This document shows, piece after piece, positions 1 to 64,000 of a stretch of 64,000 nucleotides of DNA. Below the pieces are notes generated by a model that worked only from the letters and a program-made list of their open reading frames with translations, had not been told where the DNA came from and did no database searches. Source of the stretch: Candidatus Coatesbacteria bacterium. Lineage in GTDB: Bacteria; JAFGND01. Made by a program: the position numbers and the translations under genes. Location of the stretch: positions 1 through 64,000 of the forward strand of contig JAFGND010000023.1 of NCBI GenBank assembly GCA_016927185.1, read 5' to 3'. How positions within the stretch are numbered: the stretch's first letter is position 1; each line of letters begins with the position of its first letter.

Positions 1-779
1 AGATACAGTCCAGGATTATATGCATACAATGTATCTGAAGCAACACTATATATTACTCCATTCCTGTCTATTGAAGGTGGAGTTGGACGTGGAGAACATC
101 CATATCTGAAACCATTAGGGGGATAGAAGACTGTTAATTTATCATACCAGTGAGCATAGTAATATCCATTATCTGTTCCTATTGCCATTATTCCACTATT
201 CTCTTCTCCAAGATTGTAATACCATACACATCCTCCATTATCTTTATTGAATGCATATATATAATCAGAATTTGTCATTACATATATATTTGAACCTCCT
301 GGGATAAAAATAATTGAATGGCAAGAAGTATTTAATCCACGCTCCCAAAGAATAATCCTTTCCTTTGGATCAAAGCATGTAAGACTATATCCTGTTCCAA
401 AATATAACAATCCTTTCTCATCCATGCACATTTCTCTGCCATATTCACCAGTAAATTCCTCTCTCCATAGAAGTTGTGCATTCTTGACTGCCACTAGATA
501 ATTACATTCAGAAGTAGTATGAGCATATAATGTACTGTCTTCTGATATTACTCCTGCTGAAGTAGGCCAGGCGTACATTGAAGATTTTTCAGAATAGATA
601 TTTTTTTCAGATGATTTATTCAAGGAAGGTTCAATATCAATTTCTCCCAGGAATACTGGTTTTGTAGGTCCTTTCAAGGAAGATAATCCATCCTGTCTAT
701 AGTTTACTTTGGAATTATCCCAGAAATGCTCTCCCCAAAGTAACGAAAATCCCACCAAAATTATTATCAAAATACGCAT
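1..779 (-). CDS. Secreted PQQ-like beta-propeller repeat protein (5'-complete, 3'-truncated by window edge)
   Basis: Manual translation of minus strand from ATG at 779-777 gives MRILIIILVGFSLLWGEHFWDN... with signal-peptide-like N-terminus and repeated Y/W-rich blades (GxxYxxxxDG, LYAYN) typical of PQQ/BamB-like propellers; not in ORF track because it has no stop in window. Confidence 0.55.
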   Translation of the reverse strand, partial: MRILIIILVGFSLLWGEHFWDNSKVNYRQDGLSSLKGPTKPVFLGEIDIEPSLNKSSEKNIYSEKSSMYAWPTSAGVISEDSTLYAHTTSECNYLVAVKNAQLLWREEFTGEYGREMCMDEKGLLYFGTGYSLTCFDPKERIILWERGLNTSCHSIIFIPGGSNIYVMTNSDYIYAFNKDNGGCVWYYNLGEENSGIMAIGTDNGYYYAHWYDKLTVFYPPNGFRYGCSPRPTPPSIDRNGVIYSVASDTLYAYNPGLY

Positions 780-1005
780 AAAACCTCTTAAATACATTGA
801 CTTTTATTATTTAAACATCATTGCATATTATAGTTTTCTGACATGCAAAAAGATATCGGTTTAAAGTAAATCTAGTCAAGCAGTTTTCATTTTATGAACA
901 CCATGAATTAATAGTACAAATAAACTTCAACTGTTGAAATAGATTGACTATATTGATAGATTACAAGTAATGTCATGTTTATAATTATATTCTAAGGAGG
1001 AAATA

Positions 1006-2736
1006 ATGAAGCATCTTCAGGATCTTATACAGGTAGCGCAGGGACAAAAAAAGGCAACTCTCCTTATAAAGAATGTTAAATTGATAAATATCTTCAATCA
1101 TGAAATACAGAATACAGATATAGCTATTTATAAAAGCAGAATAGCAGCAATAGGCAAATTCAAGATAGAGGGAGAAAAAGAGATTGATTTCCATAATTCC
1201 TGTTATGCTGCCCCAGGCTTCATAGACAGTCATATACATATTGAAAGTACTATGGTTCCACCAGATGAATTTGCAAGAGCAGCAGCTGTACATGGGACTA
1301 CTTGCGTTATAATTGATCCTCATGAAATAGCAAATGTGCTTGGATATGAGGGAATAAAATATATGATGGAAGCAGCAAAACATAATCCGATTTCAATTTT
1401 TATGATGCTTCCCAGTTGCGTACCTGCATCTCCTCTGGAAACAAGTGGCTCCACTCTTTATGCAACTGATTTATATCCACTCCTGTCTGATGAGTGGGTT
1501 CTTGGAATAGGGGAGATGATGAATTATCCCGGAGTAATCACAGGAAACAGGGATATGCTTGACAAGATACGAATAGCAAAAGGAAAGAGAATTGACGGGC
1601 ACGCTCCATATCTTGCTGCATCATCTCTTAATGCGTATGTTGCAGCCGGGATTTATTCTGAACATGAAGCAACCAATCTCAAGGAGGCAAGTGAAAAACT
1701 GTCTCTGGGAGTTTATATAATGATCAGGGAGGGTAGTGCAGCAAGGAATCTGGAGAATCTGGTCAGATTGATAAAGCCAGAAACAAAAGAACGAATTCTT
1801 TTCTGTTCAGATGACTTGCACCCTTCAGATCTGATAAAAGAAGGTCATATAAACAGGATAGTTACAAAAGCAATTTCACTTGGGGTTGATCCCATAACTG
1901 CAATCAGAATAGCAAGTTATAATGCTGCACAGTATTTCCAGTTGACAGATGTAGGTGCAATAGCCCCTGGCTATTTCGCTGATATAATACTTTTCAAGGA
2001 TATGAAGGTTATAAAACCAGATATGGTTATAAGAAGCGGGGAAATTGTTGTTGAAAAAGGTGTCTGTACTAAGAAGAGAAAGATAAACAGGAATCCACCA
2101 CGTGGAACAGTCAATATTGGCAAGTTCCATATAGACAAGCTGAAGATATTCGCACCTGTTGGGAAAAAGGAAGCAAGGATATATGTTATCAGGATTGTAC
2201 CAGGTGAGCTTATAACAAAAAAGGAAACGGAAATCATGCATGTATCTGATGGTTTGCTGAACTCTGCTGTAAAAAGGGATATATTGAAACTTTCTGTTGT
2301 TGAAAGGCATAGAGCAAGCGGAAAGGTGGGACTTGGATTTGTTTCAGGAATGGGACTTAAATATGGAGCTCTGGCTTCAACAGTTGCACATGATTCCCAC
2401 AATATTATTACTGTTGGAACAAATGATTCAGATATGTATCTGGCAATACAGGCTTTAGTTGATTCTCAAGGTGGAAAAGTGGTTGTAAAAGACGGGAAAG
2501 TCATTGAACTTTTACCGCTTCCAATAGCTGGTCTTATGAGTCCCCTTCCAATACAGAAAGTCTCCTCCCAAATCAAGAGACTCAATGCAGCTGCACAAAA
2601 ACTAGGTTCCCGGCTTATAGATCCATTCATGACATTATCATTCCTGGCTCTTCCAGTAATTCCTGAGTTGAAACTAACTGATTTTGGATTGATAGATGTC
2701 GGAAAATTCCAGGTAATCTCCTTGTTTGCAGATTGA
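1006..2736 (+). CDS. ade: Adenine deaminase
   Basis: 576 aa; amidohydrolase metal-binding motifs (FIDSHIHIES, HGTTCVIIDPHEIANV, DGHAP, AHDSHNII) and length typical of Ade; strong SD (AAGGAGG) 7 nt upstream. Confidence 0.85.
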   Translation: MKHLQDLIQVAQGQKKATLLIKNVKLINIFNHEIQNTDIAIYKSRIAAIGKFKIEGEKEIDFHNSCYAAPGFIDSHIHIESTMVPPDEFARAAAVHGTTCVIIDPHEIANVLGYEGIKYMMEAAKHNPISIFMMLPSCVPASPLETSGSTLYATDLYPLLSDEWVLGIGEMMNYPGVITGNRDMLDKIRIAKGKRIDGHAPYLAASSLNAYVAAGIYSEHEATNLKEASEKLSLGVYIMIREGSAARNLENLVRLIKPETKERILFCSDDLHPSDLIKEGHINRIVTKAISLGVDPITAIRIASYNAAQYFQLTDVGAIAPGYFADIILFKDMKVIKPDMVIRSGEIVVEKGVCTKKRKINRNPPRGTVNIGKFHIDKLKIFAPVGKKEARIYVIRIVPGELITKKETEIMHVSDGLLNSAVKRDILKLSVVERHRASGKVGLGFVSGMGLKYGALASTVAHDSHNIITVGTNDSDMYLAIQALVDSQGGKVVVKDGKVIELLPLPIAGLMSPLPIQKVSSQIKRLNAAAQKLGSRLIDPFMTLSFLALPVIPELKLTDFGLIDVGKFQVISLFAD

Positions 2737-2800
2737 TTTATTATTGTTGTAAAAGCGATAATTCTTCAACACAATAAACCAATCTGGCTTGATGAGTAGA

Positions 2801-3580
2801 TTACAATTCCACTTTGAAAAAACCTTTCAAGATGAAAGCAAACAGGATTGTAAGCAGGAAATATGGATACAGCCAGTAGGTTTTTACTGACAGGAATTCT
2901 ATTTCCCTTTCTGGATATTTAATCTCGTAAGCTTGTATGCCATCAAGAGCATTATATGGAACGGGAGAGAGTATTCCTGAAAGGGATTTACTTGAACCGC
3001 TAAAGAGAAATGAGTTTTTTGAACCTTTTACCTTGATTTCTCTGGTCTTATCTGACAGTTTTATTATTGCATCCTTATCTGAATTGTACTTTAATCTCCA
3101 GTAATATCTGTTTTCTTCTTCCAGGAAAAAAGGATCTGTTTCCTTGATTAATCCCTTGAATTCAACATCAGGTTTATTTATTCCTCTCAAAGAGAAAAGA
3201 AATGTTTCGTTTTTCTTGAATGGTCTATGTGCCAGATGAGGCTCAACCTGTATTATCAGAACAATTGCAGGAATTATTAAATATGCAACTGGTTTGAGAT
3301 TAGCAAGAAAGTATTTCAGGTTGGCAGAAAGAACAAATTTCAAGCTCTTTACTGTTTGTGCAGGATTATCCTTGAATAGAAGCATTTCCAGTATCCCTGC
3401 TTTTACCATGGATTTTGCTGTTTTTATTTTAAGAGGATCACTTACTTTCTTGTAAACAAACAGGGCTAAAACTGATGTCAGAAGTGAAATCAAGGTGATA
3501 GCTACCCAGTCAGGCAAGGATATTGCAATAAAAGAGAAAGGTATGAACAAGGTAGTAAGGAAGTAATTCAGATAATGCAC
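2801..3580 (-). CDS. Hypothetical membrane protein
   Basis: 259 aa ORF, N-terminal hydrophobic helices; start codon overlaps stop of upstream 63-aa ORF (translational coupling). Confidence 0.5.
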   Translation of the reverse strand: MHYLNYFLTTLFIPFSFIAISLPDWVAITLISLLTSVLALFVYKKVSDPLKIKTAKSMVKAGILEMLLFKDNPAQTVKSLKFVLSANLKYFLANLKPVAYLIIPAIVLIIQVEPHLAHRPFKKNETFLFSLRGINKPDVEFKGLIKETDPFFLEEENRYYWRLKYNSDKDAIIKLSDKTREIKVKGSKNSFLFSGSSKSLSGILSPVPYNALDGIQAYEIKYPEREIEFLSVKTYWLYPYFLLTILFAFILKGFFKVEL

Positions 3581-3771
3581 TATAAATAACCAAGTCCCTG
3601 CAGTTTTTCTTTTATTGCTTCGCTGTCAGTTTCTCCTTCAAACTTTGCTATTTCCTGCTCAAGTATATGTGAAACAAACTCATCAATACTGCTATAACCT
3701 GCTTTTTCAGATATCTGCTTGAGTCTCTCGTACAATCCGTCAGCTATCTTTATTTTTTTCCCTCCGAACAT
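3580..3771 (-). CDS. Small ribbon-helix-helix-like (CopG/Arc-type) protein
   Basis: 63 aa; N-terminal KKIKIADGLYERLKQIS resembles RHH beta-strand+helix; coupled to downstream membrane protein. Confidence 0.4.
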   Translation of the reverse strand: MFGGKKIKIADGLYERLKQISEKAGYSSIDEFVSHILEQEIAKFEGETDSEAIKEKLQGLGYL

Positions 3772-3781
3772 TTCTTCTCCT

Positions 3782-5770
3782 TTACAAAATTATCTTCCCG
3801 TCATAATCATTTGGAACTGGGATATTGAAAATGTTCAATACTGTTGGTGCAATATCAATGAGAGAAGGATTGGCATCAATAAGCTTCCTGTTGCTAAGGA
3901 ATACTCCTGGAACCCTGTTGTAATCTATACAGTGATCACCAGACCATTTACCTTTGTTAGGTCTTATAATCCATTCAGTTATTTTACCCAGAGCGCTTTG
4001 CCATGCAATTCTGTAATCCCTCTCAAATCCGAGAATTATATCCGGAGATTCATTCATGAATTCACCTTTGAAAATCTCAGTGGCTTTATAAATATTTGCA
4101 AAAACATTTTTGTTAGTTGCAGGATCCTTCAATGCAAGCAATTTTTCCTTGATTTCTTCTAATAATCCTTTTTCCTCATTAGGCGTCACTATTCCCTGTG
4201 CTTCCCTGTTCCTTTTATTAAGATAAAGTCCATTCAAGCCATATGCATATGCTCTTGTCTGTGGCCAGTCAACATCAATAAAAGCTTCATTATCACTTGA
4301 CTTCAAGCCATCGCTGAAATAAAGGTATTTGTTTTCATGAAGCCAGGAGTTGACATTTACTGAATACTTGAAAGAAGCAAAACCATGATCGCTGCAAATG
4401 ATTATTATATCATCTTTATCAAGTTCTGACAGAATTTTTCCAAGCATAACATCAAATGATAAATAAAGATCCCTGATAGCATTTTTTATTTCAAGACATT
4501 CCTTGATATTATAAGCAGGATGATGTTCATCAAGTGCTCTCCATAATACATGAGTATTCTGGTCTAAACTGGAGAAATAGAAGAATAGCAAACCATCCTT
4601 GAAAGACTTGAATTCATGCTCGAAATGAGTAATACTCTCATCAAGTATATAGAGAGCTTGTTGCAGATATTCCCTGTCAGTAAGTGCTCCTGAAGTCAAT
4701 GATTTAGTATTTTCTGGCATTCCCTGCGTGTAAAACAATCCCATATCTTTAGAAAGATTTGCAGCATATCCAGAAGGTGCATCTATCGGAAGAGCCGGAT
4801 CATTGGGGTTTATATTCACTGGTGTAACATAAAGTTGGAAATCCGGATATAATGATTTCAGATAGAATCTGACAATCCCTGATATTTTCTTCATAGAACC
4901 TGCAAAAGGAAAATCTATCTCAATCCATCTTGACCATTCCTTTTCCTTTAGAAGAATCTCTTCTTTTCCAAAACGAAGCAACAATAACGACTTTTCTTTA
5001 TCCAGAAATGCCGTTCCATTTGAATATGTTGTTATTTTCTTATTCTTGAATGGATTTTCAGGTCCAGGTATTGATAAATTTACTTTGTTATTTGTTACTG
5101 CTACAGGTATTATCTGACCGCCTCCAGCTTCTTCATCCTGTATGAATTCAACATTTGTGAAAAGTGTGAACAAGCCATAAGTCCCTTGTAAATCCGGAGT
5201 ACCCATACCGCTTATGCTTTTGCCAAATCTTGTTTCTTTTGGAGGAAAGTTAGAAGGGATTTTATAAATAGTATGAGCAATTTTATGTGCATCAAGATAA
5301 TCCCAGAAAACATCACTCCTGTTCAGATTTTCGACCTTGCCTGCTGACAAGGGGATTTTCCATGAGGATAAATTCAGATTAATATCTCCACTTATACTTT
5401 TCGAAGTACTCAGGAAAGGTGTATAGAAATTGGGATCTCGGTGTATGAAATCGAAAATTCCATGTTTGGCAGGATTCTTCCCTGAAGCAAATGAAGCCCA
5501 TGCAACAGGAGATTGGGGAGGCATTACAGTACGCAGAGGGGAAAATGAACCTGTTTTTGATAACGTATAAAAATTTTTCATTAATCCTTCATTGAACATT
5601 TTTTTAAGAAAACCTGGATCCATACCATCTATTCCAAGTATTAAAATCCTTCTTCCTGTTCTTATGCTTCTGCTTTGAAGCCTGCAACCAATCATTCCAG
5701 TAGAAAGCAGACCACAAGCAGATAGCTTCAAAAAATCTCTTCTATTAATCTCGAATCTTTTTCTTGTCAT
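3782..5770 (-). CDS. TAT-secreted alkaline-phosphatase-superfamily enzyme (type I phosphodiesterase/nucleotide pyrophosphatase-like) with C-terminal extension
   Basis: 662 aa; twin-arginine motif RRDFLKLSACGLL; GIDGMDPGF metal site, Ser/Thr nucleophile region PPQSPVAWASF...HGIFDF, SDHGF motif; paralogous to ORFs at 38212-39480 and 40083-41492. Confidence 0.75.
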   Translation of the reverse strand: MTRKRFEINRRDFLKLSACGLLSTGMIGCRLQSRSIRTGRRILILGIDGMDPGFLKKMFNEGLMKNFYTLSKTGSFSPLRTVMPPQSPVAWASFASGKNPAKHGIFDFIHRDPNFYTPFLSTSKSISGDINLNLSSWKIPLSAGKVENLNRSDVFWDYLDAHKIAHTIYKIPSNFPPKETRFGKSISGMGTPDLQGTYGLFTLFTNVEFIQDEEAGGGQIIPVAVTNNKVNLSIPGPENPFKNKKITTYSNGTAFLDKEKSLLLLRFGKEEILLKEKEWSRWIEIDFPFAGSMKKISGIVRFYLKSLYPDFQLYVTPVNINPNDPALPIDAPSGYAANLSKDMGLFYTQGMPENTKSLTSGALTDREYLQQALYILDESITHFEHEFKSFKDGLLFFYFSSLDQNTHVLWRALDEHHPAYNIKECLEIKNAIRDLYLSFDVMLGKILSELDKDDIIIICSDHGFASFKYSVNVNSWLHENKYLYFSDGLKSSDNEAFIDVDWPQTRAYAYGLNGLYLNKRNREAQGIVTPNEEKGLLEEIKEKLLALKDPATNKNVFANIYKATEIFKGEFMNESPDIILGFERDYRIAWQSALGKITEWIIRPNKGKWSGDHCIDYNRVPGVFLSNRKLIDANPSLIDIAPTVLNIFNIPVPNDYDGKIIL

Positions 5771-6108
5771 TATTTTCCGTGCTCTTTGGGAATCTTTTCT
5801 ATTACAAACCTTACTATAGTAGATATAATCATTATGGAACCCATTGTCAAGAGAATAATGCTTGTATTTTTAAAATCAACAATTTCCTTTTCCATATTCT
5901 TTAATTCAGTATCTTCAAATGATCCTGCATTTGAATTTGTATTCTCGGTAATGTTAAATCTTGTTTCTTTGCTTTTCAATTCATTCAGCTCATTTTGTTT
6001 CTTTTTTGATGCTGAATAAAAGAAACAGGCAAGCAGAAGGCAAATTATAAAAGAAATAAAAGGAAGTAAAACCAGTTTTCTCTTAGGCAAAAGCCGTTTT
6101 CCTTTCAA
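5770..6108 (-). CDS. Small membrane protein, hypothetical
   Basis: 112 aa ORF with two hydrophobic segments, start overlaps upstream gene stop. Confidence 0.4.
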   Translation of the reverse strand: MKGKRLLPKRKLVLLPFISFIICLLLACFFYSASKKKQNELNELKSKETRFNITENTNSNAGSFEDTELKNMEKEIVDFKNTSIILLTMGSIMIISTIVRFVIEKIPKEHGK

Positions 6109-6228
6109 ACTGAAAGTTCTTTGCAGGTCAGGTATTTCCTGATCTGCAGCAAATGCACCCCAGGCTTATTAATAGAATTACTAGCAAAAAAATTATTATC
6201 ATTAGTTTCATTTTTGCTTTTTTATACA

Positions 6229-6735
6229 TTAATCTATCCACAGGTTTTTCTCCCTTATAAGATCCTCAATGCGTTTTTCTATCAATCTTGAATCATTAGT
6301 AGAAAAAACTCTTTCTTCAAGATTATCGGGAATATCTGATTTGTCATGTTTTGTGTATCTTATTGTATAGCAACCATTTGCAAGCGCACTTAAGCAATCG
6401 TCCTTATTGTTACCTATGAATATGGAAATCTTTGGCTTGGTTTTCTCTATCCATTTCCAAACCTTGTTGATTTTTGTCCATCCATATGTCCCCTTTAAAT
6501 GATCAGGAACCTGCCAACCTTTTATTCGCATTCCAAGCTTGAATATCCATGCAAAAGGGGTAGGTCTCTTGCTAAGTATAATCAGAGTTGCAAATGAATT
6601 TATTCTATTCCAGAATTCTTTTGAGATTGCTGGTTCAGAAGGAGTAAAATCTTTTATCGCAGAACTTATTAGTGTCTGATCGATATCTACAAATATCAGT
6701 ATATCATTCTCGCGCATGCTATCTCTCAATAACAA
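6229..6735 (-). CDS. HAD-superfamily hydrolase
   Basis: 168 aa; N-terminal DxD motif (ILIFVDIDQTL) and C-terminal GNNKDD consistent with HAD phosphatase fold. Confidence 0.55.
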   Translation of the reverse strand: MLLRDSMRENDILIFVDIDQTLISSAIKDFTPSEPAISKEFWNRINSFATLIILSKRPTPFAWIFKLGMRIKGWQVPDHLKGTYGWTKINKVWKWIEKTKPKISIFIGNNKDDCLSALANGCYTIRYTKHDKSDIPDNLEERVFSTNDSRLIEKRIEDLIREKNLWID

Positions 6736-7558
6736 ATGAATCTACCAGTTTATTCTCATTATTGAAGCAGAATGCAAGGGTTTTAGATGAATAAACCTCA
6801 AGCAGTAAATAGTGATTTGTAACAAGAGCAAAAAAGTCTTTTTTATCTTTATAATAATTCTTCCTTATGAAAGTTAGTTTCCCTCCTCCTCCTCCAGATA
6901 CAACATGCCAGACACCATTGACTTTCTGTCTTGCATAAAGATGATCATGACCACTGAAAAAAGAGGAGACCTTGACTTTCTTGAAAAGAGGAAGCAAGTT
7001 CTTTTGCAAATTTATATTATCACTGTGTCTCCCGGGTGAATACATCGGGTGATGAAGAATTACAAATAAGTAACCAGTGCAATCAGATTTCAGCTGATTA
7101 ACAAGCCATTTACTCTGATCGCTGTTATTCGAATAATCAATGTTAGAATCAAGAATAATGAATTTGGAGTTGGGTTTGTTTTTGGGATAACTGAATGTAT
7201 AATATGTTTTGCCTCCACTCATTTCATAAATCGCAGGGAAGTATTTTTTCAGAATTTTCCATCCTTTAGATCCATATGTTTCATGATTCCCTATAGTTGG
7301 ATAATATGGGATTTCAGATAATGGTTTTATTTCCTTAAGGAATAATTTCCATAAGGAATCTATTCCACCAATATTAACCATATCACCAACGGTAATCACA
7401 AAATCAGGTTTTTTTGAAACTATATTTGCAATAATTTTTTCGTGTCTTACTCCACCTCCCTGGCTATCTCCATATATCACGAATTTATAGAGAAGTTGCT
7501 CAGAAAGCAAAGATTGAAAGGTGGAAATGATAAAAACAATAATCAGAATAAATTTCAT
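6719..7558 (-). CDS. Secreted calcineurin-like metallophosphoesterase
   Basis: 279 aa; signal peptide; GDSQGG, GDMVN, GNHE, HHPMYS, GHDH motifs of metallophosphoesterases. Confidence 0.7.
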   Translation of the reverse strand: MKFILIIVFIISTFQSLLSEQLLYKFVIYGDSQGGGVRHEKIIANIVSKKPDFVITVGDMVNIGGIDSLWKLFLKEIKPLSEIPYYPTIGNHETYGSKGWKILKKYFPAIYEMSGGKTYYTFSYPKNKPNSKFIILDSNIDYSNNSDQSKWLVNQLKSDCTGYLFVILHHPMYSPGRHSDNINLQKNLLPLFKKVKVSSFFSGHDHLYARQKVNGVWHVVSGGGGGKLTFIRKNYYKDKKDFFALVTNHYLLLEVYSSKTLAFCFNNENKLVDSFVIER

Positions 7559-7654
7559 ATTGCTTAAGATACCTGAAACTGAAAGTTTGTCAAATGTTAA
7601 AGATAATTATTTTTGTGTTGATTATATAATCAAACAGATGAAAACGTACCAGAT

Positions 7655-8617
7655 ATGAATGAACATTATTCAAATAACGAAGAAGCTTATATAGAGAAAC
7701 TCAGCACTAATCTTGGTAAACTGAAGCTGAAGACTCCATGGATAATGGCTTCAGGGACTTTTGGGTATGGATATGAGCTTAAAGAAGTGACAGATTATAG
7801 ATTTATTGGAGCTATAACAACAAAGACAATAACTAGGAAAACGAAAGCTGGTAATCTCCCACCTCGCCTGTTTCAAATAAACAAGGGACTTTTGAATACT
7901 ATAGGACTTGCTAATGCAGGGATGGAAGATTTCAAGGATGGAATATTTCCTCTTTTGAAAGATATAGAACCCAGGCTAATCCTTAGTATTGGTGGTGAGA
8001 GTGTGGATGAATATCTTGAAGTGATAGAAAATCTTGAAGGCTTGAAGAAAGTAAGTGCAATTGAACTTAATGTTTCATGTCCCAATATAGATATATCAGG
8101 AAAGAATCTCTGCCAATCACCTGATAGATTATCTAGTCTGGTTAAATTGGCAAGGGGAATCACAAGTAAGCCAATAATAGTCAAAATAACTCCAAATGAA
8201 ATAAACACTGCTGGAATATCAAATCTTTGCATATCAGCAGGAGCAGATATTTTAAATATATCAAATACTTTTACTGGAACTTTTTTAACCTTTCCTGACC
8301 TGAAATTTGTTCTGTCCAGACCTCTGGGAGGTTACTCCGGGAAACCTGTTTTCCCAATATCTCTTGCAAAAGTGTGGCAAACCAGACAGGAATTGAATAG
8401 TCCAATAATTGCATCAGGTGGAGTTGAAGATTTAAAAAGTGCAATTTCATTTCTTGCAGTTGGAGCTAATGCTGTTTCTATTGGAACAGGCATCTTCAAG
8501 GATTATGGGTTGCCAAAAAAACTATCATTAGGTCTTCTGACTTATCTTAAAAAAAGAGACATCACAATAGATAAACTAATAGGAATTGCTTCTATAGAAG
8601 ACAATAGGGGGGAATAA
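7655..8617 (+). CDS. pyrD: Dihydroorotate dehydrogenase (class 1 catalytic subunit)
   Basis: 320 aa; MASGTFGYG, NTIGL, IELNVSCPN, TNT, GG motifs of PyrD TIM barrel; followed directly by pyrG. Confidence 0.85.
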   Translation: MNEHYSNNEEAYIEKLSTNLGKLKLKTPWIMASGTFGYGYELKEVTDYRFIGAITTKTITRKTKAGNLPPRLFQINKGLLNTIGLANAGMEDFKDGIFPLLKDIEPRLILSIGGESVDEYLEVIENLEGLKKVSAIELNVSCPNIDISGKNLCQSPDRLSSLVKLARGITSKPIIVKITPNEINTAGISNLCISAGADILNISNTFTGTFLTFPDLKFVLSRPLGGYSGKPVFPISLAKVWQTRQELNSPIIASGGVEDLKSAISFLAVGANAVSIGTGIFKDYGLPKKLSLGLLTYLKKRDITIDKLIGIASIEDNRGE

Positions 8618-10224
8618 TGCAAACCCGTTATATTTTTGTTTTGGGAGGAGTTGTAAGCTCTCTTGGCAAGGGAATTGCTTCAGCTTCTATTGCAATGTTG
8701 CTTTCCAGAATGGGTTTGAGTGTAACTTTGCAGAAATTTGATCCTTATATTAATATCGATCCTGGAACTATGAATCCTTATCAACATGGAGAGGTTTTTG
8801 TAACTTCAGATGGAGGTGAAACTGATCTGGATCTTGGTTACTATGAAAGATTTACAGGCATTAATATGACCAAGAACAACAACACTACAGCAGGACAGGT
8901 TTATAACACTATTATTGAAAAAGAGCGAAAAGGTGAATTTCTTGGAGATACCATTCAGGTCATACCTCATATAACAGATGAAATAAAGCGAAAAGTCAAG
9001 TTTGTAGGTACTGGTTTCGATGTCGTTGTTACTGAGATTGGTGGAACAGTAGGAGATATTGAAAGTCTGCCTTTTCTGGAAGCAATAAGACAATTAGCAC
9101 TAGATTTAGGTCGCGAAAATGTTTTATATATACTTGTAACACTTGTCCCTTATATAGAAAGTGCAGGAGAGATTAAAACTAAACCAACTCAACATAGTGT
9201 TCACAGGATAAGGGAGATAGGTATTCAACCTGATATAATAATCTGCAGATCAGAAAAGCATATTTCAGATGAAATAAAGGACAAGATAAGTCTTTTTTGT
9301 AATGTGCAGAAAGATTGCGTTATTGAAGCTCCTAATGTAGAGAATATCTATGAAGTTCCGATTATTTTTGCAGAGCAAAAATTACATTATATAATTACAG
9401 GTAAAATGAGTATTGATCCAAACAGTGATCTTGAAATAAGTGACTGGAATACTTTGGTCAAGCATGCTAATGAAATAAACTCAGTAGTAAAAATTGCTAT
9501 TGCTGGCAAATATACCAAGCTAAAAGATGCCTATAAATCTGTTCTCGCAGCAATAACCCACGCTTCATGGGCTAATGACGTAAAACCAGAAATAATCTGG
9601 ACAGAGTCAGATAGTCTGGTTGAAAATCCTGATCTTCTTGATGAAGCAGATGCTGTTCTTGTCCCCGGAGGATTCGGATTGAGGGGAATGGAAGGCAAAG
9701 TAGCAGCTGCCAAGTATGCTCGCGAAAACAAGATTCCTTATCTTGGATTGTGTCTTGGGCTTCATGCAGCTACTATTTCTTTTTCAAGGGATATATGCAA
9801 ACTCGAAGGTGCTCAAAGTACTGAATTTGACAAGAAGACTCCTCATCCTGTTATTGACTTGCTTCCTCAGCAAAAGGATCTGAAGAAGATGGGAGGGACA
9901 ATGAGATTAGGGCATTATGCATGCCTTCTCTTTTCAGGAACAAAATCACTTGATCTATACGGCACTAATATAGTTTATGAAAGGCACAGACATAGATTTG
10001 AGGTAAACAGCAAATATATAGATATATTGAAAAAAAATGGACTTGTTGTTGCTGGTATAAATCCTGATACAAAACTTGTCGAGATCATAGAAATACATGA
10101 TCATCCATTTTATATAGCTACGCAGTTTCATCCAGAATTCCAGAGTAATCCTCTAAAACCACATCCATTATTCAAAGGATTTATTAGAGCAGCAAAAGAA
10201 AGATCTAATGAAAGAAAAAGATAA
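8617..10224 (+). CDS. pyrG: CTP synthase
   Basis: 535 aa; N-terminal synthetase domain ([15 protein letters not shown]) and C-terminal glutamine amidotransferase ([13 protein letters not shown]). Confidence 0.95.
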
Positions 10225-10555
10225 ATTCATAAGAAAAAAAAGTGATTATGACAGGATTTTTAAAGAGGGAAAAAGAATTTACAATCCTTATTTCTCAATT
10301 TTGTTTACAAAGGCTGATTTAAACTCAAGGCTTGGAATTATACTTAGCAAAAAAACAGGAAATGCTGTTAAAAGGAATCTTATAAAGAGAAGAATAAGAC
10401 ATATTTGGAAAATGGTTGAACCAGTACTGGAATATAAAGCTGATTTTCTCATTATTCCTAAACCAAACATTATCCAGATTTCATTTAATGAAATGAAAAA
10501 CGAAATTCAGAGAAAGTTTTTAAAGGTTTATATTGAAAATTATACGTCTATTTGA
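10208..10555 (+). CDS. rnpA: Ribonuclease P protein component
   Basis: 115 aa basic protein ([16 protein letters not shown]) immediately upstream of yidD-yidC as in the conserved rnpA-yidD-yidC cluster. Confidence 0.6.
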
Positions 10556-10772
10556 TGGATTAATAAGGTTTTTACTGAGGCTTATGATCAGAATTTACAG
10601 GATAACAATTTCACCTCTTCTTCCCCCTTCCTGCATATTTACTCCATCATGTTCCCAATACGCATTTGAGGCACTTTCAAAGTATCACTTATGGAAAAGC
10701 CTTTATTTAATTATTAAAAGGATTTTACGTTGTAATCCCTTTGGAAAAGGAGGATATGATCCTGTTCCATAG
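10533..10772 (+). CDS. yidD: Membrane protein insertion efficiency factor YidD
   Basis: 79 aa; hallmark YRxxISPLLxxxCxFxPSCSxYAxEAL motif. Confidence 0.85.
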
Positions 10773-10786
10773 ATCCAGGAGTTGAA

Positions 10787-12469
10787 ATGAATAAGAATTC
10801 CATATTAGCTTTCGTTATTATTTTTGCATTAATTCTTATCTGGAGTTATTTTGGTGGTTTGAATATCACTGGTAAACCTCAATCTCCAGCTCAGAAAAAA
10901 ACTGTAGTCGCAGATGAGAAAGAATCAAAAAAATCAGAAGCAAAAAAAGAGGAAATAAAAAAGGAGAAAAAAACTGAGCTTGTTGAAGCAGATACTTCAA
11001 AGGCTATTAACAAGAAAAAAGCTGTAACCGAAGAAATAGAAGTAAAGACTGATCTCTGGACAGCAGTTTTATCAAATAAAGGCGGTATTATATATAGCTA
11101 TAAACTTAACAAATACAAAGTTGCAGATAAAGATATTCCAGTGGAACTTAGAGGAAATATTGCAATTGTCTCCAAAAAAGGAGATGAAAATGACAAGGAA
11201 ACTGTTTATGAGATTTCCAGGGAAGGAGATATTGAAAAAGACCATCTGAAAATTACCTTTACTGATTCACAAAGGAATATCCAGAAAATATACACTTTTT
11301 ATAGGGGGAAGTATCATTTCTCACTAGAAATAAAAGCTCCTGCAGAATATGAATATCAGGTATTAAATAGAGGTTCCATGGATTTTGCAGAAAAAATGCA
11401 TGATCAGGAAATTCAGAATACTTATTTCTATTCATACTACCAGGCTGGAAATTATGATTATTTTTCATTGAGCGACTTTAAAAAGAAGTATCAAGAAGAG
11501 TTTAACCAGCTTAAATGGCTTGCTTTCAGAACGAAGTACTTCCTTACAGTAATGGAAGTCTCTCATACTCAGAATCTTCCAGGAAGCGTATCAGTAAGAG
11601 AAGCAGATTTATCTCCAATAACAAATAATGATGAACTTGCAAAGATAGCACAATCTGTTTTAACACCCTATACCTTGGGTTTTGTTGCAAGTGGTGTTTC
11701 TCAATTCAAGATATTCATGGGACCAGCAGATTATAATCTTCTAAAGAAAGACTATGGCGAATGGTATAAAGTAATTGACTTTGGATGGCCAGTCATAAGA
11801 AATATTAGCCCATATCTTTTGAAATTTATGGAGTTTTTATATTCATTCATACCTCATTATGGATGGGTTATTATAATTTTTTCTATCCTTATGAAATTTG
11901 CATTTTATCCATTGACTCACAAATCGATGAAAAGCATGGCACAAATGAAGGAAGTTCAGCCTAAAATTGATGCCCTCAAGGAAAGATATAAGAATGATCC
12001 AAAGAAGATGCAGGAAGAGACATTCAAACTGTACAAGGAGCATGGTTTCAATCCAATGGGCGGATGTCTTCCTCTATTTGTACAAATGCCGGTATTTTTT
12101 GCATTGTACAGGGTGTTGTCATCATCTATTGAATTAAGACAGGCAGGATTCCTTTGGATAAAAGACCTGTCATCACCTGACATTCTATTCAATTTCGGAG
12201 TAACCTTACCTTTGGTTGGTTCAGAATTTCATCTTCTTCCTTTATTAATGGGACTGACGATGTTCTGGCAGCAGAAAATGACTATTACTGATCCAAAACA
12301 GAAAATGATGGTTTATTTCATGCCAGTATTCATGACATTTATTTTTTATTCCATACCTTCTGGTTTGGTGTTATATTGGTTTGTAAATTCAATCCTGTCA
12401 CTTGGAGAGCAGTATATATCCGAGTGGAGAAAGAAAAACAAAGTAGAAGAAAATGAAATGAATCAATAA
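10787..12469 (+). CDS. yidC: Membrane protein insertase YidC
   Basis: 560 aa; N-terminal TM plus periplasmic domain, C-terminal 60-kDa IMP core (HYGWVIIIFSILMKF, PMGGCLP). Confidence 0.9.
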   Translation: MNKNSILAFVIIFALILIWSYFGGLNITGKPQSPAQKKTVVADEKESKKSEAKKEEIKKEKKTELVEADTSKAINKKKAVTEEIEVKTDLWTAVLSNKGGIIYSYKLNKYKVADKDIPVELRGNIAIVSKKGDENDKETVYEISREGDIEKDHLKITFTDSQRNIQKIYTFYRGKYHFSLEIKAPAEYEYQVLNRGSMDFAEKMHDQEIQNTYFYSYYQAGNYDYFSLSDFKKKYQEEFNQLKWLAFRTKYFLTVMEVSHTQNLPGSVSVREADLSPITNNDELAKIAQSVLTPYTLGFVASGVSQFKIFMGPADYNLLKKDYGEWYKVIDFGWPVIRNISPYLLKFMEFLYSFIPHYGWVIIIFSILMKFAFYPLTHKSMKSMAQMKEVQPKIDALKERYKNDPKKMQEETFKLYKEHGFNPMGGCLPLFVQMPVFFALYRVLSSSIELRQAGFLWIKDLSSPDILFNFGVTLPLVGSEFHLLPLLMGLTMFWQQKMTITDPKQKMMVYFMPVFMTFIFYSIPSGLVLYWFVNSILSLGEQYISEWRKKNKVEENEMNQ

Positions 12470-12489
12470 AATTAGGATCAGTTTTTTCT

Positions 12490-14145
12490 CTACTTTAACA
12501 TAGGCATATTAATATTTTTTTCTTTGGCACATTCAATAGCCAATTCATAGCCTGCATCAGCATGCCTAACAACACCACTCCCAGAATCATTATTCAAGAC
12601 TCTATGCAATTTTTCTTCAGTCAGCTCAGAACCATCAACGCATATTACAACACCTGAATGTATAGAATATCCTATTCCAACTCCTCCTCCATGATGCAAT
12701 GATACCCAGGTTGCTCCACCTGCTACATTAAGCATAGCATTAAGAACTGGCCAGTCAGCAATTGCATCAGAACCATCTTTCATGGCTTCTGTTTCCCTGT
12801 ATGGAGAAGCTACTGATCCCGTATCATGATGATCTCTTCCAATAACTATAGGTGCTGAAAGCTCACCTTTTCTTACCATATGATTGAAAATCAATCCCAT
12901 TTCTTCTCTTTCACCATATTTTAACCAGCAAATCCTTGAAGGTAGACCTTGAAACTTGATTCTCGATTGTGCTAGTTCCAGCCATTTTTTTAGATGCAAG
13001 TTATCCGGATATATCTCAAGCAATTTCCTGTCTGTCTTGAAAATATCTTCTGGATCACCAGAAAGTGCAGCCCATCTGAAAGGTCCACTTCCTATTGAAA
13101 ACAAGTCTCTAATATAGGCTGGTACATAACCAATAATCTCGAAAGAATCTTCATATCCTCCTTGCTTTGCGAAATTTCTAATATTATTGCCATACTCAAA
13201 AACCTTGCATCCTGCTTTCTGGAAACCAACCATAGCTTCAACATGTACAGCCATACTGGAAAGGCTTTCCTTGATGTATCTTTCTTTGTCTTTCTTTCTT
13301 AATGCATTAGCTTCTTCATATGTGTAACCTTTTGGATAATAACCATTTAATGGATCATGTGCTGCTGTCTGATCCGTTACTATATCAGGAAGGTCATTGT
13401 ATCTTAATATCTCAGGAAATATATCAGCAGCATTTCCCAGAAGTCCAATTGAAATAGCTTTTCCATTACTTAATGCCTCACTTTTTAATTTCAGTGCTTC
13501 TTCAAGACTATAAGCTATTACATCACAATATTTCTCACGAATTTTTTTCTGGATTTGTGCCTCATTAATCTCTACAACTATAGCAACACCATCGTTCATT
13601 GTTACTGCAAGTGGTTGTGCTCCACCCATTTCTCCCAATCCTGCAGTTAAAACCCATTTTCCCTTGAGAGTATCTCCAAACTCTTTTTTAGCTACGGCTC
13701 CAAGAGTTTCATATGTTCCCTGGAGTATCCCCTGAGTCCCGATGTAAATCCATGATCCTGCCGTCATTTGACCATATACTGTTAATCCCATTGATTCAAG
13801 TTTCCAGAATTCATCCCAATTAGCCCAATGAGGTACAAGTAAGGAATTGGTAATAAGAACTCTCGGTGCCCATTCATGTGTCTTGAATACAGCAACTGGT
13901 TTTCCACTTTGCATCAGTAGAGTTTCGTCTGAATCAAGATTTCTGAGTGAATCGACTATTTTATCGAAAGCTTCCCAGGATCTTGCAGCTCTTCCTGTCC
14001 CTCCATAAACAATAAGATTATCAGGATCTTTTGCTACTTCTGGATCCAGATTGTTCATTAACATTCTCATTGGTGCTTCAATCTGCCATGTCTTGCAGCT
14101 AATAGAAGAACCATGTGGGGAATGGATTATCCTTTTTGAAGACAT
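12490..14145 (-). CDS. hutU: Urocanate hydratase
   Basis: 551 aa; characteristic urocanase N-terminus ([21 protein letters not shown]) and NAD-binding core; strong SD (AGGAGG). Confidence 0.9.
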
Positions 14146-14178
14146 ATTGTTACCTCCTAAAAATCAAATTAATGCGGA

Positions 14179-14202
14179 TTGACAAGTTGCAAGATTTGTC
14201 AA
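14179..14202. promoter_or_regulatory. Perfect 7-bp inverted repeat TTGACAA-N10-TTGTCAA upstream of hutU (candidate operator / -35-containing promoter)
   Basis: Read directly: attgacaagttgcaagatttgtcaag, ~20 nt upstream of hutU SD on its coding strand. Confidence 0.4.
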
Positions 14203-14219
14203 GAATTTGATTTGCATAT

Positions 14220-15872
14220 TTATTTTTCCAATGTCTTGAGATGTTTATCGAACTGGTTATAATATTCTTTATATTCTGGTAAATTTGCCAGCCTTTTCAT
14301 ATAGAATTTTGCTTCTTCATTCTTGTTTTCCAGAAGCAGAGAGGCAATCAAAGCAGGATAAGCTCTATTAAAATTTGTATCCATTTCAATAATCTTCTTA
14401 AAGATCTTTTCTGATTTTTCATAAGATTTAGTTCTGTAATAAACAAAACCCAATGTATATAGAGAATTGATACCAGTAGCAGGCTTGCTAGAGTATGAGA
14501 ATATAATAAACGAAATTGTCAGTAAAATCGAGGGAATAGCTTTATAATATTCTTTTCTTCTCAACCATTGAATAACATCTCTTGCTCCTCTGGCTGCAAG
14601 GAAAGCAACTATGGGAACCAGATAAAGCCTGTATCTGTCACTAACATAAAATATAAGCAAGAATGCTGCAAGTATAAGTAAGGAAACTAATACAGGATAT
14701 AACTTGCTTAATGCATTTCTGTCCTGAAATATTGATATAAGTGATATTGCGGCAAGAGGAAAAAGGTAACCCCAATTTAGAAAAAAAACAGACAGAAGTG
14801 GAAGAAATTCTTTCCTTTCAAGTTCCATATCATAGATTAGTATTGTCTCTGCTGGTCTGGCTAACAATAGTAATTTCTTAAAAACAAGCTTCAGCCATTT
14901 ACAAGGATGCGAAAAAATGAAATCCAGTCCTTTTCGCCAGAAATAATTATCTGCTTCCCATATAGAAAGATTCCTTCCTGAATTTCTTGAAGCATATGTT
15001 TGCATATCTCTGATCTGGGTTTTAATATCATCTGATATCCCAGATATAGTTGTATAATCACCTTTTGAATTCTGGTTGTTTCCAGTATAAAATGTAATTC
15101 CCCCGTTTGGAACACTGAAAGTGAATTTTTTTGTTTTCGTGAGATTATAAAAACAAAAAGGCAACAGGCATAACAAGGTTATTATCAATGGTAATACTCT
15201 GAATAAATGCCTTTTGAATTTACTATGATGATTTACTTTTCTCAAAAAAATATCAAGTTCAAGTATTAAAATAATAGGTAGAAACTGCCCTCTTATAAGA
15301 ATACACAAACCTCCAAAAATACCGTAAACTATCAAAAAAACCAGCTTGGATTCCTGTCTTATCATATAGTACAATAGCAGAAAACATGATAATAAGAATA
15401 TTGAGAAGATTTCTGGAAGAATTTTAATTGTATAATAAGCATAGGGCAGATAGAGGATTACAAATACGCAACTTAAAAATGATATTCTCTTTCCATCTAG
15501 TTTTTGCCATAATTCGAATAAAACCAAAATTGTCATTATAGCAATAATAGAATTTACTAAATATGCATAAATCAAATCTGGTCCAGTAATTTTTGTTATA
15601 AGAGCAAGAAACAGTGTATACAATGGAGCAGTATAAAGGAAATCAGGAATAGGTTTTCCCATATGACCTATTGAAACTGCTAATTCCCAATAGTATTCAG
15701 AATCTACAACAAGGATTTTTGCAAAAGGTGAATTCCTTATGTAATATACAACAACAAACAAGAATAAGATAGTTGAAATAGCAGCTATTAAAAAGGAAAA
15801 TGGAACTCTTTCTTCTGCAAATGAAGCCAATGATTTGGGAATTCCCTTCATTTTTTCTCTCAGGTTAATCAT
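14220..15872 (-). CDS. Polytopic membrane protein with C-terminal TPR repeats (ArnT/PMT-like glycosyltransferase family candidate)
   Basis: 550 aa; >10 predicted TM helices followed by soluble TPR-like C-terminus (YYRTKSYEKSEKIFKKIIEMD). Confidence 0.5.
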   Translation of the reverse strand: MINLREKMKGIPKSLASFAEERVPFSFLIAAISTILFLFVVVYYIRNSPFAKILVVDSEYYWELAVSIGHMGKPIPDFLYTAPLYTLFLALITKITGPDLIYAYLVNSIIAIMTILVLFELWQKLDGKRISFLSCVFVILYLPYAYYTIKILPEIFSIFLLSCFLLLYYMIRQESKLVFLIVYGIFGGLCILIRGQFLPIILILELDIFLRKVNHHSKFKRHLFRVLPLIITLLCLLPFCFYNLTKTKKFTFSVPNGGITFYTGNNQNSKGDYTTISGISDDIKTQIRDMQTYASRNSGRNLSIWEADNYFWRKGLDFIFSHPCKWLKLVFKKLLLLARPAETILIYDMELERKEFLPLLSVFFLNWGYLFPLAAISLISIFQDRNALSKLYPVLVSLLILAAFLLIFYVSDRYRLYLVPIVAFLAARGARDVIQWLRRKEYYKAIPSILLTISFIIFSYSSKPATGINSLYTLGFVYYRTKSYEKSEKIFKKIIEMDTNFNRAYPALIASLLLENKNEEAKFYMKRLANLPEYKEYYNQFDKHLKTLEK

Positions 15873-15990
15873 CTATTAATAGGAAAATCAGCCTGTTATG
15901 AAGCAGACTGTAAAAACCTTCAAGATACCCATGTATAATGTCCTTTAGGTGAATGTTATTGTTCAAAAAACTTAAGGGGACCTGCTTTTA

Positions 15991-17553
15991 TCAATCACAT
16001 TTTAAAGCTTTTATCGTATCAATTATTGTTCCATCTCGATATTCAACCAGGGCAACTATCCTGTCTTCAAACTCCACTTCTTCCGGTTTATCAGTAAGTT
16101 TCTCCACATCTTCTTTTATTTCATGTATATCTCTTATTGGAAGTTTGCTTTTCTTCATGAATTCAATCAAGTCAGATCTTTGAGGATTTATTGCAATACC
16201 TCTCTCGGTTACAATTACATCAACACTTTCTCCAGGAGTAATCACTGTATGAACCTTATCTACAATACTTGGAACCCTTGCCCTGAAACTTGGGCAAACA
16301 ATAATAGTCAATTTTGCTCCAGCTGCAGTATCTGGATGACCACCGCTTGCACCCATAAGGACTCCAGTATTACTTGTCATGACATTAACATTGAAATCAG
16401 CATCTACCTGAAGCGCAGCAAGGATTACTATATCGAGATTATTGACAACACAATTCTTTGTGAATGGATCGCTGTAGTATGTAGCTGGAATTTCAATATG
16501 ACGAGGATTCTTTGCGATTGATTTAGCAACAACAGCATCAAAACTCTGAACATCAAATAAGGTATTCAGATAGCCTTCTTCAAGCAATTCAACCATATAG
16601 GAAGTTATGCCACCTATACCAAAAGATCCTTTTATGTTTCTTTCTTTCATTGCTTCTTTCATGAATTTTGCAGCTGCAAGACTTGCTCCTCCTGCCCCAA
16701 CCTGGAAACTCATTCCTTCCATGAAATATGGAGTCCTGGCTATGAAATCTGAAGCTGATTGAGCTATTGCAAGATCTATGGGATTCTTGGTAATTCTTGT
16801 GCTACCTGTAGCAATTTTCGCTGGATTTCCTATCCTGTCTACTTTTACAACAAAATCAACCTGCCATTCTGGTATACTAGCTGGATGCAGTGGGTAATCA
16901 ACAATATTATCTGTTACAATAACTGTTTTGTCAGCATAAAGGGCATCGACCATTGCATATCCAAGACTTCCACATGCCGATGGTCCTTCTATTCCATTTG
17001 AATTGCCTAATATATCAGAAGAAGGAGCAGCAACAAATGCAATATCTATTGGGACTTCTCCCAAGGCTATGGATCTAGCTCTCCCTCCATGTGTTCTTAT
17101 TACAGCAGGTATCTTTAGTTTCCCATCGGTTATGAATTTTCCCAATTTTTCCCTGAGTCCGCTGGTAAATATTCTTGAAACTGTTCCATTCTCGATATAT
17201 TTTATCAATCCATCATGAGAGCTTGTTAATGATGATGAAAAAACAGTTATATCCTTGATTCGCATCTCATTAACAGCTGCTATCACCTGCATCAGGGTTT
17301 CATCGCCTGCTCTGAAATGATGATGAAAGGATAAAGTCATGCCATCTTTTATATTACATCTCTCTAATGCAGTTTTTATATCCGGAAGAAGTTTTTCTAT
17401 CCCTTTTCCTATGCCGTAACAAGCTCTTGCATGAAGATGCTTTGACTGAGTTTTTTTTATGTATTCCCAGACACCTTGATACGGTATCAAATCTCCAATT
17501 CCTTCGACGAATTCAGGGATTTCTCTTCCCAATGAGTTCTTGATCATTTTCAT
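15991..17553 (-). CDS. citF: Citrate lyase alpha subunit (citrate CoA-transferase)
   Basis: 520 aa; DGMTLSFHHHFRAGD motif and size of CitF; directly downstream of citE and citD. Confidence 0.85.
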   Translation of the reverse strand: MKMIKNSLGREIPEFVEGIGDLIPYQGVWEYIKKTQSKHLHARACYGIGKGIEKLLPDIKTALERCNIKDGMTLSFHHHFRAGDETLMQVIAAVNEMRIKDITVFSSSLTSSHDGLIKYIENGTVSRIFTSGLREKLGKFITDGKLKIPAVIRTHGGRARSIALGEVPIDIAFVAAPSSDILGNSNGIEGPSACGSLGYAMVDALYADKTVIVTDNIVDYPLHPASIPEWQVDFVVKVDRIGNPAKIATGSTRITKNPIDLAIAQSASDFIARTPYFMEGMSFQVGAGGASLAAAKFMKEAMKERNIKGSFGIGGITSYMVELLEEGYLNTLFDVQSFDAVVAKSIAKNPRHIEIPATYYSDPFTKNCVVNNLDIVILAALQVDADFNVNVMTSNTGVLMGASGGHPDTAAGAKLTIIVCPSFRARVPSIVDKVHTVITPGESVDVIVTERGIAINPQRSDLIEFMKKSKLPIRDIHEIKEDVEKLTDKPEEVEFEDRIVALVEYRDGTIIDTIKALKCD

Positions 17554-17554
17554 T

Positions 17555-18448
17555 TCATGAAACCTCCATCAGTTCTGGATATTCATAATATTCTGCTTGA
17601 TTAAGGATAATTTGAGCTCTTTTAACAACAGGAGCATCTACCATTTTCCCATCAATCGAAAAAACCCCTTTTCCTTGTGAAACTGCTTCTTCATATGCCT
17701 TGATAATTCTCTTTGCTCTCTGAACATCCTTTGGATCTGGCTTGAAGACTTTATGTACAACTATGATTTGTCTTGGATTGATAACAGCCTTGCCTGAGAA
17801 ACCAAGGGTTTTTATCATCATGGTTTCCTTTCTCAAGCCTTCTTCATCATTGACATCTGCGAAAACAGTATCAAGAACATCTATTCCTGATGCTTTTCCT
17901 GCCATTACTATTCTTGTTCTTGCATAATGAAGTTCTTCTCCCTCATCAGTTTTTTTTATGCCCATGTCAGCTGTCAAATCCTGGCCTCCAATGCTTATTG
18001 CAGTAACCCTGGGGCTGCTTCTGGCAATGGAAAAGGCGTTTTCAACTCCTCTTGCTGTTTCTATTAATGGATGAATTTCGATACTTCCAGACTCTATATC
18101 ATGTTTTTTTTCCAGTGCATCAAGTATTGAAGATAGAATTATTACATCTTCCTCTTGCTCTACCTTGGGAAGTCTTATTGAATCTGGTTTTGAAGGAATT
18201 ATAATTTCAAGATCATCCTTGAAAAAAGGTGAGCTTATTGGATTGATTCTTACCACTTTTTCTGTTTTACCAAAGTTCAAGTTTTTTAATACTGCTCTTA
18301 CTAGAAATCTTGCAGAATCTTTTTCCGAAACAGCAACTGCATCTTCCAGGTCCATCAAGACACTATCAGCACCATGAACAGGGGAATGCTGAAGCATGGC
18401 AGCATTATTTCCAGGAATATATAAGCATGTTCTTCTCAAGCGCATCAT
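17555..18448 (-). CDS. citE: Citrate lyase beta subunit (citryl-CoA lyase, HpcH/HpaI fold)
   Basis: 297 aa; RRTCLYIPG...MLDLEDAV pattern of CitE. Confidence 0.85.
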   Translation of the reverse strand: MMRLRRTCLYIPGNNAAMLQHSPVHGADSVLMDLEDAVAVSEKDSARFLVRAVLKNLNFGKTEKVVRINPISSPFFKDDLEIIIPSKPDSIRLPKVEQEEDVIILSSILDALEKKHDIESGSIEIHPLIETARGVENAFSIARSSPRVTAISIGGQDLTADMGIKKTDEGEELHYARTRIVMAGKASGIDVLDTVFADVNDEEGLRKETMMIKTLGFSGKAVINPRQIIVVHKVFKPDPKDVQRAKRIIKAYEEAVSQGKGVFSIDGKMVDAPVVKRAQIILNQAEYYEYPELMEVS

Positions 18449-18449
18449 A

Positions 18450-18716
18450 TTAATCTCCTTTCATAGAGCGTGAAAGTGCTGTCAGCAATCTTGCCTCCAG
18501 AATACACGGCAGGGAACCATTATCTTGAATTCTGAAAATCCCGTTCTTGATACCTTCTCGTTCAATAATAGATTTAATCTGTTTTCTTATCTTGTCTCCA
18601 TAAAGTATTTCAACAGATGAAGCAATTTCAATTGTTAAATCATCTGAAGGTTCAATTTGTATAAGAACATCTGAACTTTCCAGTGTTCCAGCTTGAGCTA
18701 CTTTGCTTATTTCCAT
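18450..18716 (-). CDS. citD: Citrate lyase acyl carrier protein (gamma subunit)
   Basis: 88 aa; AGTLESSDVLIQIEP...conserved Ser prosthetic-group site context; position upstream of citEF. Confidence 0.8.
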   Translation of the reverse strand: MEISKVAQAGTLESSDVLIQIEPSDDLTIEIASSVEILYGDKIRKQIKSIIEREGIKNGIFRIQDNGSLPCILEARLLTALSRSMKGD

Positions 18717-18733
18717 CTCGTCTCCTTGTGGTG

Positions 18734-19561
18734 TTAACAGCTTTTCTTGTCGTCAATATTTATAGAAATAGTATTACCAGTACTCTGTCCAAGTGATTGA
18801 ATTAATCTCAATTTGAATAGATTTGGATTCTCTTCAAGCATTTTAGCAGCATTTGCAAGGTTCCGAAGTGCTGCCTGTTCACCTCTTGCCTTCTCCAGAA
18901 TTGCCAATCCTTCTTTTCTTGCCTTTATGACTTGAACAAAAACATTTTTCAAATCTCCCGGGAATGTTATATCTCTTATTGTTATAAACTTCAATTCAAG
19001 GCCTATTTCTTTTGCTTTGTCTTTAGACAACTCAAATAGCATCGAAGATACCTCATTTCTTTGCTCCAGTATTTCATCAATATTTTTTGTCCCTATTATC
19101 TCTCTTGTTTTTATCTGTATTGTCTGATAAAGAGAAGTATGATAATTCACAATCTTGTTGACTGCAAAAGCAGGATCAACAACTGTAAATTCTCCTGTCA
19201 GGGAAACCTTTATTGAAACATTATCCTGACTCATTACTTCCTGACCAGGTAAATTTATTTGCTGGGGACGCATATCAACAGTGAAATAACTAATTTTGTA
19301 TGGTGATATCCTGTACTTCCCTGGTCCCACCAAACCGGTATATTTACCTTTAACATATTTCAGTGCCTGTTGATATTCCATTACAATAATATATTGTAGT
19401 CTGGCTTTGATATAAGAATACAAGGCAAGTGCTACTATGACACCTACAAGAATTATTAATAGTCGTATAAGCAAAACATCCATAACAACTCCTTTTTTCC
19501 TCCCATTCCCTAGAGCAAATAGCCAATTGATTTGCGGAGGTTTCCCTGCAAAGCTAGTCAA
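18734..19561 (-). CDS. SPFH/band-7 (stomatin/slipin-like) membrane protein
   Basis: 275 aa; N-terminal TM then SPFH core (YTGLVGPGKYRISPY, IKTREIIGT) and coiled-coil C-terminus. Confidence 0.8.
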   Translation of the reverse strand: MTSFAGKPPQINWLFALGNGRKKGVVMDVLLIRLLIILVGVIVALALYSYIKARLQYIIVMEYQQALKYVKGKYTGLVGPGKYRISPYKISYFTVDMRPQQINLPGQEVMSQDNVSIKVSLTGEFTVVDPAFAVNKIVNYHTSLYQTIQIKTREIIGTKNIDEILEQRNEVSSMLFELSKDKAKEIGLELKFITIRDITFPGDLKNVFVQVIKARKEGLAILEKARGEQAALRNLANAAKMLEENPNLFKLRLIQSLGQSTGNTISINIDDKKSC

Positions 19562-19817
19562 TTGTTTGTGCTATTGCTCGTTCGGGATAGGGAGTTAACC
19601 ACTTTCGAATCCGAATCGAACGGTGGAAAAGGTTTACTGAGCAAATATCCTTAATAACTGAGATACGCTCTTCCTTTCCCATGACTAATGACTTTAACAC
19701 AGTAAGTAAAGTCAAGGCAAATATTACTTGTTTTTTCAGGATAAATAAGTAAGACATTAATTAAGTTCTTCTTTTTCTCTTTTCACTATTTTATTAAATA
19801 CCAAACATGTCATTAAT

Positions 19818-21515
19818 ATGGATGTTTGTTTTATATATAATGGATCAGAAAAGAAACTTGAATGTGCAGAATATGCCTGGTCAAATATTGCAAACAGGGC
19901 AGGATTGAACTATCATATGAAACCTTTTTCAGGTACATTTCTTTCTTTTTGTTATGGAAATAAACCAGAAAATATTAGTAATAGCTATTTATGGATGCCA
20001 TCTTGCAGCAACTGCTTTGAAAATGAGACTAAACTTGAATTAGCTGGGAATTTGACTTCCTCTTTTGCTAATGAAGAGATTCCCATTTTTTCTGAAATTC
20101 ATGAAGTTACTGGAGAAATAATTGGAAGTATAAAAACAAAAACTGAATCAAATATAGTACCTGTATTGAGCAGGAAATCTTATAATGGTTTGGAATGCAT
20201 ATTTGCAGGATTTGATTTATTGAATGCTGTATTCTCCTTGCTTACTTTCAAAAACGAAGAAACAAGCAATAATGATGTTTTGAAAAGGCATGATACAATG
20301 AAGCATATCTTAATAAAATCAAATATGAAAGAGATGCCTGTAATAGATATTTATGCAGAATTGATGAAGAAGCTTTTCTGGAATTTAGCTAAATCAAGAA
20401 GTTCAGTTTTTCTTATAAAAGGAATGTATCCAGGAAATCAGAAAGGAGCACTTATTATAACTCATGATGTTGATAGAATGGGTTATATATACAAACAGCC
20501 TTCTTATTTACAGCTAAAAAGAATAACAAAAGCACTATTGAAAAAGGAAGTATTCAGCTTCAATGAATTGATTTCATCTATAAGAAATCCCTTGAAAGAT
20601 CCATATTGGAAAATTGATGAAATACTTGGATGGGAAAAAGAAAAAGGGATTAAAGCTGATTATTTCTTTCTGGCAAATCCATCAGATCCATTTTGCTACA
20701 GGTATGATATAAGAAAACCTGAATTAGGCAACAAGATAAATGAAGTAATTTCAAGAAATCATTCTGTTGGATTACATAGTTCTATTGAAGCTTTCAGCAG
20801 TCTTGAGCAATTGATAATGGAAAAAGAAATGCTTGAAAGAATATGTAACAAGAAAATCTCTAAAGTGAGGCAGCATTATCTATTGTTTGATTATGGAAAA
20901 AGCCCAGAGAGATTTAAAGAAGCAGGTTTGAACATAGATGCAGGAATATCTTTTCATGATGAAACAGGTTTCAGGGCGGGAACAAGTTACCCATTTAAAT
21001 ATTTCAACCATAATCAAATAACAGCATTTCCATTATCCTTGATGGATGGAGCTCTTCTTTTCAAGAAAGACATTGATCATTGGGATGATTTTATTAGATT
21101 ATTCAATTCAATATACAAGATGAATGGAATACATCACTGGTTGATACATCCAAGAACATGGTTTGAAGATGAGTTTAAGGGTTGGAAGGAATTTTTTAAA
21201 AAGGCATTCGAGTTTGCATATTCAAAACAGCTGTGGCAAGTAACACTAGATGAACTTGTAAATTGGCTGGAGAACAGAAATCTTGTCAGAATGAGTCATT
21301 TATCAACAAAACCTGATAGGTGGTTTATTTTAAATACTTGCAATGAGAAGATTCAAATGACTTTCAACGTTCTTTCTCAAAATGAATTTACAATAGAATT
21401 ATACAGAAATCAGGAAAGCAAACCATTCACAAGGGAGAGGAATTTTCAGTTGGAACTGAATGCAGGTGAAGAAATTATCATAGTAGCTAAGATTGGGAAG
21501 TCCTTAAATGCTTGA
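19818..21515 (+). CDS. Hypothetical protein (possible carbohydrate deacetylase/hydrolase-like fold)
   Basis: 565 aa ORF; ITHDVDRMGY and HSS/HYLLFDYG motifs loosely reminiscent of polysaccharide deacetylase-like enzymes; no confident family. Confidence 0.55.
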   Translation: MDVCFIYNGSEKKLECAEYAWSNIANRAGLNYHMKPFSGTFLSFCYGNKPENISNSYLWMPSCSNCFENETKLELAGNLTSSFANEEIPIFSEIHEVTGEIIGSIKTKTESNIVPVLSRKSYNGLECIFAGFDLLNAVFSLLTFKNEETSNNDVLKRHDTMKHILIKSNMKEMPVIDIYAELMKKLFWNLAKSRSSVFLIKGMYPGNQKGALIITHDVDRMGYIYKQPSYLQLKRITKALLKKEVFSFNELISSIRNPLKDPYWKIDEILGWEKEKGIKADYFFLANPSDPFCYRYDIRKPELGNKINEVISRNHSVGLHSSIEAFSSLEQLIMEKEMLERICNKKISKVRQHYLLFDYGKSPERFKEAGLNIDAGISFHDETGFRAGTSYPFKYFNHNQITAFPLSLMDGALLFKKDIDHWDDFIRLFNSIYKMNGIHHWLIHPRTWFEDEFKGWKEFFKKAFEFAYSKQLWQVTLDELVNWLENRNLVRMSHLSTKPDRWFILNTCNEKIQMTFNVLSQNEFTIELYRNQESKPFTRERNFQLELNAGEEIIIVAKIGKSLNA

Positions 21516-22077
21516 TAACTTCTTGTGCAACAAATTTGAAAGTCTCGAAAACATTTACGCCATCTGAGGCAACTGACAGAAAATATGGGACAGAATACCA
21601 GTTAAGCTCTTTTTGTAAAATCTCAATATTCATTGCTCCTAGAAGATCCCTTTTATTATATTGTATAACGAAAGGAACAGATGTAGGCAGCATATTATAT
21701 TCCTTGAGGTTAGCTTCAAGATCCAACATAGAACCAATATTGGCATCCAGTCTGTCTATTTGACTATCTGCAACAAAAACTATACCATCCACATTTCTCA
21801 GTATCAGTCTTCTGCTTGCAGTGAAATAAGTTTGACCAGGAACAGTATACAAATGAAATCTTACATTATAACCATTTATTGTAGCAAGATTGAGAGGCAG
21901 GAAATCAAAAAATAAAGTTCTTTCGTGATCTGTTGCAAAGCTTATTAGTTTACCACCAATCTTTTCTCTGGTTATTTCATGGATTCTTGCTACATTAGTA
22001 GTCTTGCCTCCAAGACCAGGTCCATAATAAACAATCTTCGTATTAATCTCTTTAGAACTATAATTTATTACAGCCAT
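21487..22077 (-). CDS. MglA-like Ras-superfamily small GTPase
   Basis: 196 aa; KIVYYGPGLGGKTTN P-loop, DFLP..., YTVPGQ (switch II with Thr/Gly), NKRD G4 motif exactly as in MglA/Arf-like prokaryotic GTPases. Confidence 0.7.
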   Translation of the reverse strand: MAVINYSSKEINTKIVYYGPGLGGKTTNVARIHEITREKIGGKLISFATDHERTLFFDFLPLNLATINGYNVRFHLYTVPGQTYFTASRRLILRNVDGIVFVADSQIDRLDANIGSMLDLEANLKEYNMLPTSVPFVIQYNKRDLLGAMNIEILQKELNWYSVPYFLSVASDGVNVFETFKFVAQEVIKHLRTSQS

Positions 22078-22089
22078 TTAATCTTCTAT

Positions 22090-22119
22090 CAGATGACCTG
22101 ATTTTTACCAGGTCATCTG
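22090..22119. terminator. Perfect 11-12 bp hairpin (CAGATGACCTG-attttta-CCAGGTCATCTG) between porB 3' end and MglA-like gene start
   Basis: Read directly in sequence; lies 14 nt downstream of porB stop on the minus strand; no clear U-tract. Confidence 0.4.
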
Positions 22120-22132
22120 AATTTTATTACTC

Positions 22133-23059
22133 CTACAAACTCTCAAGTTTTAGCAATTGTTCCCACTTCTTATCAACATGAGCCTGAATTTTTTCCCTTA
22201 TCTGTTCATTGCCCGGTTGAAATAGATGCTTGAATCGTCCTTGTAACTTAAGCCATTCGTCAACTGGTTTTTTTTCTTTGGGTTTATAAGTAATTTTATA
22301 AATTCCATCAACCACTTCATATAATGGCCAGAAGCAGGTTTCAACAGCTAATTTAGCTAGATGAATTGAGTCTGAATATGGAAATCTCCAGCCTAATGGA
22401 CATGGAGAAAGAACATTAATGAAAGCTGGACCATCTACTGCCAGAGCTTTCTCCACTTTTTCTATAATGTCACTATAGTTATGAGGTGATGATTGAGCAA
22501 TATATGGAATATTGTGAGCTATCAGAATCTTTGTTAAATCCTTTGGATATTGCTGTTTTCCTGGGATAACCTTGCCTGCTGGACTAGTTGTAGTATCAGC
22601 ACCATATGGGGTTGCTGAAGAGCGCTGGATCCCCGTATTCATATATGCTTCATTATCATAGCATATATACAGCATATTGTGACCACGTTCCATTGCTCCT
22701 GACAGACTTTGCAGTCCAATATCATATGTTCCGCCATCTCCTCCAAAAGCTATGAAATTTATTTTCTTGCTTATCTTGCCTTTTCTCTTCAAAGATCTGT
22801 AAGCTGCTTCAACTCCACTTACAGTTGCTGCAGAATTCTCGAAAGCACTATGAATATAAGGAACTCTATGAGAAGTAAATGGATAGATTGTTGTCACAAC
22901 TTCCATACAACCTGTTGCAAATCCTACCACTGTATCTTTTCCTGCAGCAAGAAGAGCTTGTTTTATGATAACAGGTCCAGGACAACCAGCACATGCACGA
23001 TGTCCGGGAGCTAGCAAAATCTCTCTTTCTGTGCTTATCTTCTTTAAATTGACAGCCAT
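22133..23059 (-). CDS. porB: 2-oxoacid:ferredoxin oxidoreductase beta subunit (TPP-binding)
   Basis: 308 aa; CAGCPG, GDGG TPP-binding motifs; last gene of 4-gene por-type operon. Confidence 0.85.
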   Translation of the reverse strand: MAVNLKKISTEREILLAPGHRACAGCPGPVIIKQALLAAGKDTVVGFATGCMEVVTTIYPFTSHRVPYIHSAFENSAATVSGVEAAYRSLKRKGKISKKINFIAFGGDGGTYDIGLQSLSGAMERGHNMLYICYDNEAYMNTGIQRSSATPYGADTTTSPAGKVIPGKQQYPKDLTKILIAHNIPYIAQSSPHNYSDIIEKVEKALAVDGPAFINVLSPCPLGWRFPYSDSIHLAKLAVETCFWPLYEVVDGIYKITYKPKEKKPVDEWLKLQGRFKHLFQPGNEQIREKIQAHVDKKWEQLLKLESL

Positions 23060-23071
23060 TTCAATCCTCCT

Positions 23072-24250
23072 TTATCCACGAAGACCAATAAATTGGACTG
23101 CTGGAAATTTTTCACCCTTAACAGCTTTTTCAAGATCACTAAAGGATATTCTCATTTCCGTTGGAGTAATGTCTCTTCCCCCAAGACCATAGATATAATT
23201 CAAGACAGGAATATCTATTCCAGTTCTGAATAGTGCACTTTCCACTTCTACAAAAACGGGTCCGCCTTTAGCACCAAAACTGATAGATCTATCTAAAACC
23301 GATAATCCCTTGAGTTTCTTTACAGCAAGACGCAAGTCTTCTATTGGGAAAGGTCTGAAAGATCTTATCTTTATCATTCCCACTTTCTTGCCTTCATTTC
23401 TCATTTGGTCAACAAGATATTTTGCCGTTCCGGCAGTAGAACCAAGAGCAATTATTGCGAATTCTGCATCCTCCATTTTATGAAGTTCAAGCAAGTCATA
23501 ATATCTACCTGACAAAGCTCCGAATTCTTTGCCTACATTCTTAATAACATCAGCTGAATTTTGCATTGCCTGATATTGCTGTCTTTTATGTTCAAAATAA
23601 TAATCCTGTAGATCCAGAGGTCCATATGTAACTGGATTATCAACATCAAGAAGAGGATATTTTGCAGTAAAGGTACCAACGAATTTACTTACTTCCTCGT
23701 CTTCCAGTGCTTCAACTCTTTCCATTACATGGCTTATTATGAAACCATCTAGTGTTATCATTACAGGTAGCATGACATCCTTGTTTTCACCTATTTTTAC
23801 TGCCTGGATTATATTATCATAAGTTTCCTGGGTATTTTCTGAAAAAAGTTGTATCCAACCGCTATCTCTGCACCCCATTGAATCAGAATGATCACAATGT
23901 ATATTTATAGGTCCTGACAAAGCCCTGTTAACAACTGGAGCTACTATTGGAAGCCTATATGAGGCTGCAATATAAACTATTTCCCACATCAAAGCTAGTC
24001 CATTTGCTGAAGTTGCAGTCATTGCCCTTGCTCCTGCAGAGGCAGCACCAACAACAGCACTCATTGCGCTATGTTCAGATTCAACTGTAACCATTTCGGT
24101 ATCGACAAGACCATCTGCCACAAAACTGCTGTATGTCTGAACAATACCAGTTTGAGGTGTAATGGGATATGCAGCAACAACATCCGGATGAACCTGGCGC
24201 ATGGCTTCAGCTGCTGCATCAGCACCTGTTAAAGCTAATATTTTTGTCAT
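23072..24250 (-). CDS. porA: 2-oxoacid:ferredoxin oxidoreductase alpha subunit
   Basis: 392 aa; typical PorA N-terminus (LTGADAAAEAMRQVHPDVVAAYPITPQT). Confidence 0.85.
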   Translation of the reverse strand: MTKILALTGADAAAEAMRQVHPDVVAAYPITPQTGIVQTYSSFVADGLVDTEMVTVESEHSAMSAVVGAASAGARAMTATSANGLALMWEIVYIAASYRLPIVAPVVNRALSGPINIHCDHSDSMGCRDSGWIQLFSENTQETYDNIIQAVKIGENKDVMLPVMITLDGFIISHVMERVEALEDEEVSKFVGTFTAKYPLLDVDNPVTYGPLDLQDYYFEHKRQQYQAMQNSADVIKNVGKEFGALSGRYYDLLELHKMEDAEFAIIALGSTAGTAKYLVDQMRNEGKKVGMIKIRSFRPFPIEDLRLAVKKLKGLSVLDRSISFGAKGGPVFVEVESALFRTGIDIPVLNYIYGLGGRDITPTEMRISFSDLEKAVKGEKFPAVQFIGLRG

Positions 24251-24262
24251 CTCTGCCGCCTC

Positions 24263-24541
24263 CTATTCCTCTAAAACCATTTCAATACATTTTTTTGGGC
24301 ATTCCTTTGCGCAAACTCCACAACCCTTGCAATGAAAAAGATCTGTGTCTACAAGTTTTCCATCCTTGACTATTCTTGAAGAGTCTGGGCAGTACATCCA
24401 GCAGAATAGACAATGGATGCATTTTTCCATATCAGTTACAGGTTTGTAAGTTCTCCATGAGCCTGTCTCATATTTTATGCTGTTCCCTGCCTCAAGGATT
24501 AATCCACCTTCAGGTATATCTTTCCATCCGTTATTGGACAT
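24263..24541 (-). CDS. porD: 2-oxoacid:ferredoxin oxidoreductase delta subunit (2x[4Fe-4S] ferredoxin)
   Basis: 92 aa; two CxxCxxCxxxCP clusters (CIHCLFCWMYCP, CKGCGVCAKECP). Confidence 0.8.
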   Translation of the reverse strand: MSNNGWKDIPEGGLILEAGNSIKYETGSWRTYKPVTDMEKCIHCLFCWMYCPDSSRIVKDGKLVDTDLFHCKGCGVCAKECPKKCIEMVLEE

Positions 24542-25109
24542 GCTCCTTCACCTCCTCGAATGCGCGCTTGACAGCGTTTATATTGCCTTCAATAATTTTA
24601 TCTGAGAATTTCTTTTCAAATTTCTTAGTTAAATCCTTAAGGAAAGGTTCTAAGGGCATTATTTTAGTCACTTTTATTAGTGCCCCAATAAGAGGAGTAT
24701 TTGGAAGTTCTCTTCCTATTGTTTCTTTGCTTATCTTGTTTGCATCTACTATGAATAAACTCCCAATATCCGTTTTCAGTAGTTCGCGAATTTCCTTTCC
24801 ATCTTTGCTTGAATTTATTAGAATTATTCCATCTTTTTTCAATCCGCTTGTTACTGGAATATTCTTGAGAAGGGTTTGATCCAGTATTATTACAATATCT
24901 GGATACTCAACAGCGCTATGTATTGTTATCGGTTTTTCACTAATACGGTCATAGCTCCGCATAGGTGCTCCCATTCTCTCAGGACCATACTCTGGAAATC
25001 CCTGAGCAAATTTTCCTTGATGTATGGCAGCTTGAGCTAATAAGTCAGCAGCAGTCTTTGCTCCCTGACCTCCTCTGCCATGCCATCGAATTTCCAACAT
25101 TTCTTTCAT
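24531..25109 (-). CDS. porG: 2-oxoacid:ferredoxin oxidoreductase gamma subunit
   Basis: 192 aa; IRWHGRGGQG motif; first gene of operon. Confidence 0.8.
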   Translation of the reverse strand: MKEMLEIRWHGRGGQGAKTAADLLAQAAIHQGKFAQGFPEYGPERMGAPMRSYDRISEKPITIHSAVEYPDIVIILDQTLLKNIPVTSGLKKDGIILINSSKDGKEIRELLKTDIGSLFIVDANKISKETIGRELPNTPLIGALIKVTKIMPLEPFLKDLTKKFEKKFSDKIIEGNINAVKRAFEEVKEHVQ

Positions 25110-25273
25110 TTTTTCCCTCCTTTTAGGGATGAACTAAATGGTTAAGACACCTGTTTTTTGAAGTAGGCAATTTAGGTCAAGAGAAAAGGACTATTGATCT
25201 TGGAAAAGCTAAGATTTGATGTGAATATGTGGATAAAAATCATTTCATTATTATGAAACGCTCTTCAGCTATC

Positions 25274-25537
25274 TTATTTGTTTTCTTCCATGGTTTTCAA
25301 ATGTGCTTTAACTTTATGAAACCGAACAAACCCAATTATTAAAACAATAATGCTGATTCCTACGAAATTCCATCCAAAAACAAAAAGTACTACATCATTG
25401 AACAATCTCAGGCAAGCCAAAGCTGTTACAAGAAAAGCTAATGCGGTTCTTATATAAGCAAGCAAGTTTCTTTCTGAAGCAAGCCTTGTTCTGTAATGAG
25501 CAAGTTTGTCTCTAAGCAAAGTATCATTCTGAGTCAT
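25274..25537 (-). CDS. DUF202/YidH-like small membrane protein
   Basis: 87 aa; LAxxRTxLAxERNxLAYIRTALA motif then two TM helices. Confidence 0.6.
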   Translation of the reverse strand: MTQNDTLLRDKLAHYRTRLASERNLLAYIRTALAFLVTALACLRLFNDVVLFVFGWNFVGISIIVLIIGFVRFHKVKAHLKTMEENK

Positions 25538-25637
25538 ATAGTAAATGGAACAAAATGAAACATTTCTAAATTAGTCAATATATTTATTGATTTTGTCTAA
25601 TCTCTTTTTATTGACACAATAAAGCATAAACTATCTT

Positions 25638-26681
25638 TTGTCATGCATGAACGAACAACCAGCAAGAAAAAGAATTATAACTCCTGAGCAATTACCTGAG
25701 GACAGGAATCAACCATCATCAATCCGTCCAAGGTTCCTTGTTGAATATATAGGTCAGGAGCAGATCAAGGAAAATCTCCTTATAGCAATAAATGCTGCAA
25801 AAGCAAGAAATGAAGTTCTTGATCACCTCTTGTTTTATGGTCCCCCTGGACTTGGTAAAACGACCCTTGCAAACATAATATCCAATGAATTGAATGTGAA
25901 GTTTACAAAAACTTCAGGTCCTGCTCTTGAAAGACCTGCTGATTTAATGGGAATTCTTTCCAATCTTGAAGAAAAGCAGGTTTTGTTTATTGATGAAATA
26001 CATAGACTTCCCAAGATTGTTGAAGAATACCTTTATCCTGCTATGGAAGATTTCAAGATTGATTTTATTATAGATAAAGGTCCTTATGCAAGAACCATGG
26101 AGTTTGCATTAAAGAGATTTACATTAATTGGGGCAACAACAAGAGCTGGTAGTTTGACAAGAGCAATTAGAGAGAGATTTGGTATCTTTCATTCACTTGA
26201 TTTTTATATTCCTTCTGAATTATCAACGATTGTAATGAATACTGCCAGAATATTAAATATTCCCATAGATGAAGAAGGAGCAAATGAAATTGCGAAAAGA
26301 TCTCGTGGTACTCCCCGTGTTGCAAACAGGCTTCTTAGAAGGGTAAGAGATTATGCTGAGGTAAAGTCTAATGGATATATATCCTGTGAAATCGCAAATC
26401 TCTCTCTTGAATTGCAGGGTATAGATAATCTTGGACTGGATAATCTTGACAGGAGATTTTTGAAAACAGTAATAGATATCTATCAGGGAGGACCGGTAGG
26501 TATAGAAGCAATTGCTGCTACCTTGAATGAAGATATAGATACACTCCTGGATGTTGTCGAACCTTATCTATTGAAACTAGGCTTCGTAATAAGAACAAAA
26601 AGCGGCAGGAAAGCTACTCCTGATTCATATACACATCTTGATTTATTGAAAAAACAAGAAGAGAATCAAGAATTATTATAA
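25638..26681 (+). CDS. ruvB: Holliday junction branch migration ATPase RuvB
   Basis: 347 aa; AAA+ Walker A GPPGLGKTTLA, sensor and winged-helix C-terminus typical of RuvB. Confidence 0.95.
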   Translation: MSCMNEQPARKRIITPEQLPEDRNQPSSIRPRFLVEYIGQEQIKENLLIAINAAKARNEVLDHLLFYGPPGLGKTTLANIISNELNVKFTKTSGPALERPADLMGILSNLEEKQVLFIDEIHRLPKIVEEYLYPAMEDFKIDFIIDKGPYARTMEFALKRFTLIGATTRAGSLTRAIRERFGIFHSLDFYIPSELSTIVMNTARILNIPIDEEGANEIAKRSRGTPRVANRLLRRVRDYAEVKSNGYISCEIANLSLELQGIDNLGLDNLDRRFLKTVIDIYQGGPVGIEAIAATLNEDIDTLLDVVEPYLLKLGFVIRTKSGRKATPDSYTHLDLLKKQEENQELL

Positions 26682-29023
26682 TGAAGCGATTAGCGAAATT
26701 GATAAAAAAACCAGTTTTACTGGTATCAATTATAAGCATCTTTATCTTGTTCTTTTATACTCCATATTATCTTGGTGATTTTGAAAGAATAGCAGCAGAT
26801 ATCTCGGTTATACATTTACCATTCTACAAGCTTTTTGCAGATAATCTTTATAATGGCAATAGAATATACTGGACTCATCTTATTGGAGGTGGCTATCCCA
26901 TTTCAGGAGATGGCCATACTGGAGTTTTCAATCCTGTAACGAATGTTATTTTTTACTTTCTAAAGTGGCAAACTGGATTAAAACTTGTTTTTTTCTTGTT
27001 CTTGTTCCTTGCCTGGCTTGGAATGTATAAATTTCTTGTATCTATAGGGATCTGCAAGAGGTTATCTATACTTGGAGGAGCTGCCTGGACCTTTTCAAGC
27101 TATATGCAAAGTGTACAAATTACATTAGTTATGGTAGAATCACTAGCTATTCTTCCATGGATGCTCTTTCTGACACATGAGTTCAACAAGAAGAAACATT
27201 ACTATTTATTTATCTGGTTATTAATTGCTTCAGCAATACAATTTCTTTTTGTTCACCTACAGACAGCAGTTTATAATACATCATTCATGATTTTTTTCTT
27301 CCTGTTCTCGAGAAAAGGGGAAATAGCAAGCAAGAAAAGATGGTTATATCTTCTTATACTTCTTGCAGGAATAGCAATAATTGCATCACCTCAATTATAT
27401 TCTTCTTACAAATTAAAAATGATTTCAAGCAGAGCTTATGGATTACCACTCAAGATAGCATTATTGGGAGCACCAGGTTTGGAATTACTTTATACATTGT
27501 TTTCTCCATTTATCCTTTTTCCATATTTTCACAGCTTTCCATGGGAAATATCTCCGGAAACATCATGGATGAGATATTTGATTCAGGCTTCAGTAATATA
27601 TATAGGAATAATTCCCTGGTTTGGTTTTTTTTATATGCTTATTATAAAGAGAAACAGGATCAACAATTTTTTCCTCTTATCTGCTATTATTGCACTCTCT
27701 ATGGTTTGGGGAAGAATTAATCCATTATACTGGTTATTGCTTAAATTACCTGTTTTCGATAATTTTGGAGGTACAAGTAGATTCATTCCATATTTCCTCT
27801 TCTCTATAATAACAATTGGTTTTACTGGATGGAATGAGTATCTAACAGATGAAAAAGATAAGCAGTTTTTTCATAAAGCTGCTTTCTATTCCCTTATGAT
27901 CTATTCGGGTATTTTGCTGATACTTAAGGGTTTATCAGGGAGTAAATTACTTAGCATGATGGAATTGCCAGGATTTCTTCAAAACCAAATCTTAAGATTG
28001 AGCTTTCATTTTGATTATAAGATGATAATCTTTCCATTAATAATACTTGTTTTATTAACTATTATCCTATATCACAAGTATAAGTATAAAATCTCGAACA
28101 TAGCTTTTCTTTCTATGCTATCATTTATATTTTTTATTGATATTTCATATAATTGGCTTGGGTATACAATCTATTTTCCCTCAAAGGAATATGAAAAAGG
28201 TCCTCCTTCTGCAAGATTTTTAAACATGGATACTTCTCCTTTCAAGATGCTATCTCTAGGGACTCTGGTACATTGTATATCAAATATTTCACTCCTGCCA
28301 CCTTCATCCTCAACATTCTGGGGGATCTCTTCTGACAGACCAATGATGGTTTTAACACAGCAAAGATATAGGGATATTTATGAAAAAGCTTTCAATAAAA
28401 GAATTGAATCTCTAATTGGAGATATAAGTTTCTCTAACAAGAATATTCTTGATATTTCCAGTGTGAAATATATTGTATCTCCTAAATCTTTGTATGATAA
28501 GAATTTAAAATTGGTTTATCATCATGATCAGGTTTGGATTTATACCAACAATGTTGCTGAAGAAATCCCTTATTTTGTGAGTTCTATCAAGTATGTAAAA
28601 AATGATTTTGAAGCAATGAATGTGATTTTCAGCGAAAATTTCAAACCAAGAGAGGAAGCAATTATAATTGTTCCTTCAAGCAAACAACTTGTTGAGAATA
28701 CTGGAAAAGGCAGAATAAGAGAGTTCAGGATAATCCCAAACGGATTTGAAGCAAAAGTTGTAACTGATAGCAAATCTTTACTGGTTTTTCCATTTGTTTA
28801 TAGCAAAGATTTCGAATCTAATTATCCCTTACAACAAGTTCAATATTGCTATACTGGCATTTCTCTTCCGAAGGGAGAGCACTTTATAAAAGTACTGTAC
28901 AGAGAAGTTTTATCTGAATATCTGTTTTTAATGTCAACTATAGCTCTTTCAATCCTTGTCCTTGTTTCTTTATTCTTGAGCTATTTAATCAATTATAAAT
29001 CAAATTTCCCTAGAATAAATTGA
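26681..29023 (+). CDS. Large polytopic membrane protein (YfhO-like glycosyl-transfer/membrane family candidate)
   Basis: 780 aa; many TM segments across N-terminal 480 aa then soluble C-terminal domain and final TM; start overlaps ruvB stop. Confidence 0.55.
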   Translation: MKRLAKLIKKPVLLVSIISIFILFFYTPYYLGDFERIAADISVIHLPFYKLFADNLYNGNRIYWTHLIGGGYPISGDGHTGVFNPVTNVIFYFLKWQTGLKLVFFLFLFLAWLGMYKFLVSIGICKRLSILGGAAWTFSSYMQSVQITLVMVESLAILPWMLFLTHEFNKKKHYYLFIWLLIASAIQFLFVHLQTAVYNTSFMIFFFLFSRKGEIASKKRWLYLLILLAGIAIIASPQLYSSYKLKMISSRAYGLPLKIALLGAPGLELLYTLFSPFILFPYFHSFPWEISPETSWMRYLIQASVIYIGIIPWFGFFYMLIIKRNRINNFFLLSAIIALSMVWGRINPLYWLLLKLPVFDNFGGTSRFIPYFLFSIITIGFTGWNEYLTDEKDKQFFHKAAFYSLMIYSGILLILKGLSGSKLLSMMELPGFLQNQILRLSFHFDYKMIIFPLIILVLLTIILYHKYKYKISNIAFLSMLSFIFFIDISYNWLGYTIYFPSKEYEKGPPSARFLNMDTSPFKMLSLGTLVHCISNISLLPPSSSTFWGISSDRPMMVLTQQRYRDIYEKAFNKRIESLIGDISFSNKNILDISSVKYIVSPKSLYDKNLKLVYHHDQVWIYTNNVAEEIPYFVSSIKYVKNDFEAMNVIFSENFKPREEAIIIVPSSKQLVENTGKGRIREFRIIPNGFEAKVVTDSKSLLVFPFVYSKDFESNYPLQQVQYCYTGISLPKGEHFIKVLYREVLSEYLFLMSTIALSILVLVSLFLSYLINYKSNFPRIN

Positions 29024-30456
29024 CTCTGAAGTCCAATTCTTATGAAAGGTAAAGTTGAATTATAATCATCTTTATTATCCCTGTTCCTTATTAAATAGAC
29101 ACCACCCTCAGTAAAAACCTGCATAAAACGTGAGGGGTATAGAATAACCTTTAACGATGGCTTGCTGGTTTTCTCGACAGTTCCTGTTGGGAATGATTCA
29201 GAGTAATCATCAACGTGAAACCAGGGTTGTGTCCATTCAGCGTCTATTCTACCTTCTCCATGAGACATGTATTTGTATTTTCCCTCTATTGAGATCTTAT
29301 AGTTTATACTATATCTTATCAATCCATCAACATACCAGAAGTCATTTCCAAATGGGGATCCAATAGGCAAATTTTGATTTATATAAACATTTCTCCTGAA
29401 GTTCTGATTATATGTCCAATTATTAACTCTTACATATTCAATTCCTAAATCCAAATTATCTATAGATAAAAGATTAAACAAGTCAATACCTAATGTATAA
29501 CCAATTTCATTTGGTTCGAAATCTCCCTTTTCTTTCTTATCAATTTGAAGGTCATCAATGAATAAAGTGCCATATAATCTCATACTGTTCAAGAAAAGAT
29601 AGCTTATATCGAGGCTGAGGAAATTATTGTCATTATAATCTGAATTTTCCGCTTCATTTCTTTGTACGCTTGAGTAACAAAGAATAGGAATAAAATAATA
29701 GAATTCAATATTTCTGTTTTCTCCTCCATAAATTATCAGTTCGGAAGCAGAAATTTCCAATTTGCTATTGGGTCTATACACAATCTTATGTCCTGCCAGG
29801 TATCTATCCTCAATGGTTAATGTAGTATCTGAAACAAGCTTCGCATGAAAAGTATCAAAATAGAAATCACCAAATCTTACCTGATATCTTAATTTGTCCA
29901 TTGGATGAGCTTCTTTTGAAATGGATAGATTTCCAGTTCTTGAATTTCCCCAGGATTGCCTGTCTCTCCCTAATTGAATAATACCAAGGCTTGTATCAAT
30001 TTGAAAAATGGCTCTCTCTGCATCCATTGAAAGATTATTTCTTCTGAAAACCGGTATAGTATCGGAAGCATGCTGAAGCCTGTAGTCTAATACTGCTGAA
30101 AAGCACTTTTTTTGCATTAAAAATCCTGCACTAAGACTATTGTTTATTTCAGGAGTTGTCTTATATATCATTTCTTGATCAAACATAGGTCCGGCAAATA
30201 TTGAAAAAAAGCTTCTCTTACCTCCATGGATATATTCAGAGAATTCCTTTATTCTTTTCATTTCATAGTATTCCGTATTATTGTTTCCTGTTTCAAAGCT
30301 CATTAATGGATCACTAAATACAGGTTGATTGCCTAGATAACCTTTGTTTATTGATTTCTCCAGGTCATCTCCATGAAAATTCATAAGTCCATAAAACAAA
30401 GGAGATTCTGCAAACAAAGACAAGGCAATTGCAAGTACTAACAAAATAGATTTCAT
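28993..30456 (-). CDS. Putative outer-membrane beta-barrel protein
   Basis: 487 aa; signal peptide (MKSILLVLAIALSLFA), alternating amphipathic strands, C-terminal aromatic residue-rich end (ILGKFDL). Confidence 0.5.
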   Translation of the reverse strand: MKSILLVLAIALSLFAESPLFYGLMNFHGDDLEKSINKGYLGNQPVFSDPLMSFETGNNNTEYYEMKRIKEFSEYIHGGKRSFFSIFAGPMFDQEMIYKTTPEINNSLSAGFLMQKKCFSAVLDYRLQHASDTIPVFRRNNLSMDAERAIFQIDTSLGIIQLGRDRQSWGNSRTGNLSISKEAHPMDKLRYQVRFGDFYFDTFHAKLVSDTTLTIEDRYLAGHKIVYRPNSKLEISASELIIYGGENRNIEFYYFIPILCYSSVQRNEAENSDYNDNNFLSLDISYLFLNSMRLYGTLFIDDLQIDKKEKGDFEPNEIGYTLGIDLFNLLSIDNLDLGIEYVRVNNWTYNQNFRRNVYINQNLPIGSPFGNDFWYVDGLIRYSINYKISIEGKYKYMSHGEGRIDAEWTQPWFHVDDYSESFPTGTVEKTSKPSLKVILYPSRFMQVFTEGGVYLIRNRDNKDDYNSTLPFIRIGLQSQFILGKFDL

Positions 30457-30469
30457 AATATCTCCTCAA

Positions 30470-32650
30470 TTACTTTATTTTTCTTATCTTAAGAGATCCC
30501 CAGATATAACCACTAGGATATCCCCATTTTGTCTTTGCATTGTTTTCAGACCAGAAATTTGGATTTTCAGTAATAATTACTTTGTCCAAAGAATTGATCC
30601 TCCCTGTCCATGTTGCATTTTTTTTATTTGCTTTGAGTACTATAACAGGATTAGGTAATGTATTTTTGAAAAAAGGATAATCTTTTCCAATGAAAACATA
30701 AAGATCTCTTTCACCTTCTTTCAGATTTTCATACCCTCTATTATAATTCCATGGTATATATTTGAAGTAGTTTTCATCAGCTCCCTTTACTTTGGATAAA
30801 GTATTGGGATAATCATAGTTTAACGTTATTTCATATTCACCTTCAGGAAATATGAACTGGCAAAATTGGGAGCAAGTATCATACTTCAAAGAGCTTTGAA
30901 AAGGGATTTTGCTTTCAGGCTGAATTAAAGATAATCTATTAGTATCTTTTCTTATCAGTGATAGACCAGCAATAGATAAAGGAGCTAACCATTCACCAAA
31001 GTCAATCCCGCTCGTTCCGATAAGATGTCCATTTTTTTTGTTAGGATTATGCATAAGCCCATAATAGTGCCATGGAAGAGCAAGATCAGGATAGATACCA
31101 GTACTGAAGCAGTAGTAAACAAGATGTGTTACAGGAAAATCACGGTTTTCATTATTCCAATCATTAACAATATGTATATACTCATTCATTAATCTTGCTG
31201 TCTTAAGTTCATTTAATATTGGCGTCCTTGCTATAATTGACTTGGAGATGTTTTCATTTTTTGAAAAATTACTTAATAATTTTGTTTTAACCTTAACGAA
31301 ATCACCATACCAATCAGGTATCTTATACTTGCCTGAGAGAAAGGTTCGCCAAAGATCATTTATATATTCGGCATAAAGATCAATAATATCTCTGTTACTA
31401 TTCATATCATAAGATAGTATTTTTCCCCATTCAGGGAATACTTTATTATCTCTTCTATATTCATCTACTACGTCTAGTCTAGCTATTTGTGGGTATCCAA
31501 ATTCAGTTATTGCAAGGTTTTGAGGCATTCCAAATTTTTTATATTTTCTAAGAAAATCCCTGCACCATTCAATTTCAGACCTTAAAGTCATAGGAACACC
31601 AGGATTTCTTCCTGATCCGAAATTATACTGTATTGCCTCGTAAGGACTTCTATATTTAAATCTGTATAAATGAACAGAAACTGAATTGAAGAAGATTTGA
31701 GAGATACCAATTTCATCATTCTTGTAGTTTTTTCTTATTTTTCTTACTTCTTCACAAAACATATCAGATAAAGCATATGAATAATCAGAACCTGCTTGAT
31801 TATTAATATCACTATTCCAGTCTTGCCATTTTATAAGGCTTTGTCTTGGGCCAGAGCATTCCAGATTTCCCCAGAAAACTTCAGAGGGACAGTCAAGTTC
31901 GTCAAGTTTTTTAAGATTTCCCTTCCACTTATCGTACTGAACCAACGCTCTTTTCAAGCCTCTCATGGCAGCTCTTGTCATTGCCAGTTTTATATAGAGT
32001 GGAGCAGCTCCTACTCCTATTTGCCCGTTTCCCTTTTTTACTCCTGTAGCACATTCAAAAATAAACCAATACTCATTTCCAATTATAAACTTCACTTTTT
32101 TAAAGCAATTTTCAGGATTATCTTTAAATATCTCCATAAATGATTTGGCTACTGAATAGCAAAAATACTCATAAGTCTGTTGATTTCTTATAGAATCAAA
32201 TGGAATTCTTTCGTTAATAAAAATGTAAGAACTATCAGAAGGTGCCCATCTATATATATGACCATTTTTGGGATATTCATAGAAACCAATACCCATTCTG
32301 GATTTAACAGATGATATTTCTGGCATTGCTGTGGATAAAACAATGAATACAGTATTTTCGTTATTCCTTCTTATCCAGAAAGCAGCAGTTTTCTCAAGTT
32401 CATCTTTAAGTTTCTGGGGGTTGAAACCGCTTGCAGCATAATAATCTGGGAAAGAAAGAAAATATTGAGAATTTCTTATTCCCATTTTGATTGCAACTTT
32501 GGCAGCTGCTTCATTGTATATTCGTGATTTGTATCTGCAGAGATACATTGCTCCTAATTGAAAACTCAATTCCTGCTCAGCATGAATGGAATTTGCAAAA
32601 GCAAGTAATAGAATGATAATCATTTTTTGAATAGTTTTTTTATGAGCCAT
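30470..32650 (-). CDS. Secreted hypothetical protein (possible glycoside hydrolase-like)
   Basis: 726 aa; signal peptide (MIIILLLAFANSIHA); no confident family. Confidence 0.5.
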   Translation of the reverse strand: MAHKKTIQKMIIILLLAFANSIHAEQELSFQLGAMYLCRYKSRIYNEAAAKVAIKMGIRNSQYFLSFPDYYAASGFNPQKLKDELEKTAAFWIRRNNENTVFIVLSTAMPEISSVKSRMGIGFYEYPKNGHIYRWAPSDSSYIFINERIPFDSIRNQQTYEYFCYSVAKSFMEIFKDNPENCFKKVKFIIGNEYWFIFECATGVKKGNGQIGVGAAPLYIKLAMTRAAMRGLKRALVQYDKWKGNLKKLDELDCPSEVFWGNLECSGPRQSLIKWQDWNSDINNQAGSDYSYALSDMFCEEVRKIRKNYKNDEIGISQIFFNSVSVHLYRFKYRSPYEAIQYNFGSGRNPGVPMTLRSEIEWCRDFLRKYKKFGMPQNLAITEFGYPQIARLDVVDEYRRDNKVFPEWGKILSYDMNSNRDIIDLYAEYINDLWRTFLSGKYKIPDWYGDFVKVKTKLLSNFSKNENISKSIIARTPILNELKTARLMNEYIHIVNDWNNENRDFPVTHLVYYCFSTGIYPDLALPWHYYGLMHNPNKKNGHLIGTSGIDFGEWLAPLSIAGLSLIRKDTNRLSLIQPESKIPFQSSLKYDTCSQFCQFIFPEGEYEITLNYDYPNTLSKVKGADENYFKYIPWNYNRGYENLKEGERDLYVFIGKDYPFFKNTLPNPVIVLKANKKNATWTGRINSLDKVIITENPNFWSENNAKTKWGYPSGYIWGSLKIRKIK

Positions 32651-33918
32651 AATAACTCCATAATTTTCAATATCAGATTAACAAATACAGAAAGAGGGAA
32701 CGGATTATAAAATTTCGGCTCCAATAAGTCATCATCTTTGTCAATTATCTCTTTTTCGATGGATATCTTTTGAAGCTCAGTATTTGGATAAATTCTCATA
32801 GTAACAATAAATAATCCATGAAGAGCTAGTAGCTTCCCCAAATGTAGTTTCGCTTTTATTATGAAAGATATTGTTTTTACAAGGCTGAATATGGTTTCCC
32901 CTGGAGCATTAAGCATGAAGTCATAACCAACACGAAGGTTTGCCTTTTTTGCCAGCATGTAAGTCTTTTTTAAGTCTTTTGAAGTAATTTCCTTTCTCAG
33001 ATTATTAAGTATTTTATTATCAGCACTATCAGGGCTGAAAATAGCCTGTTTGCAACCGGATTCTTTCATTAAATTGAAAAAATCCATATCAAGATTTTTT
33101 TCATAAAACCATGCTGTCCATTTAATACCAATCTCATTTTCTATAATGCTTTTCAATAATGATTTAGTATATTCATACGGAATATTGAATATCTGATCAG
33201 CAAAAAAAACATTCTTAATTCCTATCTTTTCCATATCTTTAAGCTCATTAACAATATCCTCAACAGGTCTTGTAAAAATATTGCTTCCTAAAAGGTGTTT
33301 ATCACTGCAATGAATACAGTTAAGAATACAACCTCTTCTGGTTTGTATTCCATATGCATTTTCAAATCTTGCATAAAGCTCTACTGGAATAATAGTTCTA
33401 TCAGGGGTAACAAGCTTATTCTTTTCATCGTCAGTCTGATTAAAAGAGTATTTTATTGTCTGATTGAACCTATAATAAACTCCTGCAACTTTTTGTGGTT
33501 TATACAGATTCTGAAGCAATTTTGGAAATGTGACTTCAGCGCTTCCAAAAAGACCGTAATCTATTTCATTATAAATCCTCATTAGAGGTTCAGCAAACAA
33601 TGAAAATCCCATTCCACCTGCAATAAGCACTGAATCAGGTTGTACTCTTTTTGCTATTCTTATCAGGTTATGATGCTCATCAACTATATTTGCATGCTTC
33701 CTTATTGTTGCAACTTTAATGTTTCTTATTCCAAAGCCTATCACATCATATTTATACTTATCAAGCATATTTAAGTATTCATCTTCTGTTGAGACATTTA
33801 TATCTAATCCATATATTTCATGGTTTTCTTTTAGTACTGTTTTAAGACAAGCCAATCCAAGCGGATAAATAGGTGGTTCTTCAGGTGAAGTGAAAGATTG
33901 AACTAAAAGTATTTTCAT
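32620..33918 (-). CDS. B12-binding radical SAM enzyme (class B)
   Basis: 432 aa; N-terminal cobalamin-binding Rossmann region then CxxxCxxC (RRGCILNCIHC). Confidence 0.8.
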   Translation of the reverse strand: MKILLVQSFTSPEEPPIYPLGLACLKTVLKENHEIYGLDINVSTEDEYLNMLDKYKYDVIGFGIRNIKVATIRKHANIVDEHHNLIRIAKRVQPDSVLIAGGMGFSLFAEPLMRIYNEIDYGLFGSAEVTFPKLLQNLYKPQKVAGVYYRFNQTIKYSFNQTDDEKNKLVTPDRTIIPVELYARFENAYGIQTRRGCILNCIHCSDKHLLGSNIFTRPVEDIVNELKDMEKIGIKNVFFADQIFNIPYEYTKSLLKSIIENEIGIKWTAWFYEKNLDMDFFNLMKESGCKQAIFSPDSADNKILNNLRKEITSKDLKKTYMLAKKANLRVGYDFMLNAPGETIFSLVKTISFIIKAKLHLGKLLALHGLFIVTMRIYPNTELQKISIEKEIIDKDDDLLEPKFYNPFPLSVFVNLILKIMELLWLIKKLFKK

Positions 33919-35474
33919 TACCAGCCAACACCAATTCTCTGTTTCAGATGAAACAAAATTCCGAATAGCCTTCCTGAAAAAACTGCTTTCAAACCTTTTT
34001 CCAAGAATCTTAATCTTTCTAACCAGAAGTAAAGAGAATTATAGAATTTATTGAATTTATCCTTGTGTAAATATTTAACATACCTGGGAGTAGCTAGTTT
34101 CCTTATAATTCCTTTTGGAAGGAGACTATAACATGCTAGATAAATAAGAAAATTAAGGTAATCTCCTTTTGGAATACCAAATGGATGCCTGTTTATCTCA
34201 AGTTCTTCATCTTTGATCAATCCTTCTTTCTTTGCTCTTTCATAAAGCGGAGTTCCATGAAAGAAGGTCAATGAAGAAAGGCAAGTATCATATGGTTGGG
34301 GAAGCTTAAGTATGGTCTCAAGTGTAGTCAAAAGAGCTTCTTCTGTCTCCCATGGATTATCCAGTATTATATGGTATCTTGGAGCCAGCATTTTCTCTTT
34401 TCTTGTATTCAGTATCTGTATTGATTTTCTTATCCTGTCTGTTCCTGTTTGCCTTTCATAACAAGCTTCGGTTTCAGAACTGGTCGTTTGTATGCCCATT
34501 TCCAGATACATCAGACCTGCATCAATAAGCAAATCTATTTTTTGTTCAGTTAAAGTGGCAGGACTTGTTTGAGCATAGATTGGCAGATTGATTTCCTCTT
34601 TGTATTTCTGTACGAGTTCTTCAAGATATTTAAACGGTGTTGCAAAAAATGTATCATCAAAAAACTGTATACCGCTATACCATGGATATTTATCAATTGC
34701 CAGTTTCATTTCCTTTATTATATTATCAACAGATCGTCGCCTTGAATGCATCTGGTTTTTATATAGTTTGTGATAGAGATTATTTATGCAATATGAACAA
34801 GAGTGAGGACATCCTCTTGTTGTCATAAGTCTGTAACAAATCCTTCTTTTACCATCAGTATGTGAAATACGAGGAGCATGGTATTTATATGTTTCTTCAG
34901 TCAATGGGACAATCTCTTTCTTGTGTTCCATATATATGAAGTGGCCTTCAGTGTCTATGTCACAATATGGAAGATTATCTACATCCTGAAGCAAGGGGGC
35001 TAGATTATTATACTTGATTAATCCGTCTTTTTTATATGCAAGATTAGGTACATTTTCAAAAGGTAGCTGCCTTGCAAGAGCTAGAATTGCTTCTTCTCCT
35101 TCTCCAATGCAAACTGCATCAACTTCATTCAGGGATGATTCAATATTAACCATTGTATGGACTCCGCCCCAGATTATCTTTCCTCCAAATCTGGATCTTA
35201 ATCCCCTTGTAAGCTGTAAGCCTCTGTCATAATATAATGACATGAAAGAAAAACCAGCTATTTCGCTATCCTGTGATAATTCAATCAGTTGACTAATCAC
35301 TTTTTCAGGATATCTATAAACATAATTAACTGTATGCCTGTAATTATTTATACCGCCTGGGAAAAAAACTATTCTTGTTTTGAAGCCATGATGCTTAAGG
35401 TAAGCACTTAATGCTCTGATACCAAATGCACTTATATCAAAAGGAGTAGGAGTAACAAGAAGAATAGGTTTCAT
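33918..35474 (-). CDS. B12-binding radical SAM enzyme (class B), second copy
   Basis: 518 aa; N-terminal B12-binding-like domain, TTRGCPHSCSYC radical SAM cluster motif; stop overlaps start of downstream rSAM. Confidence 0.8.
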   Translation of the reverse strand: MKPILLVTPTPFDISAFGIRALSAYLKHHGFKTRIVFFPGGINNYRHTVNYVYRYPEKVISQLIELSQDSEIAGFSFMSLYYDRGLQLTRGLRSRFGGKIIWGGVHTMVNIESSLNEVDAVCIGEGEEAILALARQLPFENVPNLAYKKDGLIKYNNLAPLLQDVDNLPYCDIDTEGHFIYMEHKKEIVPLTEETYKYHAPRISHTDGKRRICYRLMTTRGCPHSCSYCINNLYHKLYKNQMHSRRRSVDNIIKEMKLAIDKYPWYSGIQFFDDTFFATPFKYLEELVQKYKEEINLPIYAQTSPATLTEQKIDLLIDAGLMYLEMGIQTTSSETEACYERQTGTDRIRKSIQILNTRKEKMLAPRYHIILDNPWETEEALLTTLETILKLPQPYDTCLSSLTFFHGTPLYERAKKEGLIKDEELEINRHPFGIPKGDYLNFLIYLACYSLLPKGIIRKLATPRYVKYLHKDKFNKFYNSLYFWLERLRFLEKGLKAVFSGRLFGILFHLKQRIGVGW

Positions 35475-35481
35475 TACAGTT

Positions 35482-36234
35482 TTAATTTATTGCCTTCAAT
35501 CCTTCTTTTATTCTAATCAAATTACCATTTTCTTTTATAATGCTTATAACATGTTTTGCCAGACACCAGGTTAGAATGGTATTATCCAGAGCATTCTTTA
35601 TCTTTGTTTCATTTGGATCCGAAATGAAATAAAAGAATGGGAGGCTTAAAAAGAAATCTTCCTTATATTGTGTTTGATATAAATATAGCGGGAAAAGTAT
35701 TTCATCACCTTCTTGCGGTATTTTATACTCGCCAAGCGAATAATAAAATTCAGGTGAGTGTATCCTGACAACTACTCTTGGTTTTCCTTTAGTTATATTA
35801 TATACGAAGTCTTTTCCCCAAAATATCTCATTTATCTCTATTTCCAGCCTTGTTTTTTTTGTCCAGAGATAATAGTGTGCAGGATCAGTATTCATAAGAT
35901 CAGGGATCGGAGTATAGGACACAGAAATGACCTTAGCTCGACATAAGACATTGGCAGCAGCAATATTTATCCAGAATCTCTCGGGACAATTCCTGAATCC
36001 ATAATGCCAATTAGGAAAGCATTCCAGTTTTATCTTCCATGAATTCAACATGATTGATCTATATACAGGGAGGAAACTATCCTTTGCAGATTCAAACACC
36101 TTGGGATCTAATTTAAAAGGCAATTCAGTATTTTTATAAAAACTGCAATCCCATGTATTATAATTCAGGAATTTGTCTTTTTCAGGAAATTTCGAAAACG
36201 AAACAATAATAAGTAAAAATCCCCAACAAAACAT
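35482..36234 (-). CDS. Hypothetical protein, first gene of rSAM operon
   Basis: 250 aa; N-terminal hydrophobic signal-like segment. Confidence 0.5.
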   Translation of the reverse strand: MFCWGFLLIIVSFSKFPEKDKFLNYNTWDCSFYKNTELPFKLDPKVFESAKDSFLPVYRSIMLNSWKIKLECFPNWHYGFRNCPERFWINIAAANVLCRAKVISVSYTPIPDLMNTDPAHYYLWTKKTRLEIEINEIFWGKDFVYNITKGKPRVVVRIHSPEFYYSLGEYKIPQEGDEILFPLYLYQTQYKEDFFLSLPFFYFISDPNETKIKNALDNTILTWCLAKHVISIIKENGNLIRIKEGLKAIN

Positions 36235-36401
36235 ACTAGTCTCCTTTTTTGATTAGTTTGATAAGCAGATATACTCAAAACTGTCAATTGGAAAAACTAT
36301 ATTATTAAAGTATGCAAAGAAAAAACTAATCTAATTGCTACTTTACTAATTTATGAAAGAAAATATTCCAGGATAGATTTCATGGGTCAAAGATGAGTTT
36401 T

Positions 36402-36773
36402 TTATCTCTTTGACACTGAAAAAGTCCCGCTGGCTGTACCATCATCATCTGGATAATACCATTTACCATTAACATTATCCTGTTCAAATGCTCCTTCAAT
36501 TCTGCCTTGATGATCCAGATCAATATATATCTTGAATTTACCTTGTTCATCAATCTTGCCGTACCAGCCAGAAAACTCTTTTTCAACTTCTTCCTCTGAA
36601 AGTTTTACCCTTATCTTTATATAACCATTATTGATATTATTGTCTTTAACATTGAAATAAATGGGAAGAGATTGATTTGTCTGACCTGAATAATCGCCAT
36701 AAGCAGTATTATCTCCGGGATCTGTACAGGATAAAATGAAGAAACAAAAGCAAAATATAATAAGTGCTTTCAT
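36402..36773 (-). CDS. Small lipoprotein
   Basis: 123 aa; lipobox FFILSC at end of signal peptide. Confidence 0.55.
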   Translation of the reverse strand: MKALIIFCFCFFILSCTDPGDNTAYGDYSGQTNQSLPIYFNVKDNNINNGYIKIRVKLSEEEVEKEFSGWYGKIDEQGKFKIYIDLDHQGRIEGAFEQDNVNGKWYYPDDDGTASGTFSVSKR

Positions 36774-36792
36774 GTCTATATTTTACGGACAA

Positions 36793-37512
36793 TCACAAAA
36801 GATTTCTGTGAGGTGAAAGTATTTCTGCTATTTGCTTTCCCATAAGTATATATTGCTTGAGTTCTTCCTTATCCTCTATCAAACCAGTTTTTTGAAAAGT
36901 TGCATCATGACCTTCCAGGGTAAAATCTATGTTGTTATATTTGAAACTGCACATGGCAATAAAAACCTGCTTGAAATGGCTATTGACAACTTGTATGGCT
37001 GAATCAGGATTATTGCATTTTATAATGTATTGCCCGTCAAAGTCAGGATCACCTATTTCTATGTCTTGCATACCAAGGGATTTTCCTATCTTTGAAAAAA
37101 AACCTTCTGGATAGATCCTGAGTTTGTATTCATAAGGTTTTTCGAATTCAATGAAAATATCAGTATAGAAGATTGGGTTTTTACCTCCTGAAGAATGATA
37201 AGTACAACGGAGTTTTGAACCTTTCAAAGGCAATTCCAAAACAGGAAATCCTGTATTCCTGGGAATATTATTCGGATTGAGTAATTCCTTTGATTTTCCT
37301 TGAAAAATAAAGGAGGTTAAGTCTATAAATTTCAAAGGTTTTTCATATATAGCTCCAATCTCAAGAGCAATTTCCTCAAATACTTTATGTCTACGTTCTG
37401 ATCTTTTTTTTGCTGAAATTATGGAATAACTAAGAGAGATTATAAATATTGAGAGGAACAAAATGAACATGATAACTGGAAACATATTTGACAGTAGATT
37501 ACCGAAATTCAT
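36793..37512 (-). CDS. Membrane-anchored hypothetical protein (paralog A)
   Basis: 239 aa; single N-terminal TM; shares DxDFDxxYxIKxxNPDxA motif with adjacent 216-aa ORF. Confidence 0.55.
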   Translation of the reverse strand: MNFGNLLSNMFPVIMFILFLSIFIISLSYSIISAKKRSERRHKVFEEIALEIGAIYEKPLKFIDLTSFIFQGKSKELLNPNNIPRNTGFPVLELPLKGSKLRCTYHSSGGKNPIFYTDIFIEFEKPYEYKLRIYPEGFFSKIGKSLGMQDIEIGDPDFDGQYIIKCNNPDSAIQVVNSHFKQVFIAMCSFKYNNIDFTLEGHDATFQKTGLIEDKEELKQYILMGKQIAEILSPHRNLL

Positions 37513-37521
37513 ATATACTCC

Positions 37522-38172
37522 TTATAGCTGTTTACGTAAGTTATTACTAAAAGTTTCTCCCAGCTCTTTTGAATTCACAAGAAAGAGTTTCAAATTATCT
37601 TTGTTACAGATTGATATATCTCTGTCAATATTAATTTCAGCTTCATTTATGATTATTGTCATGAAATCCTTCTTGTCTCCATGAATACCTCTGATGCAAT
37701 TCTTTATATTATTATTCAAAATTTTTCTAGCCTTATCCGGATTATCAGTTTTTATTTTATATTCTTTATCAAAATCACTATCATTAGTTTCTATTTCTAT
37801 CAAATGGACTTCTTTTGGGAAAGGAGAAGCCATATTCAAAATCTCATATAAATCCTCAGGAATGATTAAAATCTTGCAAAATAATGAGTTATAGAGGTTC
37901 AGTATTAGTTTGTTTTCGTTCTTCTTATGAATGAAGACTCCTTCTCCTCCTTTGAATCTGAATTCTATTTGCAGATGTCTTTCTTGATCATTTCCTGAAA
38001 TTTTAATTCCTTCCATAAAAAAAGGTTCAATGTCTTTTATGAAATCAGTGCTTATGCTTCTATTCCTTCTATAAGCTATTCTTGAAAGAAAATAAATAAC
38101 AATGATGATTAATGCCATTTTGAAGTAAATTGAATTTGTAATAATCATGATATTATTAATAATATTATTCAT
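37522..38172 (-). CDS. Membrane-anchored hypothetical protein (paralog B)
   Basis: 216 aa; single N-terminal TM; conserved motif NDSDFDKEYKIKTDNPDKA matching paralog A. Confidence 0.55.
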   Translation of the reverse strand: MNNIINNIMIITNSIYFKMALIIIVIYFLSRIAYRRNRSISTDFIKDIEPFFMEGIKISGNDQERHLQIEFRFKGGEGVFIHKKNENKLILNLYNSLFCKILIIPEDLYEILNMASPFPKEVHLIEIETNDSDFDKEYKIKTDNPDKARKILNNNIKNCIRGIHGDKKDFMTIIINEAEINIDRDISICNKDNLKLFLVNSKELGETFSNNLRKQL

Positions 38173-38211
38173 TACCTATTTTCAGATCAAGTATTTACTG
38201 GAATCAATAAA

Positions 38212-39480
38212 TTAATAATCAAGAAGAAAATTCAGTATATATTCACCGACATTCTGAATAGATATGCATTCTGGCATTAATTGATTTGTTATACGGAATG
38301 CATTGTCATATGTATGGCAGCCAGTTATATGAGTACTATTAAAAACTTCCTTAGTATTAAGCCTTGCTTTTAAATCGTAACCATGCTTCGGAAGAATTAC
38401 CATGTCTGGTGCAATATCCAGAAACTCGCCTTTATATATATCTTCTTTCCTGAATACTTTTTCTATTACTGCTTCATTATTATATTTCAATGTAAAGAGT
38501 TTGCTCTCAAGATCATCAAGGTATTTTTTACAGTCTTCTTCGGAAATTTCAAGACCATTTTCAAATATCTCTCTTTTATTCAAATATATCCTTCCTGGAT
38601 CCAGAGACATGAATAATGATTTTCCGCTAATATCTTCTATGCTTGCAGGATGGCTTTTATTCAGTACCATTAAGTTATTCTCGATAAGCCAGTTATTTAT
38701 ATATATTTCCTGCTTTAATCCAGTGAAACCATGATCTGAAAGCATAATGAACGGATTTTCATCAAAAAAATCATCAACCAATCTTCCAAACAGTTTGTCT
38801 ATCTTGTTGAAATATTCCATAACAAATGAGTGATATATATTACTTTTATCTGTAATTGCATGATGCATGAAATGCAGAAGCCTATCAGTTTCAGTAATAA
38901 CTCCTATCCATAAATCGTACTTGTCTTTCAAAGTCAACCTGAAACTTTTTTCCCTTATTTCGAGCATCTCAATTAAATCTTTTACAAGGAAATCCAAATC
39001 TTTTGCTTTAGTCAAATCAACATCTATTCTATATTTCATGTCCTTTAAATCCCTGTAGAAGGAAAGCGGATATACTGATTTTTCCAGTTCTAATGCCACA
39101 AAACCCGAAACCATAAGTCCATTTATCGGGGTAGCAGGATATGTACTTGGTAAATTAATGACTGCTGAAGTCATATTCTTCTCAGCTATTATTTCCCATA
39201 AAGTTTTCTTTTTCCTGTCTTTACTGTTGGGAAAAGTCAAGCTATATGATGGTCTGTTAAAATCCATGAATCCAAATATGCCATGCTCAGCAGGATTTGA
39301 AGCAGTCATGAAAGATGTCCATGCAACTGACGAAATAGGCGGGTAAGAGCTCAGAAGAGGGACAAAGCTGGATTCAGATTGATCTATATAACTTTTGAAA
39401 TTTGGCATTATCCCGGCATCAATATATTCGCTTATCAGACTGAATGGAGTCCCGTCTAATCCCAGTACATAAAAAGCCAT
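38212..39480 (-). CDS. Cytoplasmic alkaline-phosphatase-superfamily enzyme (type I phosphodiesterase/nucleotide pyrophosphatase-like)
   Basis: 422 aa; no signal peptide; LGLDGT, PPISSVAWTSF...HGIFGF, LSDHGF motifs; stop overlaps cysC start. Confidence 0.75.
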   Translation of the reverse strand: MAFYVLGLDGTPFSLISEYIDAGIMPNFKSYIDQSESSFVPLLSSYPPISSVAWTSFMTASNPAEHGIFGFMDFNRPSYSLTFPNSKDRKKKTLWEIIAEKNMTSAVINLPSTYPATPINGLMVSGFVALELEKSVYPLSFYRDLKDMKYRIDVDLTKAKDLDFLVKDLIEMLEIREKSFRLTLKDKYDLWIGVITETDRLLHFMHHAITDKSNIYHSFVMEYFNKIDKLFGRLVDDFFDENPFIMLSDHGFTGLKQEIYINNWLIENNLMVLNKSHPASIEDISGKSLFMSLDPGRIYLNKREIFENGLEISEEDCKKYLDDLESKLFTLKYNNEAVIEKVFRKEDIYKGEFLDIAPDMVILPKHGYDLKARLNTKEVFNSTHITGCHTYDNAFRITNQLMPECISIQNVGEYILNFLLDY

Positions 39481-40079
39481 TAAATATATCCCAGATCTTC
39501 AAGTCTTTTCTTGATTTTTGCTTCTTCATCAGGGGAATAAACATTCTTTATGAAAGTGCGATTTGTTATGAAACCTTTTTCTTGAAGATAATTCAGTATT
39601 GTTTCCACGCTTTCCTCTATAGATGTATTTTTTAACTCAATTTCAGGATTTAATGGTGGTTCATAAGGATCATCCACTCCAGTGAAGTCTTTTATTTCAC
39701 CTTTTCTTGCTTTTGCATACATTCCCTTTACATCCCTTTGTTCACATATTTCAATTGGGGTATTCATATATACCTCTATGAAATTCGTACAGGATTGTCT
39801 GGCATCAAAACGCGCTTTCCTGTAAGGTGAAATAAAAGAGACAATAACAGCAACTTCATTTCTGGATAAAAGCTTTGCTACAAAAGTAACTCTATCGATA
39901 TTTTTATCCCTGTCTTCTTTTGAAAATCCAAGATCCTTGCATAAGGATTTTCTGACAACATCCCCATCAAGTCTCTCCACCTTCAATCCTAGATCTGTCA
40001 ACTCCTTTGCTAAAGCATCTGCTATAGTTGTTTTTCCAGAACATGGTAAACCGGTAAACCAAATACAAAATCCATTCAT
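39480..40079 (-). CDS. cysC: Adenylylsulfate (APS) kinase
   Basis: 199 aa; FWFTGLPCSGKTT P-loop, LDGDVVR, classic CysC. Confidence 0.9.
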   Translation of the reverse strand: MNGFCIWFTGLPCSGKTTIADALAKELTDLGLKVERLDGDVVRKSLCKDLGFSKEDRDKNIDRVTFVAKLLSRNEVAVIVSFISPYRKARFDARQSCTNFIEVYMNTPIEICEQRDVKGMYAKARKGEIKDFTGVDDPYEPPLNPEIELKNTSIEESVETILNYLQEKGFITNRTFIKNVYSPDEEAKIKKRLEDLGYI

Positions 40080-40082
40080 TTA

Positions 40083-41492
40083 TCACTCCTCGTAAAAACT
40101 ACTTTTCCAAAATGATGTTCCCAAATAGTGATTTGGTTTTTTTATCCCGAAAGCCTCAAGGACAGTTGGGGCAATATGATAAATTGCTTGATGATCCAGC
40201 CAGTTTTCTCCGATTCCAGGATGATACAAGAGGAAAAATCCATCTTGGGCATGATTAGCATCATCAGGCCCCGTATCATTTTCATGAGTGTATAGTCTGG
40301 AGGTCCCAACAGTACCTTGACTTCGCCATGAAAGATCACCTAAGTATAGAATAATATCAGGTGGAATTCCATTAGTTTCATGATATATCTCATCAGGTAA
40401 ATATGCCTTGTTGTTCATGCAGATTCCGTTGTCATCAAGAATTGCTTCAAGTTTCTTTTTCAGTTCTTCAAGGAAATCCTTTTTCTGGTTTTCTTTTATT
40501 ATCCCTCTGGGTTCTCTGCCAGCAATGTTTAAAAAAATCCTTGAATAGTATCCTCCCTCTCCATAACAATATGTATTATCCCAGTCAATAATATCGTGAC
40601 TAATTTTTAGTGCTTTCTTTGGGGTTTCTATCAGTTTCAAATAACCTTCTTGCATTAGCCATTCATTGATATAGAAACCGCCTTTCATTGCTTTTGCTCC
40701 ATGATCAGATACTATGAAAATTGCGATTTCTTCATTATCTATATAAGGATTCAAAAGCTCCTCAAGGTTTTTGTCAAGAGAAATGTAGTACTTTTCTACT
40801 ACATTTTTCAGGATGCTATCAGGCTTATATAATGGATGCTCTTCATCGAAATATTTCCAGAAACCATGATGTAGTCTGTCAGGTCCCATAAAAACTGCCA
40901 TGAAGAAATCCCATTCTTTGCTTTCAAGAAGAAATTTTGCTGCCTTGAAGCGAGCTTTTGTCATTTTGTAAATCTCTTTTATCAACCATTCCTTATCTTG
41001 TGTTCGGAAATTATTGACATCTATCTGATAATCAGGTACTGCTAGTAGAAGTTCCTTTTTAAGCTCTTTTGGATAAGTAAAATCTGAATTGAGGTCTGGA
41101 GTAAGAAAACACCCTACAAGATTGCCCTTTATTGGTTTAGGTGGATATGTTTGAGGAACATTTAGTATTGTAGATTTCAATCCAGCTTCTCCCAAAATAT
41201 CCCACAATAAAGGCTTCTTAATAAACGTGCTGTTAGCAATCACTTGATCATTATAGTCATAACTTCCTCTGTTTCTGAAGCCATAAATACCTAGCTGACC
41301 TGGATCCTGAGAAGTCATCATAGTCATCCATGCTGGTACAGTGATCGCTGGAATGGTACTCCTGAGTGTTCCATAACGAGAACTCTGTTTGAGTTTGTTG
41401 AAGAAATCAAGTTGATTAACGAATCTGCTATTCACAAGCTGAGGCGCAAGACAATCAAGTCCTATAATAATGAATTTTTTAATCTGTGGCAT
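40083..41492 (-). CDS. Cytoplasmic alkaline-phosphatase-superfamily enzyme (type I phosphodiesterase/nucleotide pyrophosphatase-like), paralog
   Basis: 469 aa; IIGLDCLAP, ITVPAWMTMMTS...GIYGF, VSDHGA motifs. Confidence 0.75.
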   Translation of the reverse strand: MPQIKKFIIIGLDCLAPQLVNSRFVNQLDFFNKLKQSSRYGTLRSTIPAITVPAWMTMMTSQDPGQLGIYGFRNRGSYDYNDQVIANSTFIKKPLLWDILGEAGLKSTILNVPQTYPPKPIKGNLVGCFLTPDLNSDFTYPKELKKELLLAVPDYQIDVNNFRTQDKEWLIKEIYKMTKARFKAAKFLLESKEWDFFMAVFMGPDRLHHGFWKYFDEEHPLYKPDSILKNVVEKYYISLDKNLEELLNPYIDNEEIAIFIVSDHGAKAMKGGFYINEWLMQEGYLKLIETPKKALKISHDIIDWDNTYCYGEGGYYSRIFLNIAGREPRGIIKENQKKDFLEELKKKLEAILDDNGICMNNKAYLPDEIYHETNGIPPDIILYLGDLSWRSQGTVGTSRLYTHENDTGPDDANHAQDGFFLLYHPGIGENWLDHQAIYHIAPTVLEAFGIKKPNHYLGTSFWKSSFYEE

Positions 41493-41499
41493 TACATTC

Positions 41500-42657
41500 C
41501 TATTCTACAAATGGTTTTGGATAATTGATCATAATATCACTTATTTCTTTTCTTGTCATTTCCTCAGGAATAGATATGTGTTTTATAATCATCTCCCTTA
41601 CTAATGAACCGGAAAGATAAATTCTTTCTGAATCTCCATGAGGACATGTTTTTGAAGTTGCCATCTGATCACAAGTACTGCAAAAGAAAGAATTCTCGAA
41701 ACAAAGTGGTTTTATTTCAAGTTTATTGAAAGGCATTTTTTCAAAAATTTTTTGTGCGTCGTAAGTCCCATAATATTTTCCAACACCTGCATGATCACGT
41801 CCTACAATAAAGTGGGTACAACCGAAATTTTGACGAATAATTGCATGAAAGATTGCTTCTTTAGGACCTGCGTAGTTCATCTTCATAGGCAAAATGCTCA
41901 TAACAGCTCTGTTTTTAGGATAAAAATCTGAGATCATCTTTTCATAAACTGCTATTATTACTTCGTCTTTAAAGTCACCAGACTTCTTTTTCCCAATGAC
42001 AGGATTAATGAAAAGTCCATCAACAACTTCTAATGCACATTTCTGAAGATATTCATGAGAACGATGAACTGGATTTCTGGTCTGAAAAGCAACAACTGTC
42101 TGCCAGCCTTTTTCCCTGAAAAGAATCCTTGTTTCAAGGGGATCCAGATTATATTCAGGAAATGGTTGCCTGTTTGTATCTATAAGATCAATTCTTCCAG
42201 CAACATAATATTCCTTTTTTGAGAGAAAACCCGCAACTCCTGGATGTTTTTCATCATTAGTCTGAAATACGCTTGAAACAAGCTTGTTTACATCAGGTTT
42301 ATATATTTCTTCAACTAGCATGGAAGCTAAAGGTGAATTATCCTCATTTTTTATAAGAACATGCCTGCCTTCTTTCAATTTTATAGCCGTTTCATGATCA
42401 ATATCCAATACAATTGGAACTGTCCATATAAGTCCGTTTTCAAGAATGCTGTCATCTATTATTGCTGAAAGATCAATTTTGGACAGAAAGCCATTCAAGG
42501 GACTGTAGATACCCCTGCAGATATTTCTTATATCCTTGGAAGTCTCTTCATCAACAATAATTGATATCCAGTTGCAGCAGTTTTCAAGAACATTCTCTCT
42601 TTCTTCACCCTGAAGAATTCTTCTGATCAGTTGTCCTCCATGTGGTTTTATTTGCAT
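41500..42657 (-). CDS. sat: Sulfate adenylyltransferase (ATP sulfurylase)
   Basis: 385 aa; QTRNPVHRSHE and GRDHAGVG motifs of ATP sulfurylase. Confidence 0.9.
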   Translation of the reverse strand: MQIKPHGGQLIRRILQGEERENVLENCCNWISIIVDEETSKDIRNICRGIYSPLNGFLSKIDLSAIIDDSILENGLIWTVPIVLDIDHETAIKLKEGRHVLIKNEDNSPLASMLVEEIYKPDVNKLVSSVFQTNDEKHPGVAGFLSKKEYYVAGRIDLIDTNRQPFPEYNLDPLETRILFREKGWQTVVAFQTRNPVHRSHEYLQKCALEVVDGLFINPVIGKKKSGDFKDEVIIAVYEKMISDFYPKNRAVMSILPMKMNYAGPKEAIFHAIIRQNFGCTHFIVGRDHAGVGKYYGTYDAQKIFEKMPFNKLEIKPLCFENSFFCSTCDQMATSKTCPHGDSERIYLSGSLVREMIIKHISIPEEMTRKEISDIMINYPKPFVE

Positions 42658-42658
42658 C

Positions 42659-43642
42659 TTAAATCCCTTCTTTTATTTCCTTCTTTAACCTTTTAGTTTC
42701 AGGAATTTCAGACAATTTCAACAAAAAAGTCTTTGAAAGTTTTAAATATTTGTCTGCATTTTCGACATCACCGCTTGTTTTATATGATTTTGCCAGATGA
42801 AAATTGAAAAGAGCAAGGTTGTAATTACTTATTGGCTTTATTTCATTTACTTTATTAAGCCCAAGATTAAGGTAATCAATGGATGATTTGATTTCATTAT
42901 TACTGACAGAGCATATTGATAAAATATAGTATGGCCATGGATCCCTTGGGAATAACTTGTTAATATTTTTTGCAACTTCTTCAGTCTTCGTAAAATCCTT
43001 TTTTTGATAATAAATATCAAGAAGAACAAACATGGAAGAGGGATATGAATATAAACCTTTTTCTATCGATGTTCTCAAGTATTTTTCCGTATCAGTATTC
43101 TTCATGAGAATACCTCCGCCTATATCCTTCCAATGTAAAAACATTCCCATTCCACCATAAGCATCATAAAACTCTGGTTCTGCATCTATTATCTGTTTCA
43201 TCAAGTTATAACCTTTATATGCAAGCCTGAATGCCCCGATTAAGGCACCATTCCTTGCAAGATGAATTGCTTGTAAACCATAACTTGATCCAAGATAATA
43301 TTTTGCCCACAAATCCTTGTTATTACTATAAATATTATCATTAGAAAATTTCTGGCATTTTTTTACATTAGCAATAAATTCTTTTTCCTTGCTATTGTCT
43401 TCCATATCTTGCATAATCATTTCATATACCATTGCCTTGAAGAAGTAAGCTGAAGGATTATCAGGGAATTTGTTTTCAAGGGAGTCCAATACAGCGAGTG
43501 ATTCATCATAGTATTTCTGATGCATTTTTTCTAATGCGCTTTTCAGATATTTATATCTTATGGAGTTTTTCTCTTGAGAGTGCTGATTTCCTTCAATTTG
43601 CTCTATTGAGAAAATTAAAATAAAAACTAATAAAATAATCAT
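42659..43642 (-). CDS. Secreted TPR-repeat protein
   Basis: 327 aa; signal peptide then TPR-like helical repeats. Confidence 0.55.
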   Translation of the reverse strand: MIILLVFILIFSIEQIEGNQHSQEKNSIRYKYLKSALEKMHQKYYDESLAVLDSLENKFPDNPSAYFFKAMVYEMIMQDMEDNSKEKEFIANVKKCQKFSNDNIYSNNKDLWAKYYLGSSYGLQAIHLARNGALIGAFRLAYKGYNLMKQIIDAEPEFYDAYGGMGMFLHWKDIGGGILMKNTDTEKYLRTSIEKGLYSYPSSMFVLLDIYYQKKDFTKTEEVAKNINKLFPRDPWPYYILSICSVSNNEIKSSIDYLNLGLNKVNEIKPISNYNLALFNFHLAKSYKTSGDVENADKYLKLSKTFLLKLSEIPETKRLKKEIKEGI

Positions 43643-44268
43643 TCGGATTTATCTATTATTTTTGCTCCAGATGGTAGCCTAAATTCAAAATGCTTGCTAT
43701 CCAATTTTGGATTTATAATTATATCAGAAAAAGTATAAACGATTTTACTCTCAGTATCGTCTTCATATGCTATTCTGTAAATAATACTATCTGTCCCCAC
43801 CCAGATTTCCATCTTAACAAAGTCTGTTTTTTCATTCCTCGGAACCAGAAAAAGCTTTTTGCATATCCTGCCATCTATTTTTTCAGAACCAACATAAGTA
43901 ACATCAGATTCCTCAGGATATTTATAAATCAAATCCTTAAATCTTAATCCATATTCCAGCTTATTTGTTGAGAATTTCATAACTTGTTTGTTTACCGGTG
44001 AATACAAATAAATGAAATCTCCCGTACTCAAAAGGAATTGACCTTTTGGATGAATATATTCAAGCAATAATTTATTCGGTTCAGAAACATATATCTTACC
44101 ATTCAATGCTCTCCATTTGTTCAATTCTGACCAAATATTCACCTGCCTGAAAACACCTTGAAATGAATTAATTTTCTTATATTTTTCTTGAATCTGTTTT
44201 ATTATCTCATCAGTATTTTCTGCAAGAATAACAGTGCACGAAAGTAATATTATCAGTAAGTATTTCAT
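43639..44268 (-). CDS. LolA-like outer-membrane lipoprotein carrier family protein
   Basis: 209 aa; signal peptide, FxGxFxQ motif (INSFQGVFRQ) typical of LolA/LolB fold. Confidence 0.65.
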   Translation of the reverse strand: MKYLLIILLSCTVILAENTDEIIKQIQEKYKKINSFQGVFRQVNIWSELNKWRALNGKIYVSEPNKLLLEYIHPKGQFLLSTGDFIYLYSPVNKQVMKFSTNKLEYGLRFKDLIYKYPEESDVTYVGSEKIDGRICKKLFLVPRNEKTDFVKMEIWVGTDSIIYRIAYEDDTESKIVYTFSDIIINPKLDSKHFEFRLPSGAKIIDKSE

Positions 44269-44362
44269 ATTACCTCAAGGTTAAATAACGGACATTCTGA
44301 CAAGCGTTTTCTTGCAATATATCAAGAATAAAAGCCTGGTTCATCAAATTAATACCATAAAC

Positions 44363-45712
44363 CTACTTTTTCTTCTTTGTCTCTAATCCAGCTTCCATAT
44401 CAAGCTTGAGATGCTTAAGAAAATAAGCCTTTATCTTTTTCACGTTTTCATCACTTATTTTACGTTCTAAAGGGAATTCTGCTGAACATGAAACCCATCT
44501 AAAGAGTAGGATTTCAAGAAATCTGCCATAATCTTCCAATGCTTGCCGATCTAGCCATGAAATTGTATCTTCCTCTGTATGCAAGACATTATTGGAAGGA
44601 GAGGATCTGGCAAATTGAAGAGCGGGAATGCCATGATAAGCTAAACTTGTACCATCAGATGACATTGCATATTCCTTGATATCTAATTTGAATCCCAATT
44701 CTTTTGAAAGCAATTGCATTCCTACGATATGATCCGAACAACCTGCAACTGCAACATGATTTGTTCCCAGTAATGCACCATGAACATCTATATTGATTGT
44801 TAGTAGGTGATTATCTAGCTCAGTCTTATCCCAGATTTTAATATATTCTTTTTTTTCCTTTTCTTTCTTGTCTTTTTTTGCTAGTTCCTTGATATAATAT
44901 CTGCTTCCATTTAATCCTCTTTCCTCACTCCCGAATGCGATAAATCTGATTGTTCGTTTGCTTCCATGTATTGAAAAAATTCTTGCGAGTTCCATTACTA
45001 TTGCGGTTCCTCCTGCATTATCAGAAGCTCCACTTCCTTCCCATATAGAATCATAATGTCCACAAACAACAATAATCTCTTCAGGATAAAGACCTCCTTT
45101 CAATTCACCAATTACGTTCTGGCTGGTTGACGGTTTTATATCTTGCTCTGTTATGATAGTCATTTTTTTAGGTTTAGCTTTTACCAGTTTTAAACCATCA
45201 TCATATGAAATCATCAATGTTGGCTGATTTGCCAGTATTTTGTCCCATTCTTCGAGACGTTCAATATGCAGTGCTTTTGTACCTCTTGATGAACCAATAA
45301 CTATAACTCCTGCAGGTTCATATTCATCCATCTTTTTTCTCAGTTTGTCATCAAGAGCTCCATATCTGACAATGATTTTGTTCTTGATATCAGGTGTAAT
45401 TTCCAGAGGACTTCCTGAAAGGCACCAGACAATATCAGAAGTAATTCCTTTGGTTGGCGTATTTGAGCACAATCCATAAGATCTGCAATGTATGTCTCCT
45501 GTTTCTCTGGAAGTAATGAATGATTTTTTTACAGAGAAATCCTTCGTCTTGAATTCCTGTAAATATGACTTCAAGCCCCATTCCTTGAATCTCTCTAAAA
45601 TATAATAAGCTGCTTTTTTTTCTTCTCTTGAACCTCCCAGTCTTGCACCAATATTAACAGATAAATGATTCAGAAATTCAAAAGATGCCTTACCACTGAA
45701 TAAGTTTTTCAT
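44363..45712 (-). CDS. M28-family zinc aminopeptidase
   Basis: 449 aa; HYDS...D...GASDNAGG, EE, H metal ligands in M28 order. Confidence 0.75.
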   Translation of the reverse strand: MKNLFSGKASFEFLNHLSVNIGARLGGSREEKKAAYYILERFKEWGLKSYLQEFKTKDFSVKKSFITSRETGDIHCRSYGLCSNTPTKGITSDIVWCLSGSPLEITPDIKNKIIVRYGALDDKLRKKMDEYEPAGVIVIGSSRGTKALHIERLEEWDKILANQPTLMISYDDGLKLVKAKPKKMTIITEQDIKPSTSQNVIGELKGGLYPEEIIVVCGHYDSIWEGSGASDNAGGTAIVMELARIFSIHGSKRTIRFIAFGSEERGLNGSRYYIKELAKKDKKEKEKKEYIKIWDKTELDNHLLTINIDVHGALLGTNHVAVAGCSDHIVGMQLLSKELGFKLDIKEYAMSSDGTSLAYHGIPALQFARSSPSNNVLHTEEDTISWLDRQALEDYGRFLEILLFRWVSCSAEFPLERKISDENVKKIKAYFLKHLKLDMEAGLETKKKK

Positions 45713-45723
45713 ATAAACCTTCC

Positions 45724-46806
45724 TTAAATAGAACCAGTTTCCTCAAATGGTTTAACAGTCAATCTGTTATAGGGGACTTCGAAATCAGGCCATTTCTCCA
45801 GAAACCTGACATCAAGAAATTGACCATATCTATCAATCAAAGCTCTTATTCCGAAAAATACAATGTTCTTGTCAAAATCATATGATAAATCTCTCCAGAA
45901 AACAAGATATCCTTCTTCCACTTCCTTTACAGTTGGATAAGGATTTTTAGCACACGTTAAGAAATCCCGTATTTTGAAATGCTCTTTGGATTTCTCTATA
46001 TATTCATTCATCTTATCCTTTTTTACAGGATAAAATCCAATCTCCTTGAATTCACCTTTCAAATTCATCTCATATGTAGAGAAGGATTTATTATTCTTTC
46101 TCAAAAACATCCAGTTGAGTCCAGAATAGGAGTGAGGGAAAATCTGTATATTCCTGGTTGAGAATCTTTTCCTTGCCTTTTTCAAGACGATAAGTCTTGC
46201 TATATAAAGCCAAAATGTGAATATCAAGACTAAAGCAAATCCAATTATAGAACCATATTTGTTAAAAACTAAATTAATCATTATTCCAAATAAAAGGAAA
46301 TAAAGTATTGGAGACATAATAGTACTATTCAACAAGCATATAAAGCATCTCAGTCGACTCGGGGGATAGCAGCGAGCCTTTTTATTCAAGTGAGTTAATC
46401 CTAATATTAGTTTCAGGGAAAATTTTTTATTAATCACTGGCCAGAATACTGCTATACCATCTGAGTGAAGAAAAACATCCAAAAAAATGTGAGAAAAGAA
46501 TGATACTAGCAAGAAAACAAAAGTATACTCATAGCTTAAATTAGTATAATAACTTCCAAGCAAGGGTCCAGTCATAGTGATTAACTTCGCTCCCAAAGCT
46601 GAAAAAATAACTCCGCCTACTATAGAGTGACTGGGTCCATGATGAGGGAATATATCTCTTATCGAGCTCTGTTTATCTGATATAGCATCAATATCTGGTA
46701 AATTTGCAAACAAAACGCCTGAAAAAAATAATAAAGGATTATTAATATGTATTGAAAAACCTTGATTAATGCTTATCCCTGCTAAAGTATGAATTATCGG
46801 ATCCAT
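45724..46806 (-). CDS. Membrane-bound metal-dependent hydrolase (YdjM/DUF457-like) with C-terminal soluble domain
   Basis: 360 aa; N-terminal MDPIIHTLAG...H/D-rich TM helices. Confidence 0.5.
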   Translation of the reverse strand: MDPIIHTLAGISINQGFSIHINNPLLFFSGVLFANLPDIDAISDKQSSIRDIFPHHGPSHSIVGGVIFSALGAKLITMTGPLLGSYYTNLSYEYTFVFLLVSFFSHIFLDVFLHSDGIAVFWPVINKKFSLKLILGLTHLNKKARCYPPSRLRCFICLLNSTIMSPILYFLLFGIMINLVFNKYGSIIGFALVLIFTFWLYIARLIVLKKARKRFSTRNIQIFPHSYSGLNWMFLRKNNKSFSTYEMNLKGEFKEIGFYPVKKDKMNEYIEKSKEHFKIRDFLTCAKNPYPTVKEVEEGYLVFWRDLSYDFDKNIVFFGIRALIDRYGQFLDVRFLEKWPDFEVPYNRLTVKPFEETGSI

Positions 46807-46809
46807 GTT

Positions 46810-48300
46810 TTATTCCTTGGATTTGTCTGAAAAATATGATTTCAGTTTCATTATTAATGATTTCTCAGGTTTACATAAATGATTCCAGAGTCCCCATGTA
46901 ATTCCTAAAAGAATAAACAGTTGTGTAAGTATGACTGTAGTTGCAAATAAGTAATCTATTAAACTGTGAAGTCCTATTGCTAACCATGAGGAAAAAACAG
47001 CAATAACGATTTTTTTATCTTCCCAATTATCTGCAGATTTATACATTTTTATATGCATATAAGATAAATATAAAATAAAAATCAGAAGGAATAACAATCC
47101 TGCAATGCCAAGTTCGAATAATATTTGAAATTCAAGCTGATTTGCATGGACTAAATCTCCAACAAAAGCATCAAATAAAAAATCTATGTTTGCCTGCTTG
47201 ATTACCCATCCTCCATAATTACCTAAACCCAGTCCACCCTTTAAGTCCTGTGGTTTGAATTTATCTATTGTCCATCCCCATAGAAGAAATCTTACCATTA
47301 GTGCAGTTGGTTTATTAGAACTTGTTACTAGTGAAGTTTGGAGCATTCTTGGGGCATACTTTTTTGCAATTATATAAAAGGATGGTAATATAACTGTAAT
47401 TATACTAAGAAGACCGTAAAATCTTTTTCTAAAGCTATATTTCGATTTTAGGAAAAAATAAAAATAGAAAGAGCTTGCAATTATTATGGAAATAGTAGCT
47501 CCTCTTGAACCACTAAGAATAGTAATATAAAAGTAGAGAAATACTAAGAGTAAAAAGAGAATCTTTATCTTGTATGATTTCGAATTCAAGAAATAATAAA
47601 CGCAAAATGGGAATATCATATCATAATAACCACCAAGATTATTAGGATGCTCAGTAAAGCTTTTTAATCGCTTTACTCCTTCATAAGATGCTTCAGAATA
47701 TTCTGTTACGCCAAACAAATAAATTATACCTGAAATTAAAAAAACCATAACAAAGAAATGAATATTTTCCTTGTTTTCAGTAATATATAGCATAACTAAT
47801 ATCATAATAGGAATCGGAATGGAATAGTTTATTAAAGCTTTAATTGAAGTAAATCGATCATGACTTATATATAATGATTGATATACAATAAACAAATAGG
47901 CTAATACAATCAGGAAAAAAATAGGAGAATGAAATATACAATCTATTTCAAATCTTTTTAAGAGTAAAGCAAGAATTAGAATAATTCCCCATGTTATTGT
48001 TATGAAATCTGCAAGATTATAAGATGAATCTATAATATGAAATCTCGGAGAAATCCAGAGTGGGTTAAGAAGAATAAATAATCCAAGACTATTTCTTAAA
48101 GGTTGCCTGGAAAAAAGTAGAATTGGAATCAATAAACCCAAGATAGTGAAAGCTAGCGAATTGAACATACCCTTTTCAAAAGACTTGATAGAAAAAACTG
48201 ATATAGAAATTATGACTAAAGAGTATGTAAATCCGATAATTTGTATCGTTGGTTTTATCTCTTTTTGTTTTATTAAAAACTGTGGAATAAACATAAACAA
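46810..48300 (-). CDS. O-antigen ligase/polymerase-like polytopic membrane protein
   Basis: 496 aa; ~12 TM helices with large periplasmic loop as in Wzy_C/WaaL family. Confidence 0.55.
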   Translation of the reverse strand: MFMFIPQFLIKQKEIKPTIQIIGFTYSLVIISISVFSIKSFEKGMFNSLAFTILGLLIPILLFSRQPLRNSLGLFILLNPLWISPRFHIIDSSYNLADFITITWGIILILALLLKRFEIDCIFHSPIFFLIVLAYLFIVYQSLYISHDRFTSIKALINYSIPIPIMILVMLYITENKENIHFFVMVFLISGIIYLFGVTEYSEASYEGVKRLKSFTEHPNNLGGYYDMIFPFCVYYFLNSKSYKIKILFLLLVFLYFYITILSGSRGATISIIIASSFYFYFFLKSKYSFRKRFYGLLSIITVILPSFYIIAKKYAPRMLQTSLVTSSNKPTALMVRFLLWGWTIDKFKPQDLKGGLGLGNYGGWVIKQANIDFLFDAFVGDLVHANQLEFQILFELGIAGLLFLLIFILYLSYMHIKMYKSADNWEDKKIVIAVFSSWLAIGLHSLIDYLFATTVILTQLFILLGITWGLWNHLCKPEKSLIMKLKSYFSDKSKE

Positions 48301-48327
48301 AACCCCGAGTTTTCTCTCGGGGTAATT

Positions 48328-49941
48328 TCATTGGAGTCTGTAACCGCTAGTATAAGTCTGATCATCTTTTCTATGGATGAAGATACCATCTGATAAATCA
48401 TCAGTTAGGAAGATATTCCAAATCGCTCCATCTGCGGGTAAATTTTCTGACTCCATTATATTCATGTGCTCTCCATTATAAAAATACATATTTCTATTTG
48501 TTGTTCCAAGGAAATATAATTCTGGAGAAATCACTCTAGATGAAGTAAGAAATAGTTTTTGGTAAACATATGAAGGAACTGAATATTTACTCCACACTCC
48601 ATTGATGTATACTGCTGCAATCCCATCTTTGGATACTGCAATTCCATAGGTTCCACTAGAATTAAATGAAAGTCCATTCACTTCATAATCCAAATTGTAG
48701 CTCTTGGTTCCGTCATTATGACAAACAACAACACCATTACCTGTTGATGATGAAACTCCAAATAACCATACTAATCCATTGTTTAAGACTATTTTTTTCA
48801 ATCTATTATACTTGTAATCAGTTTTAGTAACGTCACTCCATTGATTAGTCATATTATTAAAAGAAAGGAGTCTTATTCCTACTTTACCAGAATCATAGGC
48901 AATTGCAAAGGTTCCAGGAGAACCAGATTGAATTTCATCTATTACCTTGTATGGATTTAATTGATCCCTGTAAATAGCAACTACTTGGTTATGATTTGTA
49001 TAATAACAGATTCTATCCCATAATCCAGCCCATCCAGAATTGTCATTTATTGGACAGATACTGAAAAGCATATCTTCCATAGTAATTTCCTGATGAGATA
49101 AAGTATATGAAGTTAATGCTCCATAACTATACTGAGTATATGAAGGAGGTTTTGAATCATGACCAACACATATAACATTTTCATTGAGGATTTCAACATC
49201 TGTGCATCTCCTACTAGAAGGCCAACCTGAAATCTCTGTCCAATCCTTTGATAAAGTGGTTACAGAAATTGAAGAACCTACTGGAGTATACTGACCTGAA
49301 ATGCTAAAATATAATCTATAATAAGCTTTTTGGTTTATTAATGCTGAATTATCAGTTATTTCCTGGTTAGTAGTTTCTCCTATAAAAGTGCCATTTGAAG
49401 GGTTCACATCACTTTTTGTACTTCTAAAGACTGCAAATCTTTTATATTTTGGACTTGTAAAATCCCAGCTTAATTTTACTTTATTTTTGGCTAAAAGTGT
49501 TGCAGTTATCATATTTGTACCTTGTGATAACCTAAAGTATCTTCTATCACTAGCGCCTAATCCATTTATATCCTTAGCTATTATAAAAATGTTGTAATAG
49601 TTATCTTTCCAGAATTTTGTTGAATCTGAAACATCCAGTTTGTAATAGTATTGATTATCTGATCCTTCCATTTTAGTCATAAAACCCAGGAATTCAGATT
49701 CTTCAAAACTCTCTTTACCAGGAGGCGTGATCCAGATTTCAATAGAATCCTTTTTAATTCTATACATTCCCTCTACCTTAGCAGAGATCTCAACAATGTT
49801 ATCAACAGGATATACCCATGTACCATTTGCTTCTGGATAAGTAATCCAGCAAACTGGATTGACGGGTTCAGTTAGATTTGTACAGCTGAACAATGCAATG
49901 AGCAGCAGTATTAGTGTTAAGAATATTATCTTTCTTATCAT
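48328..49941 (-). CDS. Secreted lipoprotein, hypothetical
   Basis: 537 aa; lipobox ALFSC. Confidence 0.5.
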   Translation of the reverse strand: MIRKIIFLTLILLLIALFSCTNLTEPVNPVCWITYPEANGTWVYPVDNIVEISAKVEGMYRIKKDSIEIWITPPGKESFEESEFLGFMTKMEGSDNQYYYKLDVSDSTKFWKDNYYNIFIIAKDINGLGASDRRYFRLSQGTNMITATLLAKNKVKLSWDFTSPKYKRFAVFRSTKSDVNPSNGTFIGETTNQEITDNSALINQKAYYRLYFSISGQYTPVGSSISVTTLSKDWTEISGWPSSRRCTDVEILNENVICVGHDSKPPSYTQYSYGALTSYTLSHQEITMEDMLFSICPINDNSGWAGLWDRICYYTNHNQVVAIYRDQLNPYKVIDEIQSGSPGTFAIAYDSGKVGIRLLSFNNMTNQWSDVTKTDYKYNRLKKIVLNNGLVWLFGVSSSTGNGVVVCHNDGTKSYNLDYEVNGLSFNSSGTYGIAVSKDGIAAVYINGVWSKYSVPSYVYQKLFLTSSRVISPELYFLGTTNRNMYFYNGEHMNIMESENLPADGAIWNIFLTDDLSDGIFIHRKDDQTYTSGYRLQ

Positions 49942-50226
49942 AATTGTCTCCTTCCCTATACAATAGGTTCTAAAAATTATTTAACTCAGTCGGCTAGAAG
50001 CTTATGCTTTTGTCAAATAAAAAAAACAAAATCTACTGGTTTTGGTTTAGTTTCTTAGTTTATGATTAACTGTTGCGCTATTTAAACCTAATACTAGGCT
50101 GTAAACCTAAAGCAATTATAAGCTAAAGAAATCAATTTGCTTTTGTCAATAAACTCGTATTGGATTGACAAAAAATACATTAATATCATTATGCTCAAAG
50201 TCTAATACAATCTTAAGGAGATTACA

Positions 50227-50646
50227 ATGATTAATTGGGATGTAATACCTAAAGAATCTCAAGAGGAAACTGTTGATAGATGCTATTATAGCCTGATAGA
50301 TTCTTCAAGAATCTATAGAAACAGAATACTTGAATTGAAACAAGAATTTCTTCAAAAAATGTTGGTTACAATCCAGGATCATGGTTTATGGCAATGGCTA
50401 ATTGGAGAAGAGAGATGTACTGAATTATGCAAGAGCTTTGACGGAAAAATTGTCTTTTCCTTGAAACTGGAAGAAGCAGGTTTCATAATAAGCATTGAAG
50501 CAAAAAGTGAAACTGATACTATATACTATGAAATATCCAAATCTGGAATAGTAGATAGAGGATTAATACCTTATATAGATGAAATCTCACAAGGCTTGCT
50601 TGAAGTATATATGAAGGCAAAAAAAGAAAGAACCAGAAACCTATAA
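50227..50646 (+). CDS. Hypothetical protein convergent with E2-like gene
   Basis: 139 aa ORF with good SD (AAGGAGA) upstream; no recognisable domain. Confidence 0.45.
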   Translation: MINWDVIPKESQEETVDRCYYSLIDSSRIYRNRILELKQEFLQKMLVTIQDHGLWQWLIGEERCTELCKSFDGKIVFSLKLEEAGFIISIEAKSETDTIYYEISKSGIVDRGLIPYIDEISQGLLEVYMKAKKERTRNL

Positions 50647-51297
50647 AAAAGTGACTTTAGGTTTTATTTTTTCTGTAATATCTGGAATACCTGTCGGCAA
50701 TACCTTGTAAAAACTGATCCATCTTGTCAACATATATTCAAAGACTTTTTGAGGATTCAAATCCTGATACCATTTCATGATTTCAATATTCAATCCCCAA
50801 TCTGAATCTTTGTACAAACTTGGTGGTTTTACCAAATCAGGTTTCAGAAGCACATTGAAAATAATGTCTCCTATTATCCTGTCTATCTCTCCATTTACAA
50901 TATAGCAAACCGGCATTTCCCTGTTAGAAGAACACCTGGGATGGAGTAATGGAGTTTTACAATAGATTTTTACTTTATCAAGTCTATATGGATAATATCT
51001 TGGTATCTTGAATACAAAAATATGATTGAAGCCAATTATTGCTTTGCCATTCCTTTTATTCACAATTCCAGGAATTCTATTTAAAACGATTTCAAATCCT
51101 TTATATGTTTTATCTTTTCTTTTTCCAATTGATCTTATTGTAATGTCCTCTTGAATCCAGCTGTCTTCGATCCTTTTATGTTTTGAAATCGAGATTTCGT
51201 AAGATAAAGCAAATCCAGAAAATTCCTTATAGAAATTTTCTATTCCTATTTCTATTCTCCTGTTGAATATCAAAGGTGGAAGGTTCAGGTCTTGCAT
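50641..51297 (-). CDS. Ubiquitin-conjugating (E2/UBC-fold)-like enzyme
   Basis: 218 aa; FKIPRYYPYRLDKVKIYCKTPLLHPRCSSNREMPVCYIVNG aligns to UBC core (F.P..YPF.PPKV.F.T.I.HPN....G.ICL); HP + Cys active-site arrangement. Confidence 0.7.
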   Translation of the reverse strand: MQDLNLPPLIFNRRIEIGIENFYKEFSGFALSYEISISKHKRIEDSWIQEDITIRSIGKRKDKTYKGFEIVLNRIPGIVNKRNGKAIIGFNHIFVFKIPRYYPYRLDKVKIYCKTPLLHPRCSSNREMPVCYIVNGEIDRIIGDIIFNVLLKPDLVKPPSLYKDSDWGLNIEIMKWYQDLNPQKVFEYMLTRWISFYKVLPTGIPDITEKIKPKVTFL

Positions 51298-51605
51298 GTT
51301 CCTACTGTTGGTCTTACATCGAATTTGAAAACCTCGCCATTTTCCAGATCTGGTGTTAACTCACCTAATGTTAATCCAGGACTAATTTCTGAGTGTCCGG
51401 TACCTTTTCTTATTAAAATGAAGTTATGCTGCGAACCCACTTTTTTTTGAGCCCACTTATCTAAATTCAGATCAGGTTCTTTTTCGCATCTTGCAACAAT
51501 AGCTTCAAGAATTTCCTCAATTGTAGTTGTTAAATCTACTCCTATTCTAAAGCTCTTATTCTTCGGTTCAACCTCTACCTCAATTGTCCTCCAAAAGGTA
51601 CTCAT
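51285..51605 (-). CDS. Beta-grasp ubiquitin-like protein with C-terminal extension after Gly
   Basis: 106 aa from ATG with perfect SD (AAGGAGG); TIEVEVEP...TIEEILEAIVARC...LTLGELTPDLENGEVFKFDVRPTVG pattern mirrors ubiquitin strand1/helix/strand5; ends ...TVG-TCKT. ORF-track TTG start (MKKKRRKR) rejected. Confidence 0.6.
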   Translation of the reverse strand: MSTFWRTIEVEVEPKNKSFRIGVDLTTTIEEILEAIVARCEKEPDLNLDKWAQKKVGSQHNFILIRKGTGHSEISPGLTLGELTPDLENGEVFKFDVRPTVGTCKT

Positions 51606-51709
51606 CCTCTTCCTCCTTTTTTTCTTCAAGGCTGTTCATGTGAATTTCACAAATAAAGTAAGGTAACCAGTTTGGTGGTTTTTCATTTTTATATGGGAAA
51701 GAAATTTCA

Positions 51710-52507
51710 TCAATGATCTTTATTTTTGACATCTAAATCCTCTATACAAAAAGGTTCAACGCAATTGGGATTTTTTATTATATCTGTTTTAAACAACAGT
51801 CTTTTTTCCAGATTAAAATGCAAGTGAAAATTTCTCTTCTCATTTTCCTCAAAACTGTTTAGCCATTCTGTAACCATCAAACTTGCAGCAATGCTGTTCA
51901 ATGTAATTATAATAGGGAAGGACGGAGAAACGCTTTTAATTAAATCATTGCATTTCGATTTTACTTTCTCAGCAAGAATTTCGTTTTTATATTTTTCTGT
52001 AAAAGAACAACTCATGCATGAATTCTTAAGATTCTTGTAGACTCTTATATCTACTATATTTTTCCCCATTGCTCCATCTATTATAATGGGATGACTCTTC
52101 ATGGAAAGCAAAATTATATTGATCATATACCTAGAGTAATCATTATCAATGCACAAAAAAATACAATCAGAATTCCAATACTTCTTGTTAATGTTTTCTG
52201 CATAAGAAACCAGAGAATCAATTTTTGTTTTCCAAGCTTGCTCTCCGATTACCTTTTTTATGATTTGTGTTTTGAAAGTTCCTTTTCTTATTCCTGGATT
52301 GAAGAATATGCATCTGTTTCTGTTATGTTCTTCTATTTTGTCAAAATCAACTATTGTTATTCCTTTTATTCCTAGTAAAATAAGATTTTTGATAACTTCA
52401 TTTCCAATAGATCCAGCACCAATTACAAGTATCTTTTTTTCGATAATCTCCTTATATCGCTTTTTTCCAATATATTGAGCGTTTTTACTATGTTGAATAT
52501 AAGACAT
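51710..52507 (-). CDS. E1-like ubiquitin-activating enzyme (ThiF/MoeB/HesA family)
   Basis: 265 aa; ILVIGAGSIGNEV nucleotide-binding loop and VDFDKIEEHNRNR adenylation motif; Cys-rich SCMSCS segment. Confidence 0.8.
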   Translation of the reverse strand: MSYIQHSKNAQYIGKKRYKEIIEKKILVIGAGSIGNEVIKNLILLGIKGITIVDFDKIEEHNRNRCIFFNPGIRKGTFKTQIIKKVIGEQAWKTKIDSLVSYAENINKKYWNSDCIFLCIDNDYSRYMINIILLSMKSHPIIIDGAMGKNIVDIRVYKNLKNSCMSCSFTEKYKNEILAEKVKSKCNDLIKSVSPSFPIIITLNSIAASLMVTEWLNSFEENEKRNFHLHFNLEKRLLFKTDIIKNPNCVEPFCIEDLDVKNKDH

Positions 52508-52994
52508 ATTTAATTGGTGCTAGGAATAAACCTCCATCTATAGCTCCTCTTATCTGGAATACTTTGAAGTATTTTGATATTGGATCTGCTATTATGAAGA
52601 CATTACCAGGAGTTCCATATGGAAACAGCAAAAATGTTGATAGATCTTTTAAGGAAAAAAACGGTTCTGTTCCAAAAGGATGAGAATGAAAAAGTCCAAT
52701 TTCTCTCGGTGGATTTATACTGTCAGGATAACGTTCTGATAACATCAGAGAACAATCTCTTAGCCCCTTGTTTGTAAATGAAGCACTTGATCTTGTTTTT
52801 TCGAATTCACCGGTAACCCAATCAGTAATTTTTATATAAATAGCTCCTTCAAATAGACATCTATAGCCGATAAGTTTTGCCAATGCCTCGTTAGGTAATT
52901 CCTCTTCAGAGAATCTCATCAAGTCCCTTGCAATTCTTTTCAGAATATAAACTGAATATATAACTTTTTTCTGCATAATCAATATAGTCAGCAA
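52488..52994 (-). CDS. JAB/MPN (JAMM) metallopeptidase
   Basis: 168 aa; JAMM motif HSHPFGTEPFFSLKD (HxHx7-8SxxD) with upstream Glu. Confidence 0.75.
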   Translation of the reverse strand: MLTILIMQKKVIYSVYILKRIARDLMRFSEEELPNEALAKLIGYRCLFEGAIYIKITDWVTGEFEKTRSSASFTNKGLRDCSLMLSERYPDSINPPREIGLFHSHPFGTEPFFSLKDLSTFLLFPYGTPGNVFIIADPISKYFKVFQIRGAIDGGLFLAPIKYVLYST

Positions 52995-53078
52995 AGATCC
53001 AAATCCACAAAATAAAGCAAGAAGTTTATTTTTGATAAAATGCTTGCATGAATAATATAAAATATTCGCTTTGCCAAC

Positions 53079-53378
53079 ATGATAATTGTAAAAATAATGG
53101 GTCCAGTGGTTTCTACATTGAAAACAGATTCTCTGAAGGGTTTTAAGCTTCTTCTAGTTCAAAGACTTGATATTGAATTGAAAGGTGAAAAACAAGCTCT
53201 CGTAGCTGTTGACTTGGTTGATGCCGGGCCTGGGGATATTGCTTTATTTGTTAGCGGTAGCAGTGCAAGGCAGACTACCGAAACACAAAACAAGCCAGTT
53301 GATGGTTTATTAGTTGGCATTGTGGAGCAAATAGAGAAAGAACATAAAGTGATCTATAAAAGAGGAGAAAATGAATAA
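53079..53378 (+). CDS. EutN/CcmL/PduN-family bacterial microcompartment vertex protein (orphan)
   Basis: 99 aa; MIIVKIMGPVVSTLKTDSLKGFKLLLV...VAVDLVDAGPGDIALFVSGSSAR...PVDGLLVGIV is near-textbook EutN/CcmL signature; no shell hexamer genes nearby. Confidence 0.8.
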   Translation: MIIVKIMGPVVSTLKTDSLKGFKLLLVQRLDIELKGEKQALVAVDLVDAGPGDIALFVSGSSARQTTETQNKPVDGLLVGIVEQIEKEHKVIYKRGENE

Positions 53379-54375
53379 AAATGATCCTAAGGACATATTA
53401 GGACTTTTTTTTACTATCTCCCAGCAACTTGAATATGCAACGAGTGAGAAGTTTTTTTATGATATAAACCCAGATGAATTTGATTCAATATTGTTCGTGG
53501 GAATGGGTGGCTCAGGAGTTGCAGCGAGAATCATAGCTGAGCTTTTTAACAATAAGTTTAAAACTCCATGGTCTTTCAGTAATGATTATCTTGTCCCTGA
53601 ATGGATAAGTGAAAAAAGCTTAGTTGTTTCAATAAGCCAATCTGGAAATACCGAAGAAGTATATTTTTCAACTGAAGATGCATATAGAAAGAATGCAAAG
53701 ATAATAATTATTACAAGCGGAGGTAATCTTGAGATTCTTGCCAGAAAACTTAATTGCCCAATCATAAAAATTCCACCGGTAATTGCCCCGAGAGGAGCTT
53801 TCGGAAATCTATTTGGTACTTTACTTAATTTTTTAAAACAAATGAAAGTGATTGATGTTGAAACCAAGGAAATAGAAGAGACAATAGCTTTGCTTGAGGA
53901 ATTGAAAAGTGAGTGGACTAAGGATGATAGCTTGCCATGGAGAATAGCAAGATATCTTGAAAAATCTTATCCAATGATATATGGTGAAGAGAATTATATG
54001 AACAGCATTTGTTTCAGATGGGTAACACAATTAAATGAAAATGCCGGGATTCTAGCTCATTTCGCAATGCAGCCGGAGATGTCACATAATGAAATAGTAG
54101 GATGGAGAGACAAGAGTATGCCTGCAAAGATATTGTTTCTTTGCGGTAATCAGGTTCATCCGAGAATAGCATTAAGAAGAGAGATAATGAAGAAAATAAT
54201 TCCCTTCGAATATAAAATGATTTTTCCACCATCAGGATTATTGAAATGGCAGGAAGCCTTTTATTTTCTGCATTTAGGAGATATAGTAAGTGTATATCTT
54301 GCTTATATTAATAATAAAGATCCTTTTGATATAAATGAGATTAGTTGTTTGAAAATGGAAATGGGAAAGAAATAG
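53371..54375 (+). CDS. Bifunctional phosphoglucose/phosphomannose isomerase (SIS domain)
   Basis: 334 aa; FVGMGGSG...SQSGNTEE SIS motifs, size typical of archaeal-type PGI/PMI. Confidence 0.75.
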   Translation: MNKNDPKDILGLFFTISQQLEYATSEKFFYDINPDEFDSILFVGMGGSGVAARIIAELFNNKFKTPWSFSNDYLVPEWISEKSLVVSISQSGNTEEVYFSTEDAYRKNAKIIIITSGGNLEILARKLNCPIIKIPPVIAPRGAFGNLFGTLLNFLKQMKVIDVETKEIEETIALLEELKSEWTKDDSLPWRIARYLEKSYPMIYGEENYMNSICFRWVTQLNENAGILAHFAMQPEMSHNEIVGWRDKSMPAKILFLCGNQVHPRIALRREIMKKIIPFEYKMIFPPSGLLKWQEAFYFLHLGDIVSVYLAYINNKDPFDINEISCLKMEMGKK

Positions 54376-54380
54376 GTTTT

Positions 54381-55523
54381 ATGGTAAATACTGATAGATT
54401 ATTGAAGTTATTCATTGAATTATGTTCTATTCCAAGCGAGTCAAAATGTGAACGCGAAATAGCTGAAGTAGTATCAAGAAAAACAAAAAAATTAGCTAAT
54501 GAAATATGGTTTGATGAAGCTCATAAGAAATTTGATGGAAATTGTGGTAATCTTTATATAAAGTATAATGGAAATGTTGATATGCCACCAGTTCTTTTAA
54601 ATGCGCATATAGATACTGTTCCAGTAAAAGGTGAAATAGTTCCAGTTATCCACAATGGAATTGTAAAATCAAAAGGAGATACAATACTGGGAGCTGATGA
54701 TAAGGCTGGAGTTGCAGTAATAATTGAAGTACTGAATACTATAATAGAGAAACAACTTCCCTGCCCTCCACTTGAAATTGTTTTTACTGTTGCAGAAGAA
54801 ATAGGTCTTTTGGGAGCTAAAAATATGGACTACTCTAAACTGAATTCCAGGTATGGGATAAGTCTTGATAGTGCAGAAGTAGAGAAAATAGTTAATGCAG
54901 CACCTTCTCAGCATACATTAAAAGTTGAGATAAAAGGGAAAGCTGCTCATGCTGCAATGAATCCGGAGGAGGGTATTAATGCAATATCCCTGGCTTCAAG
55001 AGCTATATCTATGCTTCCTTGGGGCAGAATTGATGAAGAGACTACTACCAATGTTGGAAAAATTCAGGGAGGAGTTGCTACAAATATTATTCCAGACAGT
55101 ACTATCATAGATATTGAAGTGAGAAGTATGAATAATGATAAATTAGGTAATTTTACAAAGCAGATAGAATCGGTTTTCAAGGATCAGGTTGAAGCTGCCT
55201 GGATAAAGAATGAAAACAAGATACATAGGGCAGATATGAAATTTAAGGTAAATAAGGAATATAGTTCATTCAAGATATCTAGTAAACATAGATTGGTAAA
55301 AGCCTTCTTGAATGCTGGTTGTAAACTGGATATAGCAGTAGAACCAGTAAGGATTGGCGGAGGTAGTGATGCAAATATTTTCAATCAGCATGGAATAGAG
55401 AGTGTAATAATGGGAGTAGGGATGGAAAAATACCATACTTCAGAAGAATTCATTAGAATTTCAGATCTTAACAAAGCAGCCTTTTTGTTGCTTGAAGCAC
55501 TAGCTGCTTTATCTCATAAATAG
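54381..55523 (+). CDS. M20-family peptidase (PepT-like tripeptidase)
   Basis: AHIDTV, GADDKAG, EE metal ligands; start placed at internal ATG (MVNTDRLL) to avoid overlap with PGI; ORF track start 54345 possible. Confidence 0.75.
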   Translation: MVNTDRLLKLFIELCSIPSESKCEREIAEVVSRKTKKLANEIWFDEAHKKFDGNCGNLYIKYNGNVDMPPVLLNAHIDTVPVKGEIVPVIHNGIVKSKGDTILGADDKAGVAVIIEVLNTIIEKQLPCPPLEIVFTVAEEIGLLGAKNMDYSKLNSRYGISLDSAEVEKIVNAAPSQHTLKVEIKGKAAHAAMNPEEGINAISLASRAISMLPWGRIDEETTTNVGKIQGGVATNIIPDSTIIDIEVRSMNNDKLGNFTKQIESVFKDQVEAAWIKNENKIHRADMKFKVNKEYSSFKISSKHRLVKAFLNAGCKLDIAVEPVRIGGGSDANIFNQHGIESVIMGVGMEKYHTSEEFIRISDLNKAAFLLLEALAALSHK

Positions 55524-55532
55524 GAGTTTAAC

Positions 55533-56465
55533 GTGGAGCTGGTATTCTGGGGCACCAGCGAGTTTTGTATTCCAACATTAAAAGCTTTATTTGAAGATAG
55601 TTTTTTCAGAATTAAAGCGATAATTACTCATCCAGATACTATTTGTAATAGGGGATACAAATCTCACTCTTGTCCTGTCAAGAAATTTGGTATAGACCAC
55701 AACATAAGAATACTTGAACCAAGTAAGCCATCAAGCAAGCTTTTCATAGAACAGAATATTGAACATCTAGCTGTAGATGCATATGTTGTAATTAGCTATG
55801 GTTATATTTTGAAAAAAAGGCTTCTAGATATACCCAAGCTTGGAGCTATTAATCTTCATCCTTCACTTTTACCAAAATATAGAGGACCAGCTCCAATTTC
55901 ATGGGCTTTGATTAATGGTGAAAAGAAAACAGGACTGACCACTTTCATACTCAATGATAAGGTTGATTCTGGTGAGATTTTGTTGCAAAAGGAAGTAGAT
56001 ATTTTTCAAGATGAAACTTATGGGGAACTTGAAGCAAGATTATCATTTTTAGGAAGCAAATATGTTGTAGAATCGCTAAAAAGGCTTATCGATGGTAGTA
56101 TTACACCCCAAAAGCAGGATGATTCATTAGTCAGCTTTGCCCCTAAGATAGACAAGCAAATGGTTAAGATAGACTGGAATAAAACAAGCAATAACATTTT
56201 TAATTTCATAAGAGGACTATCTCCCAAATATAAACCATTCACATATATGGAAGATAAAAGAATAAATATTTATAAAGTACTTAAAACAGATTTAGATATA
56301 AGTCTCTTCCCTGGGGAATGCAGGGTAATTGCCAGACAATTATATATAGGAACTTCGGATAAGCCTCTTGAAATTATGACTTTACAGATTGAATCCAAAA
56401 AGATTCTACCTTCAAGTGAATTCCTAAAAGGATATCCCAATATATCAGGGAAAGTACTCAGATAA
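55533..56465 (+). CDS. fmt: Methionyl-tRNA formyltransferase
   Basis: 310 aa; GTSEF, HPSLLPKYRG, formyl-transferase core; GTG start. Confidence 0.9.
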   Translation: MELVFWGTSEFCIPTLKALFEDSFFRIKAIITHPDTICNRGYKSHSCPVKKFGIDHNIRILEPSKPSSKLFIEQNIEHLAVDAYVVISYGYILKKRLLDIPKLGAINLHPSLLPKYRGPAPISWALINGEKKTGLTTFILNDKVDSGEILLQKEVDIFQDETYGELEARLSFLGSKYVVESLKRLIDGSITPQKQDDSLVSFAPKIDKQMVKIDWNKTSNNIFNFIRGLSPKYKPFTYMEDKRINIYKVLKTDLDISLFPGECRVIARQLYIGTSDKPLEIMTLQIESKKILPSSEFLKGYPNISGKVLR

Positions 56466-57638
56466 ATGATACAAATATTTGAAATTATTGGAATAATAAG
56501 CATGTTTACCTTGTTTTACATTTACTTAGGGTACCCAGTTATTTTATACATGCTAAGCCTTTTCAAGAAAAAAGAGGATATCAATGAAATAAACATAACT
56601 CAATCAGGGATAAGTATAATAATCCCAGTTCATAATGAAGAGGAAATTATTGAGAAGAAGATAGAAGATACAATAAATGTCTCTAATGATATAACCGAAA
56701 GGGAGATTATTATAGTTGATGATGCATCAAATGATAACACTTCAAAAATCTGTAAGAATTACTCAGAACAATATCCGTTTATCAAATTAAAAACCTTTGA
56801 TTGCAGAGGAGGCAAGACAAGAAGTATTAATTATGGTACTGCCATTTCCACTCATGAATTCATACTTTATACTGATGCTAATATATTCCTCAAGGGAAGT
56901 GATCTGCTAAAAACGCTTTCCTTATTTACTGATGAAAAAGTTGGTTGCATATGTGGAGAGAAAAGACCTATACAGATGGTTATATCGGGAACAGGAAAAG
57001 GAGTTGGTTTTTATGCAAGATGGGAGTGGTTTGTTAAATCACTGGAAAGCAAGATAGATAGTGTTGTAGGAGCTGATGGTGGTTTATTCATGATAAGAAA
57101 AAGACTATTCACAGCACTTCCTGAAGATGTTATAGACGATTTTACTACAAGTCTCAATATCAGAATAAAGGGATATAAAATAATTCTGTCTACATATCTC
57201 CTCGGAATGGAGCCTGCTACAACAAATTACAAGGAGGAATTCATTTCTAAAGTAAGAGTTATTTCAAGAGCCTGGAAAGGTTTTTTATATTCATATAGAG
57301 TGTTATATTTCTGGAAATATCCTGTTTTTACCTGGGAATTCATTTCTCATAAAATATTAAGATGGTTGAGTCCTTTTTTCATGTTATGTTTATTGTTAAT
57401 AGTACCAGTCTCTTTTAATAATATATACTTTATGCCTTTTTCATTATTATATATTATTTTTTTAATTCTATCTTTTCTTGGTTATTTATCTGAAAAAAAC
57501 AAAAGAAGAAATAGATTTCTTTCAGTTCCATTTTATTTTTGTTTAGTTAATTTTGCTGCGATAAACGGGTTAGCAAGATTCTTGATGGGAAAAAGCAATG
57601 TAATCTGGCAGAAAAGTCAGTCTTCAAGGAAGTTTTAA
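56466..57638 (+). CDS. Family 2 glycosyltransferase, membrane-integrated
   Basis: 390 aa; ISIIIPVHNEE...IIIVDDASNDNT GT-A motifs, C-terminal TM helices. Confidence 0.75.
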   Translation: MIQIFEIIGIISMFTLFYIYLGYPVILYMLSLFKKKEDINEINITQSGISIIIPVHNEEEIIEKKIEDTINVSNDITEREIIIVDDASNDNTSKICKNYSEQYPFIKLKTFDCRGGKTRSINYGTAISTHEFILYTDANIFLKGSDLLKTLSLFTDEKVGCICGEKRPIQMVISGTGKGVGFYARWEWFVKSLESKIDSVVGADGGLFMIRKRLFTALPEDVIDDFTTSLNIRIKGYKIILSTYLLGMEPATTNYKEEFISKVRVISRAWKGFLYSYRVLYFWKYPVFTWEFISHKILRWLSPFFMLCLLLIVPVSFNNIYFMPFSLLYIIFLILSFLGYLSEKNKRRNRFLSVPFYFCLVNFAAINGLARFLMGKSNVIWQKSQSSRKF

Positions 57639-57640
57639 TA

Positions 57641-58945
57641 ATGACTAAGGTCGTATCAATTATAGGCAGACCCAATGTTGGTAAGAGCAGTATTTTCAAT
57701 GCACTCTTAAGGAAGAGAGTATCAATAACATCTGAAATCCCAGGCGTAACAAGAGACAGGATTTATCAGAAACTGATGTTAGATAAAGGATGGATATGGC
57801 TTGTTGATACAGGTGGTTTTATGCCAGAACGAAATGCAGTTGATCCTCTTGCGAAAAAGGTCTTGAATCAAATTGAAGATGCTATTGAGGAAAGCGATCT
57901 TTGTTTGTTCATTGCAGATTCTGAATGTGAGGTAACTGACCAGGATATTCAGCTTGCAAATCTTCTTTTGAGAAAGCAGAAACAGATCTGGCTTATAGTC
58001 AATAAAATAGACAGAGTCCAGGATATCTCTTCTTTTTATAGACTAGGTTTAGGAGAACCATTTGGAGTTAGTGCTATACAAAGGAGTAACATAAGCAGAC
58101 TTCTCGAGAAGCTGAATATTTTTGCTGAAGAGACTCCATTCAAATATCAGCATGAACTTACAACTATTGCCTGTTTTGGTAAACCCAATGTAGGGAAATC
58201 ATCATTAATAAACAGGATTATTGGTGAAGAGAGAGTCATAGTATCAGAAATTCCTGGTACTACAAGGGACAGGATACAGATACCATTCAAATATAATAAT
58301 AAGGATCTTGTTTTGCTTGATACTGCAGGAATCAGGAAAAAAAGCAAATTAAAAGACCAACTTGAGTTTTTGTCTTTCATAAGAACATTGAAGGCAATTC
58401 CCATGACAGACATAGGAATACTTCTCCTTGATGCAGAAACTGGTATGACATCATATGAAATAGACATATGTCAGGAACTCGTTCAGGCATTCAAAGCTAT
58501 AGTTTTGGTTTTCAACAAAATAGACCTTGTCAGCCATGACAAAGCAAGATTGAATTATTTGAAATCTGAAATTGTATCATGGATCCCCTTTTTCCCATAT
58601 ATAAAACCATTTTTTGTTTCCGCTAAAACAGGAAGAGGAATTGAAAAAATAATCAAAGCTTCACTTGAAGCAGAACAAAGAAGAAAACAAAGGATTTCAA
58701 CTTCTGAATTACAGAATTTTCTGAAGAAGGTTATTAATCATTACAATCCTCCTGTTGGAAAATTCGGTAGAAAAATAAAAATTGGTTTTTTGCAGCAATC
58801 TGATTCAGATATTCCTCATTTCATTTTTTTCGGAAGGCATCTTGCTGATTTACAGGAAAATTATAAGAGGTATTTGAGAGGACAGTTTTATAAGAGTTTC
58901 GATTTTGTTAATGTTCCAATAAAGATTGATTTCAGAGAAGAATAA
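57641..58945 (+). CDS. der: Ribosome-biogenesis GTPase Der (EngA)
   Basis: 434 aa; two tandem G domains (GRPNVGKSS, GKPNVGKSS) + KH-like C-terminus. Confidence 0.9.
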   Translation: MTKVVSIIGRPNVGKSSIFNALLRKRVSITSEIPGVTRDRIYQKLMLDKGWIWLVDTGGFMPERNAVDPLAKKVLNQIEDAIEESDLCLFIADSECEVTDQDIQLANLLLRKQKQIWLIVNKIDRVQDISSFYRLGLGEPFGVSAIQRSNISRLLEKLNIFAEETPFKYQHELTTIACFGKPNVGKSSLINRIIGEERVIVSEIPGTTRDRIQIPFKYNNKDLVLLDTAGIRKKSKLKDQLEFLSFIRTLKAIPMTDIGILLLDAETGMTSYEIDICQELVQAFKAIVLVFNKIDLVSHDKARLNYLKSEIVSWIPFFPYIKPFFVSAKTGRGIEKIIKASLEAEQRRKQRISTSELQNFLKKVINHYNPPVGKFGRKIKIGFLQQSDSDIPHFIFFGRHLADLQENYKRYLRGQFYKSFDFVNVPIKIDFREE

Positions 58946-58946
58946 A

Positions 58947-59861
58947 CTAGAAGTTCTCTTTGTTAATACTATGGTAACTCCAAACAAGCCTGTCTATTGA
59001 ACCTTTATCATGTCCGTTTGTTATTGATTTCCAGCCATTGTTACTTTCATTCCATAGGAGTTTGTATTTCTCTCCAATCTTATATTCGCTTAATTTTGGT
59101 ATAGCTCTTTCAAATCTAAATAAAAATCCTAGCCATTCAATCATAATATTATACTTATCAGCAAGATAAATGAAGTATTTTTTTGTTTTTTCAGCCTGTT
59201 TCATTTCCTGGATTTCATATAGAGATTTGAGAATTGAAGACAGAAATGGAGTGAAAAAAGGATTGTTTGAAGAAGGGATTTCAAAATCTATCTTGTTCTT
59301 CTTGAAAACTGCAACAACAGGGAATCCTGTTGAAGGATAAAAATCTAGCCATATTAAATCTGGTTGAAATCCATATTGAAGCGAAACAAATAGAGAATTT
59401 GATCTCAAGAAACTCAAGCTTTCATCTACAAGAAATAACTTCGATTTATATTGCCGATCCTTCATTGCCTCAAAATGCTGGTTGATATCAATATTATATG
59501 CAGGCAGGGAATCCTCCCATACTAAATTGGAGCAATCATCAGGATATAGGGGAAGATGTAATTTCACAAGACAATCACTTTTTCCTTGAATCTTGGCCCA
59601 TGCCCTGAATAACAAAGTTGCAGCTTCAGATTTAGAAGGATAGAAGCATATTTCATAACCTTCAATTCTTCGTCTAAACCATTCTTTTAAGTGAGTTAGA
59701 TAAGGATCTTTTTCGTCCCAATTACCTAATGAGAGAGTGTTTTTGAAAGTTTTTGTAATTACTGGATTTCTATAACCAAGTAAGGGGATGAAAGGAGAAA
59801 AGCTTAGCCACTTTGTCCCCTCAATATCATATAATCTGCATTCTCTATATCTCTTGAACAT
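58947..59861 (-). CDS. Hypothetical protein
   Basis: 304 aa ORF co-oriented and overlapping with lpxH-like gene. Confidence 0.45.
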   Translation of the reverse strand: MFKRYRECRLYDIEGTKWLSFSPFIPLLGYRNPVITKTFKNTLSLGNWDEKDPYLTHLKEWFRRRIEGYEICFYPSKSEAATLLFRAWAKIQGKSDCLVKLHLPLYPDDCSNLVWEDSLPAYNIDINQHFEAMKDRQYKSKLFLVDESLSFLRSNSLFVSLQYGFQPDLIWLDFYPSTGFPVVAVFKKNKIDFEIPSSNNPFFTPFLSSILKSLYEIQEMKQAEKTKKYFIYLADKYNIMIEWLGFLFRFERAIPKLSEYKIGEKYKLLWNESNNGWKSITNGHDKGSIDRLVWSYHSINKENF

Positions 59862-60636
59862 TATTTTCTTTCTTTTCCAATATTACTTTTTTAAGCTCCC
59901 TGAACTTAAGCATTTCGTTTTCAATATAGGCTATTTGCTGTATCAAATTCAATCCATCAAAACTAACAAATGAGAAATTCTTGATCCAGTCACCAAGTGA
60001 GAAATAATGGCTTGAATTTCCTATCTTTTCATAAACAGGATTATGATAATGACCTAAAAGAAATATTTCATATCCATTTTCAGAAAGATCTTCAAGATTT
60101 TTAAAAAACCTGATCCCCGGTTTTTTTTGTTCTGTGTAAGTCCTTGAAATACCAGAAAATATATATGCACCGTATAAACCTGCATCTGGATGAATGAGGC
60201 TGAAAACAAAAGATATTATCCTTGATCTTAATATTTTCTTCAATATTTGATACCCTATATCATCTGACATAAGTTCATCTCCATGTGAAACATAGATTTT
60301 ATAACCATTCAGACTGATTGCAAGTGGTCCTTTTTCAACCAAGAATCCGCTATTTGTTAAAAAACCATTAATGGCAAAATCATGATTCCCATCTAAAATT
60401 ATTATTTTACAGCCATTTGATTCCATTTCTTTCAAGAGAAAAATCAAGTCTAAACCCTTTTTGGGAACAGCATTCTTGTACTCAAACCAGAAATCGAAGG
60501 TGTCACCAGCTAGATATAACTGAGTTGCATCTTTCTTGATTTTTCTCAAAAACTGTATGATCATCCCTGATCTTAATTCATGATCAACGTTTTTCCATGA
60601 AGCTCCCCAATGAAAGTCTGAAAGAAAATATATCAT
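59845..60636 (-). CDS. lpxH: UDP-2,3-diacylglucosamine hydrolase-like metallophosphoesterase
   Basis: 263 aa; LSDFHWG, AGDTFDFWFEY, DGNHDF, GHYH motifs of LpxH/YbbF. Confidence 0.7.
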   Translation of the reverse strand: MIYFLSDFHWGASWKNVDHELRSGMIIQFLRKIKKDATQLYLAGDTFDFWFEYKNAVPKKGLDLIFLLKEMESNGCKIIILDGNHDFAINGFLTNSGFLVEKGPLAISLNGYKIYVSHGDELMSDDIGYQILKKILRSRIISFVFSLIHPDAGLYGAYIFSGISRTYTEQKKPGIRFFKNLEDLSENGYEIFLLGHYHNPVYEKIGNSSHYFSLGDWIKNFSFVSFDGLNLIQQIAYIENEMLKFRELKKVILEKKENNVQEI

Positions 60637-60969
60637 TTTGTAAATCTGATTTTTAAACTGCTTTTAATACGTCAAGCATAAAGGTAAATTGAATAATTGA
60701 TGGAGCAAATCTATCCAGAAAGCATCATCATCTTTATTGTCTTGCAAGATCAAGAATTTCGTTGGCAGAACAAAACATTAACCAGAAGAAAAGAGGCTAT
60801 AATTTGATAGAAATAAATATAGAATTGTATGCATGATAAAGATATTTTGATGATAGATGAAAGTATTCTAAATCCTTGACAGAAAAGCGCATTTTTTAAA
60901 CCTCATTCTTTAGTTTTTGCATCTTTTTAATGAATAACAATCTGACTTCGTCGGATAAGGAGGTTATTT

Positions 60970-61392
60970 GTGAACAGCTTAATAAAGCATATTGAAGACC
61001 AGTATAAACGAAAATTAGATAAATTCAATATTGGGGATACAGTCAAGGTTGCATATAAAGTAAAAGAAGGGGATAAAGAGAGAATTCAGATATTTCAAGG
61101 GATAGTAATATCTCAATCAGGTGGAGGTATGGGAGAGACCTTTACAGTTAGGAAAATTTCTGCAGGTATAGGTGTTGAACGTATTTTTCCAATCAATAGC
61201 CCCTGGATAGAAAGTGTAAAAGTATCCAGATATGGAAGAGTAAGAAGAGCTAAATTGTTCTTTTTAAGAGAAAGAAAAGGCAAAAAAGCTAAGGTTCCTG
61301 AAGCCAAGAGATTTGAAGTTGAAAGAAAAACAGAGAAAAAGACACGTCGTCGCGGTAAAATCACCCGTGCAAGTGAGGAAGAAAAGAATTAA
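60970..61392 (+). CDS. rplS: 50S ribosomal protein L19 with Lys-rich C-terminal extension
   Basis: 140 aa; GDTVKV...IQIFQGIVI...FTVRKIS core; GTG start with AAGGAGG SD. Confidence 0.9.
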
Positions 61393-61999
61393 TGGCTTCT
61401 CTTCAATCGAAAGAGAGCTTTTTGATAATGGATGCATACATATTGCAGGGGTTGACGAAGTAGGAAGAGGATCTATTGCAGGTCCTGTGGTTGCTTCAAT
61501 AGTGATCCTTGATGAAAACTGTAAACTTGATGGAATAGCGGACTCAAAATTACTAACTCTTAACGAAAGACTGAAAGCATATAAAATAATAATGGAAAGC
61601 TCAATTGCTGTTGCTGTCAGTAGTGTAAATTCAGATGTTATTGACAAGATAAACATAAGAAATGCAACTTTACTGGCAATGAAAAAAGCTATTGGAAAAC
61701 TTAGTATAGAACCTGATTTCATAGTATTTGATGGAAGAGACACTGTAAATCTCAGTAAGAATGAAAAAGCTGTAATAAAGGGAGACAGAATTTGCCTGAC
61801 AGTTGCAGCTGCCTCTATAGTTGCAAAAGTAATAAGAGACAATATTTTAATATCTTATGAAAAGAGATACCCAGGTTATGGATTTGCAAAACATAAGGGA
61901 TATGGTACATTACAGCATAAGAAAGCTATTAGCGAAAATGGACTTTGCCCTATTCATAGAATTAGTTTCTGTAGTTTCATTCAGCCAGAATTATGTTAA
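61313..61999 (+). CDS. rnhB: Ribonuclease HII
   Basis: [17 protein letters not shown] catalytic motif; ATG at 61313 overlaps rplS by 80 nt, alternative in-frame GTG starts at 61364/61370. Confidence 0.85.
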
Positions 62000-64000
62000 A
62001 TGGCTAGAGCAAAAAAGACAAATACAAAGAAAGTAATTAAAACTCCAAAAAGACCAACAGAGAAATCTTCTGGAAAGAGACCTGTTTTAGCAGTATTAAT
62101 AGCCACCTTGGGTTTATTCTTTTTCACTAGTCTTATTTCCCACATAATTTCACCCTTCACTGGTGGTTTTGGCGTAATAACAAGCTTCATTTCAAGGATT
62201 TTCTTTAATGTTTTCGGAATATCGTCATTTCTTTTTGTTTTTATTGCCTTATTCTTTACCAGACATTATTTACAGATATTATCTATGAAAGAGGCAATAT
62301 TGAAATCAATATACGTCACTCTATTAATAGTTATTTTGGGAAGCCTGATTGGCTTATTCTCTGATAAAAATGATTCATTAATGGTTGGATATATAGGTTT
62401 TAATTTAAGCAGTATTTCAAGGGATCTTTTTACATTACCAGGATCTATTATTATTATACTTGGTTTGGGATTGTCTCTGATAATAGCTATAACTGATATA
62501 GAACCTTTGGTTTTCTGGAAAAACATGAAGATTTTCAAGAAAGATGAAGATAATTCTGTTTTGATTGAATCTCAGATAGAACCTGAAAAAAAAGAAGAAA
62601 AAAAACCAGAGAATGATTTTAAAAACCTATATGTTTCTGAAATTGAGGAAGAAAAAAAACAATCTGCTAGTGATAAAAAGGATATTCCTGAAATCAAAAT
62701 AGAGAGTTCGCAAGGTTATAAATCAACTGAACCAGAGTCTGAAATTGAACCTGATTTGAATACTGAGAGTTATTTCCACTTTCCTTCTGATGAAGAGATT
62801 GCACCTTCGGGGCAGACTGATATAAACACGAATCCTATAAAGGAAGCATTCGAAAAGGCAAAGAGGGAAAAATACTCTTTATCAGATCGTCCTATAGAAA
62901 TTTCTGAAGATGACATAACTATTATTGGCTGGGATGAACCAGATAATCTTACGCAAAAGGGACCAAATGAAGAAAACATGAGTTTACCAAAACCTCCAAG
63001 AAAAAAGCAATCAATTGCTAACAAGTATACATTTCCTTCTCTTTCACTATTAAAAGAGCAATCCCCCATTAAATTAAGACCTTCAGAAGATGAATTATCA
63101 GAAATAGCACAAGCAATAAAAGATAAATTAGCTGATTTTGCAATTAGCTGCGAGATAACGGAAATTAAGCCAGGACCTGTTGTAACAAGGTTTGTTGTAA
63201 AACTTGCAGCAGGTGTAAAGGTTTCCAGGATTTTGTCTCTTCAGGATGATCTTGCATTAGCAATGAGAGTTCAATCACTGAGGATTTTGGCTCCAATACC
63301 GGGTCAACCAGCAGTAGGTATTGAAATACCAAATCCCAAACCCGATATAATTTCCATTAAGAATGTGCTAGAAGATCCATCTTACCTGGAAAATCAAGAT
63401 GGATTAACTTTGGCATTGGGGAGGACTTGTAGCGATAAACCTTTTTTTGTTGAGTTGCAGAATATGCCACATCTTCTTATAGCTGGAGCAACTGGTACAG
63501 GTAAATCTGTATGCATAAATTCCTTGATTACAAGCCTTGTTTACAAATTCAGCCCAGAAAAGCTGAGACTGATAATGATTGATCCAAAAGTTCTGGAACT
63601 ATCAATGTATAATGGTATTCCACATCTCCTATGGCAGGTGATTACTCAGCCTAGAGAAGCAGTAAAAATATTACAATGGGCAGTTGATGAAATGGAAAGA
63701 AGATATTTGCTTCTTTCAAAATTGAAGGTAAGAAGTATTATTGGCTTCAATGAGAAGCTTCAGAAATTGATTAGTGAAAATGATGAAATGAAGGATATCA
63801 ATGAAGAAGAATTGAAACCGATTCCGTATATAATTATTATAATAGATGAATATGCAGATCTCAAGATGACAACAGGGAAGGAAGTTGAAATACCAATAAC
63901 AAGACTTGCACAAAAAGCCAGAGCAGTAGGTATTCATATCATTCTAGCCACTCAAAGACCAGAAGTTAAAATAATTGGCGGGTTAATCAAATCGAATTTC
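62000..64000 (+). CDS. ftsK: DNA translocase FtsK/SpoIIIE (N-terminal membrane + linker + start of motor domain; truncated at window end)
   Basis: Manual translation from ATG 62000: MARAKKTNTKK..., 4 TM helices, acidic/Lys-rich linker, then ...LLIAGATGTGKSVCINSLI...IIIDEYADLKM Walker A/B of FtsK; absent from ORF track because no stop in window. Confidence 0.85.
   Translation, partial: MARAKKTNTKKVIKTPKRPTEKSSGKRPVLAVLIATLGLFFFTSLISHIISPFTGGFGVITSFISRIFFNVFGISSFLFVFIALFFTRHYLQILSMKEAILKSIYVTLLIVILGSLIGLFSDKNDSLMVGYIGFNLSSISRDLFTLPGSIIIILGLGLSLIIAITDIEPLVFWKNMKIFKKDEDNSVLIESQIEPEKKEEKKPENDFKNLYVSEIEEEKKQSASDKKDIPEIKIESSQGYKSTEPESEIEPDLNTESYFHFPSDEEIAPSGQTDINTNPIKEAFEKAKREKYSLSDRPIEISEDDITIIGWDEPDNLTQKGPNEENMSLPKPPRKKQSIANKYTFPSLSLLKEQSPIKLRPSEDELSEIAQAIKDKLADFAISCEITEIKPGPVVTRFVVKLAAGVKVSRILSLQDDLALAMRVQSLRILAPIPGQPAVGIEIPNPKPDIISIKNVLEDPSYLENQDGLTLALGRTCSDKPFFVELQNMPHLLIAGATGTGKSVCINSLITSLVYKFSPEKLRLIMIDPKVLELSMYNGIPHLLWQVITQPREAVKILQWAVDEMERRYLLLSKLKVRSIIGFNEKLQKLISENDEMKDINEEELKPIPYIIIIIDEYADLKMTTGKEVEIPITRLAQKARAVGIHIILATQRPEVKIIGGLIKSNF

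Follow-up and report, generated by a model that had tools for sequence, protein, structure and literature searches.

What do two consecutive radical SAM (rSAM) enzymes of the cobalamin-dependent type do among the envelope genes of Candidatus Coatesbacteria? The first-pass annotation of the 64-kb stretch of DNA analysed here (the window), from a Candidatus Coatesbacteria MAG with a G+C content of ~32%, described a five-gene run with two B12-rSAMs bearing the motifs CPHSCSYC and CILNCIHC and proposed an uncharacterised lipid or glycan tailoring pathway. ORFs, Pfam matches and motifs bear out this run. The ORF list contains five tightly packed genes at exactly 28993-36234, here in the order in which they are read:

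35482-36234, minus strand: 250-aa gene, first in the five-gene unit (ORF; short hydrophobic N-terminus)
33918-35474, minus strand: class-B rSAM enzyme A, 518 aa, "521-type" subclade (Pfam, motif, tree)
32620-33918, minus strand: class-B rSAM enzyme B, 432 aa, "432-type" (Pfam, motif)
30470-32650, minus strand: 726-aa secreted orphan protein (ORF, signal peptide)
28993-30456, minus strand: 487-aa Wzi-family outer-membrane protein, last in the unit (Pfam Caps_assemb_Wzi)

The gene boundaries had been described as overlapping. This holds for the 518-aa/432-aa junction (1 nt) and the 432-aa/726-aa junction (31 nt, with the start of the 726-aa gene inside the gene for enzyme B), while the remaining two junctions are spacers of 7 nt and 13 nt. 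At its 3' end, the 487-aa gene shares 31 nt with a convergent 780-aa gene. Together the five genes close a ~21-kb series of 18 envelope genes, all on one strand, that extends from 49941 down to 28993. A second Coatesbacteria-like contig, L111, retains the gene order 518, 432, 726-aa and the identical 31-nt 432/726 overlap. In L111, enzyme A is 92% identical over the last 258 aa, and the first 237 aa of the 726-aa protein are 77% identical with a dN/dS of 0.14; overall, window genes compared with L111 have dN/dS values of 0.05-0.14 at a dS of about 0.85. Given the low G+C content, the strong domain matches and these dN/dS values, the five ORFs are far beyond chance. The value of 0.14 indicates that the 726-aa gene is under purifying selection, and this ORF is a real gene.

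Both rSAMs have a Radical_SAM domain (enzyme A, E 5e-17, 62.9 bits; enzyme B, E 4e-17, 63.3 bits) and a B12-binding domain scoring above the Pfam gathering score of 32.1 (33.1 and 42.4 bits, respectively), with the CPHSCSYC motif at residue 222 of enzyme A and the CILNCIHC motif at residue 197 of enzyme B. Both proteins score under the cut-off of every curated family (BzaD, the TIGR04072 lipid rSAM family, HpnJ/P/R, BchE), and neither groups firmly with a known one. The best NCBIfam matches of enzyme A are TIGR04072 (86.7 bits; cut-off 360) and HpnJ (78.9 bits; cut-off 577.6), and those of enzyme B are BzaD (226.5 bits; cut-off 450) and TIGR04072 (198.3 bits; cut-off 360). Both enzymes are thus class-B-type rSAMs outside any characterised family. 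Because BzaD (TIGR04385) is the top match of enzyme B, full-length and with an E-value of 7e-67, we considered a role in cofactor biosynthesis, with enzyme B acting as a BzaD-like methylase of benzimidazole, the B12 lower ligand. We give this idea next to no credence: the score is half of the cut-off, the window contains no bza, cob or cbi genes, and the close orthologues of enzyme B all lie inside surface-polymer clusters.

The AlphaFold2 model of enzyme B has a pLDDT of 93.5, and its top Foldseek matches are TsrM (TM 0.78), AprD4, OxsB, MgmA, CysS and TokK, all at <=19% identity. The predicted fold thus resembles class-B methylases and related enzymes, TsrM, CysS, TokK and MgmA among them. 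Some class-B-fold enzymes are not methylases, and some do not even use cobalamin; the presence of AprD4 and OxsB among the best structural matches makes methylation and cobalamin use by the pair less sure. Signal peptides are absent from both rSAMs, which for enzyme A points to a cytoplasmic location, and residues 407-427 of enzyme B form a C-terminal hydrophobic/amphipathic helix.

To which process the pair belongs is suggested by its recurrence. Ten sister loci have a 432-type orthologue at >=38% identity, one per locus (38-46% identity to enzyme B), and the labelled ones belong to MAGs of Desulfobacteraceae, Chitinophagales, Nitrospirota and Nitrospinia. In eight of the ten (L002, L003, L005, L008, L010, L107, L108 and L109), a gene of the 518 family is immediately upstream of the 432-type gene on the same strand; L009 lacks such a gene and L110 has only fragments at that place. 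Thus, the tandem is conserved. Enzyme A is 34-46% identical to its paralogues in these loci, and distant 432-type homologues (<=36% identity) occupy unrelated housekeeping contexts. The company of the tandem recurs as well: LpxL-like PF03279 genes are present in nine of the ten loci and PF01663 phosphodiesterase-family genes, homologous to Pde1 and Pde2 of the window (see below), in six, together with Wzz/tyrosine kinase, CpsB, Wzx, Wzy_C, GH39/GH42/GH_cc-like, GT-C-like or YfhO genes. The first-pass annotation did not cover these two recurrent partners, of which the NPP-like phosphodiesterase-family enzymes are encoded in the window just beyond 28993-36234 and the LpxL-like acyltransferases are absent from it. 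With uncharacterised rSAMs among envelope genes and their closest relatives in Wzz/Wzx/Wzy clusters with acyltransferases, its phrase of an uncharacterised glycan or lipid tailoring pathway is a fair general description.

The acyltransferases also bear on a different reading, in which the rSAMs act on acyl chains, hopanoids or ether lipids, by C-methylation or another modification, and the envelope proteins transport or hold the product. Several LpxL-type genes in the sister loci, an AMP-binding ligase in two of them and the C-terminal hydrophobic helix of the 432-type enzyme would fit such membrane-lipid tailoring, as would the presence of the TIGR04072 "lipid biosynthesis B12-binding/radical SAM protein" family (198 and 87 bits) among the best or near-best NCBIfam matches and the HpnJ scores (79 bits; 112 bits for the L003 orthologue). 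However, these scores remain well under the cut-offs (360 for TIGR04072, 577.6 for HpnJ), the window lacks LpxL-like genes, and the sister loci rest on Wzz/Wzx/Wzy polymer machinery and not on lipid synthesis. Moreover, no hopanoid (shc/hpn), isoprenoid, ether-lipid or fatty-acid synthesis genes are found within the 64 kb. We therefore consider membrane-lipid tailoring unlikely, and the analogy to hopanoid or ether-lipid C-methylation drawn earlier is not supported, HpnP, HpnR and HpnJ scores all being far below cut-off. If the product were an acylated glycolipid, this reading would merge with the surface-polymer explanation that we prefer.

The neighbourhood of the tandem in the window has its own set of such genes on or against the same string, comprising two phosphodiesterase-family genes, a Wzy_C gene, the Wzi-family gene and a YfhO homologue. 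Beyond the five-gene unit, the relevant features are:

26681-29023, plus strand: probable YfhO-like polytopic membrane protein, 780 aa, convergent (homology to the PF09586 YfhO of L109)
36402-38172, minus strand: genes for three small proteins of the envelope, separating Pde1 from the five-gene unit (ORFs)
38212-39480, minus strand: "Pde1", NPP-like alkaline-phosphatase-superfamily enzyme, 422 aa (Pfam Phosphodiest E 5.9e-35)
39480-40079, minus strand: APS kinase (CysC) with a C-terminal extension ending in the tail motif ...EEAKIKKRLEDLGYI (Pfam APS_kinase)
40083-41492, minus strand: "Pde2", cytoplasmic NPP-like enzyme, 469 aa (Pfam Phosphodiest E 5.4e-47)
41500-42657, minus strand: ATP sulfurylase, Sat (Pfam ATP-sulfurylase E 3.7e-89, PUA_2 E 5e-44)
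46810-48300, minus strand: Wzy_C/O-antigen-ligase-like polytopic membrane protein (Pfam Wzy_C 47.1 bits; cut-off 31.7)

Pde1 is 25-28% identical to phosphodiesterase-family proteins of L003, L005, L008 and L009 (E 1e-33 to 1e-41), and Pde2 26-29% identical to such proteins in the sister loci (E down to 1e-57). In the alignment, conservation in Pde1 extends to the metal-ligand columns and the column of the Ser/Thr nucleophile, and in Pde2 to the catalytic columns. The NPP-like enzymes of the window have no signal peptide, which for Pde1 suggests a cytoplasmic location. A third phosphodiesterase-family gene at 3782-5770 shows a general expansion of the family in this genome. Just upstream of the five-gene unit, Pde1 and Pde2 are interleaved with Sat and CysC, which jointly make PAPS. 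CysC (E 3.4e-63 for residues 3-149 of 199) carries a tail motif, ...RLxxLGY(L/I), that is common to 9/9 phosphodiesterase-family proteins of the sister loci and ties the PAPS genes to this family. The rSAM unit is set apart from this block by a 167-nt gap and the three small genes, which encode a 123-aa lipoprotein (lipobox ILSC) and two single-pass proteins with N-terminal transmembrane segments and DUF3137 scores (21.6 and 24.5 bits) under the Pfam cut-off of 26.1; their membership in the rSAM system is uncertain.

Extra rSAM paralogues beside the tandem in sister loci (up to seven class-B paralogues in L109) recall RiPP C-methyltransferase arrays, neighbouring enzymes carry conserved tails, and there are weak matches to the RiPP rSAM families TIGR03975 (41-58 bits) and ApyD (24-76 bits). 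The rSAMs might then methylate or crosslink a peptide or protein, e.g. the 250-aa product or the C-terminal LGY tails. We regard such a RiPP-like function as very improbable because the scores fall far short of the respective cut-offs (282 and 750), nothing can be recognised as a precursor peptide, leader protease or RiPP exporter, the 250-aa protein is missing from the sister loci and the context is of the polysaccharide type throughout.

The convergent protein, with about 10 hydrophobic segments, had been called YfhO-like. It has no Pfam match of its own, even at E<=5, and the name stands indirectly: the protein is 24% identical over 775 aa (E 9e-24) to the PF09586-positive YfhO of L109, which is encoded one gene downstream of the 432-type rSAM. 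By this homology, it is probably a member of the YfhO-like (GT-C-type) extracytoplasmic glycosyltransferase family and part of the same system as the rSAM unit. The Wzy_C-like protein has 11 hydrophobic segments and weakly resembles its Wzy_C counterpart in L009. The window thus shares with the sister loci the rSAM tandem, the phosphodiesterase family, Wzy_C and YfhO, whereas LpxL-like, Wzx and Wzz genes, as well as Wza and initiating-transferase genes, are absent from the 64 kb; consequently, a complete polymer pathway is not visible in the window, and this version differs from the sister loci.

How do the other three genes of the unit fit in? The 726-aa protein is secreted, as proposed, with a typical Sec signal peptide (MAHKKTIQKMIIILLLAFANSIHA/EQ). 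It finds only itself in a word-index search of 5.8 billion proteins and when all of 1.84 billion representatives are scanned with phmmer, has no match in the PDB or Pfam, and its AlphaFold2 single-sequence model is unusable (pLDDT 32.7). The 250-aa protein likewise matches only itself among 5.8 billion proteins, and Pfam and NCBIfam give nothing even at E<=5; both proteins are sequence orphans. The "signal-like" N-terminus ascribed to the 250-aa protein is a hydrophobic stretch of only 12 residues without a charged n-region, although the start codon (ATG) is backed by a good AAGGAG ribosome-binding site at a distance of 7 nt, which follows the AT-rich 167-nt gap. The outer-membrane assignment of the 487-aa protein is sustained by a signal peptide and by Caps_assemb_Wzi (E 6.1e-27, 95 bits; cut-off 30.1; profile positions 49-343 of 392), and phmmer finds no direct match among PDB chains.

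Counterparts of these three proteins are not detected in any of the ten sister loci, and a conserved five-gene unit is thus not supported. Because the three do not accompany the tandem outside the close relative L111, it is operon structure that links them to the rSAM chemistry. The tandem could be self-contained, with the 250-aa, 726-aa and Wzi-like proteins being co-transcribed, lineage-specific neighbours that have unrelated envelope jobs; that two of the three are orphans agrees with this. However, junctions this tight (overlaps of 1 nt and 31 nt, spacers of 7 nt and 13 nt) imply that the five genes are translated together, and the 432/726 overlap is retained in L111 despite the divergence. 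Also, different secreted GH-like and GT-C-like proteins fill the equivalent positions in the sister loci, suggesting functional analogues rather than homologues. On balance, we find it rather unlikely that the five genes are not one system.

Based on these data, the rSAM locus is best read as an uncharacterised form of surface-polymer locus, and the pair most likely decorates a glycoconjugate of the cell surface rather than hopanoids or ether lipids. In full, and with a probability of roughly 0.5, we suggest cytoplasmic, probably C-methylating, tailoring of a lipid-linked surface glycoconjugate precursor. In this model, both rSAMs would be cytoplasmic enzymes working at the membrane's inner face, and their substrate would be a sugar or acyl-sugar precursor that is lipid-linked (or nucleotide-activated). 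Each would introduce one radical modification, the likeliest being cobalamin-mediated methyl transfer to an unactivated carbon. The NPP-like enzymes, here fed by the adjacent Sat/CysC (PAPS) pair, would add or remodel phospho- or sulfo-ester substituents. After export of the tailored unit, the Wzy_C-like and YfhO-like membrane proteins would carry out its extracytoplasmic assembly, and its surface handling or retention may fall to the secreted 726-aa protein, which is lineage-specific, and the Wzi-like protein of the outer membrane. The rSAM pair of Candidatus Coatesbacteria is the most reduced form of an uncharacterised set of enzymes found repeatedly in surface-polymer clusters of several phyla.

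The system in the window represents a so far uncharacterised variant among surface-polymer biosynthesis loci. It includes a unit of five minus-strand ORFs at 28993-36234, exactly where the first-pass annotation had placed an operon of two class B radical SAM (rSAM) enzymes with envelope partners, and the unit is convergent, as had also been noted, with the gene for a large membrane protein. The ORFs are as follows.

35482-36234, minus strand, 250-aa protein
33918-35474, minus strand, 518-aa rSAM protein
32620-33918, minus strand, 432-aa rSAM protein
30470-32650, minus strand, 726-aa protein
28993-30456, minus strand, 487-aa protein
26681-29023, plus strand, 780-aa membrane protein, convergent

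The genes had been described as overlapping at their boundaries. This holds for the 518-aa and 432-aa genes (1 nt) and the 432-aa and 726-aa genes (31 nt) but not for the 250-aa/518-aa and 726-aa/487-aa pairs, which are separated by spacers of 7 nt and 13 nt, respectively; the 3' ends of the 487-aa gene and the 780-aa gene overlap by 31 nt. Upstream of the 250-aa gene lies an AT-rich gap of 167 nt, and the ATG of this gene is preceded at 7 nt by the ribosome-binding site AAGGAG. A scan for promoters and terminators gave no enrichment relative to shuffles, and no Rfam RNA family was matched anywhere in the window and, therefore, it has no cobalamin riboswitch. The five genes form the end of an 18-gene run on the same strand from 49941 to 28993, in which the largest gaps are 167 nt and 94 nt. 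The order upstream of the 250-aa gene, with domains assigned by Pfam, includes the following.

Next upstream, minus strand, 123-aa lipoprotein and two single-pass proteins, each similar to DUF3137 at a sub-threshold level
38212-39480, minus strand, Pde1, PF01663 NPP-like phosphodiesterase-family protein
39480-40079, minus strand, APS kinase (CysC)
40083-41492, minus strand, Pde2, PF01663 NPP-like phosphodiesterase-family protein
41500-42657, minus strand, ATP sulfurylase (Sat)
Beyond ATP sulfurylase, minus strand, TPR protein (42659-43642), LolA, M28 peptidase and YdjM-family protein
46810-48300, minus strand, Wzy_C protein (47.1 bits)
48328-49941, minus strand, 537-aa predicted lipoprotein (lipobox LFSC), heading the string directly before the Wzy_C gene

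The 537-aa lipoprotein has no Pfam or NCBIfam match. Elsewhere in the window, a ThiF-family (E1-like) gene adjoins a prokaryotic JAB-domain gene (51710-52994, minus strand), an arrangement characteristic of ubiquitin-like or sulfur-carrier systems and not related to the rSAM finding, and a small Arf/Ras-like GTPase gene (21487-22077, minus strand; Pfam Arf E 3e-8) adjoins pyruvate:ferredoxin oxidoreductase genes.

The two middle genes of the unit indeed encode class-B-type rSAMs. Both proteins match the Pfam families Radical_SAM (62.9 bits for the 518-aa and 63.3 bits for the 432-aa protein; cut-off 29.5) and B12-binding (33.1 and 42.4 bits, respectively; cut-off 32.1), and both carry a CxxxCxxC cluster motif, CPHSCSYC in the 518-aa protein (residue 222) and CILNCIHC in the 432-aa protein (residue 197), the three cysteines of which are invariant in the rSAM alignments A1, A4 and A5. 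They thereby resemble the class of GenK/GenD1, Fom3, TokK/ThnK, CysS and TsrM, in which an N-terminal B12-binding Rossmann domain is likewise combined with a CxxxCxxC rSAM barrel and of which TokK, CysS and GenK/GenD1 act in series or iteratively. The best solved neighbours of the AlphaFold2 model of the 432-aa protein (pLDDT 93.5, from an alignment of 76 homologues) are all class-B rSAMs, i.e. the methylases TsrM (TM 0.78), CysS, TokK and MgmA and, fitting almost as well, the non-methylases AprD4 and OxsB; the model superposes on TsrM, OxsB, TokK and CysS across ~420-480 alignment columns, at identities of at most 19%. However, the class-B methylases belong to antibiotic clusters while the window pair is in a surface-polymer locus, and no curated cut-off is reached. 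Because AprD4, a close structural match, has the class-B fold and yet is reported not to need cobalamin, the fold alone is no proof of cobalamin use. The 432-aa protein ends in a hydrophobic helix. Signal peptides are absent from both rSAMs, Pde1 and Pde2, and from their sequences the rSAMs and the NPP-like proteins are predicted to be cytoplasmic.

Scores of the two rSAMs against NCBIfam families, in bits, with curated cut-offs
BzaD (TIGR04385): 432-aa 226.5; 518-aa 21.6; cut-off 450
TIGR04072 (lipid-biosynthesis B12/rSAM): 432-aa 198.3; 518-aa 86.7; cut-off 360
HpnJ: 432-aa 68.5; 518-aa 78.9; cut-off 577.6
HpnR: 432-aa 54.5; 518-aa 18.3; cut-off 650
BchE: 432-aa 32.5; 518-aa 50.5; cut-off 481

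In the family placement that the first-pass annotation had proposed as a check, every NCBIfam cut-off was missed and neither rSAM groups firmly with a known family. The curated families nearest to the 432-aa protein, BzaD and TIGR04072, align with it over the full length but at about half of their cut-offs, and their characteristic neighbourhoods (bza/cob and FabF/ACP-type lipid clusters, respectively) are absent from the scanned window genes. On the sub-cut-off scores, and with no bza/cob genes among the Pfam-scanned window genes, we rejected identity with BzaD; that the 432-aa protein would serve BzaD-like cofactor synthesis, as its top curated match might suggest, is extremely improbable. 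HpnJ is the second-best curated match of the 518-aa protein (its orthologue in the sister locus L003 scores 112 bits), and the HpnJ substrate, a lipid-linked amino sugar, is conceptually near the substrate class proposed here. By contrast, HpnJ and HpnR, HpnP having no separate entry, score far under their cut-offs and the window has no hopanoid genes; identity with the hopanoid rSAMs HpnJ and HpnR was rejected on these scores and on finding neither squalene-hopene cyclase nor hpn genes among the scanned window genes, and identity with the bacteriochlorophyll rSAM BchE on the missed cut-off and the context. Scores against HpnR, BchE, PhpK, GenK-like and RiPP families are far below the BzaD, TIGR04072 and HpnJ values. 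The reading that the pair modifies a peptide or protein is very unlikely. The two rSAMs represent new subfamilies of a known superfamily. Few enzymes are as difficult to link to a function as class-B rSAMs, and those that have been characterised act almost all in antibiotic, cofactor or pigment pathways.

The evidence that links the pair to surface polymers comes from its relatives. By look-ups of encoding contigs and a GTDB genome scan for relatives of the 432-aa protein, we identified ten sister loci outside the window with an orthologue that is 38-46% identical (L002, L003 (= L011), L005, L008, L009, L010, L107, L108, L109 and L110), all of which are surface-polymer-type clusters. In eight of the ten (L002, L003, L005, L008, L010, L107, L108 and L109), a 518-family gene lies directly upstream of the 432-type gene on the same strand, as it does in the window; L009 lacks a 518-family gene there, and in L110 that position is occupied by radical-SAM fragments only. 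Thus, the rSAM tandem is conserved in synteny, and we found no description of the tandem/surface-polymer arrangement in the literature. The labelled sister loci are from Desulfobacteraceae, Chitinophagales, Nitrospirota and Nitrospinia MAGs. In a neighbour-joining tree, the 518 family forms three subclades, the 521-type, which includes the 518-aa protein of the window, the 494-type and the 516-type. The sister loci each have one 432-type gene and a total of 2 to 7 class-B rSAMs and, therefore, the window pair represents the minimal set. The largest array among the loci analysed, in L109 (1-11323), consists of seven consecutive class-B rSAM paralogues and is followed by a GDSL lipase, YfhO, two radical SAM genes (one SPASM) and a GT9 heptosyltransferase-family gene.

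More distant 432-type homologues (at most 36% identity) have no tandem and are surrounded by unrelated housekeeping genes, i.e. Rho, glutamate racemase, M1 peptidase, MtnA-like and PAS kinase genes. When metagenomes were scanned with the 518-family alignment, the search patterns were too generic, and the 80 loci returned were all at most 36% identical and lacked the tandem. In seven loci of MAGs labelled 'Rickettsiales' (L015-L020 and L022), a gene of the IF-2B/MtnA family, i.e. the methylthioribose-1-phosphate isomerase family, directly follows the distant homologue (~11350-12430 in each; 2154-3239 in L019) and may be linked to the salvage of rSAM by-products.

The company of the tandem recurs as well. 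LpxL-like PF03279 acyltransferases are present in nine and homologues of Pde1 and Pde2 (E down to 1e-57) in six of the ten sister loci, together with Wzz/tyrosine kinase, CpsB, Wzx and Wzy_C, weakly GH39/GH42/GH_cc-like secreted proteins, GT-C-like or YfhO membrane proteins and, in two loci, an AMP-binding ligase and a DUF362 protein; the NCBIfam cut-offs were missed by all of these partner families. From these loci, we define a module of rSAM tandem, PF01663 protein and LpxL-like acyltransferase. The window has the tandem and, in the same gene string, two PF01663 proteins; it has no LpxL-like protein, as there is no PF03279 match among the scanned genes and tblastn with six sister-locus acyltransferases against the whole window gave nothing below an E of 0.3. 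The conservation of synteny that the first-pass annotation had proposed as a check is, thus, borne out for the tandem, while the recurrent partners differ from those in its list: none of the ten sister loci has a counterpart of the 250-aa, 726-aa or Wzi-like protein, and conservation of the secreted and outer-membrane partners is not supported. These lineage-specific neighbours are what would be expected if unrelated envelope genes merely lay beside the rSAM pair, a reading that we consider unlikely. Pure membrane-lipid tailoring by the pair, for which the recurrent acyltransferases and the TIGR04072 similarity speak, is a possible but minority reading; the scan of 60 window proteins (Pfam or tblastn) revealed no genes for lipid or hopanoid biosynthesis, and lipid tailoring would merge with tailoring of a surface glycoconjugate should the product be a glycolipid with acyl groups.

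The window resembles known polymer loci in part. As in the E. coli group 1 (K30-type) capsule system, a Wzi-family last gene and a Wzy_C-type protein share one gene string. The 487-aa protein, which had been annotated as an outer-membrane barrel, matches the Pfam Wzi family of outer-membrane proteins (PF14052; 95 bits versus a cut-off of 30.1, E 6.1e-27) and has a signal peptide; it has no direct sequence match among PDB chains, including the solved Wzi, and there is no support for a lectin function. By contrast to group 1 capsule loci, in which Wza and Wzc lie beside Wzi, the window lacks Wza, Wzb and Wzc, and with Wzy_C only, without Wzx and Bac_transf, it also departs from Wzx/Wzy-dependent loci. 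The search (60 window proteins Pfam-scanned, or tblastn) detected no sulfotransferase, Wza, Wzc, Wzx or initiating transferase and no Poly_export or Wzz/GNVR domains, and tblastn with the sister-locus Wzz was empty. Across the sister loci, a Wzx flippase, a Wzy-type polymerase/ligase and an initiating transferase are all found.

The 780-aa protein had been called YfhO-like. It has no Pfam match at E<=5, and hence no YfhO match of its own, but over 775 aa it has 24% identity (E 9e-24) with the PF09586-positive YfhO protein that adjoins the rSAM array of L109, and it shares with YfhO/GtlA a polytopic architecture with a large C-terminal portion. GT-C glycosyltransferases of the YfhO/GtlA type decorate teichoic acid from lipid-linked sugars; the organism is a diderm, as indicated by LolA and the Wzi-like outer-membrane protein and, therefore, one would not expect teichoic acid as the acceptor. 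The hhalign comparisons of the 537-aa lipoprotein and the 780-aa protein with the GT-C-like proteins in L003 and L008 revealed no relation.

The remaining two proteins of the unit are orphans. The 726-aa protein is secreted, as had been suggested, with a classical signal peptide. Its only match was itself in a word-index search of 5.8 billion proteins and a full phmmer search of 1.84 billion representatives, it has no PDB sequence match and no Pfam match at E<=5, and its single-sequence AlphaFold2 model (pLDDT 32.7) was unusable and left out of the fold search. The motifs GNEYW (residue 191) and TEFG (residue 382) are a tentative lead to a clan GH-A glycosidase, but in hhalign no signal was obtained with the GH39/GH42-like proteins from the sister loci (probability 0.5%). 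L111, a 2.7-kb contig from another sample, has the same gene order of 518-type (92% identical), 432-type (81%) and 726-aa homologue (77% identical over the first 237 aa) with the 31-nt overlap kept, and dN/dS between window and L111 is 0.14 for the 726-aa gene, versus 0.12 and 0.05 for the two rSAM genes, at a dS of ~0.85. Because order and overlap are kept and dN/dS is low, this sequence comparison identifies the 726-aa ORF as a real gene. The 250-aa protein likewise found only itself among 5.8 billion proteins (word-index search) and has no Pfam or NCBIfam match; of the signal-like N-terminus ascribed to it, a hydrophobic stretch is present but only a short one.

In an alignment of the PF01663 proteins (Pde1, Pde2 and nine sister-locus proteins), the NPP-type metal ligands are kept (D13, D205/H209, D263/H264 and H414, numbered as in Pde2), as is the Ser/Thr nucleophile column, and these proteins are probably active. 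They share this two-metal site and nucleophile with the NPP/PhnA branch, of which ENPP1 and phosphonoacetate hydrolase are their nearest solved relatives. However, they are very distant from it (profile E ~1e-10, over partial stretches), belong to no NCBIfam family and are cytoplasmic, the sister-locus members have a conserved C-terminal tail and the window members are interleaved with Sat and CysC. The tail, ...EE..[IV]..RL..LGY[LIMT] at the extreme C-terminus, is present in 9/9 sister-locus PF01663 proteins.

L002, 4824-6233, tail-bearing PF01663 protein
L003, 4268-5956 and 13811-15502, tail-bearing PF01663 proteins
L005, 2826-4496 and 12257-13996, tail-bearing PF01663 proteins
L008, 8159-9889, tail-bearing PF01663 protein
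L009, 6444-8093, tail-bearing PF01663 protein
L108, 1369-3009 and 3035-4720, tail-bearing PF01663 proteins

Pde1 and Pde2 are without this tail, and the APS kinase encoded between them (39480-40079, minus strand) has it at its C-terminus, beyond the kinase domain (...EEAKIKKRLEDLGYI). The pattern L..LGY[LIVMT] occurs 19 times in 845,000 ORF residues, versus a rough chance expectation of ~5 matches anywhere, and 15 of the 19 are within 20 residues of a C-terminus. Because the tail is common to CysC and the sister-locus PF01663 proteins and the pattern is enriched at C-termini, there is a hint in these sequences that PAPS synthesis is coupled to the PF01663 family. The tail may form a helix that serves in docking or oligomerisation; we found nothing on the motif in the literature. 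It is also present on a PF00884 sulfatase (L025, 13696-16080) and a protein with a PAPS-reductase domain (L101, 4220-4978). The window has a third PF01663 phosphodiesterase-family gene (3782-5770, minus strand, 662 aa). A 63-aa ORF lies 10 nt downstream of it (3580-3771, minus strand) and has its own AAAGGAG ribosome-binding site, the same tail (...KEKLQGLGYL) at its end and, by eye only, a ribbon-helix-helix-like appearance.

Based on these data, we suggest a model in which the window system tailors a surface-glycoconjugate precursor, and we give this model as a whole a probability of about one half. In this model, both rSAMs would act at the inner membrane face on a lipid-linked or nucleotide-activated precursor, a location suggested by the cytoplasmic nature of the rSAMs and NPP-like proteins and fitting the hydrophobic C-terminal helix of the 432-aa protein. 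By analogy with the structurally closest enzymes, each would most likely transfer a methyl group to an unactivated carbon; alternatively, and less probably, the radical reaction would involve no methylation, as with AprD4 or OxsB. The NPP-like enzymes would attach phospho- or sulfo-esters or remodel them, with Sat and CysC as their suppliers, the Wzy_C-like and YfhO-like proteins would mediate export and assembly, and the orphan 726-aa secreted protein and the Wzi-like barrel would have a role at the surface. The earlier description of an uncharacterised envelope glycan or lipid tailoring pathway fits this model in general terms, while its analogy to hopanoid or ether-lipid methylation is not supported.

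We also speculate, at odds that we regard as long, that the module of rSAM tandem or array, tail-bearing NPP-like proteins and LpxL-type acyltransferases makes an undescribed class of surface glycoconjugate, the units of which are C-alkylated by class-B rSAMs and bear phospho- or sulfo-esters introduced by alkaline-phosphatase-fold transferases. If so, the Sat-Pde-CysC-Pde interleaving in Coatesbacteria and the shared tail ...RLxxLGY(L/I) would imply a physical docking of PAPS synthesis to this machinery, and an NPP-fold enzyme would perform sulfuryl transfer in place of a classical sulfotransferase, of which none was detected in the window.

The module is widespread and undescribed, and the window, from an uncultured organism, has a reduced, lineage-specific copy of it. 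The orthologue set, the recurrent partner enzymes and the shared C-terminal tail motif provide handles for the search for a culturable host and for the chemistry. We found no description of radical decorations on surface glycoconjugates in the literature searched. The conserved tandem, with up to seven paralogues, within Wzx/Wzy-type surface-polymer loci of at least five phyla points to a whole class of decorations that bacteria place on their surface glycoconjugates by radical chemistry, probably by C-methylation.

What the first reader, a model, noticed from the sequence alone, without database searches (positions are those of the whole stretch)
36402..44268. Sulfate-activation genes interleaved with two cytoplasmic AP-fold enzymes in a nine-gene envelope-associated operon
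On the minus strand, in order: LolA-like carrier, secreted TPR protein, sat (ATP sulfurylase), AP-superfamily enzyme, cysC (APS kinase), second AP-superfamily enzyme, two paralogous single-TM proteins, small lipoprotein. Spacings are 0-40 nt and several stop/start overlaps occur. There is no cysH/cysDN/cysIJ nearby, so PAPS made here is more likely a sulfuryl donor than an assimilation intermediate. The two AP-fold proteins have the metal-site and Ser/Thr-nucleophile motifs of type I phosphodiesterase/nucleotide pyrophosphatase enzymes (GLDG..., P-x-x-S/T-x-VAW, SDHG) but no signal peptides. The AP superfamily works through covalent Ser/Thr or fGly intermediates. These enzymes could be PAPS-dependent sulfotransferases of a non-canonical fold. 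Alternatively they could be PAP(S)/APS pyrophosphatases. Together with the membrane and lipoprotein partners they may sulfate an envelope lipid or glycan.
Basis: inference. Interest (0 to 1): 0.7.

Follow-up and report, generated by a model that had tools for sequence, protein, structure and literature searches.

The report
PAPS genes wired to AP-fold enzymes
The two enzymes that make activated sulfate (PAPS) here form a gene module, conserved across many bacterial phyla and not described in any paper I could find, with alkaline-phosphatase-fold enzymes and a newly noticed C-terminal peptide tail, which may mark an unrecognised route for sulfating cell-envelope molecules.

Summary
Nine tightly packed minus-strand genes at 36402-44268 encode LolA-like, TPR, Sat, AP1 (PF01663), CysC, AP2 (PF01663), two paralogous single-TM proteins and a lipoprotein.

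The conserved unit is only Sat-AP1-CysC-AP2. LolA, the TM proteins and the lipoprotein are local additions. The real conserved partners lie 32 kb away: an exported AP4 paralogue, a small RHH-like protein and a membrane protein (2801-5770).

New finding: CysC ends in a roughly 20-aa tail (...KKRLEDLGYI) that is absent from solved APS kinases. The same tail ends AP-fold enzymes of both the PF01663 and PF00884 types, degenerate CysC remnants, RHH proteins, a CobW-type GTPase and a PF01507 protein. In a sample chosen by the tail alone, 74 of 84 informative loci carry an AP-fold gene, and 21 of 21 tail-bearing CysC genes have one adjacent.

Best reading (about 0.37): a sulfation metabolon in which the tail tethers CysC to AP-fold enzymes that use PAPS. 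The chemistry is untested. A PAP or PAPS hydrolase role remains a serious rival. No description was found in the literature.

The parts
41500..42657 (-). Sat, ATP sulfurylase (sopT type). First gene of the conserved core.
   Evidence: PF14306 plus PF01747. NF003166 scores 513 bits against a cut-off of 387. The QTRNPVHRSH and GRDHAG motifs are read directly from the translation. It lies upstream of AP1 on the same strand in 23 of 80 related loci, mostly with gaps of 14-100 nt.
40083..41492 (-). AP1, a cytoplasmic NPP-like alkaline-phosphatase-superfamily enzyme. It keeps the Asp13/Thr51/Asp205-His209/Asp263-His264/His414 pattern. It is the hub gene of the module.
   Evidence: PF01663 at 5e-47. 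More than 8000 homologues at about 50% identity across phyla. Invariant residues. AF2 pLDDT 92.5. The closest solved folds are ENPP1/3, PhnA and Xac NPP at TM 0.55-0.6 and 12-16% identity. A profile search of PDB sequences found nothing at E<0.01.
39480..40079 (-). CysC, APS kinase with an intact P-loop (GLPCSGKTT) and a C-terminal extension.
   Evidence: PF01583 at 3e-63. NF002059 246.7 bits against 244; TIGR00455 224 against 139. Solved APS kinases align only up to about residue 160-174, or to 191 in the longer bifunctional PAPSS1, out of 199.
39483..39545 (-). C-terminal tail of CysC, 'VYSPDEEAKIKKRLEDLGYI'. Proposed docking peptide.
   Evidence: Present on 31 of 34 complete module-linked CysC proteins. 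The profile finds 343 proteins at E<=1e-3 in 1.84e9 representatives, and nearly all of the top 150 matches end at or one residue from the C-terminus. No significant match in PDB (best E 0.12).
38212..39480 (-). AP2, the second cytoplasmic PF01663 enzyme, with a Ser50 nucleophile ('PISSVAW'). Its start overlaps the CysC stop by 1 nt.
   Evidence: PF01663 at 6e-35. It has its own orthologous family at 40-53% identity. It follows CysC in L083, L084/85 and L089, and follows a tail-bearing PF01507 protein in L087. None of 120 homologues carries the tail.
3782..5770 (-). AP4-type paralogue, 662 aa, with a Tat-like signal 'NRRDFLK' and a lipobox 'MIGC'. Exported member of the same system.
   Evidence: 44% and 41% identical over its full length to the AP4 proteins of L084 and L086, which complete the Sat-AP1-CysC-AP2-AP3-AP4 module there. 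N-terminus and catalytic motifs.
3580..3771 (-). 63-aa RHH-like protein ending in the tail '...EAIKEKLQGLGYL'.
   Evidence: Same position (after AP4) and same sequence type as the 63-64-aa proteins of L030, L065, L084 and L086. Pfam gives no hit. The RHH assignment is by sequence pattern only.
2801..3580 (-). 259-aa multi-TM membrane protein that closes the AP4 sub-module.
   Evidence: 30% identity (E=9e-36 and 3e-33) to the 274-aa and 259-aa proteins that end the modules of L084 and L086. The L084 protein has a weak EMC3/TMCO1-like hit. The window copy has none.
42659..43642 (-). Secreted TPR protein. A neighbour at the Coatesbacteria level only.
   Evidence: Weak TPR hits. A TPR fragment also precedes sat in L083. 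No match in the 80 other loci.
43639..44268 (-). LolA-like periplasmic carrier. Probably housekeeping and not part of the conserved module.
   Evidence: PF03548 at 7e-14. TIGR00547 is below its cut-off. No counterpart near AP1 in 80 loci.
36402..38172 (-). TM1, TM2 (paralogues) and a small lipoprotein. Lineage-specific additions of unknown role.
   Evidence: Sub-threshold DUF3137 hits. TM1/TM2 paralogy E=1.6e-10. Absent from L083 and from the 80 loci.

Best explanation
The window carries a conserved system, not described in any paper I could find, that couples PAPS synthesis to alkaline-phosphatase-fold enzymes. Sat and CysC make PAPS. This step follows from firm family membership.

CysC ends in a short amphipathic tail (...RLxxLGY[ILV]-COOH). 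The same tail is found on AP-fold enzymes, on CysC remnants that have lost the kinase P-loop, on RHH-like regulators and on a CobW-type metallochaperone. I infer that the tail is a docking peptide that tethers these partners to an AP-fold enzyme, most likely AP1 or AP2. CysC would then hand PAPS directly to that enzyme.

I further infer that the cytoplasmic AP-fold enzymes use PAPS as a sulfuryl donor, through a covalent Thr51 (AP1) or Ser50 (AP2) intermediate. The acceptor would be a cytoplasmic or lipid-linked envelope glycan or lipid precursor. PAP would be released and then removed, by a PHP-family pAp phosphatase in many genomes and possibly by one of the AP paralogues here.

The membrane protein and the exported AP4 (2801-5770) would handle the product at or beyond the membrane.

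Shown: gene identities, recurrent synteny, and the distribution of the tail. Inferred: docking, PAPS use, sulfuryl transfer, and the nature of the acceptor.
For: 1. Synteny. 25 of 52 well-flanked AP1 loci from many phyla have sat and/or cysC adjacent on the same strand (14 have both), with gaps mostly under 130 nt. AP2 follows CysC in L083, L084/85 and L089.
2. No assimilation genes. No cysH, sulfite reductase, sulfate permease or canonical sulfotransferase is among the recurrent neighbours or in the window.
3. Tail on CysC. It is on 31 of 34 module CysC proteins. It is kept on P-loop-less CysC remnants in loci without CysC. It is absent from all solved APS kinases.
4. Unbiased test. Among loci chosen only by the tail's DNA motif, 74 of 84 informative ones have the tail on an AP-fold protein or within 1.5 kb of one. 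All 21 tail-bearing CysC genes with adequate flanks have an AP gene adjacent.
5. Other carriers. The tail is also on a PF01507 protein upstream of AP2, and on a CobW GTPase (P0341, PF02492 at 6e-43). A CobW-like tail carrier, L157, lies 14 nt from an AP1-type gene. That fits delivery of metal to a Zn-dependent client.
6. PAP is made. A PHP protein matching the pAp hydrolase Cv1693 (PDB 2yb1, E=9e-31; activity per PMC8268124) lies within 200 nt of the tail gene in 19 loci. This implies PAP is produced.
7. Glycan context. Tail-bearing, signal-less AP-fold relatives lacking the fGly motif sit in polysaccharide clusters and in a haloarchaeal AglB N-glycosylation cluster.
8. Precedent. AP-superfamily transferases that use a Thr nucleophile, such as LtaS and EptA, are established knowledge.
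Against: - Two-metal Thr/Ser AP sites strongly favour attack at phosphorus over sulfur (established enzymology of AP and NPP). The default chemistry on PAPS would therefore be hydrolysis to PAP plus sulfate, or removal of the 3'-phosphate.
- In L087, AP2 sits beside a canonical Sulfotransfer_1 gene. There AP2 looks like an accessory and not the sulfotransferase.
- About half of AP1 genes are not next to sat or cysC. Some sit among housekeeping-type genes.
- About 50% identity across phyla suits a universal small-molecule substrate better than variable acceptors.
- AP4 is exported to a compartment that has no PAPS.
- The tail's receptor is unknown. The AF2 model of a tail-fused AP1 gives only pLDDT 75-82 for the tail helix, with no contact information.
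- No acceptor has been identified.
Confidence: 0.37

Rival explanations
1. AP1 and/or AP2 are nucleotide-recycling 3'-phosphatases, working as analogues of CysQ. They would hydrolyse the by-product PAP (pAp) to AMP plus Pi, or trim PAPS back to APS. The real sulfotransferase or PAPS reductase would be encoded elsewhere.
For: - High conservation across phyla suits a universal small-molecule substrate.
- The enzymes are cytoplasmic and also occur as stand-alone genes among housekeeping-type neighbours. pAp also arises from CoA and ACP metabolism (established knowledge).
- In L087, AP2 lies between a PF01507 protein and a canonical Sulfotransfer_1 gene, where a PAP phosphatase would be the expected accessory.
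- The window holds no cysQ-type gene.
- Two-metal AP sites are good phosphatases.
Against: - A PHP-family pAp-hydrolase-like gene sits in the same module in many loci: 7 of 80 and 19 of 120. A second PAP phosphatase there would be redundant.
- The known pAp phosphatases belong to the CysQ, DHH and PHP families, not the AP fold.
- It does not explain four differently located paralogues, including a membrane-anchored and an exported one.
- It does not explain why the PAPS producer CysC should be tethered by a tail.
Confidence: 0.22
2. The AP enzymes perform ordinary NPP chemistry on the phosphosulfate bond, attacking phosphorus with sulfate as the leaving group. They would act as APS/PAPS sulfohydrolases that control the activated-sulfate pool. 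Alternatively they would transfer AMP or 3'-phospho-AMP from APS or PAPS to an acceptor.
For: - The closest folds are nucleotide pyrophosphatases (ENPP1/3, Xac NPP).
- All NPP metal ligands and the Thr nucleophile are retained.
- Loci with sat and AP1 but only a dead CysC remnant (L009, L062) suggest APS can be the substrate.
Against: - Placing a hydrolase that destroys the product between the two biosynthetic genes, translationally coupled to them, in many phyla amounts to a futile cycle.
- If only an adenylyl donor were needed, ATP would serve and Sat and CysC would be unnecessary.
- It does not explain the glycan-cluster contexts of the tail-bearing relatives.
Confidence: 0.13
3. The AP paralogues are phosphodiesterases or phosphotransferases acting on a phosphorylated envelope polymer or lipid, for example during phosphate scavenging or remodelling. 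Their linkage to sat and cysC would reflect co-regulation, such as replacing phosphate groups with sulfate groups, and not shared chemistry.
For: - PF01663 membership.
- Exported AP4 and membrane-anchored AP3.
- Metallophos phosphoesterases lie near the AP4 sub-module in the window (6719-7558) and in L084.
- Capsule and O-antigen genes flank the operon (Wzy_C, Wzi).
Against: - It does not explain the shared tail on CysC, PF01507 and AP enzymes.
- It does not explain the 1-7 nt coupling of sat, AP1, cysC and AP2.
- It does not explain the co-resident pAp phosphatase-like gene.
Confidence: 0.08
4. AP1 is a pyrophosphatase that pulls the unfavourable ATP-sulfurylase reaction forward by removing PPi.
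For: AP1 lies immediately downstream of sat in 23 of 80 loci. The Sat reaction needs PPi removal (established thermodynamics). AP-superfamily enzymes can hydrolyse PPi.
Against: - AP1 is linked to cysC at least as often as to sat (36 against 31 loci).
- It also occurs with neither, for example beside a sulfatase in Poribacteria.
- Ubiquitous Ppa or HppA enzymes already do this job.
- It explains neither AP2-AP4 nor the tail.
Confidence: 0.04

Closest known systems
Nucleotide pyrophosphatase/phosphodiesterases (NPP/ENPP; Pfam PF01663), e.g. ENPP1/3 and Xanthomonas NPP
   Same: Pfam family. AP fold with two-metal ligands and a Thr/Ser nucleophile. These are the best structural matches.
   Different: Only 12-16% identity and TM about 0.55-0.6. 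A profile search of PDB sequences found nothing. AP1 and AP2 are cytoplasmic and not secreted. They contain an extra inserted region ('GGYYGRIFLN.KGRE'). They are embedded between sat and cysC and belong to the tail network.
PAPS-utilisation gene clusters: sat/cysDN plus cysC plus a canonical sulfotransferase plus a PAP phosphatase (e.g. rhizobial nodPQ-nodH; mycobacterial cysDNC/stf/cysQ). Cited from my own knowledge.
   Same: Dedicated PAPS synthesis genes are clustered with PAPS-consuming and PAP-recycling functions, separate from assimilatory cysH/cysIJ.
   Different: The conserved core has no PF00685/PF13469-type sulfotransferase and no CysQ. AP-fold enzymes occupy those positions. A shared C-terminal tail links the components.
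AP-superfamily group transferases with a Thr nucleophile (LtaS, EptA/MCR-1, OpgB, PigN). Cited from my own knowledge.
   Same: AP-fold enzymes that form a covalent Thr intermediate and transfer the group to an envelope acceptor instead of to water. Membrane-associated or periplasmic paralogues exist (compare AP3 and AP4).
   Different: Those enzymes transfer phospho-alcohol groups from lipid donors outside the cytoplasm. AP1 and AP2 are soluble, cytoplasmic and linked to PAPS.
Haloferax volcanii Agl7 (HVO_2046)
   Same: Genetically required for sulfation of a dolichol-phosphate-linked hexose during N-glycan assembly (PMC3892788). Tail-bearing, signal-less AP-fold 'sulfatase-like' genes lie in a haloarchaeal AglB/glycosyltransferase/flippase cluster.
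   Different: I recall Agl7 as sulfatase-like, but I could not verify its fold or the presence of the tail with the tools. The archaeal family is PF00884-type, whereas AP1 and AP2 are PF01663-type.
C-terminal partner-binding tails of RHH antitoxins and other docking peptides. An analogy from my own knowledge.
   Same: A short C-terminal peptide on an RHH-like DNA-binding protein, and on enzymes, that plausibly folds onto a partner enzyme.
   Different: No toxin is present. The same tail is shared by a kinase, metalloenzymes, a GTPase and regulators. The receptor has not been identified.

Membership tests
Type I phosphodiesterase / nucleotide pyrophosphatase (PF01663) | Match to the family HMM above the gathering score | tested here: met
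   AP1 161.5 bits and AP2 121.9 bits against a cut-off of 23. The AP4-type protein at 3782-5770 is 41-44% identical to the PF01663 proteins of L084 and L086.
Type I phosphodiesterase / nucleotide pyrophosphatase (PF01663) | AP fold with a two-metal site (Asp, Asp/His, Asp/His, His) and a Thr/Ser nucleophile | tested here: met
   D13, T51, D205, H209, D263, H264 and H414 are invariant in 20 AP1 orthologues. Equivalent residues are present in AP2 and AP4. AF2 model plus Foldseek hits to ENPP1/3, PhnA and Xac NPP, probability 1.0.
Type I phosphodiesterase / nucleotide pyrophosphatase (PF01663) | Hydrolysis of nucleotide pyrophosphate or phosphodiester bonds | not testable with these tools
   This needs an enzyme assay.
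Canonical PAPS-dependent sulfotransferases (PF00685, PF13469 and relatives) | Sulfotransferase fold with PAPS-binding 5'-PSB and 3'-PB motifs, i.e. a match to these Pfam families | tested here: not met
   None of the nine proteins has such a hit. AP1 and AP2 have the AP fold. They are therefore not members. Whether they work like sulfotransferases remains open.
Formylglycine-dependent sulfatases (PF00884) | C/S-x-P-x-R motif at the nucleophile position | tested here: not met
   AP1 has T-V-P-A-W and AP2 has S-S-V-A-W. PF00884 is not reported for AP1 or AP2 at E<=0.01.
pAp (PAP) phosphatases: CysQ/IMPase, DHH/NrnA, PHP/Cv1693 | Membership of one of the three folds known to carry this activity (PMC8268124) | tested here: not met
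   AP1 and AP2 hit only PF01663. An analogous activity on an AP fold is not excluded.
ATP sulfurylase (Sat, sopT type) | NCBIfam/TIGRFAM score above cut-off, plus catalytic motifs | tested here: met
   NF003166 513 bits against 387; TIGR00339 400 against 323. The QTRNPVHRSH and GRDHAG motifs are read from the translation.
APS kinase (CysC) | NCBIfam/TIGRFAM score above cut-off, plus P-loop | tested here: met
   NF002059 246.7 bits against 244; TIGR00455 224 against 139. P-loop GLPCSGKTT. Residues about 175-199 lie outside the kinase domain of stand-alone solved homologues.
LolA outer-membrane lipoprotein carrier | Equivalog-level match (TIGR00547) | tested here: inconclusive
   95.4 bits is below the cut-off of 112, while Pfam LolA at 52 bits is above its cut-off of 23.6. 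I call it LolA-like.

The most novel reading that the evidence does not exclude
Cytoplasmic AP-fold enzymes form a previously unrecognised class of PAPS-coupled sulfotransferases found in both bacteria and archaea. This would include PF01663-type AP1 and AP2 and the PF00884-type 'sulfatase-like' proteins that lack the fGly motif.

The ...RLxxLGY[ILV]-COOH tail would be the assembly code of a sulfation metabolon. It would dock CysC (PAPS supply), a Zn chaperone and RHH regulators onto these enzymes. In the boldest version, its invariant Tyr acts as a swinging-arm aryl-sulfate carrier.

This would identify the long-missing enzymes that sulfate archaeal N-glycans and many bacterial envelope glycans.
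Probability: 0.28. Interest if true: 0.9.

Novelty: new variant of a known kind. Interest (0 to 1): 0.72.

Why it matters
PAPS-dependent sulfation in prokaryotes is currently attributed to a few sulfotransferase folds. The enzymes that sulfate many bacterial exopolysaccharides and archaeal N-glycans have not been identified.

This work gives three things:
- A module of PAPS-synthesis genes and AP-fold enzymes, conserved from Chloroflexota to Planctomycetota to candidate phyla.
- A portable C-terminal tail that also marks AP-fold enzymes inside glycan-assembly clusters, including a haloarchaeal AglB locus.
- A concrete and testable candidate set: a family with thousands of members, a defined nucleophile to mutate, and a 20-residue peptide for binding assays.

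Even if the chemistry turns out to be PAP or PAPS hydrolysis, the result would be a fourth structural class of pAp/PAPS phosphatase, plus a new protein-docking motif that organises sulfate activation.

Tried and rejected
- **Promoter and terminator scan of 35400-45900:** counts at or below the shuffled expectation. Uninformative for operon limits.
- **PDB sequence search with the AP1 profile:** no hits.
- **afdb50 fold library:** unavailable.
- **Literature:** ten searches found no description of the module, COG3379 function, Coatesbacteria sulfur genes or AP-fold sulfotransferases.
- **Agl7's protein family:** could not be confirmed. The supplement is not held and no text states it.
- **AF2 of the naturally tail-fused AP1 (P0049):** the tail is helical at pLDDT 75-82, but without PAE or coordinates I cannot decide whether it docks.
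- **The search for related loci with the tail alignment or a tail peptide:** Replaced by a degenerate DNA pattern scan.
- **Context look-ups of tail proteins P0341 and P0275:** unproductive.
- **TM1, TM2, the lipoprotein and LolA as conserved partners:** rejected. No tblastn matches in 80 loci, and absent from L083.
- **TM1/TM2 as homologues of the 259-274-aa module membrane protein:** rejected, with no similarity.
- **Assimilatory sulfate reduction as the module's role:** rejected as the main reading, because no cysH, sir or cysK genes recur nearby.

Caveats:
- ORF calling in the high-GC loci was crude and produced antisense shadow ORFs.
- AP1 and AP2 labels in metagenome loci are best tblastn hits only.
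- The tail scan covers only the 'KRLEDLGY' subtype.

Full report
**Source and observation**

The window is from a Candidatus Coatesbacteria MAG. AP1 and AP2 are 100% identical to NCBI proteins annotated only as 'alkaline phosphatase family protein'.

The nine minus-strand ORFs are at the stated coordinates. Their identities:
- LolA-like: Pfam above cut-off, TIGR00547 below it
- a weakly scoring secreted TPR protein
- Sat: NF003166, 513 bits
- AP1: PF01663, 161 bits
- CysC: PF01583, 213 bits
- AP2: PF01663, 122 bits
- two single-TM paralogues with sub-threshold DUF3137 hits (E=1.6e-10 to each other)
- a lipoprotein with no family

The spacings are -4, 1, 7, 3, -1, 39, 9 and 19 nt. Neither AP protein has a signal peptide. 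The nine genes sit inside a longer collinear run (28993-49941). That run also holds an M28 peptidase, YdjM, a Wzy_C-type protein, two B12-radical-SAM enzymes and a Wzi capsule protein. Promoter and terminator scans were no better than chance. No cysH, cysDN, cysIJ, cysQ or canonical sulfotransferase occurs among the scanned window ORFs.

AP1 belongs to a very large family with about 50% identity across phyla. I fetched 80 genomic loci using an AP1 alignment and searched them by tblastn with the window's proteins.
- Among the 52 loci with at least 2.5 kb on both sides, 25 have sat and/or cysC adjacent on the same strand, and 14 have both. Across all 80 loci the figure is 43.
- Gaps are mostly under 130 nt.
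- The order is Sat-AP1-CysC(-AP2) in Anaerolineae, Acidobacteriota, Latescibacterota, Krumholzibacteriia, Eisenbacteria, Schekmanbacteria and others. In Ktedonobacteraceae it is AP1-CysC-Sat.
- sat and cysC are usually single-copy genes in genomes of thousands of genes. Chance adjacency would be well below 1%, which is my own estimate.

Clustering of all neighbouring ORFs found no other broadly conserved gene. A family census of 140 neighbours in the sat/cysC-linked loci showed only lineage-specific themes and no assimilation genes. The themes were inositol-1-P synthase with GHMP kinase, PHP, KdsA, and a response regulator with a cyclase.

**What is conserved and what is local**

- The 71%-identical relative L083 has (TPR fragment)-Sat-AP1-CysC-AP2 and then a convergent B12-radical-SAM gene.
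- LolA, TM1, TM2 and the lipoprotein have no matches in the 80 loci.
- In Schekmanbacteria the module continues as AP2-AP3(708 aa)-AP4(656 aa)-64 aa-274 aa. Aminicenantaceae has AP2-AP3-AP4-63 aa-259 aa with no sat or cysC.
- The window contains that second half elsewhere: an AP4-type protein (3782-5770, 41-44% identical to AP4 of L084 and L086), a 63-aa protein (3580-3771) and a 259-aa membrane protein (2801-3580, 30% identity, E=9e-36).
- Topology differs among the paralogues. AP1 and AP2 are cytoplasmic. AP3 has two N-terminal TM segments. AP4 has Tat or lipoprotein signals; in the window these are 'NRRDFLK' and 'MIGC'.
- All paralogues keep the metal-ligand and Thr/Ser-nucleophile pattern.

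**Fold**

AF2 gives a confident AP1 model (pLDDT 92.5). The best solved matches are ENPP1/3, PhnA, ENPP5/6 and Xac NPP, at TM about 0.55-0.6 and 12-16% identity. A sequence profile finds nothing in the PDB. AP1 is therefore a distant NPP-like enzyme with no close solved relative.

**A shared C-terminal tail**

The window's CysC has a roughly 25-residue extension ending 'VYSPDEEAKIKKRLEDLGYI'. It resembles the end of the 63-64-aa proteins.

Where the tail occurs:
- 31 of 34 complete module-linked CysC proteins
- 16 of 120 AP1 homologues, as a fusion
- none of 120 AP2 homologues
- other AP paralogues
- RHH-like small proteins, either before sat or after AP4
- 94-150-aa CysC remnants that have lost the P-loop, in loci without CysC
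- a PF01507 protein immediately upstream of AP2 in L087

A 32-position profile of the tail found 343 proteins at E<=1e-3 among 1.84 billion representatives. Nearly all of the top 150 matches end at or one residue from the C-terminus. They are CysC, CysC remnants, RHH-like proteins, AP enzymes and fragments.

Solved APS kinases lack the tail. Stand-alone kinases align only to about residue 160-174 of 199. The profile has no significant PDB match.

**Unbiased test**

I scanned metagenome contigs for the DNA pattern encoding K-R-L-E-D-L-G-Y-x-stop and obtained 120 loci.
- Carriers were CysC (36), small proteins (40), PF01663-like enzymes (20) and others (24).
- In 74 of 84 informative loci the tail is on an AP protein or within 1.5 kb of one.
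- All 21 tail-bearing CysC genes with at least 600 nt on each side have an AP gene adjacent.
- A PHP gene lies within 200 nt in 19 loci. The typical order is Sat-AP1-CysC(tail)-PHP-AP2.
- That PHP protein matches PDB 2yb1 at E=9e-31, which I take to be Cv1693. Cv1693 hydrolyses pAp (PMC8268124).

The 'other' carriers are informative:
- Several are PF00884 'sulfatase-family' proteins with no signal peptide. They have Thr/Ser-x-P-x-[H/S/Q] where fGly sulfatases have C-x-P-x-R. They sit beside Wzx-type flippases and GT4 glycosyltransferases.
- A CobW/HypB/UreG GTPase carries the tail (P0341, PF02492 at 6e-43). A CobW-like tail carrier (L157) lies 14 nt from an AP1-type gene.

One PF00884 subgroup is haloarchaeal, and 85 of 120 members carry the tail. 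In Halorubrum it lies in a cluster with GT2 and GT4 glycosyltransferases, a flippase and the oligosaccharyltransferase AglB. In Haloferax volcanii, Agl7 is required for sulfation of the DolP-linked hexose (PMC3892788). I recall Agl7 as sulfatase-like but could not verify that.

**Interpretation**

Firmly shown:
- A conserved Sat-AP1-CysC-AP2 core.
- An extended set consisting of AP3, AP4, an RHH protein and a membrane protein.
- A C-terminal tail that is nearly specific to PAPS-synthesis proteins and AP-fold enzymes.

Inferred:
- The tail is a docking peptide that tethers CysC, a metal chaperone and regulators to an AP-fold enzyme.
- The cytoplasmic AP enzymes consume PAPS, releasing PAP, which would explain the PHP gene.
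- They probably transfer the sulfuryl group to a glycan or lipid precursor that then moves to the envelope.

I give this 0.37.

The main chemical objection is that two-metal Thr/Ser sites prefer phosphorus. The rivals are therefore live: a PAP/PAPS 3'-phosphatase (0.22), a phosphosulfate hydrolase or nucleotidyl transferase (0.13), an unrelated phosphodiesterase role (0.08) and PPi removal (0.04). The context of AP2 beside a canonical Sulfotransfer_1 gene and the housekeeping-like context of some AP1 genes favour an accessory role for at least some members.

**Novelty**

Ten literature searches found no description of this module. I classify it as a new variant of a known kind: a PAPS-utilisation cluster in which AP-fold enzymes and a docking tail replace the canonical sulfotransferase and CysQ. 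If sulfuryl transfer is demonstrated, it would be a categorically new sulfotransferase class.

Noticed in passing
window 2801-5770 (-): A second part of the same system lies 32 kb from the flagged operon. It consists of an exported AP4-type PF01663 paralogue (Tat signal plus lipobox), a 63-aa RHH-like protein ending in the tail, and a 259-aa membrane protein. The gene order matches L084 and L086.
   Followed up: yes
window 39483-39545 (-) and 3583-3606 (-); loci L001-L211: A C-terminal tail, Y[ST]xEEExx[IV]xx[KR]LxxLGY[ILV], is shared by CysC, dead CysC remnants, RHH-like proteins, AP-fold enzymes, a PF01507 protein and a CobW GTPase. It is absent from solved APS kinases. Its receptor and function are unknown.
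   Followed up: partly
L212 10001-11473 (Halorubrum sp. Ib24); P0391-P0510: A haloarchaeal PF00884 'sulfatase-like' family has no signal peptide and an S-L-[PD]-S-H motif in place of C-x-P-x-R. 85 of 120 members carry the tail. In Halorubrum it lies in an AglB N-glycosylation cluster. It may be related to Agl7, but that is unverified.
   Followed up: partly
L094, L098, L121, L164, L172, L182 and others; L009, L032, L062: A PHP-domain protein of about 280 aa matches the pAp hydrolase Cv1693 (2yb1). It directly follows the tail-bearing gene, with a 6-17 nt gap, in many modules. The window has no such gene.
   Followed up: partly
L017, L023, L027, L037, L039, L044, L053, L058 (Poribacteria): In Poribacteria the arrangement is FemAB/GNAT-like, then a signal-less C-x-P-x-R sulfatase, then AP1. 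The gap before AP1 is about 17 nt in five of these loci. A Peptidase_S58 gene lies on the opposite strand. There is no sat, cysC or tail nearby.
   Followed up: no
L012, L019, L021, L022, L031, L036: In Brocadiales, other Planctomycetota and Nitrospinae, KdsA (Kdo-8-P synthase) lies immediately upstream of AP1, followed by cysC where the flank is present. This hints at a link to LPS-core biosynthesis.
   Followed up: no
L051, L054, L056, L060, L067, L071, L072, L079 (Ktedonobacteraceae): A divergent myo-inositol-1-phosphate synthase gene lies upstream of AP1-CysC-Sat, and a GHMP kinase lies downstream. A sulfated inositol or sugar product is possible in this lineage.
   Followed up: no
L089 6350-12658: A Zip zinc transporter gene lies on the opposite strand just upstream of CysC(tail)-AP2-AP538(tail)-AP541(tail), with no sat or AP1. 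Together with the tail-bearing CobW GTPase, this points to zinc supply for these enzymes.
   Followed up: no
window 32620-35474 (-); L083 4744-6237: Two B12-binding radical-SAM enzymes lie just downstream of the operon. A homologous type sits convergent to AP2 in the 71%-identical relative. Their role is unknown.
   Followed up: no
window 51710-52994 (-): Overlapping ThiF-family (E1-like) and prokaryotic JAB genes. This is a sulfur-carrier or ubiquitin-like activation pair, with no evident link to the finding.
   Followed up: no
window 28993-30456 (-), 46810-48300 (-), 14220-15872 (-), 56466-57638 (+): Envelope-glycan genes are scattered through the window: Wzi capsule assembly, a Wzy_C O-antigen-ligase-like protein, PMT_2 and GT2. 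This fits a glycan acceptor, but the linkage is not conserved in other genomes.
   Followed up: partly

Follow-up and report, generated by a model that had tools for sequence, protein, structure and literature searches.

What is encoded by a compact cluster of minus-strand genes in the genome of a Candidatus Coatesbacteria bacterium, and does it serve in defense? We analyzed the window, a 64,000-nucleotide stretch of DNA in which an original prediction had recognized a complete operon for a JAB peptidase, an E1, a ubiquitin-like protein (Ubl) and an E2. The fold and motif assignments of all components bear out a complete E1-E2-Ubl-JAB conjugation cassette. However, its proposed classification as a 6E/Bil-type antiviral system did not hold, and we think it probable that the locus is a self-contained Ubl-conjugation cassette of a distinct, uncharacterized family, with the gene order JAB-E1-s50-Ubl-E2.

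All four predicted reading frames were found on the minus strand where they had been placed, as were the motifs quoted for them (HSHPFGTEPFFSLKD in the JAB, GAGSIGNEV...DFDKIEEHNRNR in the E1 and HPR...C in the E2). The cluster comprises five genes rather than four, since a small gene, s50, lies between those for the E1 and the Ubl (Table 1). Neighboring genes overlap by 20, 23, 26 and 13 nt and a terminator scan found no terminator-like site inside the cluster, which is consistent with a single transcription unit. Judging from position, the promoter presumably sits in the divergent intergenic region; a promoter scan of the cassette showed no enrichment over shuffled sequences. The reading frame given for the JAB was confirmed, but not its start, which is most likely the ATG at 52976, because the residues upstream of the gene caller's Met are conserved in a second, related genome (L001) and in the archaeal orthologue.

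Table 1. Features of the cassette and of the adjoining intergenic region, in window positions; the start of the JAB gene is the most likely one.
Feature	Position	Strand	Length	Open reading frame	Basis or remark
JAMM/JAB metallopeptidase (MQKKVIYSVYILKR...)	52488..52976	-	162 aa	52488-52994	Pfam Prok-JAB and zinc motif
Compact single-domain E1 (ThiF/MoeB/Uba-type adenylating enzyme)	51710..52507	-	265 aa	51710-52507	Pfam ThiF
s50 (MSKIKIIDEISFPYKNEKPPNWLPYFICEIHMNSL and acidic tail)	51580..51732	-	50 aa		Overlaps E1 end and Ubl start
pro-Ubl, ubiquitin-like β-grasp with extra helix	51285..51605	-	106 aa	51285-51629/51605	AF2 model, Foldseek
UBC-fold E2	50641..51297	-	218 aa	50641-51297	UBC fold, HPR...C motif
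Intergenic region	52977..53078	.	102 bp		Between cassette and divergent EutN/CcmL-PGI-peptidase-Fmt genes

Pfam profiles recovered the expected enzyme folds to differing degrees: ThiF clearly (1.2e-26, 93.8 bits; cut-off 28.1), Prok-JAB just at its threshold (1.7e-5, 25.1 bits; cut-off 25) and UQ_con not at all for the cassette E2. The ThiF match is a lone domain spanning residues 9-249 of the E1, with GxGxxG, the NxNR arginine finger, DND and a four-cysteine zinc site (C164/C167 and C249/C254); no UFD or second adenylation domain was found. Among five orthologues, D54, N62, N64, R65, K79, D121, C164, C167, C186, C249 and C254 are invariant. The Gly-rich ATP loop, arginine finger, Mg-binding Asp, zinc tetracysteine and crossover-loop Cys of an adenylating enzyme are all present. 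By its conservation and its position in the crossover region, C186 is the candidate thioester cysteine. The closest solved relatives of the E1 are the active adenylation domains of the eukaryotic UBA6, UBA1, SAE2 and UBA3 (3e-12 to 2e-9), followed by MccB, Uba4, Cap2 and BubCD (1e-5 to 4e-4).

The JAB carries a Glu (NEALAKL) and the zinc motif HSHPx8SxxD (E(NEAL)...HSHPFGTEPFFSLKD), which together form the Glu ... H-x-H-x(7-8)-S-x-x-D site of JAMM/JAB peptidases. Neither L001 nor the Heimdall/Gerd orthologue departs from this motif, and the latter matches PADLOC JAB models at 2.5e-8. We propose that the JAB both processes the pro-Ubl and acts as a deconjugase. Single-sequence searches of the PDB returned only chance matches for the JAB and for the E2.

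The structure model of the Ubl, built from a 5-sequence alignment, has an AF2 pLDDT of 81, with residues 102-106 disordered. Foldseek placed Ub, ISG15, SUMO1 and NEDD8 at the top of its matches (target-normalized TM 0.75-0.84), confirming the β-grasp that had been predicted. At the sequence level, only weak YukD matches were obtained, a PDB search at E<=10 yielded chance matches and no ubiquitin, and hhalign against ubiquitin gave 6%. The protein ends in an invariant V101-G102 followed by the four-residue tail TCKT. Its C-terminus is defined by orthologues that stop at VG, aligned with Gly102 (L002/P0044, L005, L007 and L013), and by others in which the Ubl is fused to the E2 as VVG(G/A/S/M)-LP... 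(L003, L010, L011 and L015); VVGG occurs in some relatives only. TCKT is presumably removed by the JAB, and the Ubl accordingly has both the fold of a β-grasp modifier and a C-terminal Gly that the predicted processing would expose, as had been anticipated. Its gene is preceded by AAGGAGG, 8 nt ahead of the ATG.

The E2 comprises a long N-terminal helix and an enlarged β-sheet, and three helices at the C-terminal side lead into a flexible tail whose last residues are KPKVTFL; the Foldseek TM-scores of the protein are modest (0.35-0.5) owing to the enlarged sheet and the long helix. The core reads YPY..KVKIYCKTPLLHPR(119-121)...C131YIVNGEIDRI, which puts C131, the candidate catalytic cysteine, at the distance of ~8-12 residues past the HPx motif that marks the UBC fold. 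HPR stands in place of the canonical HPN, with the Arg at position 121 nearly invariant, and the catalytic geometry may therefore differ. UQ_con matches 11 of 36 relatives, and these only weakly (best 6e-4). Across orthologues, Cys131 of the E2, Cys186 of the E1 and the JAMM motif are invariant or nearly so.

The fifth gene, s50, is equipped with a GAGGA Shine-Dalgarno sequence and an ATG of its own, and in other loci its counterpart is a separate gene after that of the E2. For both reasons, we rejected a programmed frameshift joining E1 and s50. Compared with L001, s50 is 92% identical; 9 of its codon changes are synonymous and 4 non-synonymous, and none falls at a second position. It matches the gene after E2 in an archaeal locus (phmmer, 6e-7), and most related loci have a homologue of it beside the E2 gene. 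An HMM built from seven loci matched, among 1499 ORFs of nine independent loci, only the small ORF adjoining E2. The comparison marks s50 as specific to loci of this cassette family; no Pfam family covers it. The family motif is [phi-x-phi-phi-D/E] ... E(K/R)PP(P)N ... F-x-C-x-(I/L)-H. By pattern, s50 and the C-terminal tail of the E2 share a short basic-phi-x-phi-phi-acidic strand motif resembling a SUMO-interacting motif (SIM). Among E2 tails this motif is enriched (19 of 29, 6.2 expected), the cassette's own tail (VTFL) being a loose match. We propose that s50 may be an adaptor or regulator that binds the Ubl or the E2.

How widespread is this arrangement? The family was recovered only by an exhaustive HMMER search, which found 40 cluster representatives of the E2 in a set of 1.84 billion proteins, spread over Planctomycetota, Coatesbacteria and, among the Asgard archaea, Heimdall/Gerdarchaeota; word-indexed searches returned 2 proteins for the E2, 2 for the Ubl and 4 for the E2 alignment. 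Searching related loci with an 11-sequence alignment, we found the order JAB-E1-Ubl-E2(-s50) in ~25 independent loci. The departure from the Bil order that had been noted earlier is thus the normal state in this family. Pfam, NCBIfam and PADLOC miss three of the five family proteins, and a pattern-limited scan of viral contigs found no relative of the cassette. Most relatives carry upstream a Smc6-like ATPase, a zinc-finger protein and two unknown proteins, and compared with this mobile cluster of Planctomycetota and Heimdall/Gerdarchaeota the Coatesbacteria cassette is reduced. The zinc-finger protein adjoins the JAB and has eight conserved ligands. Neither it nor a 209-aa protein of the relatives matched Pfam or PADLOC, and profile searches of the PDB gave no significant match for either, nor any solved RING for the former; that the 209-aa protein is kite-like and the zinc-finger protein RING-like is for this reason a conjecture. 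The likeliest place for an earlier account of related Planctomycetes operons and of 'YukD-like' conjugated Ubls is Burroughs et al. (2011), and the exact family may already have been described. A literature search for Coatesbacteria together with ubiquitin found no paper.

These components allow the biochemical mechanism to be inferred with good support. The JAB would strip TCKT from the 106-aa pro-Ubl and expose Gly102, which would be adenylated with ATP by the single-domain E1, itself presumably homodimeric in the manner of MoeB, ThiF and UbaA. Cys186 of the E1 would then hold the Ubl as a thioester and hand it to Cys131 of the E2. The E2 would place it on lysines of target proteins, the window containing no E3 or target candidate, and the JAB could also undo the modification. 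The SIM-like motifs of s50 and of the E2 tail may dock the Ubl non-covalently and so tune or direct conjugation.

What this chemistry serves is a separate matter, and the genomic setting bears on it. The cassette occupies the equivalent position in L001, likewise a Coatesbacteria genome, between EutN/PGI and a 139-aa gene, and every one of its genes is under strong purifying selection relative to that genome, third-position codon changes predominating. The convergent 139-aa gene, found only in L001, was rejected as a further member. The GC content equals that of the flanks, the base composition is unremarkable and the flanking genes are core genes (Fmt, EngA/Der, LolA, ATP sulfurylase, Wzy-like). 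The original prediction had rightly seen no mobile-element marker nearby, and there are no toxin genes among the neighbors either; the small defense islet that it had proposed is left unsupported by this setting. Taken together with the putative promoter region shared with core genes, and with the fact that SAMP-like systems need no E3, this would suit an endogenous regulatory or proteostasis modifier of the host, comparable to archaeal SAMP/UbaA or ubiquitin. SAMP/UbaA and Urm1/Uba4 likewise pair a single-domain MoeB-like E1 with a β-grasp modifier ending in Gly, and the NCBIfam SAMP E1 model matches the cassette E1 at 9.6e-10. Yet those systems lack an E2, whereas here no partner of the Ubl is better conserved than the E2. 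Moreover, the family is very rare and patchy across unrelated phyla, a pattern typical of accessory modules that move horizontally, and its relatives carry variable add-ons (SMC-like ATPase, kinase, transglutaminase, zinc-finger protein). On balance we consider an endogenous role unlikely, though worth serious consideration.

A Bil-type (6E/6C) system conjugating its Ubl to phage structural proteins is improbable. BilABCD (type I '6E', type II 'CEHH/6C') does have the same four kinds of component, namely Ubl, E2, JAB DUB and E1, with a precursor Ubl trimmed by the JAB (predicted here) and no dedicated E3. The family is sporadic across phyla, and the SMC-like ATPase that precedes the cassette in relatives has the Lamassu LmuB model as its best PADLOC match (1.8e-20), which hints at a defense context. 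The E1 also weakly matches, at its core, the PADLOC Cap2 'E1-E2' models of CBASS (1.7e-15) and, through the shared ThiF core, BilD (8.3e-6, profile positions 207-338 of 453). No cassette protein matches PADLOC BilA, BilB or BilC, however. The order bilA(Ubl)-bilB(E2)-bilC(JAB)-bilD(E1) is invariant in surveyed Bil operons, unlike JAB-E1-s50-Ubl-E2, and s50 is an extra conserved protein. BilD has ~450 aa, with tandem inactive and active adenylation domains (IAD-AAD) and a mobile CYS domain, against the single domain of the cassette E1. BilB is a CEHH-like E2 without the C-terminal helices of canonical E2s; the cassette E2 model keeps these helices, its profile is not alignable with BilB (0.2% by hhalign) and it lies nearer to canonical eukaryotic E2s than to BilB or BubB. 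Type II CBASS (Cap2/Cap3) and Bub (BubABC) share E1/E2-type chemistry and a deconjugating peptidase (predicted here), but type II CBASS has an E1-E2 fusion next to a CD-NTase and an effector, while the cassette encodes E1 and E2 separately and no CD-NTase or effector families were found among its neighbors.

Membership in the 'eukaryote-like' ubiquitin operons of Caldiarchaeum and Asgard archaea (Ub, E1, E2, small RING E3, Rpn11) is very improbable, even if several observations point that way. Such Ub-E1-E2-srfp-Rpn11 operons are likewise compact, with a pro-Ubl processed by a JAB (predicted here) and eukaryote-like E1 and E2, and are found in Asgard archaea and, sporadically, also in bacteria. 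An orthologous cluster exists in Heimdall/Gerdarchaeota, eukaryotic enzymes are nearest to the E1 and E2, related operons of Planctomycetes have had earlier mention, the relatives' zinc-finger protein adjoins the JAB, and the Ubl, a precursor like C. subterraneum ubiquitin, ends in TVG where the latter has TVGG. The modifier of those operons, however, is ubiquitin by sequence with a Gly-Gly end, whereas the sequence of the cassette Ubl shows no detectable resemblance to ubiquitin and ends in VG. Their JAB is Rpn11-like and ours Prok-JAB-like; the solved C. subterraneum Rpn11 structure (PMC6043591) was absent from its matches in the PDB sequence search. The E2 stays below the UQ_con threshold and has HPR rather than HPN, and the E1 lacks the inactive Rossmann domain, Cys domain and C-terminal UBL that accompany the active domain in the archaeal E1. 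Finally, the 64-kb window contains no zinc-finger or RING-like ORF that could correspond to srfp, and the relatives' zinc-finger protein resembles no solved RING. Compared with eukaryotic Ub/SUMO cascades themselves, the best structural and sequence matches of E1, E2 and Ubl are eukaryotic, the E2 has UBC topology including the C-terminal helices, and the phi-x-phi-phi-acidic motifs recall SIMs (pattern-based), but the cassette has a minimal E1 and an enlarged-sheet E2, with no E3, proteasome link or UFD.

A sulfur-carrier or biosynthetic system of the ThiS/MoaD type (E1, β-grasp carrier and JAB, as in CysO-Mec+) is hardly credible: ThiF and MoeB models are the best NCBIfam matches of the E1, all far under their cut-offs, and JAB-processed carriers reportedly exist in such pathways (Iyer and colleagues are said to have noted them in 2006), but ThiS/MoaD carriers and their E1 work without an E2 and are linked to sulfurtransferase or biosynthetic genes, whereas here a UBC-fold E2 with its catalytic Cys is the obligate partner in every locus, the top 50 listed fold matches of the Ubl are all ubiquitin-like domains with no ThiS/MoaD chain among them, and the E1 lacks a rhodanese domain just as the cluster lacks biosynthetic genes.

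For a cassette of a distinct family, we lean toward an accessory module that derives from conflict or DNA surveillance and has become fixed in the present Coatesbacteria lineage; a Bil-like modifier of phage tails seems to us the lesser candidate. In practical terms, the annotation is corrected to five genes that are not Bil, with any defense role putative. As a class, operons of the E1-E2-Ubl-JAB kind are familiar from prokaryotes, but, to our knowledge, only the Bil, Bub, CBASS Cap2/3 and Caldiarchaeum systems have been studied. The E1 and E2 of this family are more like canonical eukaryotic enzymes than are any characterized bacterial ones, and s50 is a small, conserved partner of a new kind whose features are SIM-like. 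With five small proteins, a single-domain E1 and no E3, the cascade is minimal and lends itself readily to reconstitution.

More tentatively, and with considerable doubt, the cassette could be a pared-down version of a mobile supermodule found in Heimdall/Gerdarchaeota and Planctomycetota, one that hard-wires the Ubl, E1, E2, JAB and SIM-like small protein to a Smc5/6-like ATPase with two putative partner subunits and to a RING-like zinc-finger protein. The coupling of Smc5/6 to ubiquitin/SUMO ligases is now held to be a eukaryotic innovation (bioRxiv 10.1101/2024.01.07.573240). If the supermodule exists, it would be a prokaryotic SUMO/ubiquitin-type system working by SIM-like docking, and would parallel in prokaryotes, perhaps even as its evolutionary antecedent, the coupling through Nse1 and Nse2. 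The genetic fusion of the relatives' cassette to a Smc6-like complex could bear on how SMC complexes gained ubiquitin/SUMO ligase activity, and also on SMC-based surveillance of foreign DNA.

The cassette spans 50641-52976 on the minus strand and comprises five overlapping genes, encoding a JAB peptidase, an E1, a 50-aa protein (s50), the ubiquitin-like protein (Ubl) and an E2. Neighbouring genes overlap by 20, 23, 26 and 13 nt, in order, and a terminator scan found no terminator-like site inside the cluster. The original prediction had listed four genes, all of which are present, but s50 had been overlooked. It had also extended the cluster to an upstream TTG at 52994. The JAB gene likely starts instead at the ATG at 52976, giving a product of 162 aa, since codons 5' of the Met chosen by the gene caller change almost only synonymously between the window and L001, a related Logan contig, and the same stretch aligns with the N-terminus of the archaeal orthologue (VYxVYILxR).

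The 4.4-kb contig L001 (~83% nucleotide identity) carries the identical gene set at the identical place, lying in both cases between EutN/CcmL-PGI and a convergent 139-aa gene. Third codon positions take most of the substitutions in every cassette gene, and s50, with an ATG and a Shine-Dalgarno sequence of its own, shows no second-position change between the two. The E2 protein is identical to that of NCBI locus tag JXA60_02510, from a Candidatus Coatesbacteria MAG.

Features of the cassette, its surroundings and related loci; codon counts compare the window with L001, and the zinc-finger proteins are those of alignment A9
Feature	Locus	Coordinates	Strand	Synonymous-only codons	Non-synonymous codons
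JAB peptidase, transcribed first (probable start)	window	52488-52976	-	48	7
E1, second	window	51710-52507	-	54	54
s50, 50 aa, third	window	51580-51732	-	9	4
Putative pro-Ubl, fourth	window	51285-51605	-	28	5
E2, fifth	window	50641-51297	-	64	52
139-aa gene	window	50227-50646	+		
537-aa protein	window	48328-49941	-		
EutN/CcmL-type protein	window	53079-53378			
SIS/PGI-like gene	window	53371-54375			
Nine-gene cluster (SMC-like/268-aa/209-aa/zinc-finger/JAB/E1/Ubl/E2/s50-like)	L007/L008	1021-9070			
Nine-gene cluster	L023	181-7449			
Nine-gene cluster	L025, L027, L030, L031, L034, L037, L038, L040, L043, L045, L047				
Frame break at ten-A run	L011	8983-9058			
Frame break at ten-A run	L017	6992-7058			
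Frame break at ten-A run	L018	681-699			
Frame break at ten-A run	L019	2251-2326			
Frame break at ten-A run	L020	6959-7025			
Frame break at ten-A run	L021	6977-7052			
Frame break at ten-A run	L022	5352-5460			
Frame break at ten-A run	L026, L029				
Zinc-finger protein, eight conserved ligands	L007	5464-5946			
Zinc-finger protein	L003	2313-2921			
Zinc-finger protein	L014	5755-6471			
Zinc-finger protein	L015	about 4500-4680			
Transglutaminase-core protein	L012	9825-11012			
Transglutaminase-core protein	L014	6567-7958			
Ser/Thr protein kinase	L015	1367-3331			
Divergent E2 paralogue	L009	5011-5682			
Divergent E2 paralogue	L004	1333-2001			
SIS+CBS (KpsF/GutQ-like) gene	L013	6781-7863			

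The window E2 matched nothing in Pfam, PADLOC or NCBIfam, and HMMER, run exhaustively over 1.84 billion representatives, returned only 40 relatives. Their alignment yields the pattern IPRxYPxxLxxIxIxxxTxLxHPR...ACxxVNGEIDRIL, in which a nearly invariant HPR stands where canonical E2s have HPN. UQ_con matched 11 of 36 family members, weakly, and the family profile found 71 matches in the PDB, all of them eukaryotic E2s, with their active-site cysteine aligned to Cys131; hhalign against human UBE2D2 gave 78% (E 1.7e-5). An AlphaFold2 model built with the family alignment (pLDDT 92) predicts a UBC topology that includes the C-terminal helices and has additional strands and an elongated first helix, and Foldseek matched it to eukaryotic E2s with probability 1.0 and TM-scores of just 0.35-0.5.

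The E1 matches Pfam ThiF at 1.2e-26. By sequence, the solved structures nearest to it are active adenylation domains from eukaryotic UBA6, UBA1, SAE2 and UBA3 (3e-12 to 2e-9), behind which MccB, Uba4, Cap2 and BubCD rank. The ATP loop, NxNR finger, DND motif, four-cysteine zinc site and Cys186 of the crossover region are invariant in five orthologues. The protein terminates directly past the second zinc motif and has no UFD, second adenylation domain or inserted Cys domain. The JAB protein lies barely at the Pfam Prok-JAB threshold (25.1 bits, cut-off 25); its zinc site, Glu...HxH...S..D, is complete and invariant among orthologues, and the archaeal orthologue matches PADLOC JAB models at 2.5e-8.

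At the sequence level, the Ubl family matched only YukD, weakly and in four of seven relatives (best E-value 0.009). YukD-like Ubls conjugated by E1/E2/RING/JAB systems are reportedly mentioned in the abstract of the 2011 study by Burroughs and colleagues; the systems meant there could be the present family. The AlphaFold2 model, from a five-row alignment (pLDDT 81), has a beta-beta-alpha-(alpha)-beta-beta-beta beta-grasp topology, for which Foldseek placed ubiquitin, ISG15, SUMO1 and NEDD8 on top (TM-scores normalised to the target 0.75-0.84). Val101-Gly102 is invariant among orthologues, which either end exactly at Val-Gly or fuse to E2 as VVG(G/A/S/M)-LP.... The window Ubl runs on past Gly102 with TCKT, disordered in the model. 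Together, the orthologous ends and this extension mark it as a predicted precursor whose mature end would be Gly102.

The C-termini of the E2 family form flexible tails with one to three basic phi-x-phi-phi(-acidic) motifs, often at the extreme C-terminus (KVKILE, VVILED, GIRII); the window tail (50641-50700) reads KPKVTFL. The basic phi-x-phi-phi motif is enriched: 19 of the 29 tails contain it, where shuffles predict 6.2. In addition, s50 begins with the same kind of motif. This strand pattern fits the consensus of SUMO-interacting motifs, and we hypothesise from the motifs that s50 and the E2 tails dock the Ubl. s50 was tied by phmmer to the gene 3' of E2 in the archaeal locus (6e-7), and on inspection small genes flanking the Ubl/E2 pair elsewhere share a module, [phi-x-phi-phi-D/E] ... 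E(K/R)PP(P)N ... F-x-C-x-(I/L)-H. When an s50 HMM from seven loci was run against 1499 ORFs of nine independent loci, the sole matches were the small ORF beside E2, in five of the nine; in a wider survey, most loci with enough flank had an s50-like gene.

We annotated ~50 loci by six-frame ORFs and iterative searches in a small database, to which the E-values of these local searches are relative. The constant core is the Ubl-E2 pair, and the usual order is JAB-E1-Ubl-E2(-s50), which makes the gene order of the window the canonical one in the E2 family. Among species-representative genomes, those carrying the E2 belong mainly to the Planctomycetota. Four more genes lie 5' of the five in at least 13 loci, encoding an SMC-like ATPase, proteins of 268 and 209 aa and an eight-ligand zinc protein; this nine-gene cluster is conserved and common to Heimdall/Gerdarchaeota and Planctomycetota/Brocadiia, including the Brocadiia bacterium L023. 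Of solved structures, yeast Smc6 is the best match to the SMC-like protein, along its entire length (7e-15), and the top PADLOC model for this protein is Lamassu LmuB (1.8e-20). A preprint on SMC evolution takes the link between Smc5/6 and ubiquitin ligases to be an innovation of eukaryotes (bioRxiv 10.1101/2024.01.07.573240). The zinc-finger protein (C-x2-H ... C-x2-C-x4-C-x2-C ... C ... H) adjoins JAB on its upstream side or sits beside the Ubl-E2 pair; it matched nothing in Pfam, PADLOC or the PDB and is a candidate for an E3-like partner. The reduced form with five genes is that of the window, L001 and L028; across its whole 64 kb the window lacks homologues of the SMC, zinc-finger and transglutaminase proteins.

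A Ubl-E2 fusion has its reading frame broken in at least seven Planctomycetota loci, at one shared position, by a -1 frame change in a conserved run of ten A. Reading the run as nine A gives a Ubl-E2 protein collinear with unbroken homologues. The shared position and the restored collinearity suggest programmed ribosomal frameshifting or transcriptional slippage, which would control the amount of full-length E2.

Other gene associations were seen in single loci or pairs. Transglutaminase-core proteins lie directly 3' of E2/s50 genes in L012 and L014, which have no adjacent E1 or JAB; one of the two has an Asgard-like context (Arf/Roc GTPases, TackOD1). In L015, E1 and the Ubl-E2 fusion gene are separated by an inserted Ser/Thr protein kinase gene whose product bears a zinc ribbon at its N-terminus, and L024 has a similar 2-kb insert. 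Divergent E2 paralogues in L009 and L004 have the YP...HPR region interrupted by an insertion and no adjacent Ubl, E1 or JAB; that of L004 is surrounded by many small genes without a Pfam match, which may represent a mobile element or virus. A SIS+CBS gene lies directly 5' of E1 on the same strand in L013, and the SIS/PGI-like gene of the window is found ~400 bp away from the cassette, on the opposite strand; only two loci show this, and it is probably coincidence.

The original assignment to the 6E/Bil type does not hold: the cassette departs from Bil in gene order and in the architecture of its E1, and it fails each of the three profile tests. Membership in CBASS and Bub fails as well. Nearest in spirit is the Caldiarchaeum/Asgard eukaryote-like operon, but its ubiquitin, Rpn11, multidomain E1 and RING have no counterpart match in the cassette. 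Related operons in Actinobacteria, Planctomycetes and Acidobacteria are mentioned in a review passage citing Burroughs et al. 2011.

Folds and conserved residues, read by homology to established E1/E2 chemistry, lead us to propose the following cycle. JAB would cut TCKT off pro-Ubl, after which E1, probably as a homodimer, would adenylate Gly102 and form a Ubl thioester on Cys186. The Ubl would then be handed to Cys131 of E2 and transferred to lysines of target proteins, and JAB would also undo the modification. All structural evidence for the cassette proteins comes from predictions, that for the Ubl from a shallow alignment.

Several genes close to the cassette deserve mention. A lone EutN/CcmL-type microcompartment vertex protein (Pfam 3.2e-25; NCBIfam CcmL 2.5e-23, below cut-off) is encoded directly 5' of the PGI-like SIS protein, divergent from the cassette, and no shell-protein genes were noticed among its examined neighbours. 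The 139-aa gene converges on E2, the two stop codons sharing a 6-nt overlap; its conservation in L001 is 92%, no family matches it, and it was not found in other E2-family loci. Between the Wzy-like gene and the cassette region lies the gene of a 537-aa protein; its N-terminus is lipoprotein-like, and Pfam assigns it no family.

The location had been taken to suggest a small defence islet. The window gives this reading no support: the position is syntenic in L001, core genes surround the cassette (Wzy-like, PGI-like, M20 peptidase, Fmt, GT2, EngA, LolA and ATP sulfurylase), GC is ~0.29-0.36 inside and outside alike, and a pattern-limited scan found no relatives in viral contigs. For the family as a whole, extreme rarity, patchy distribution over phyla, variable add-on genes and the SMC/LmuB-like gene next to it in relatives point to an accessory module that moves horizontally. 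As to what the cassette does, we rate a conflict-related role and an endogenous regulatory one as about equally likely.
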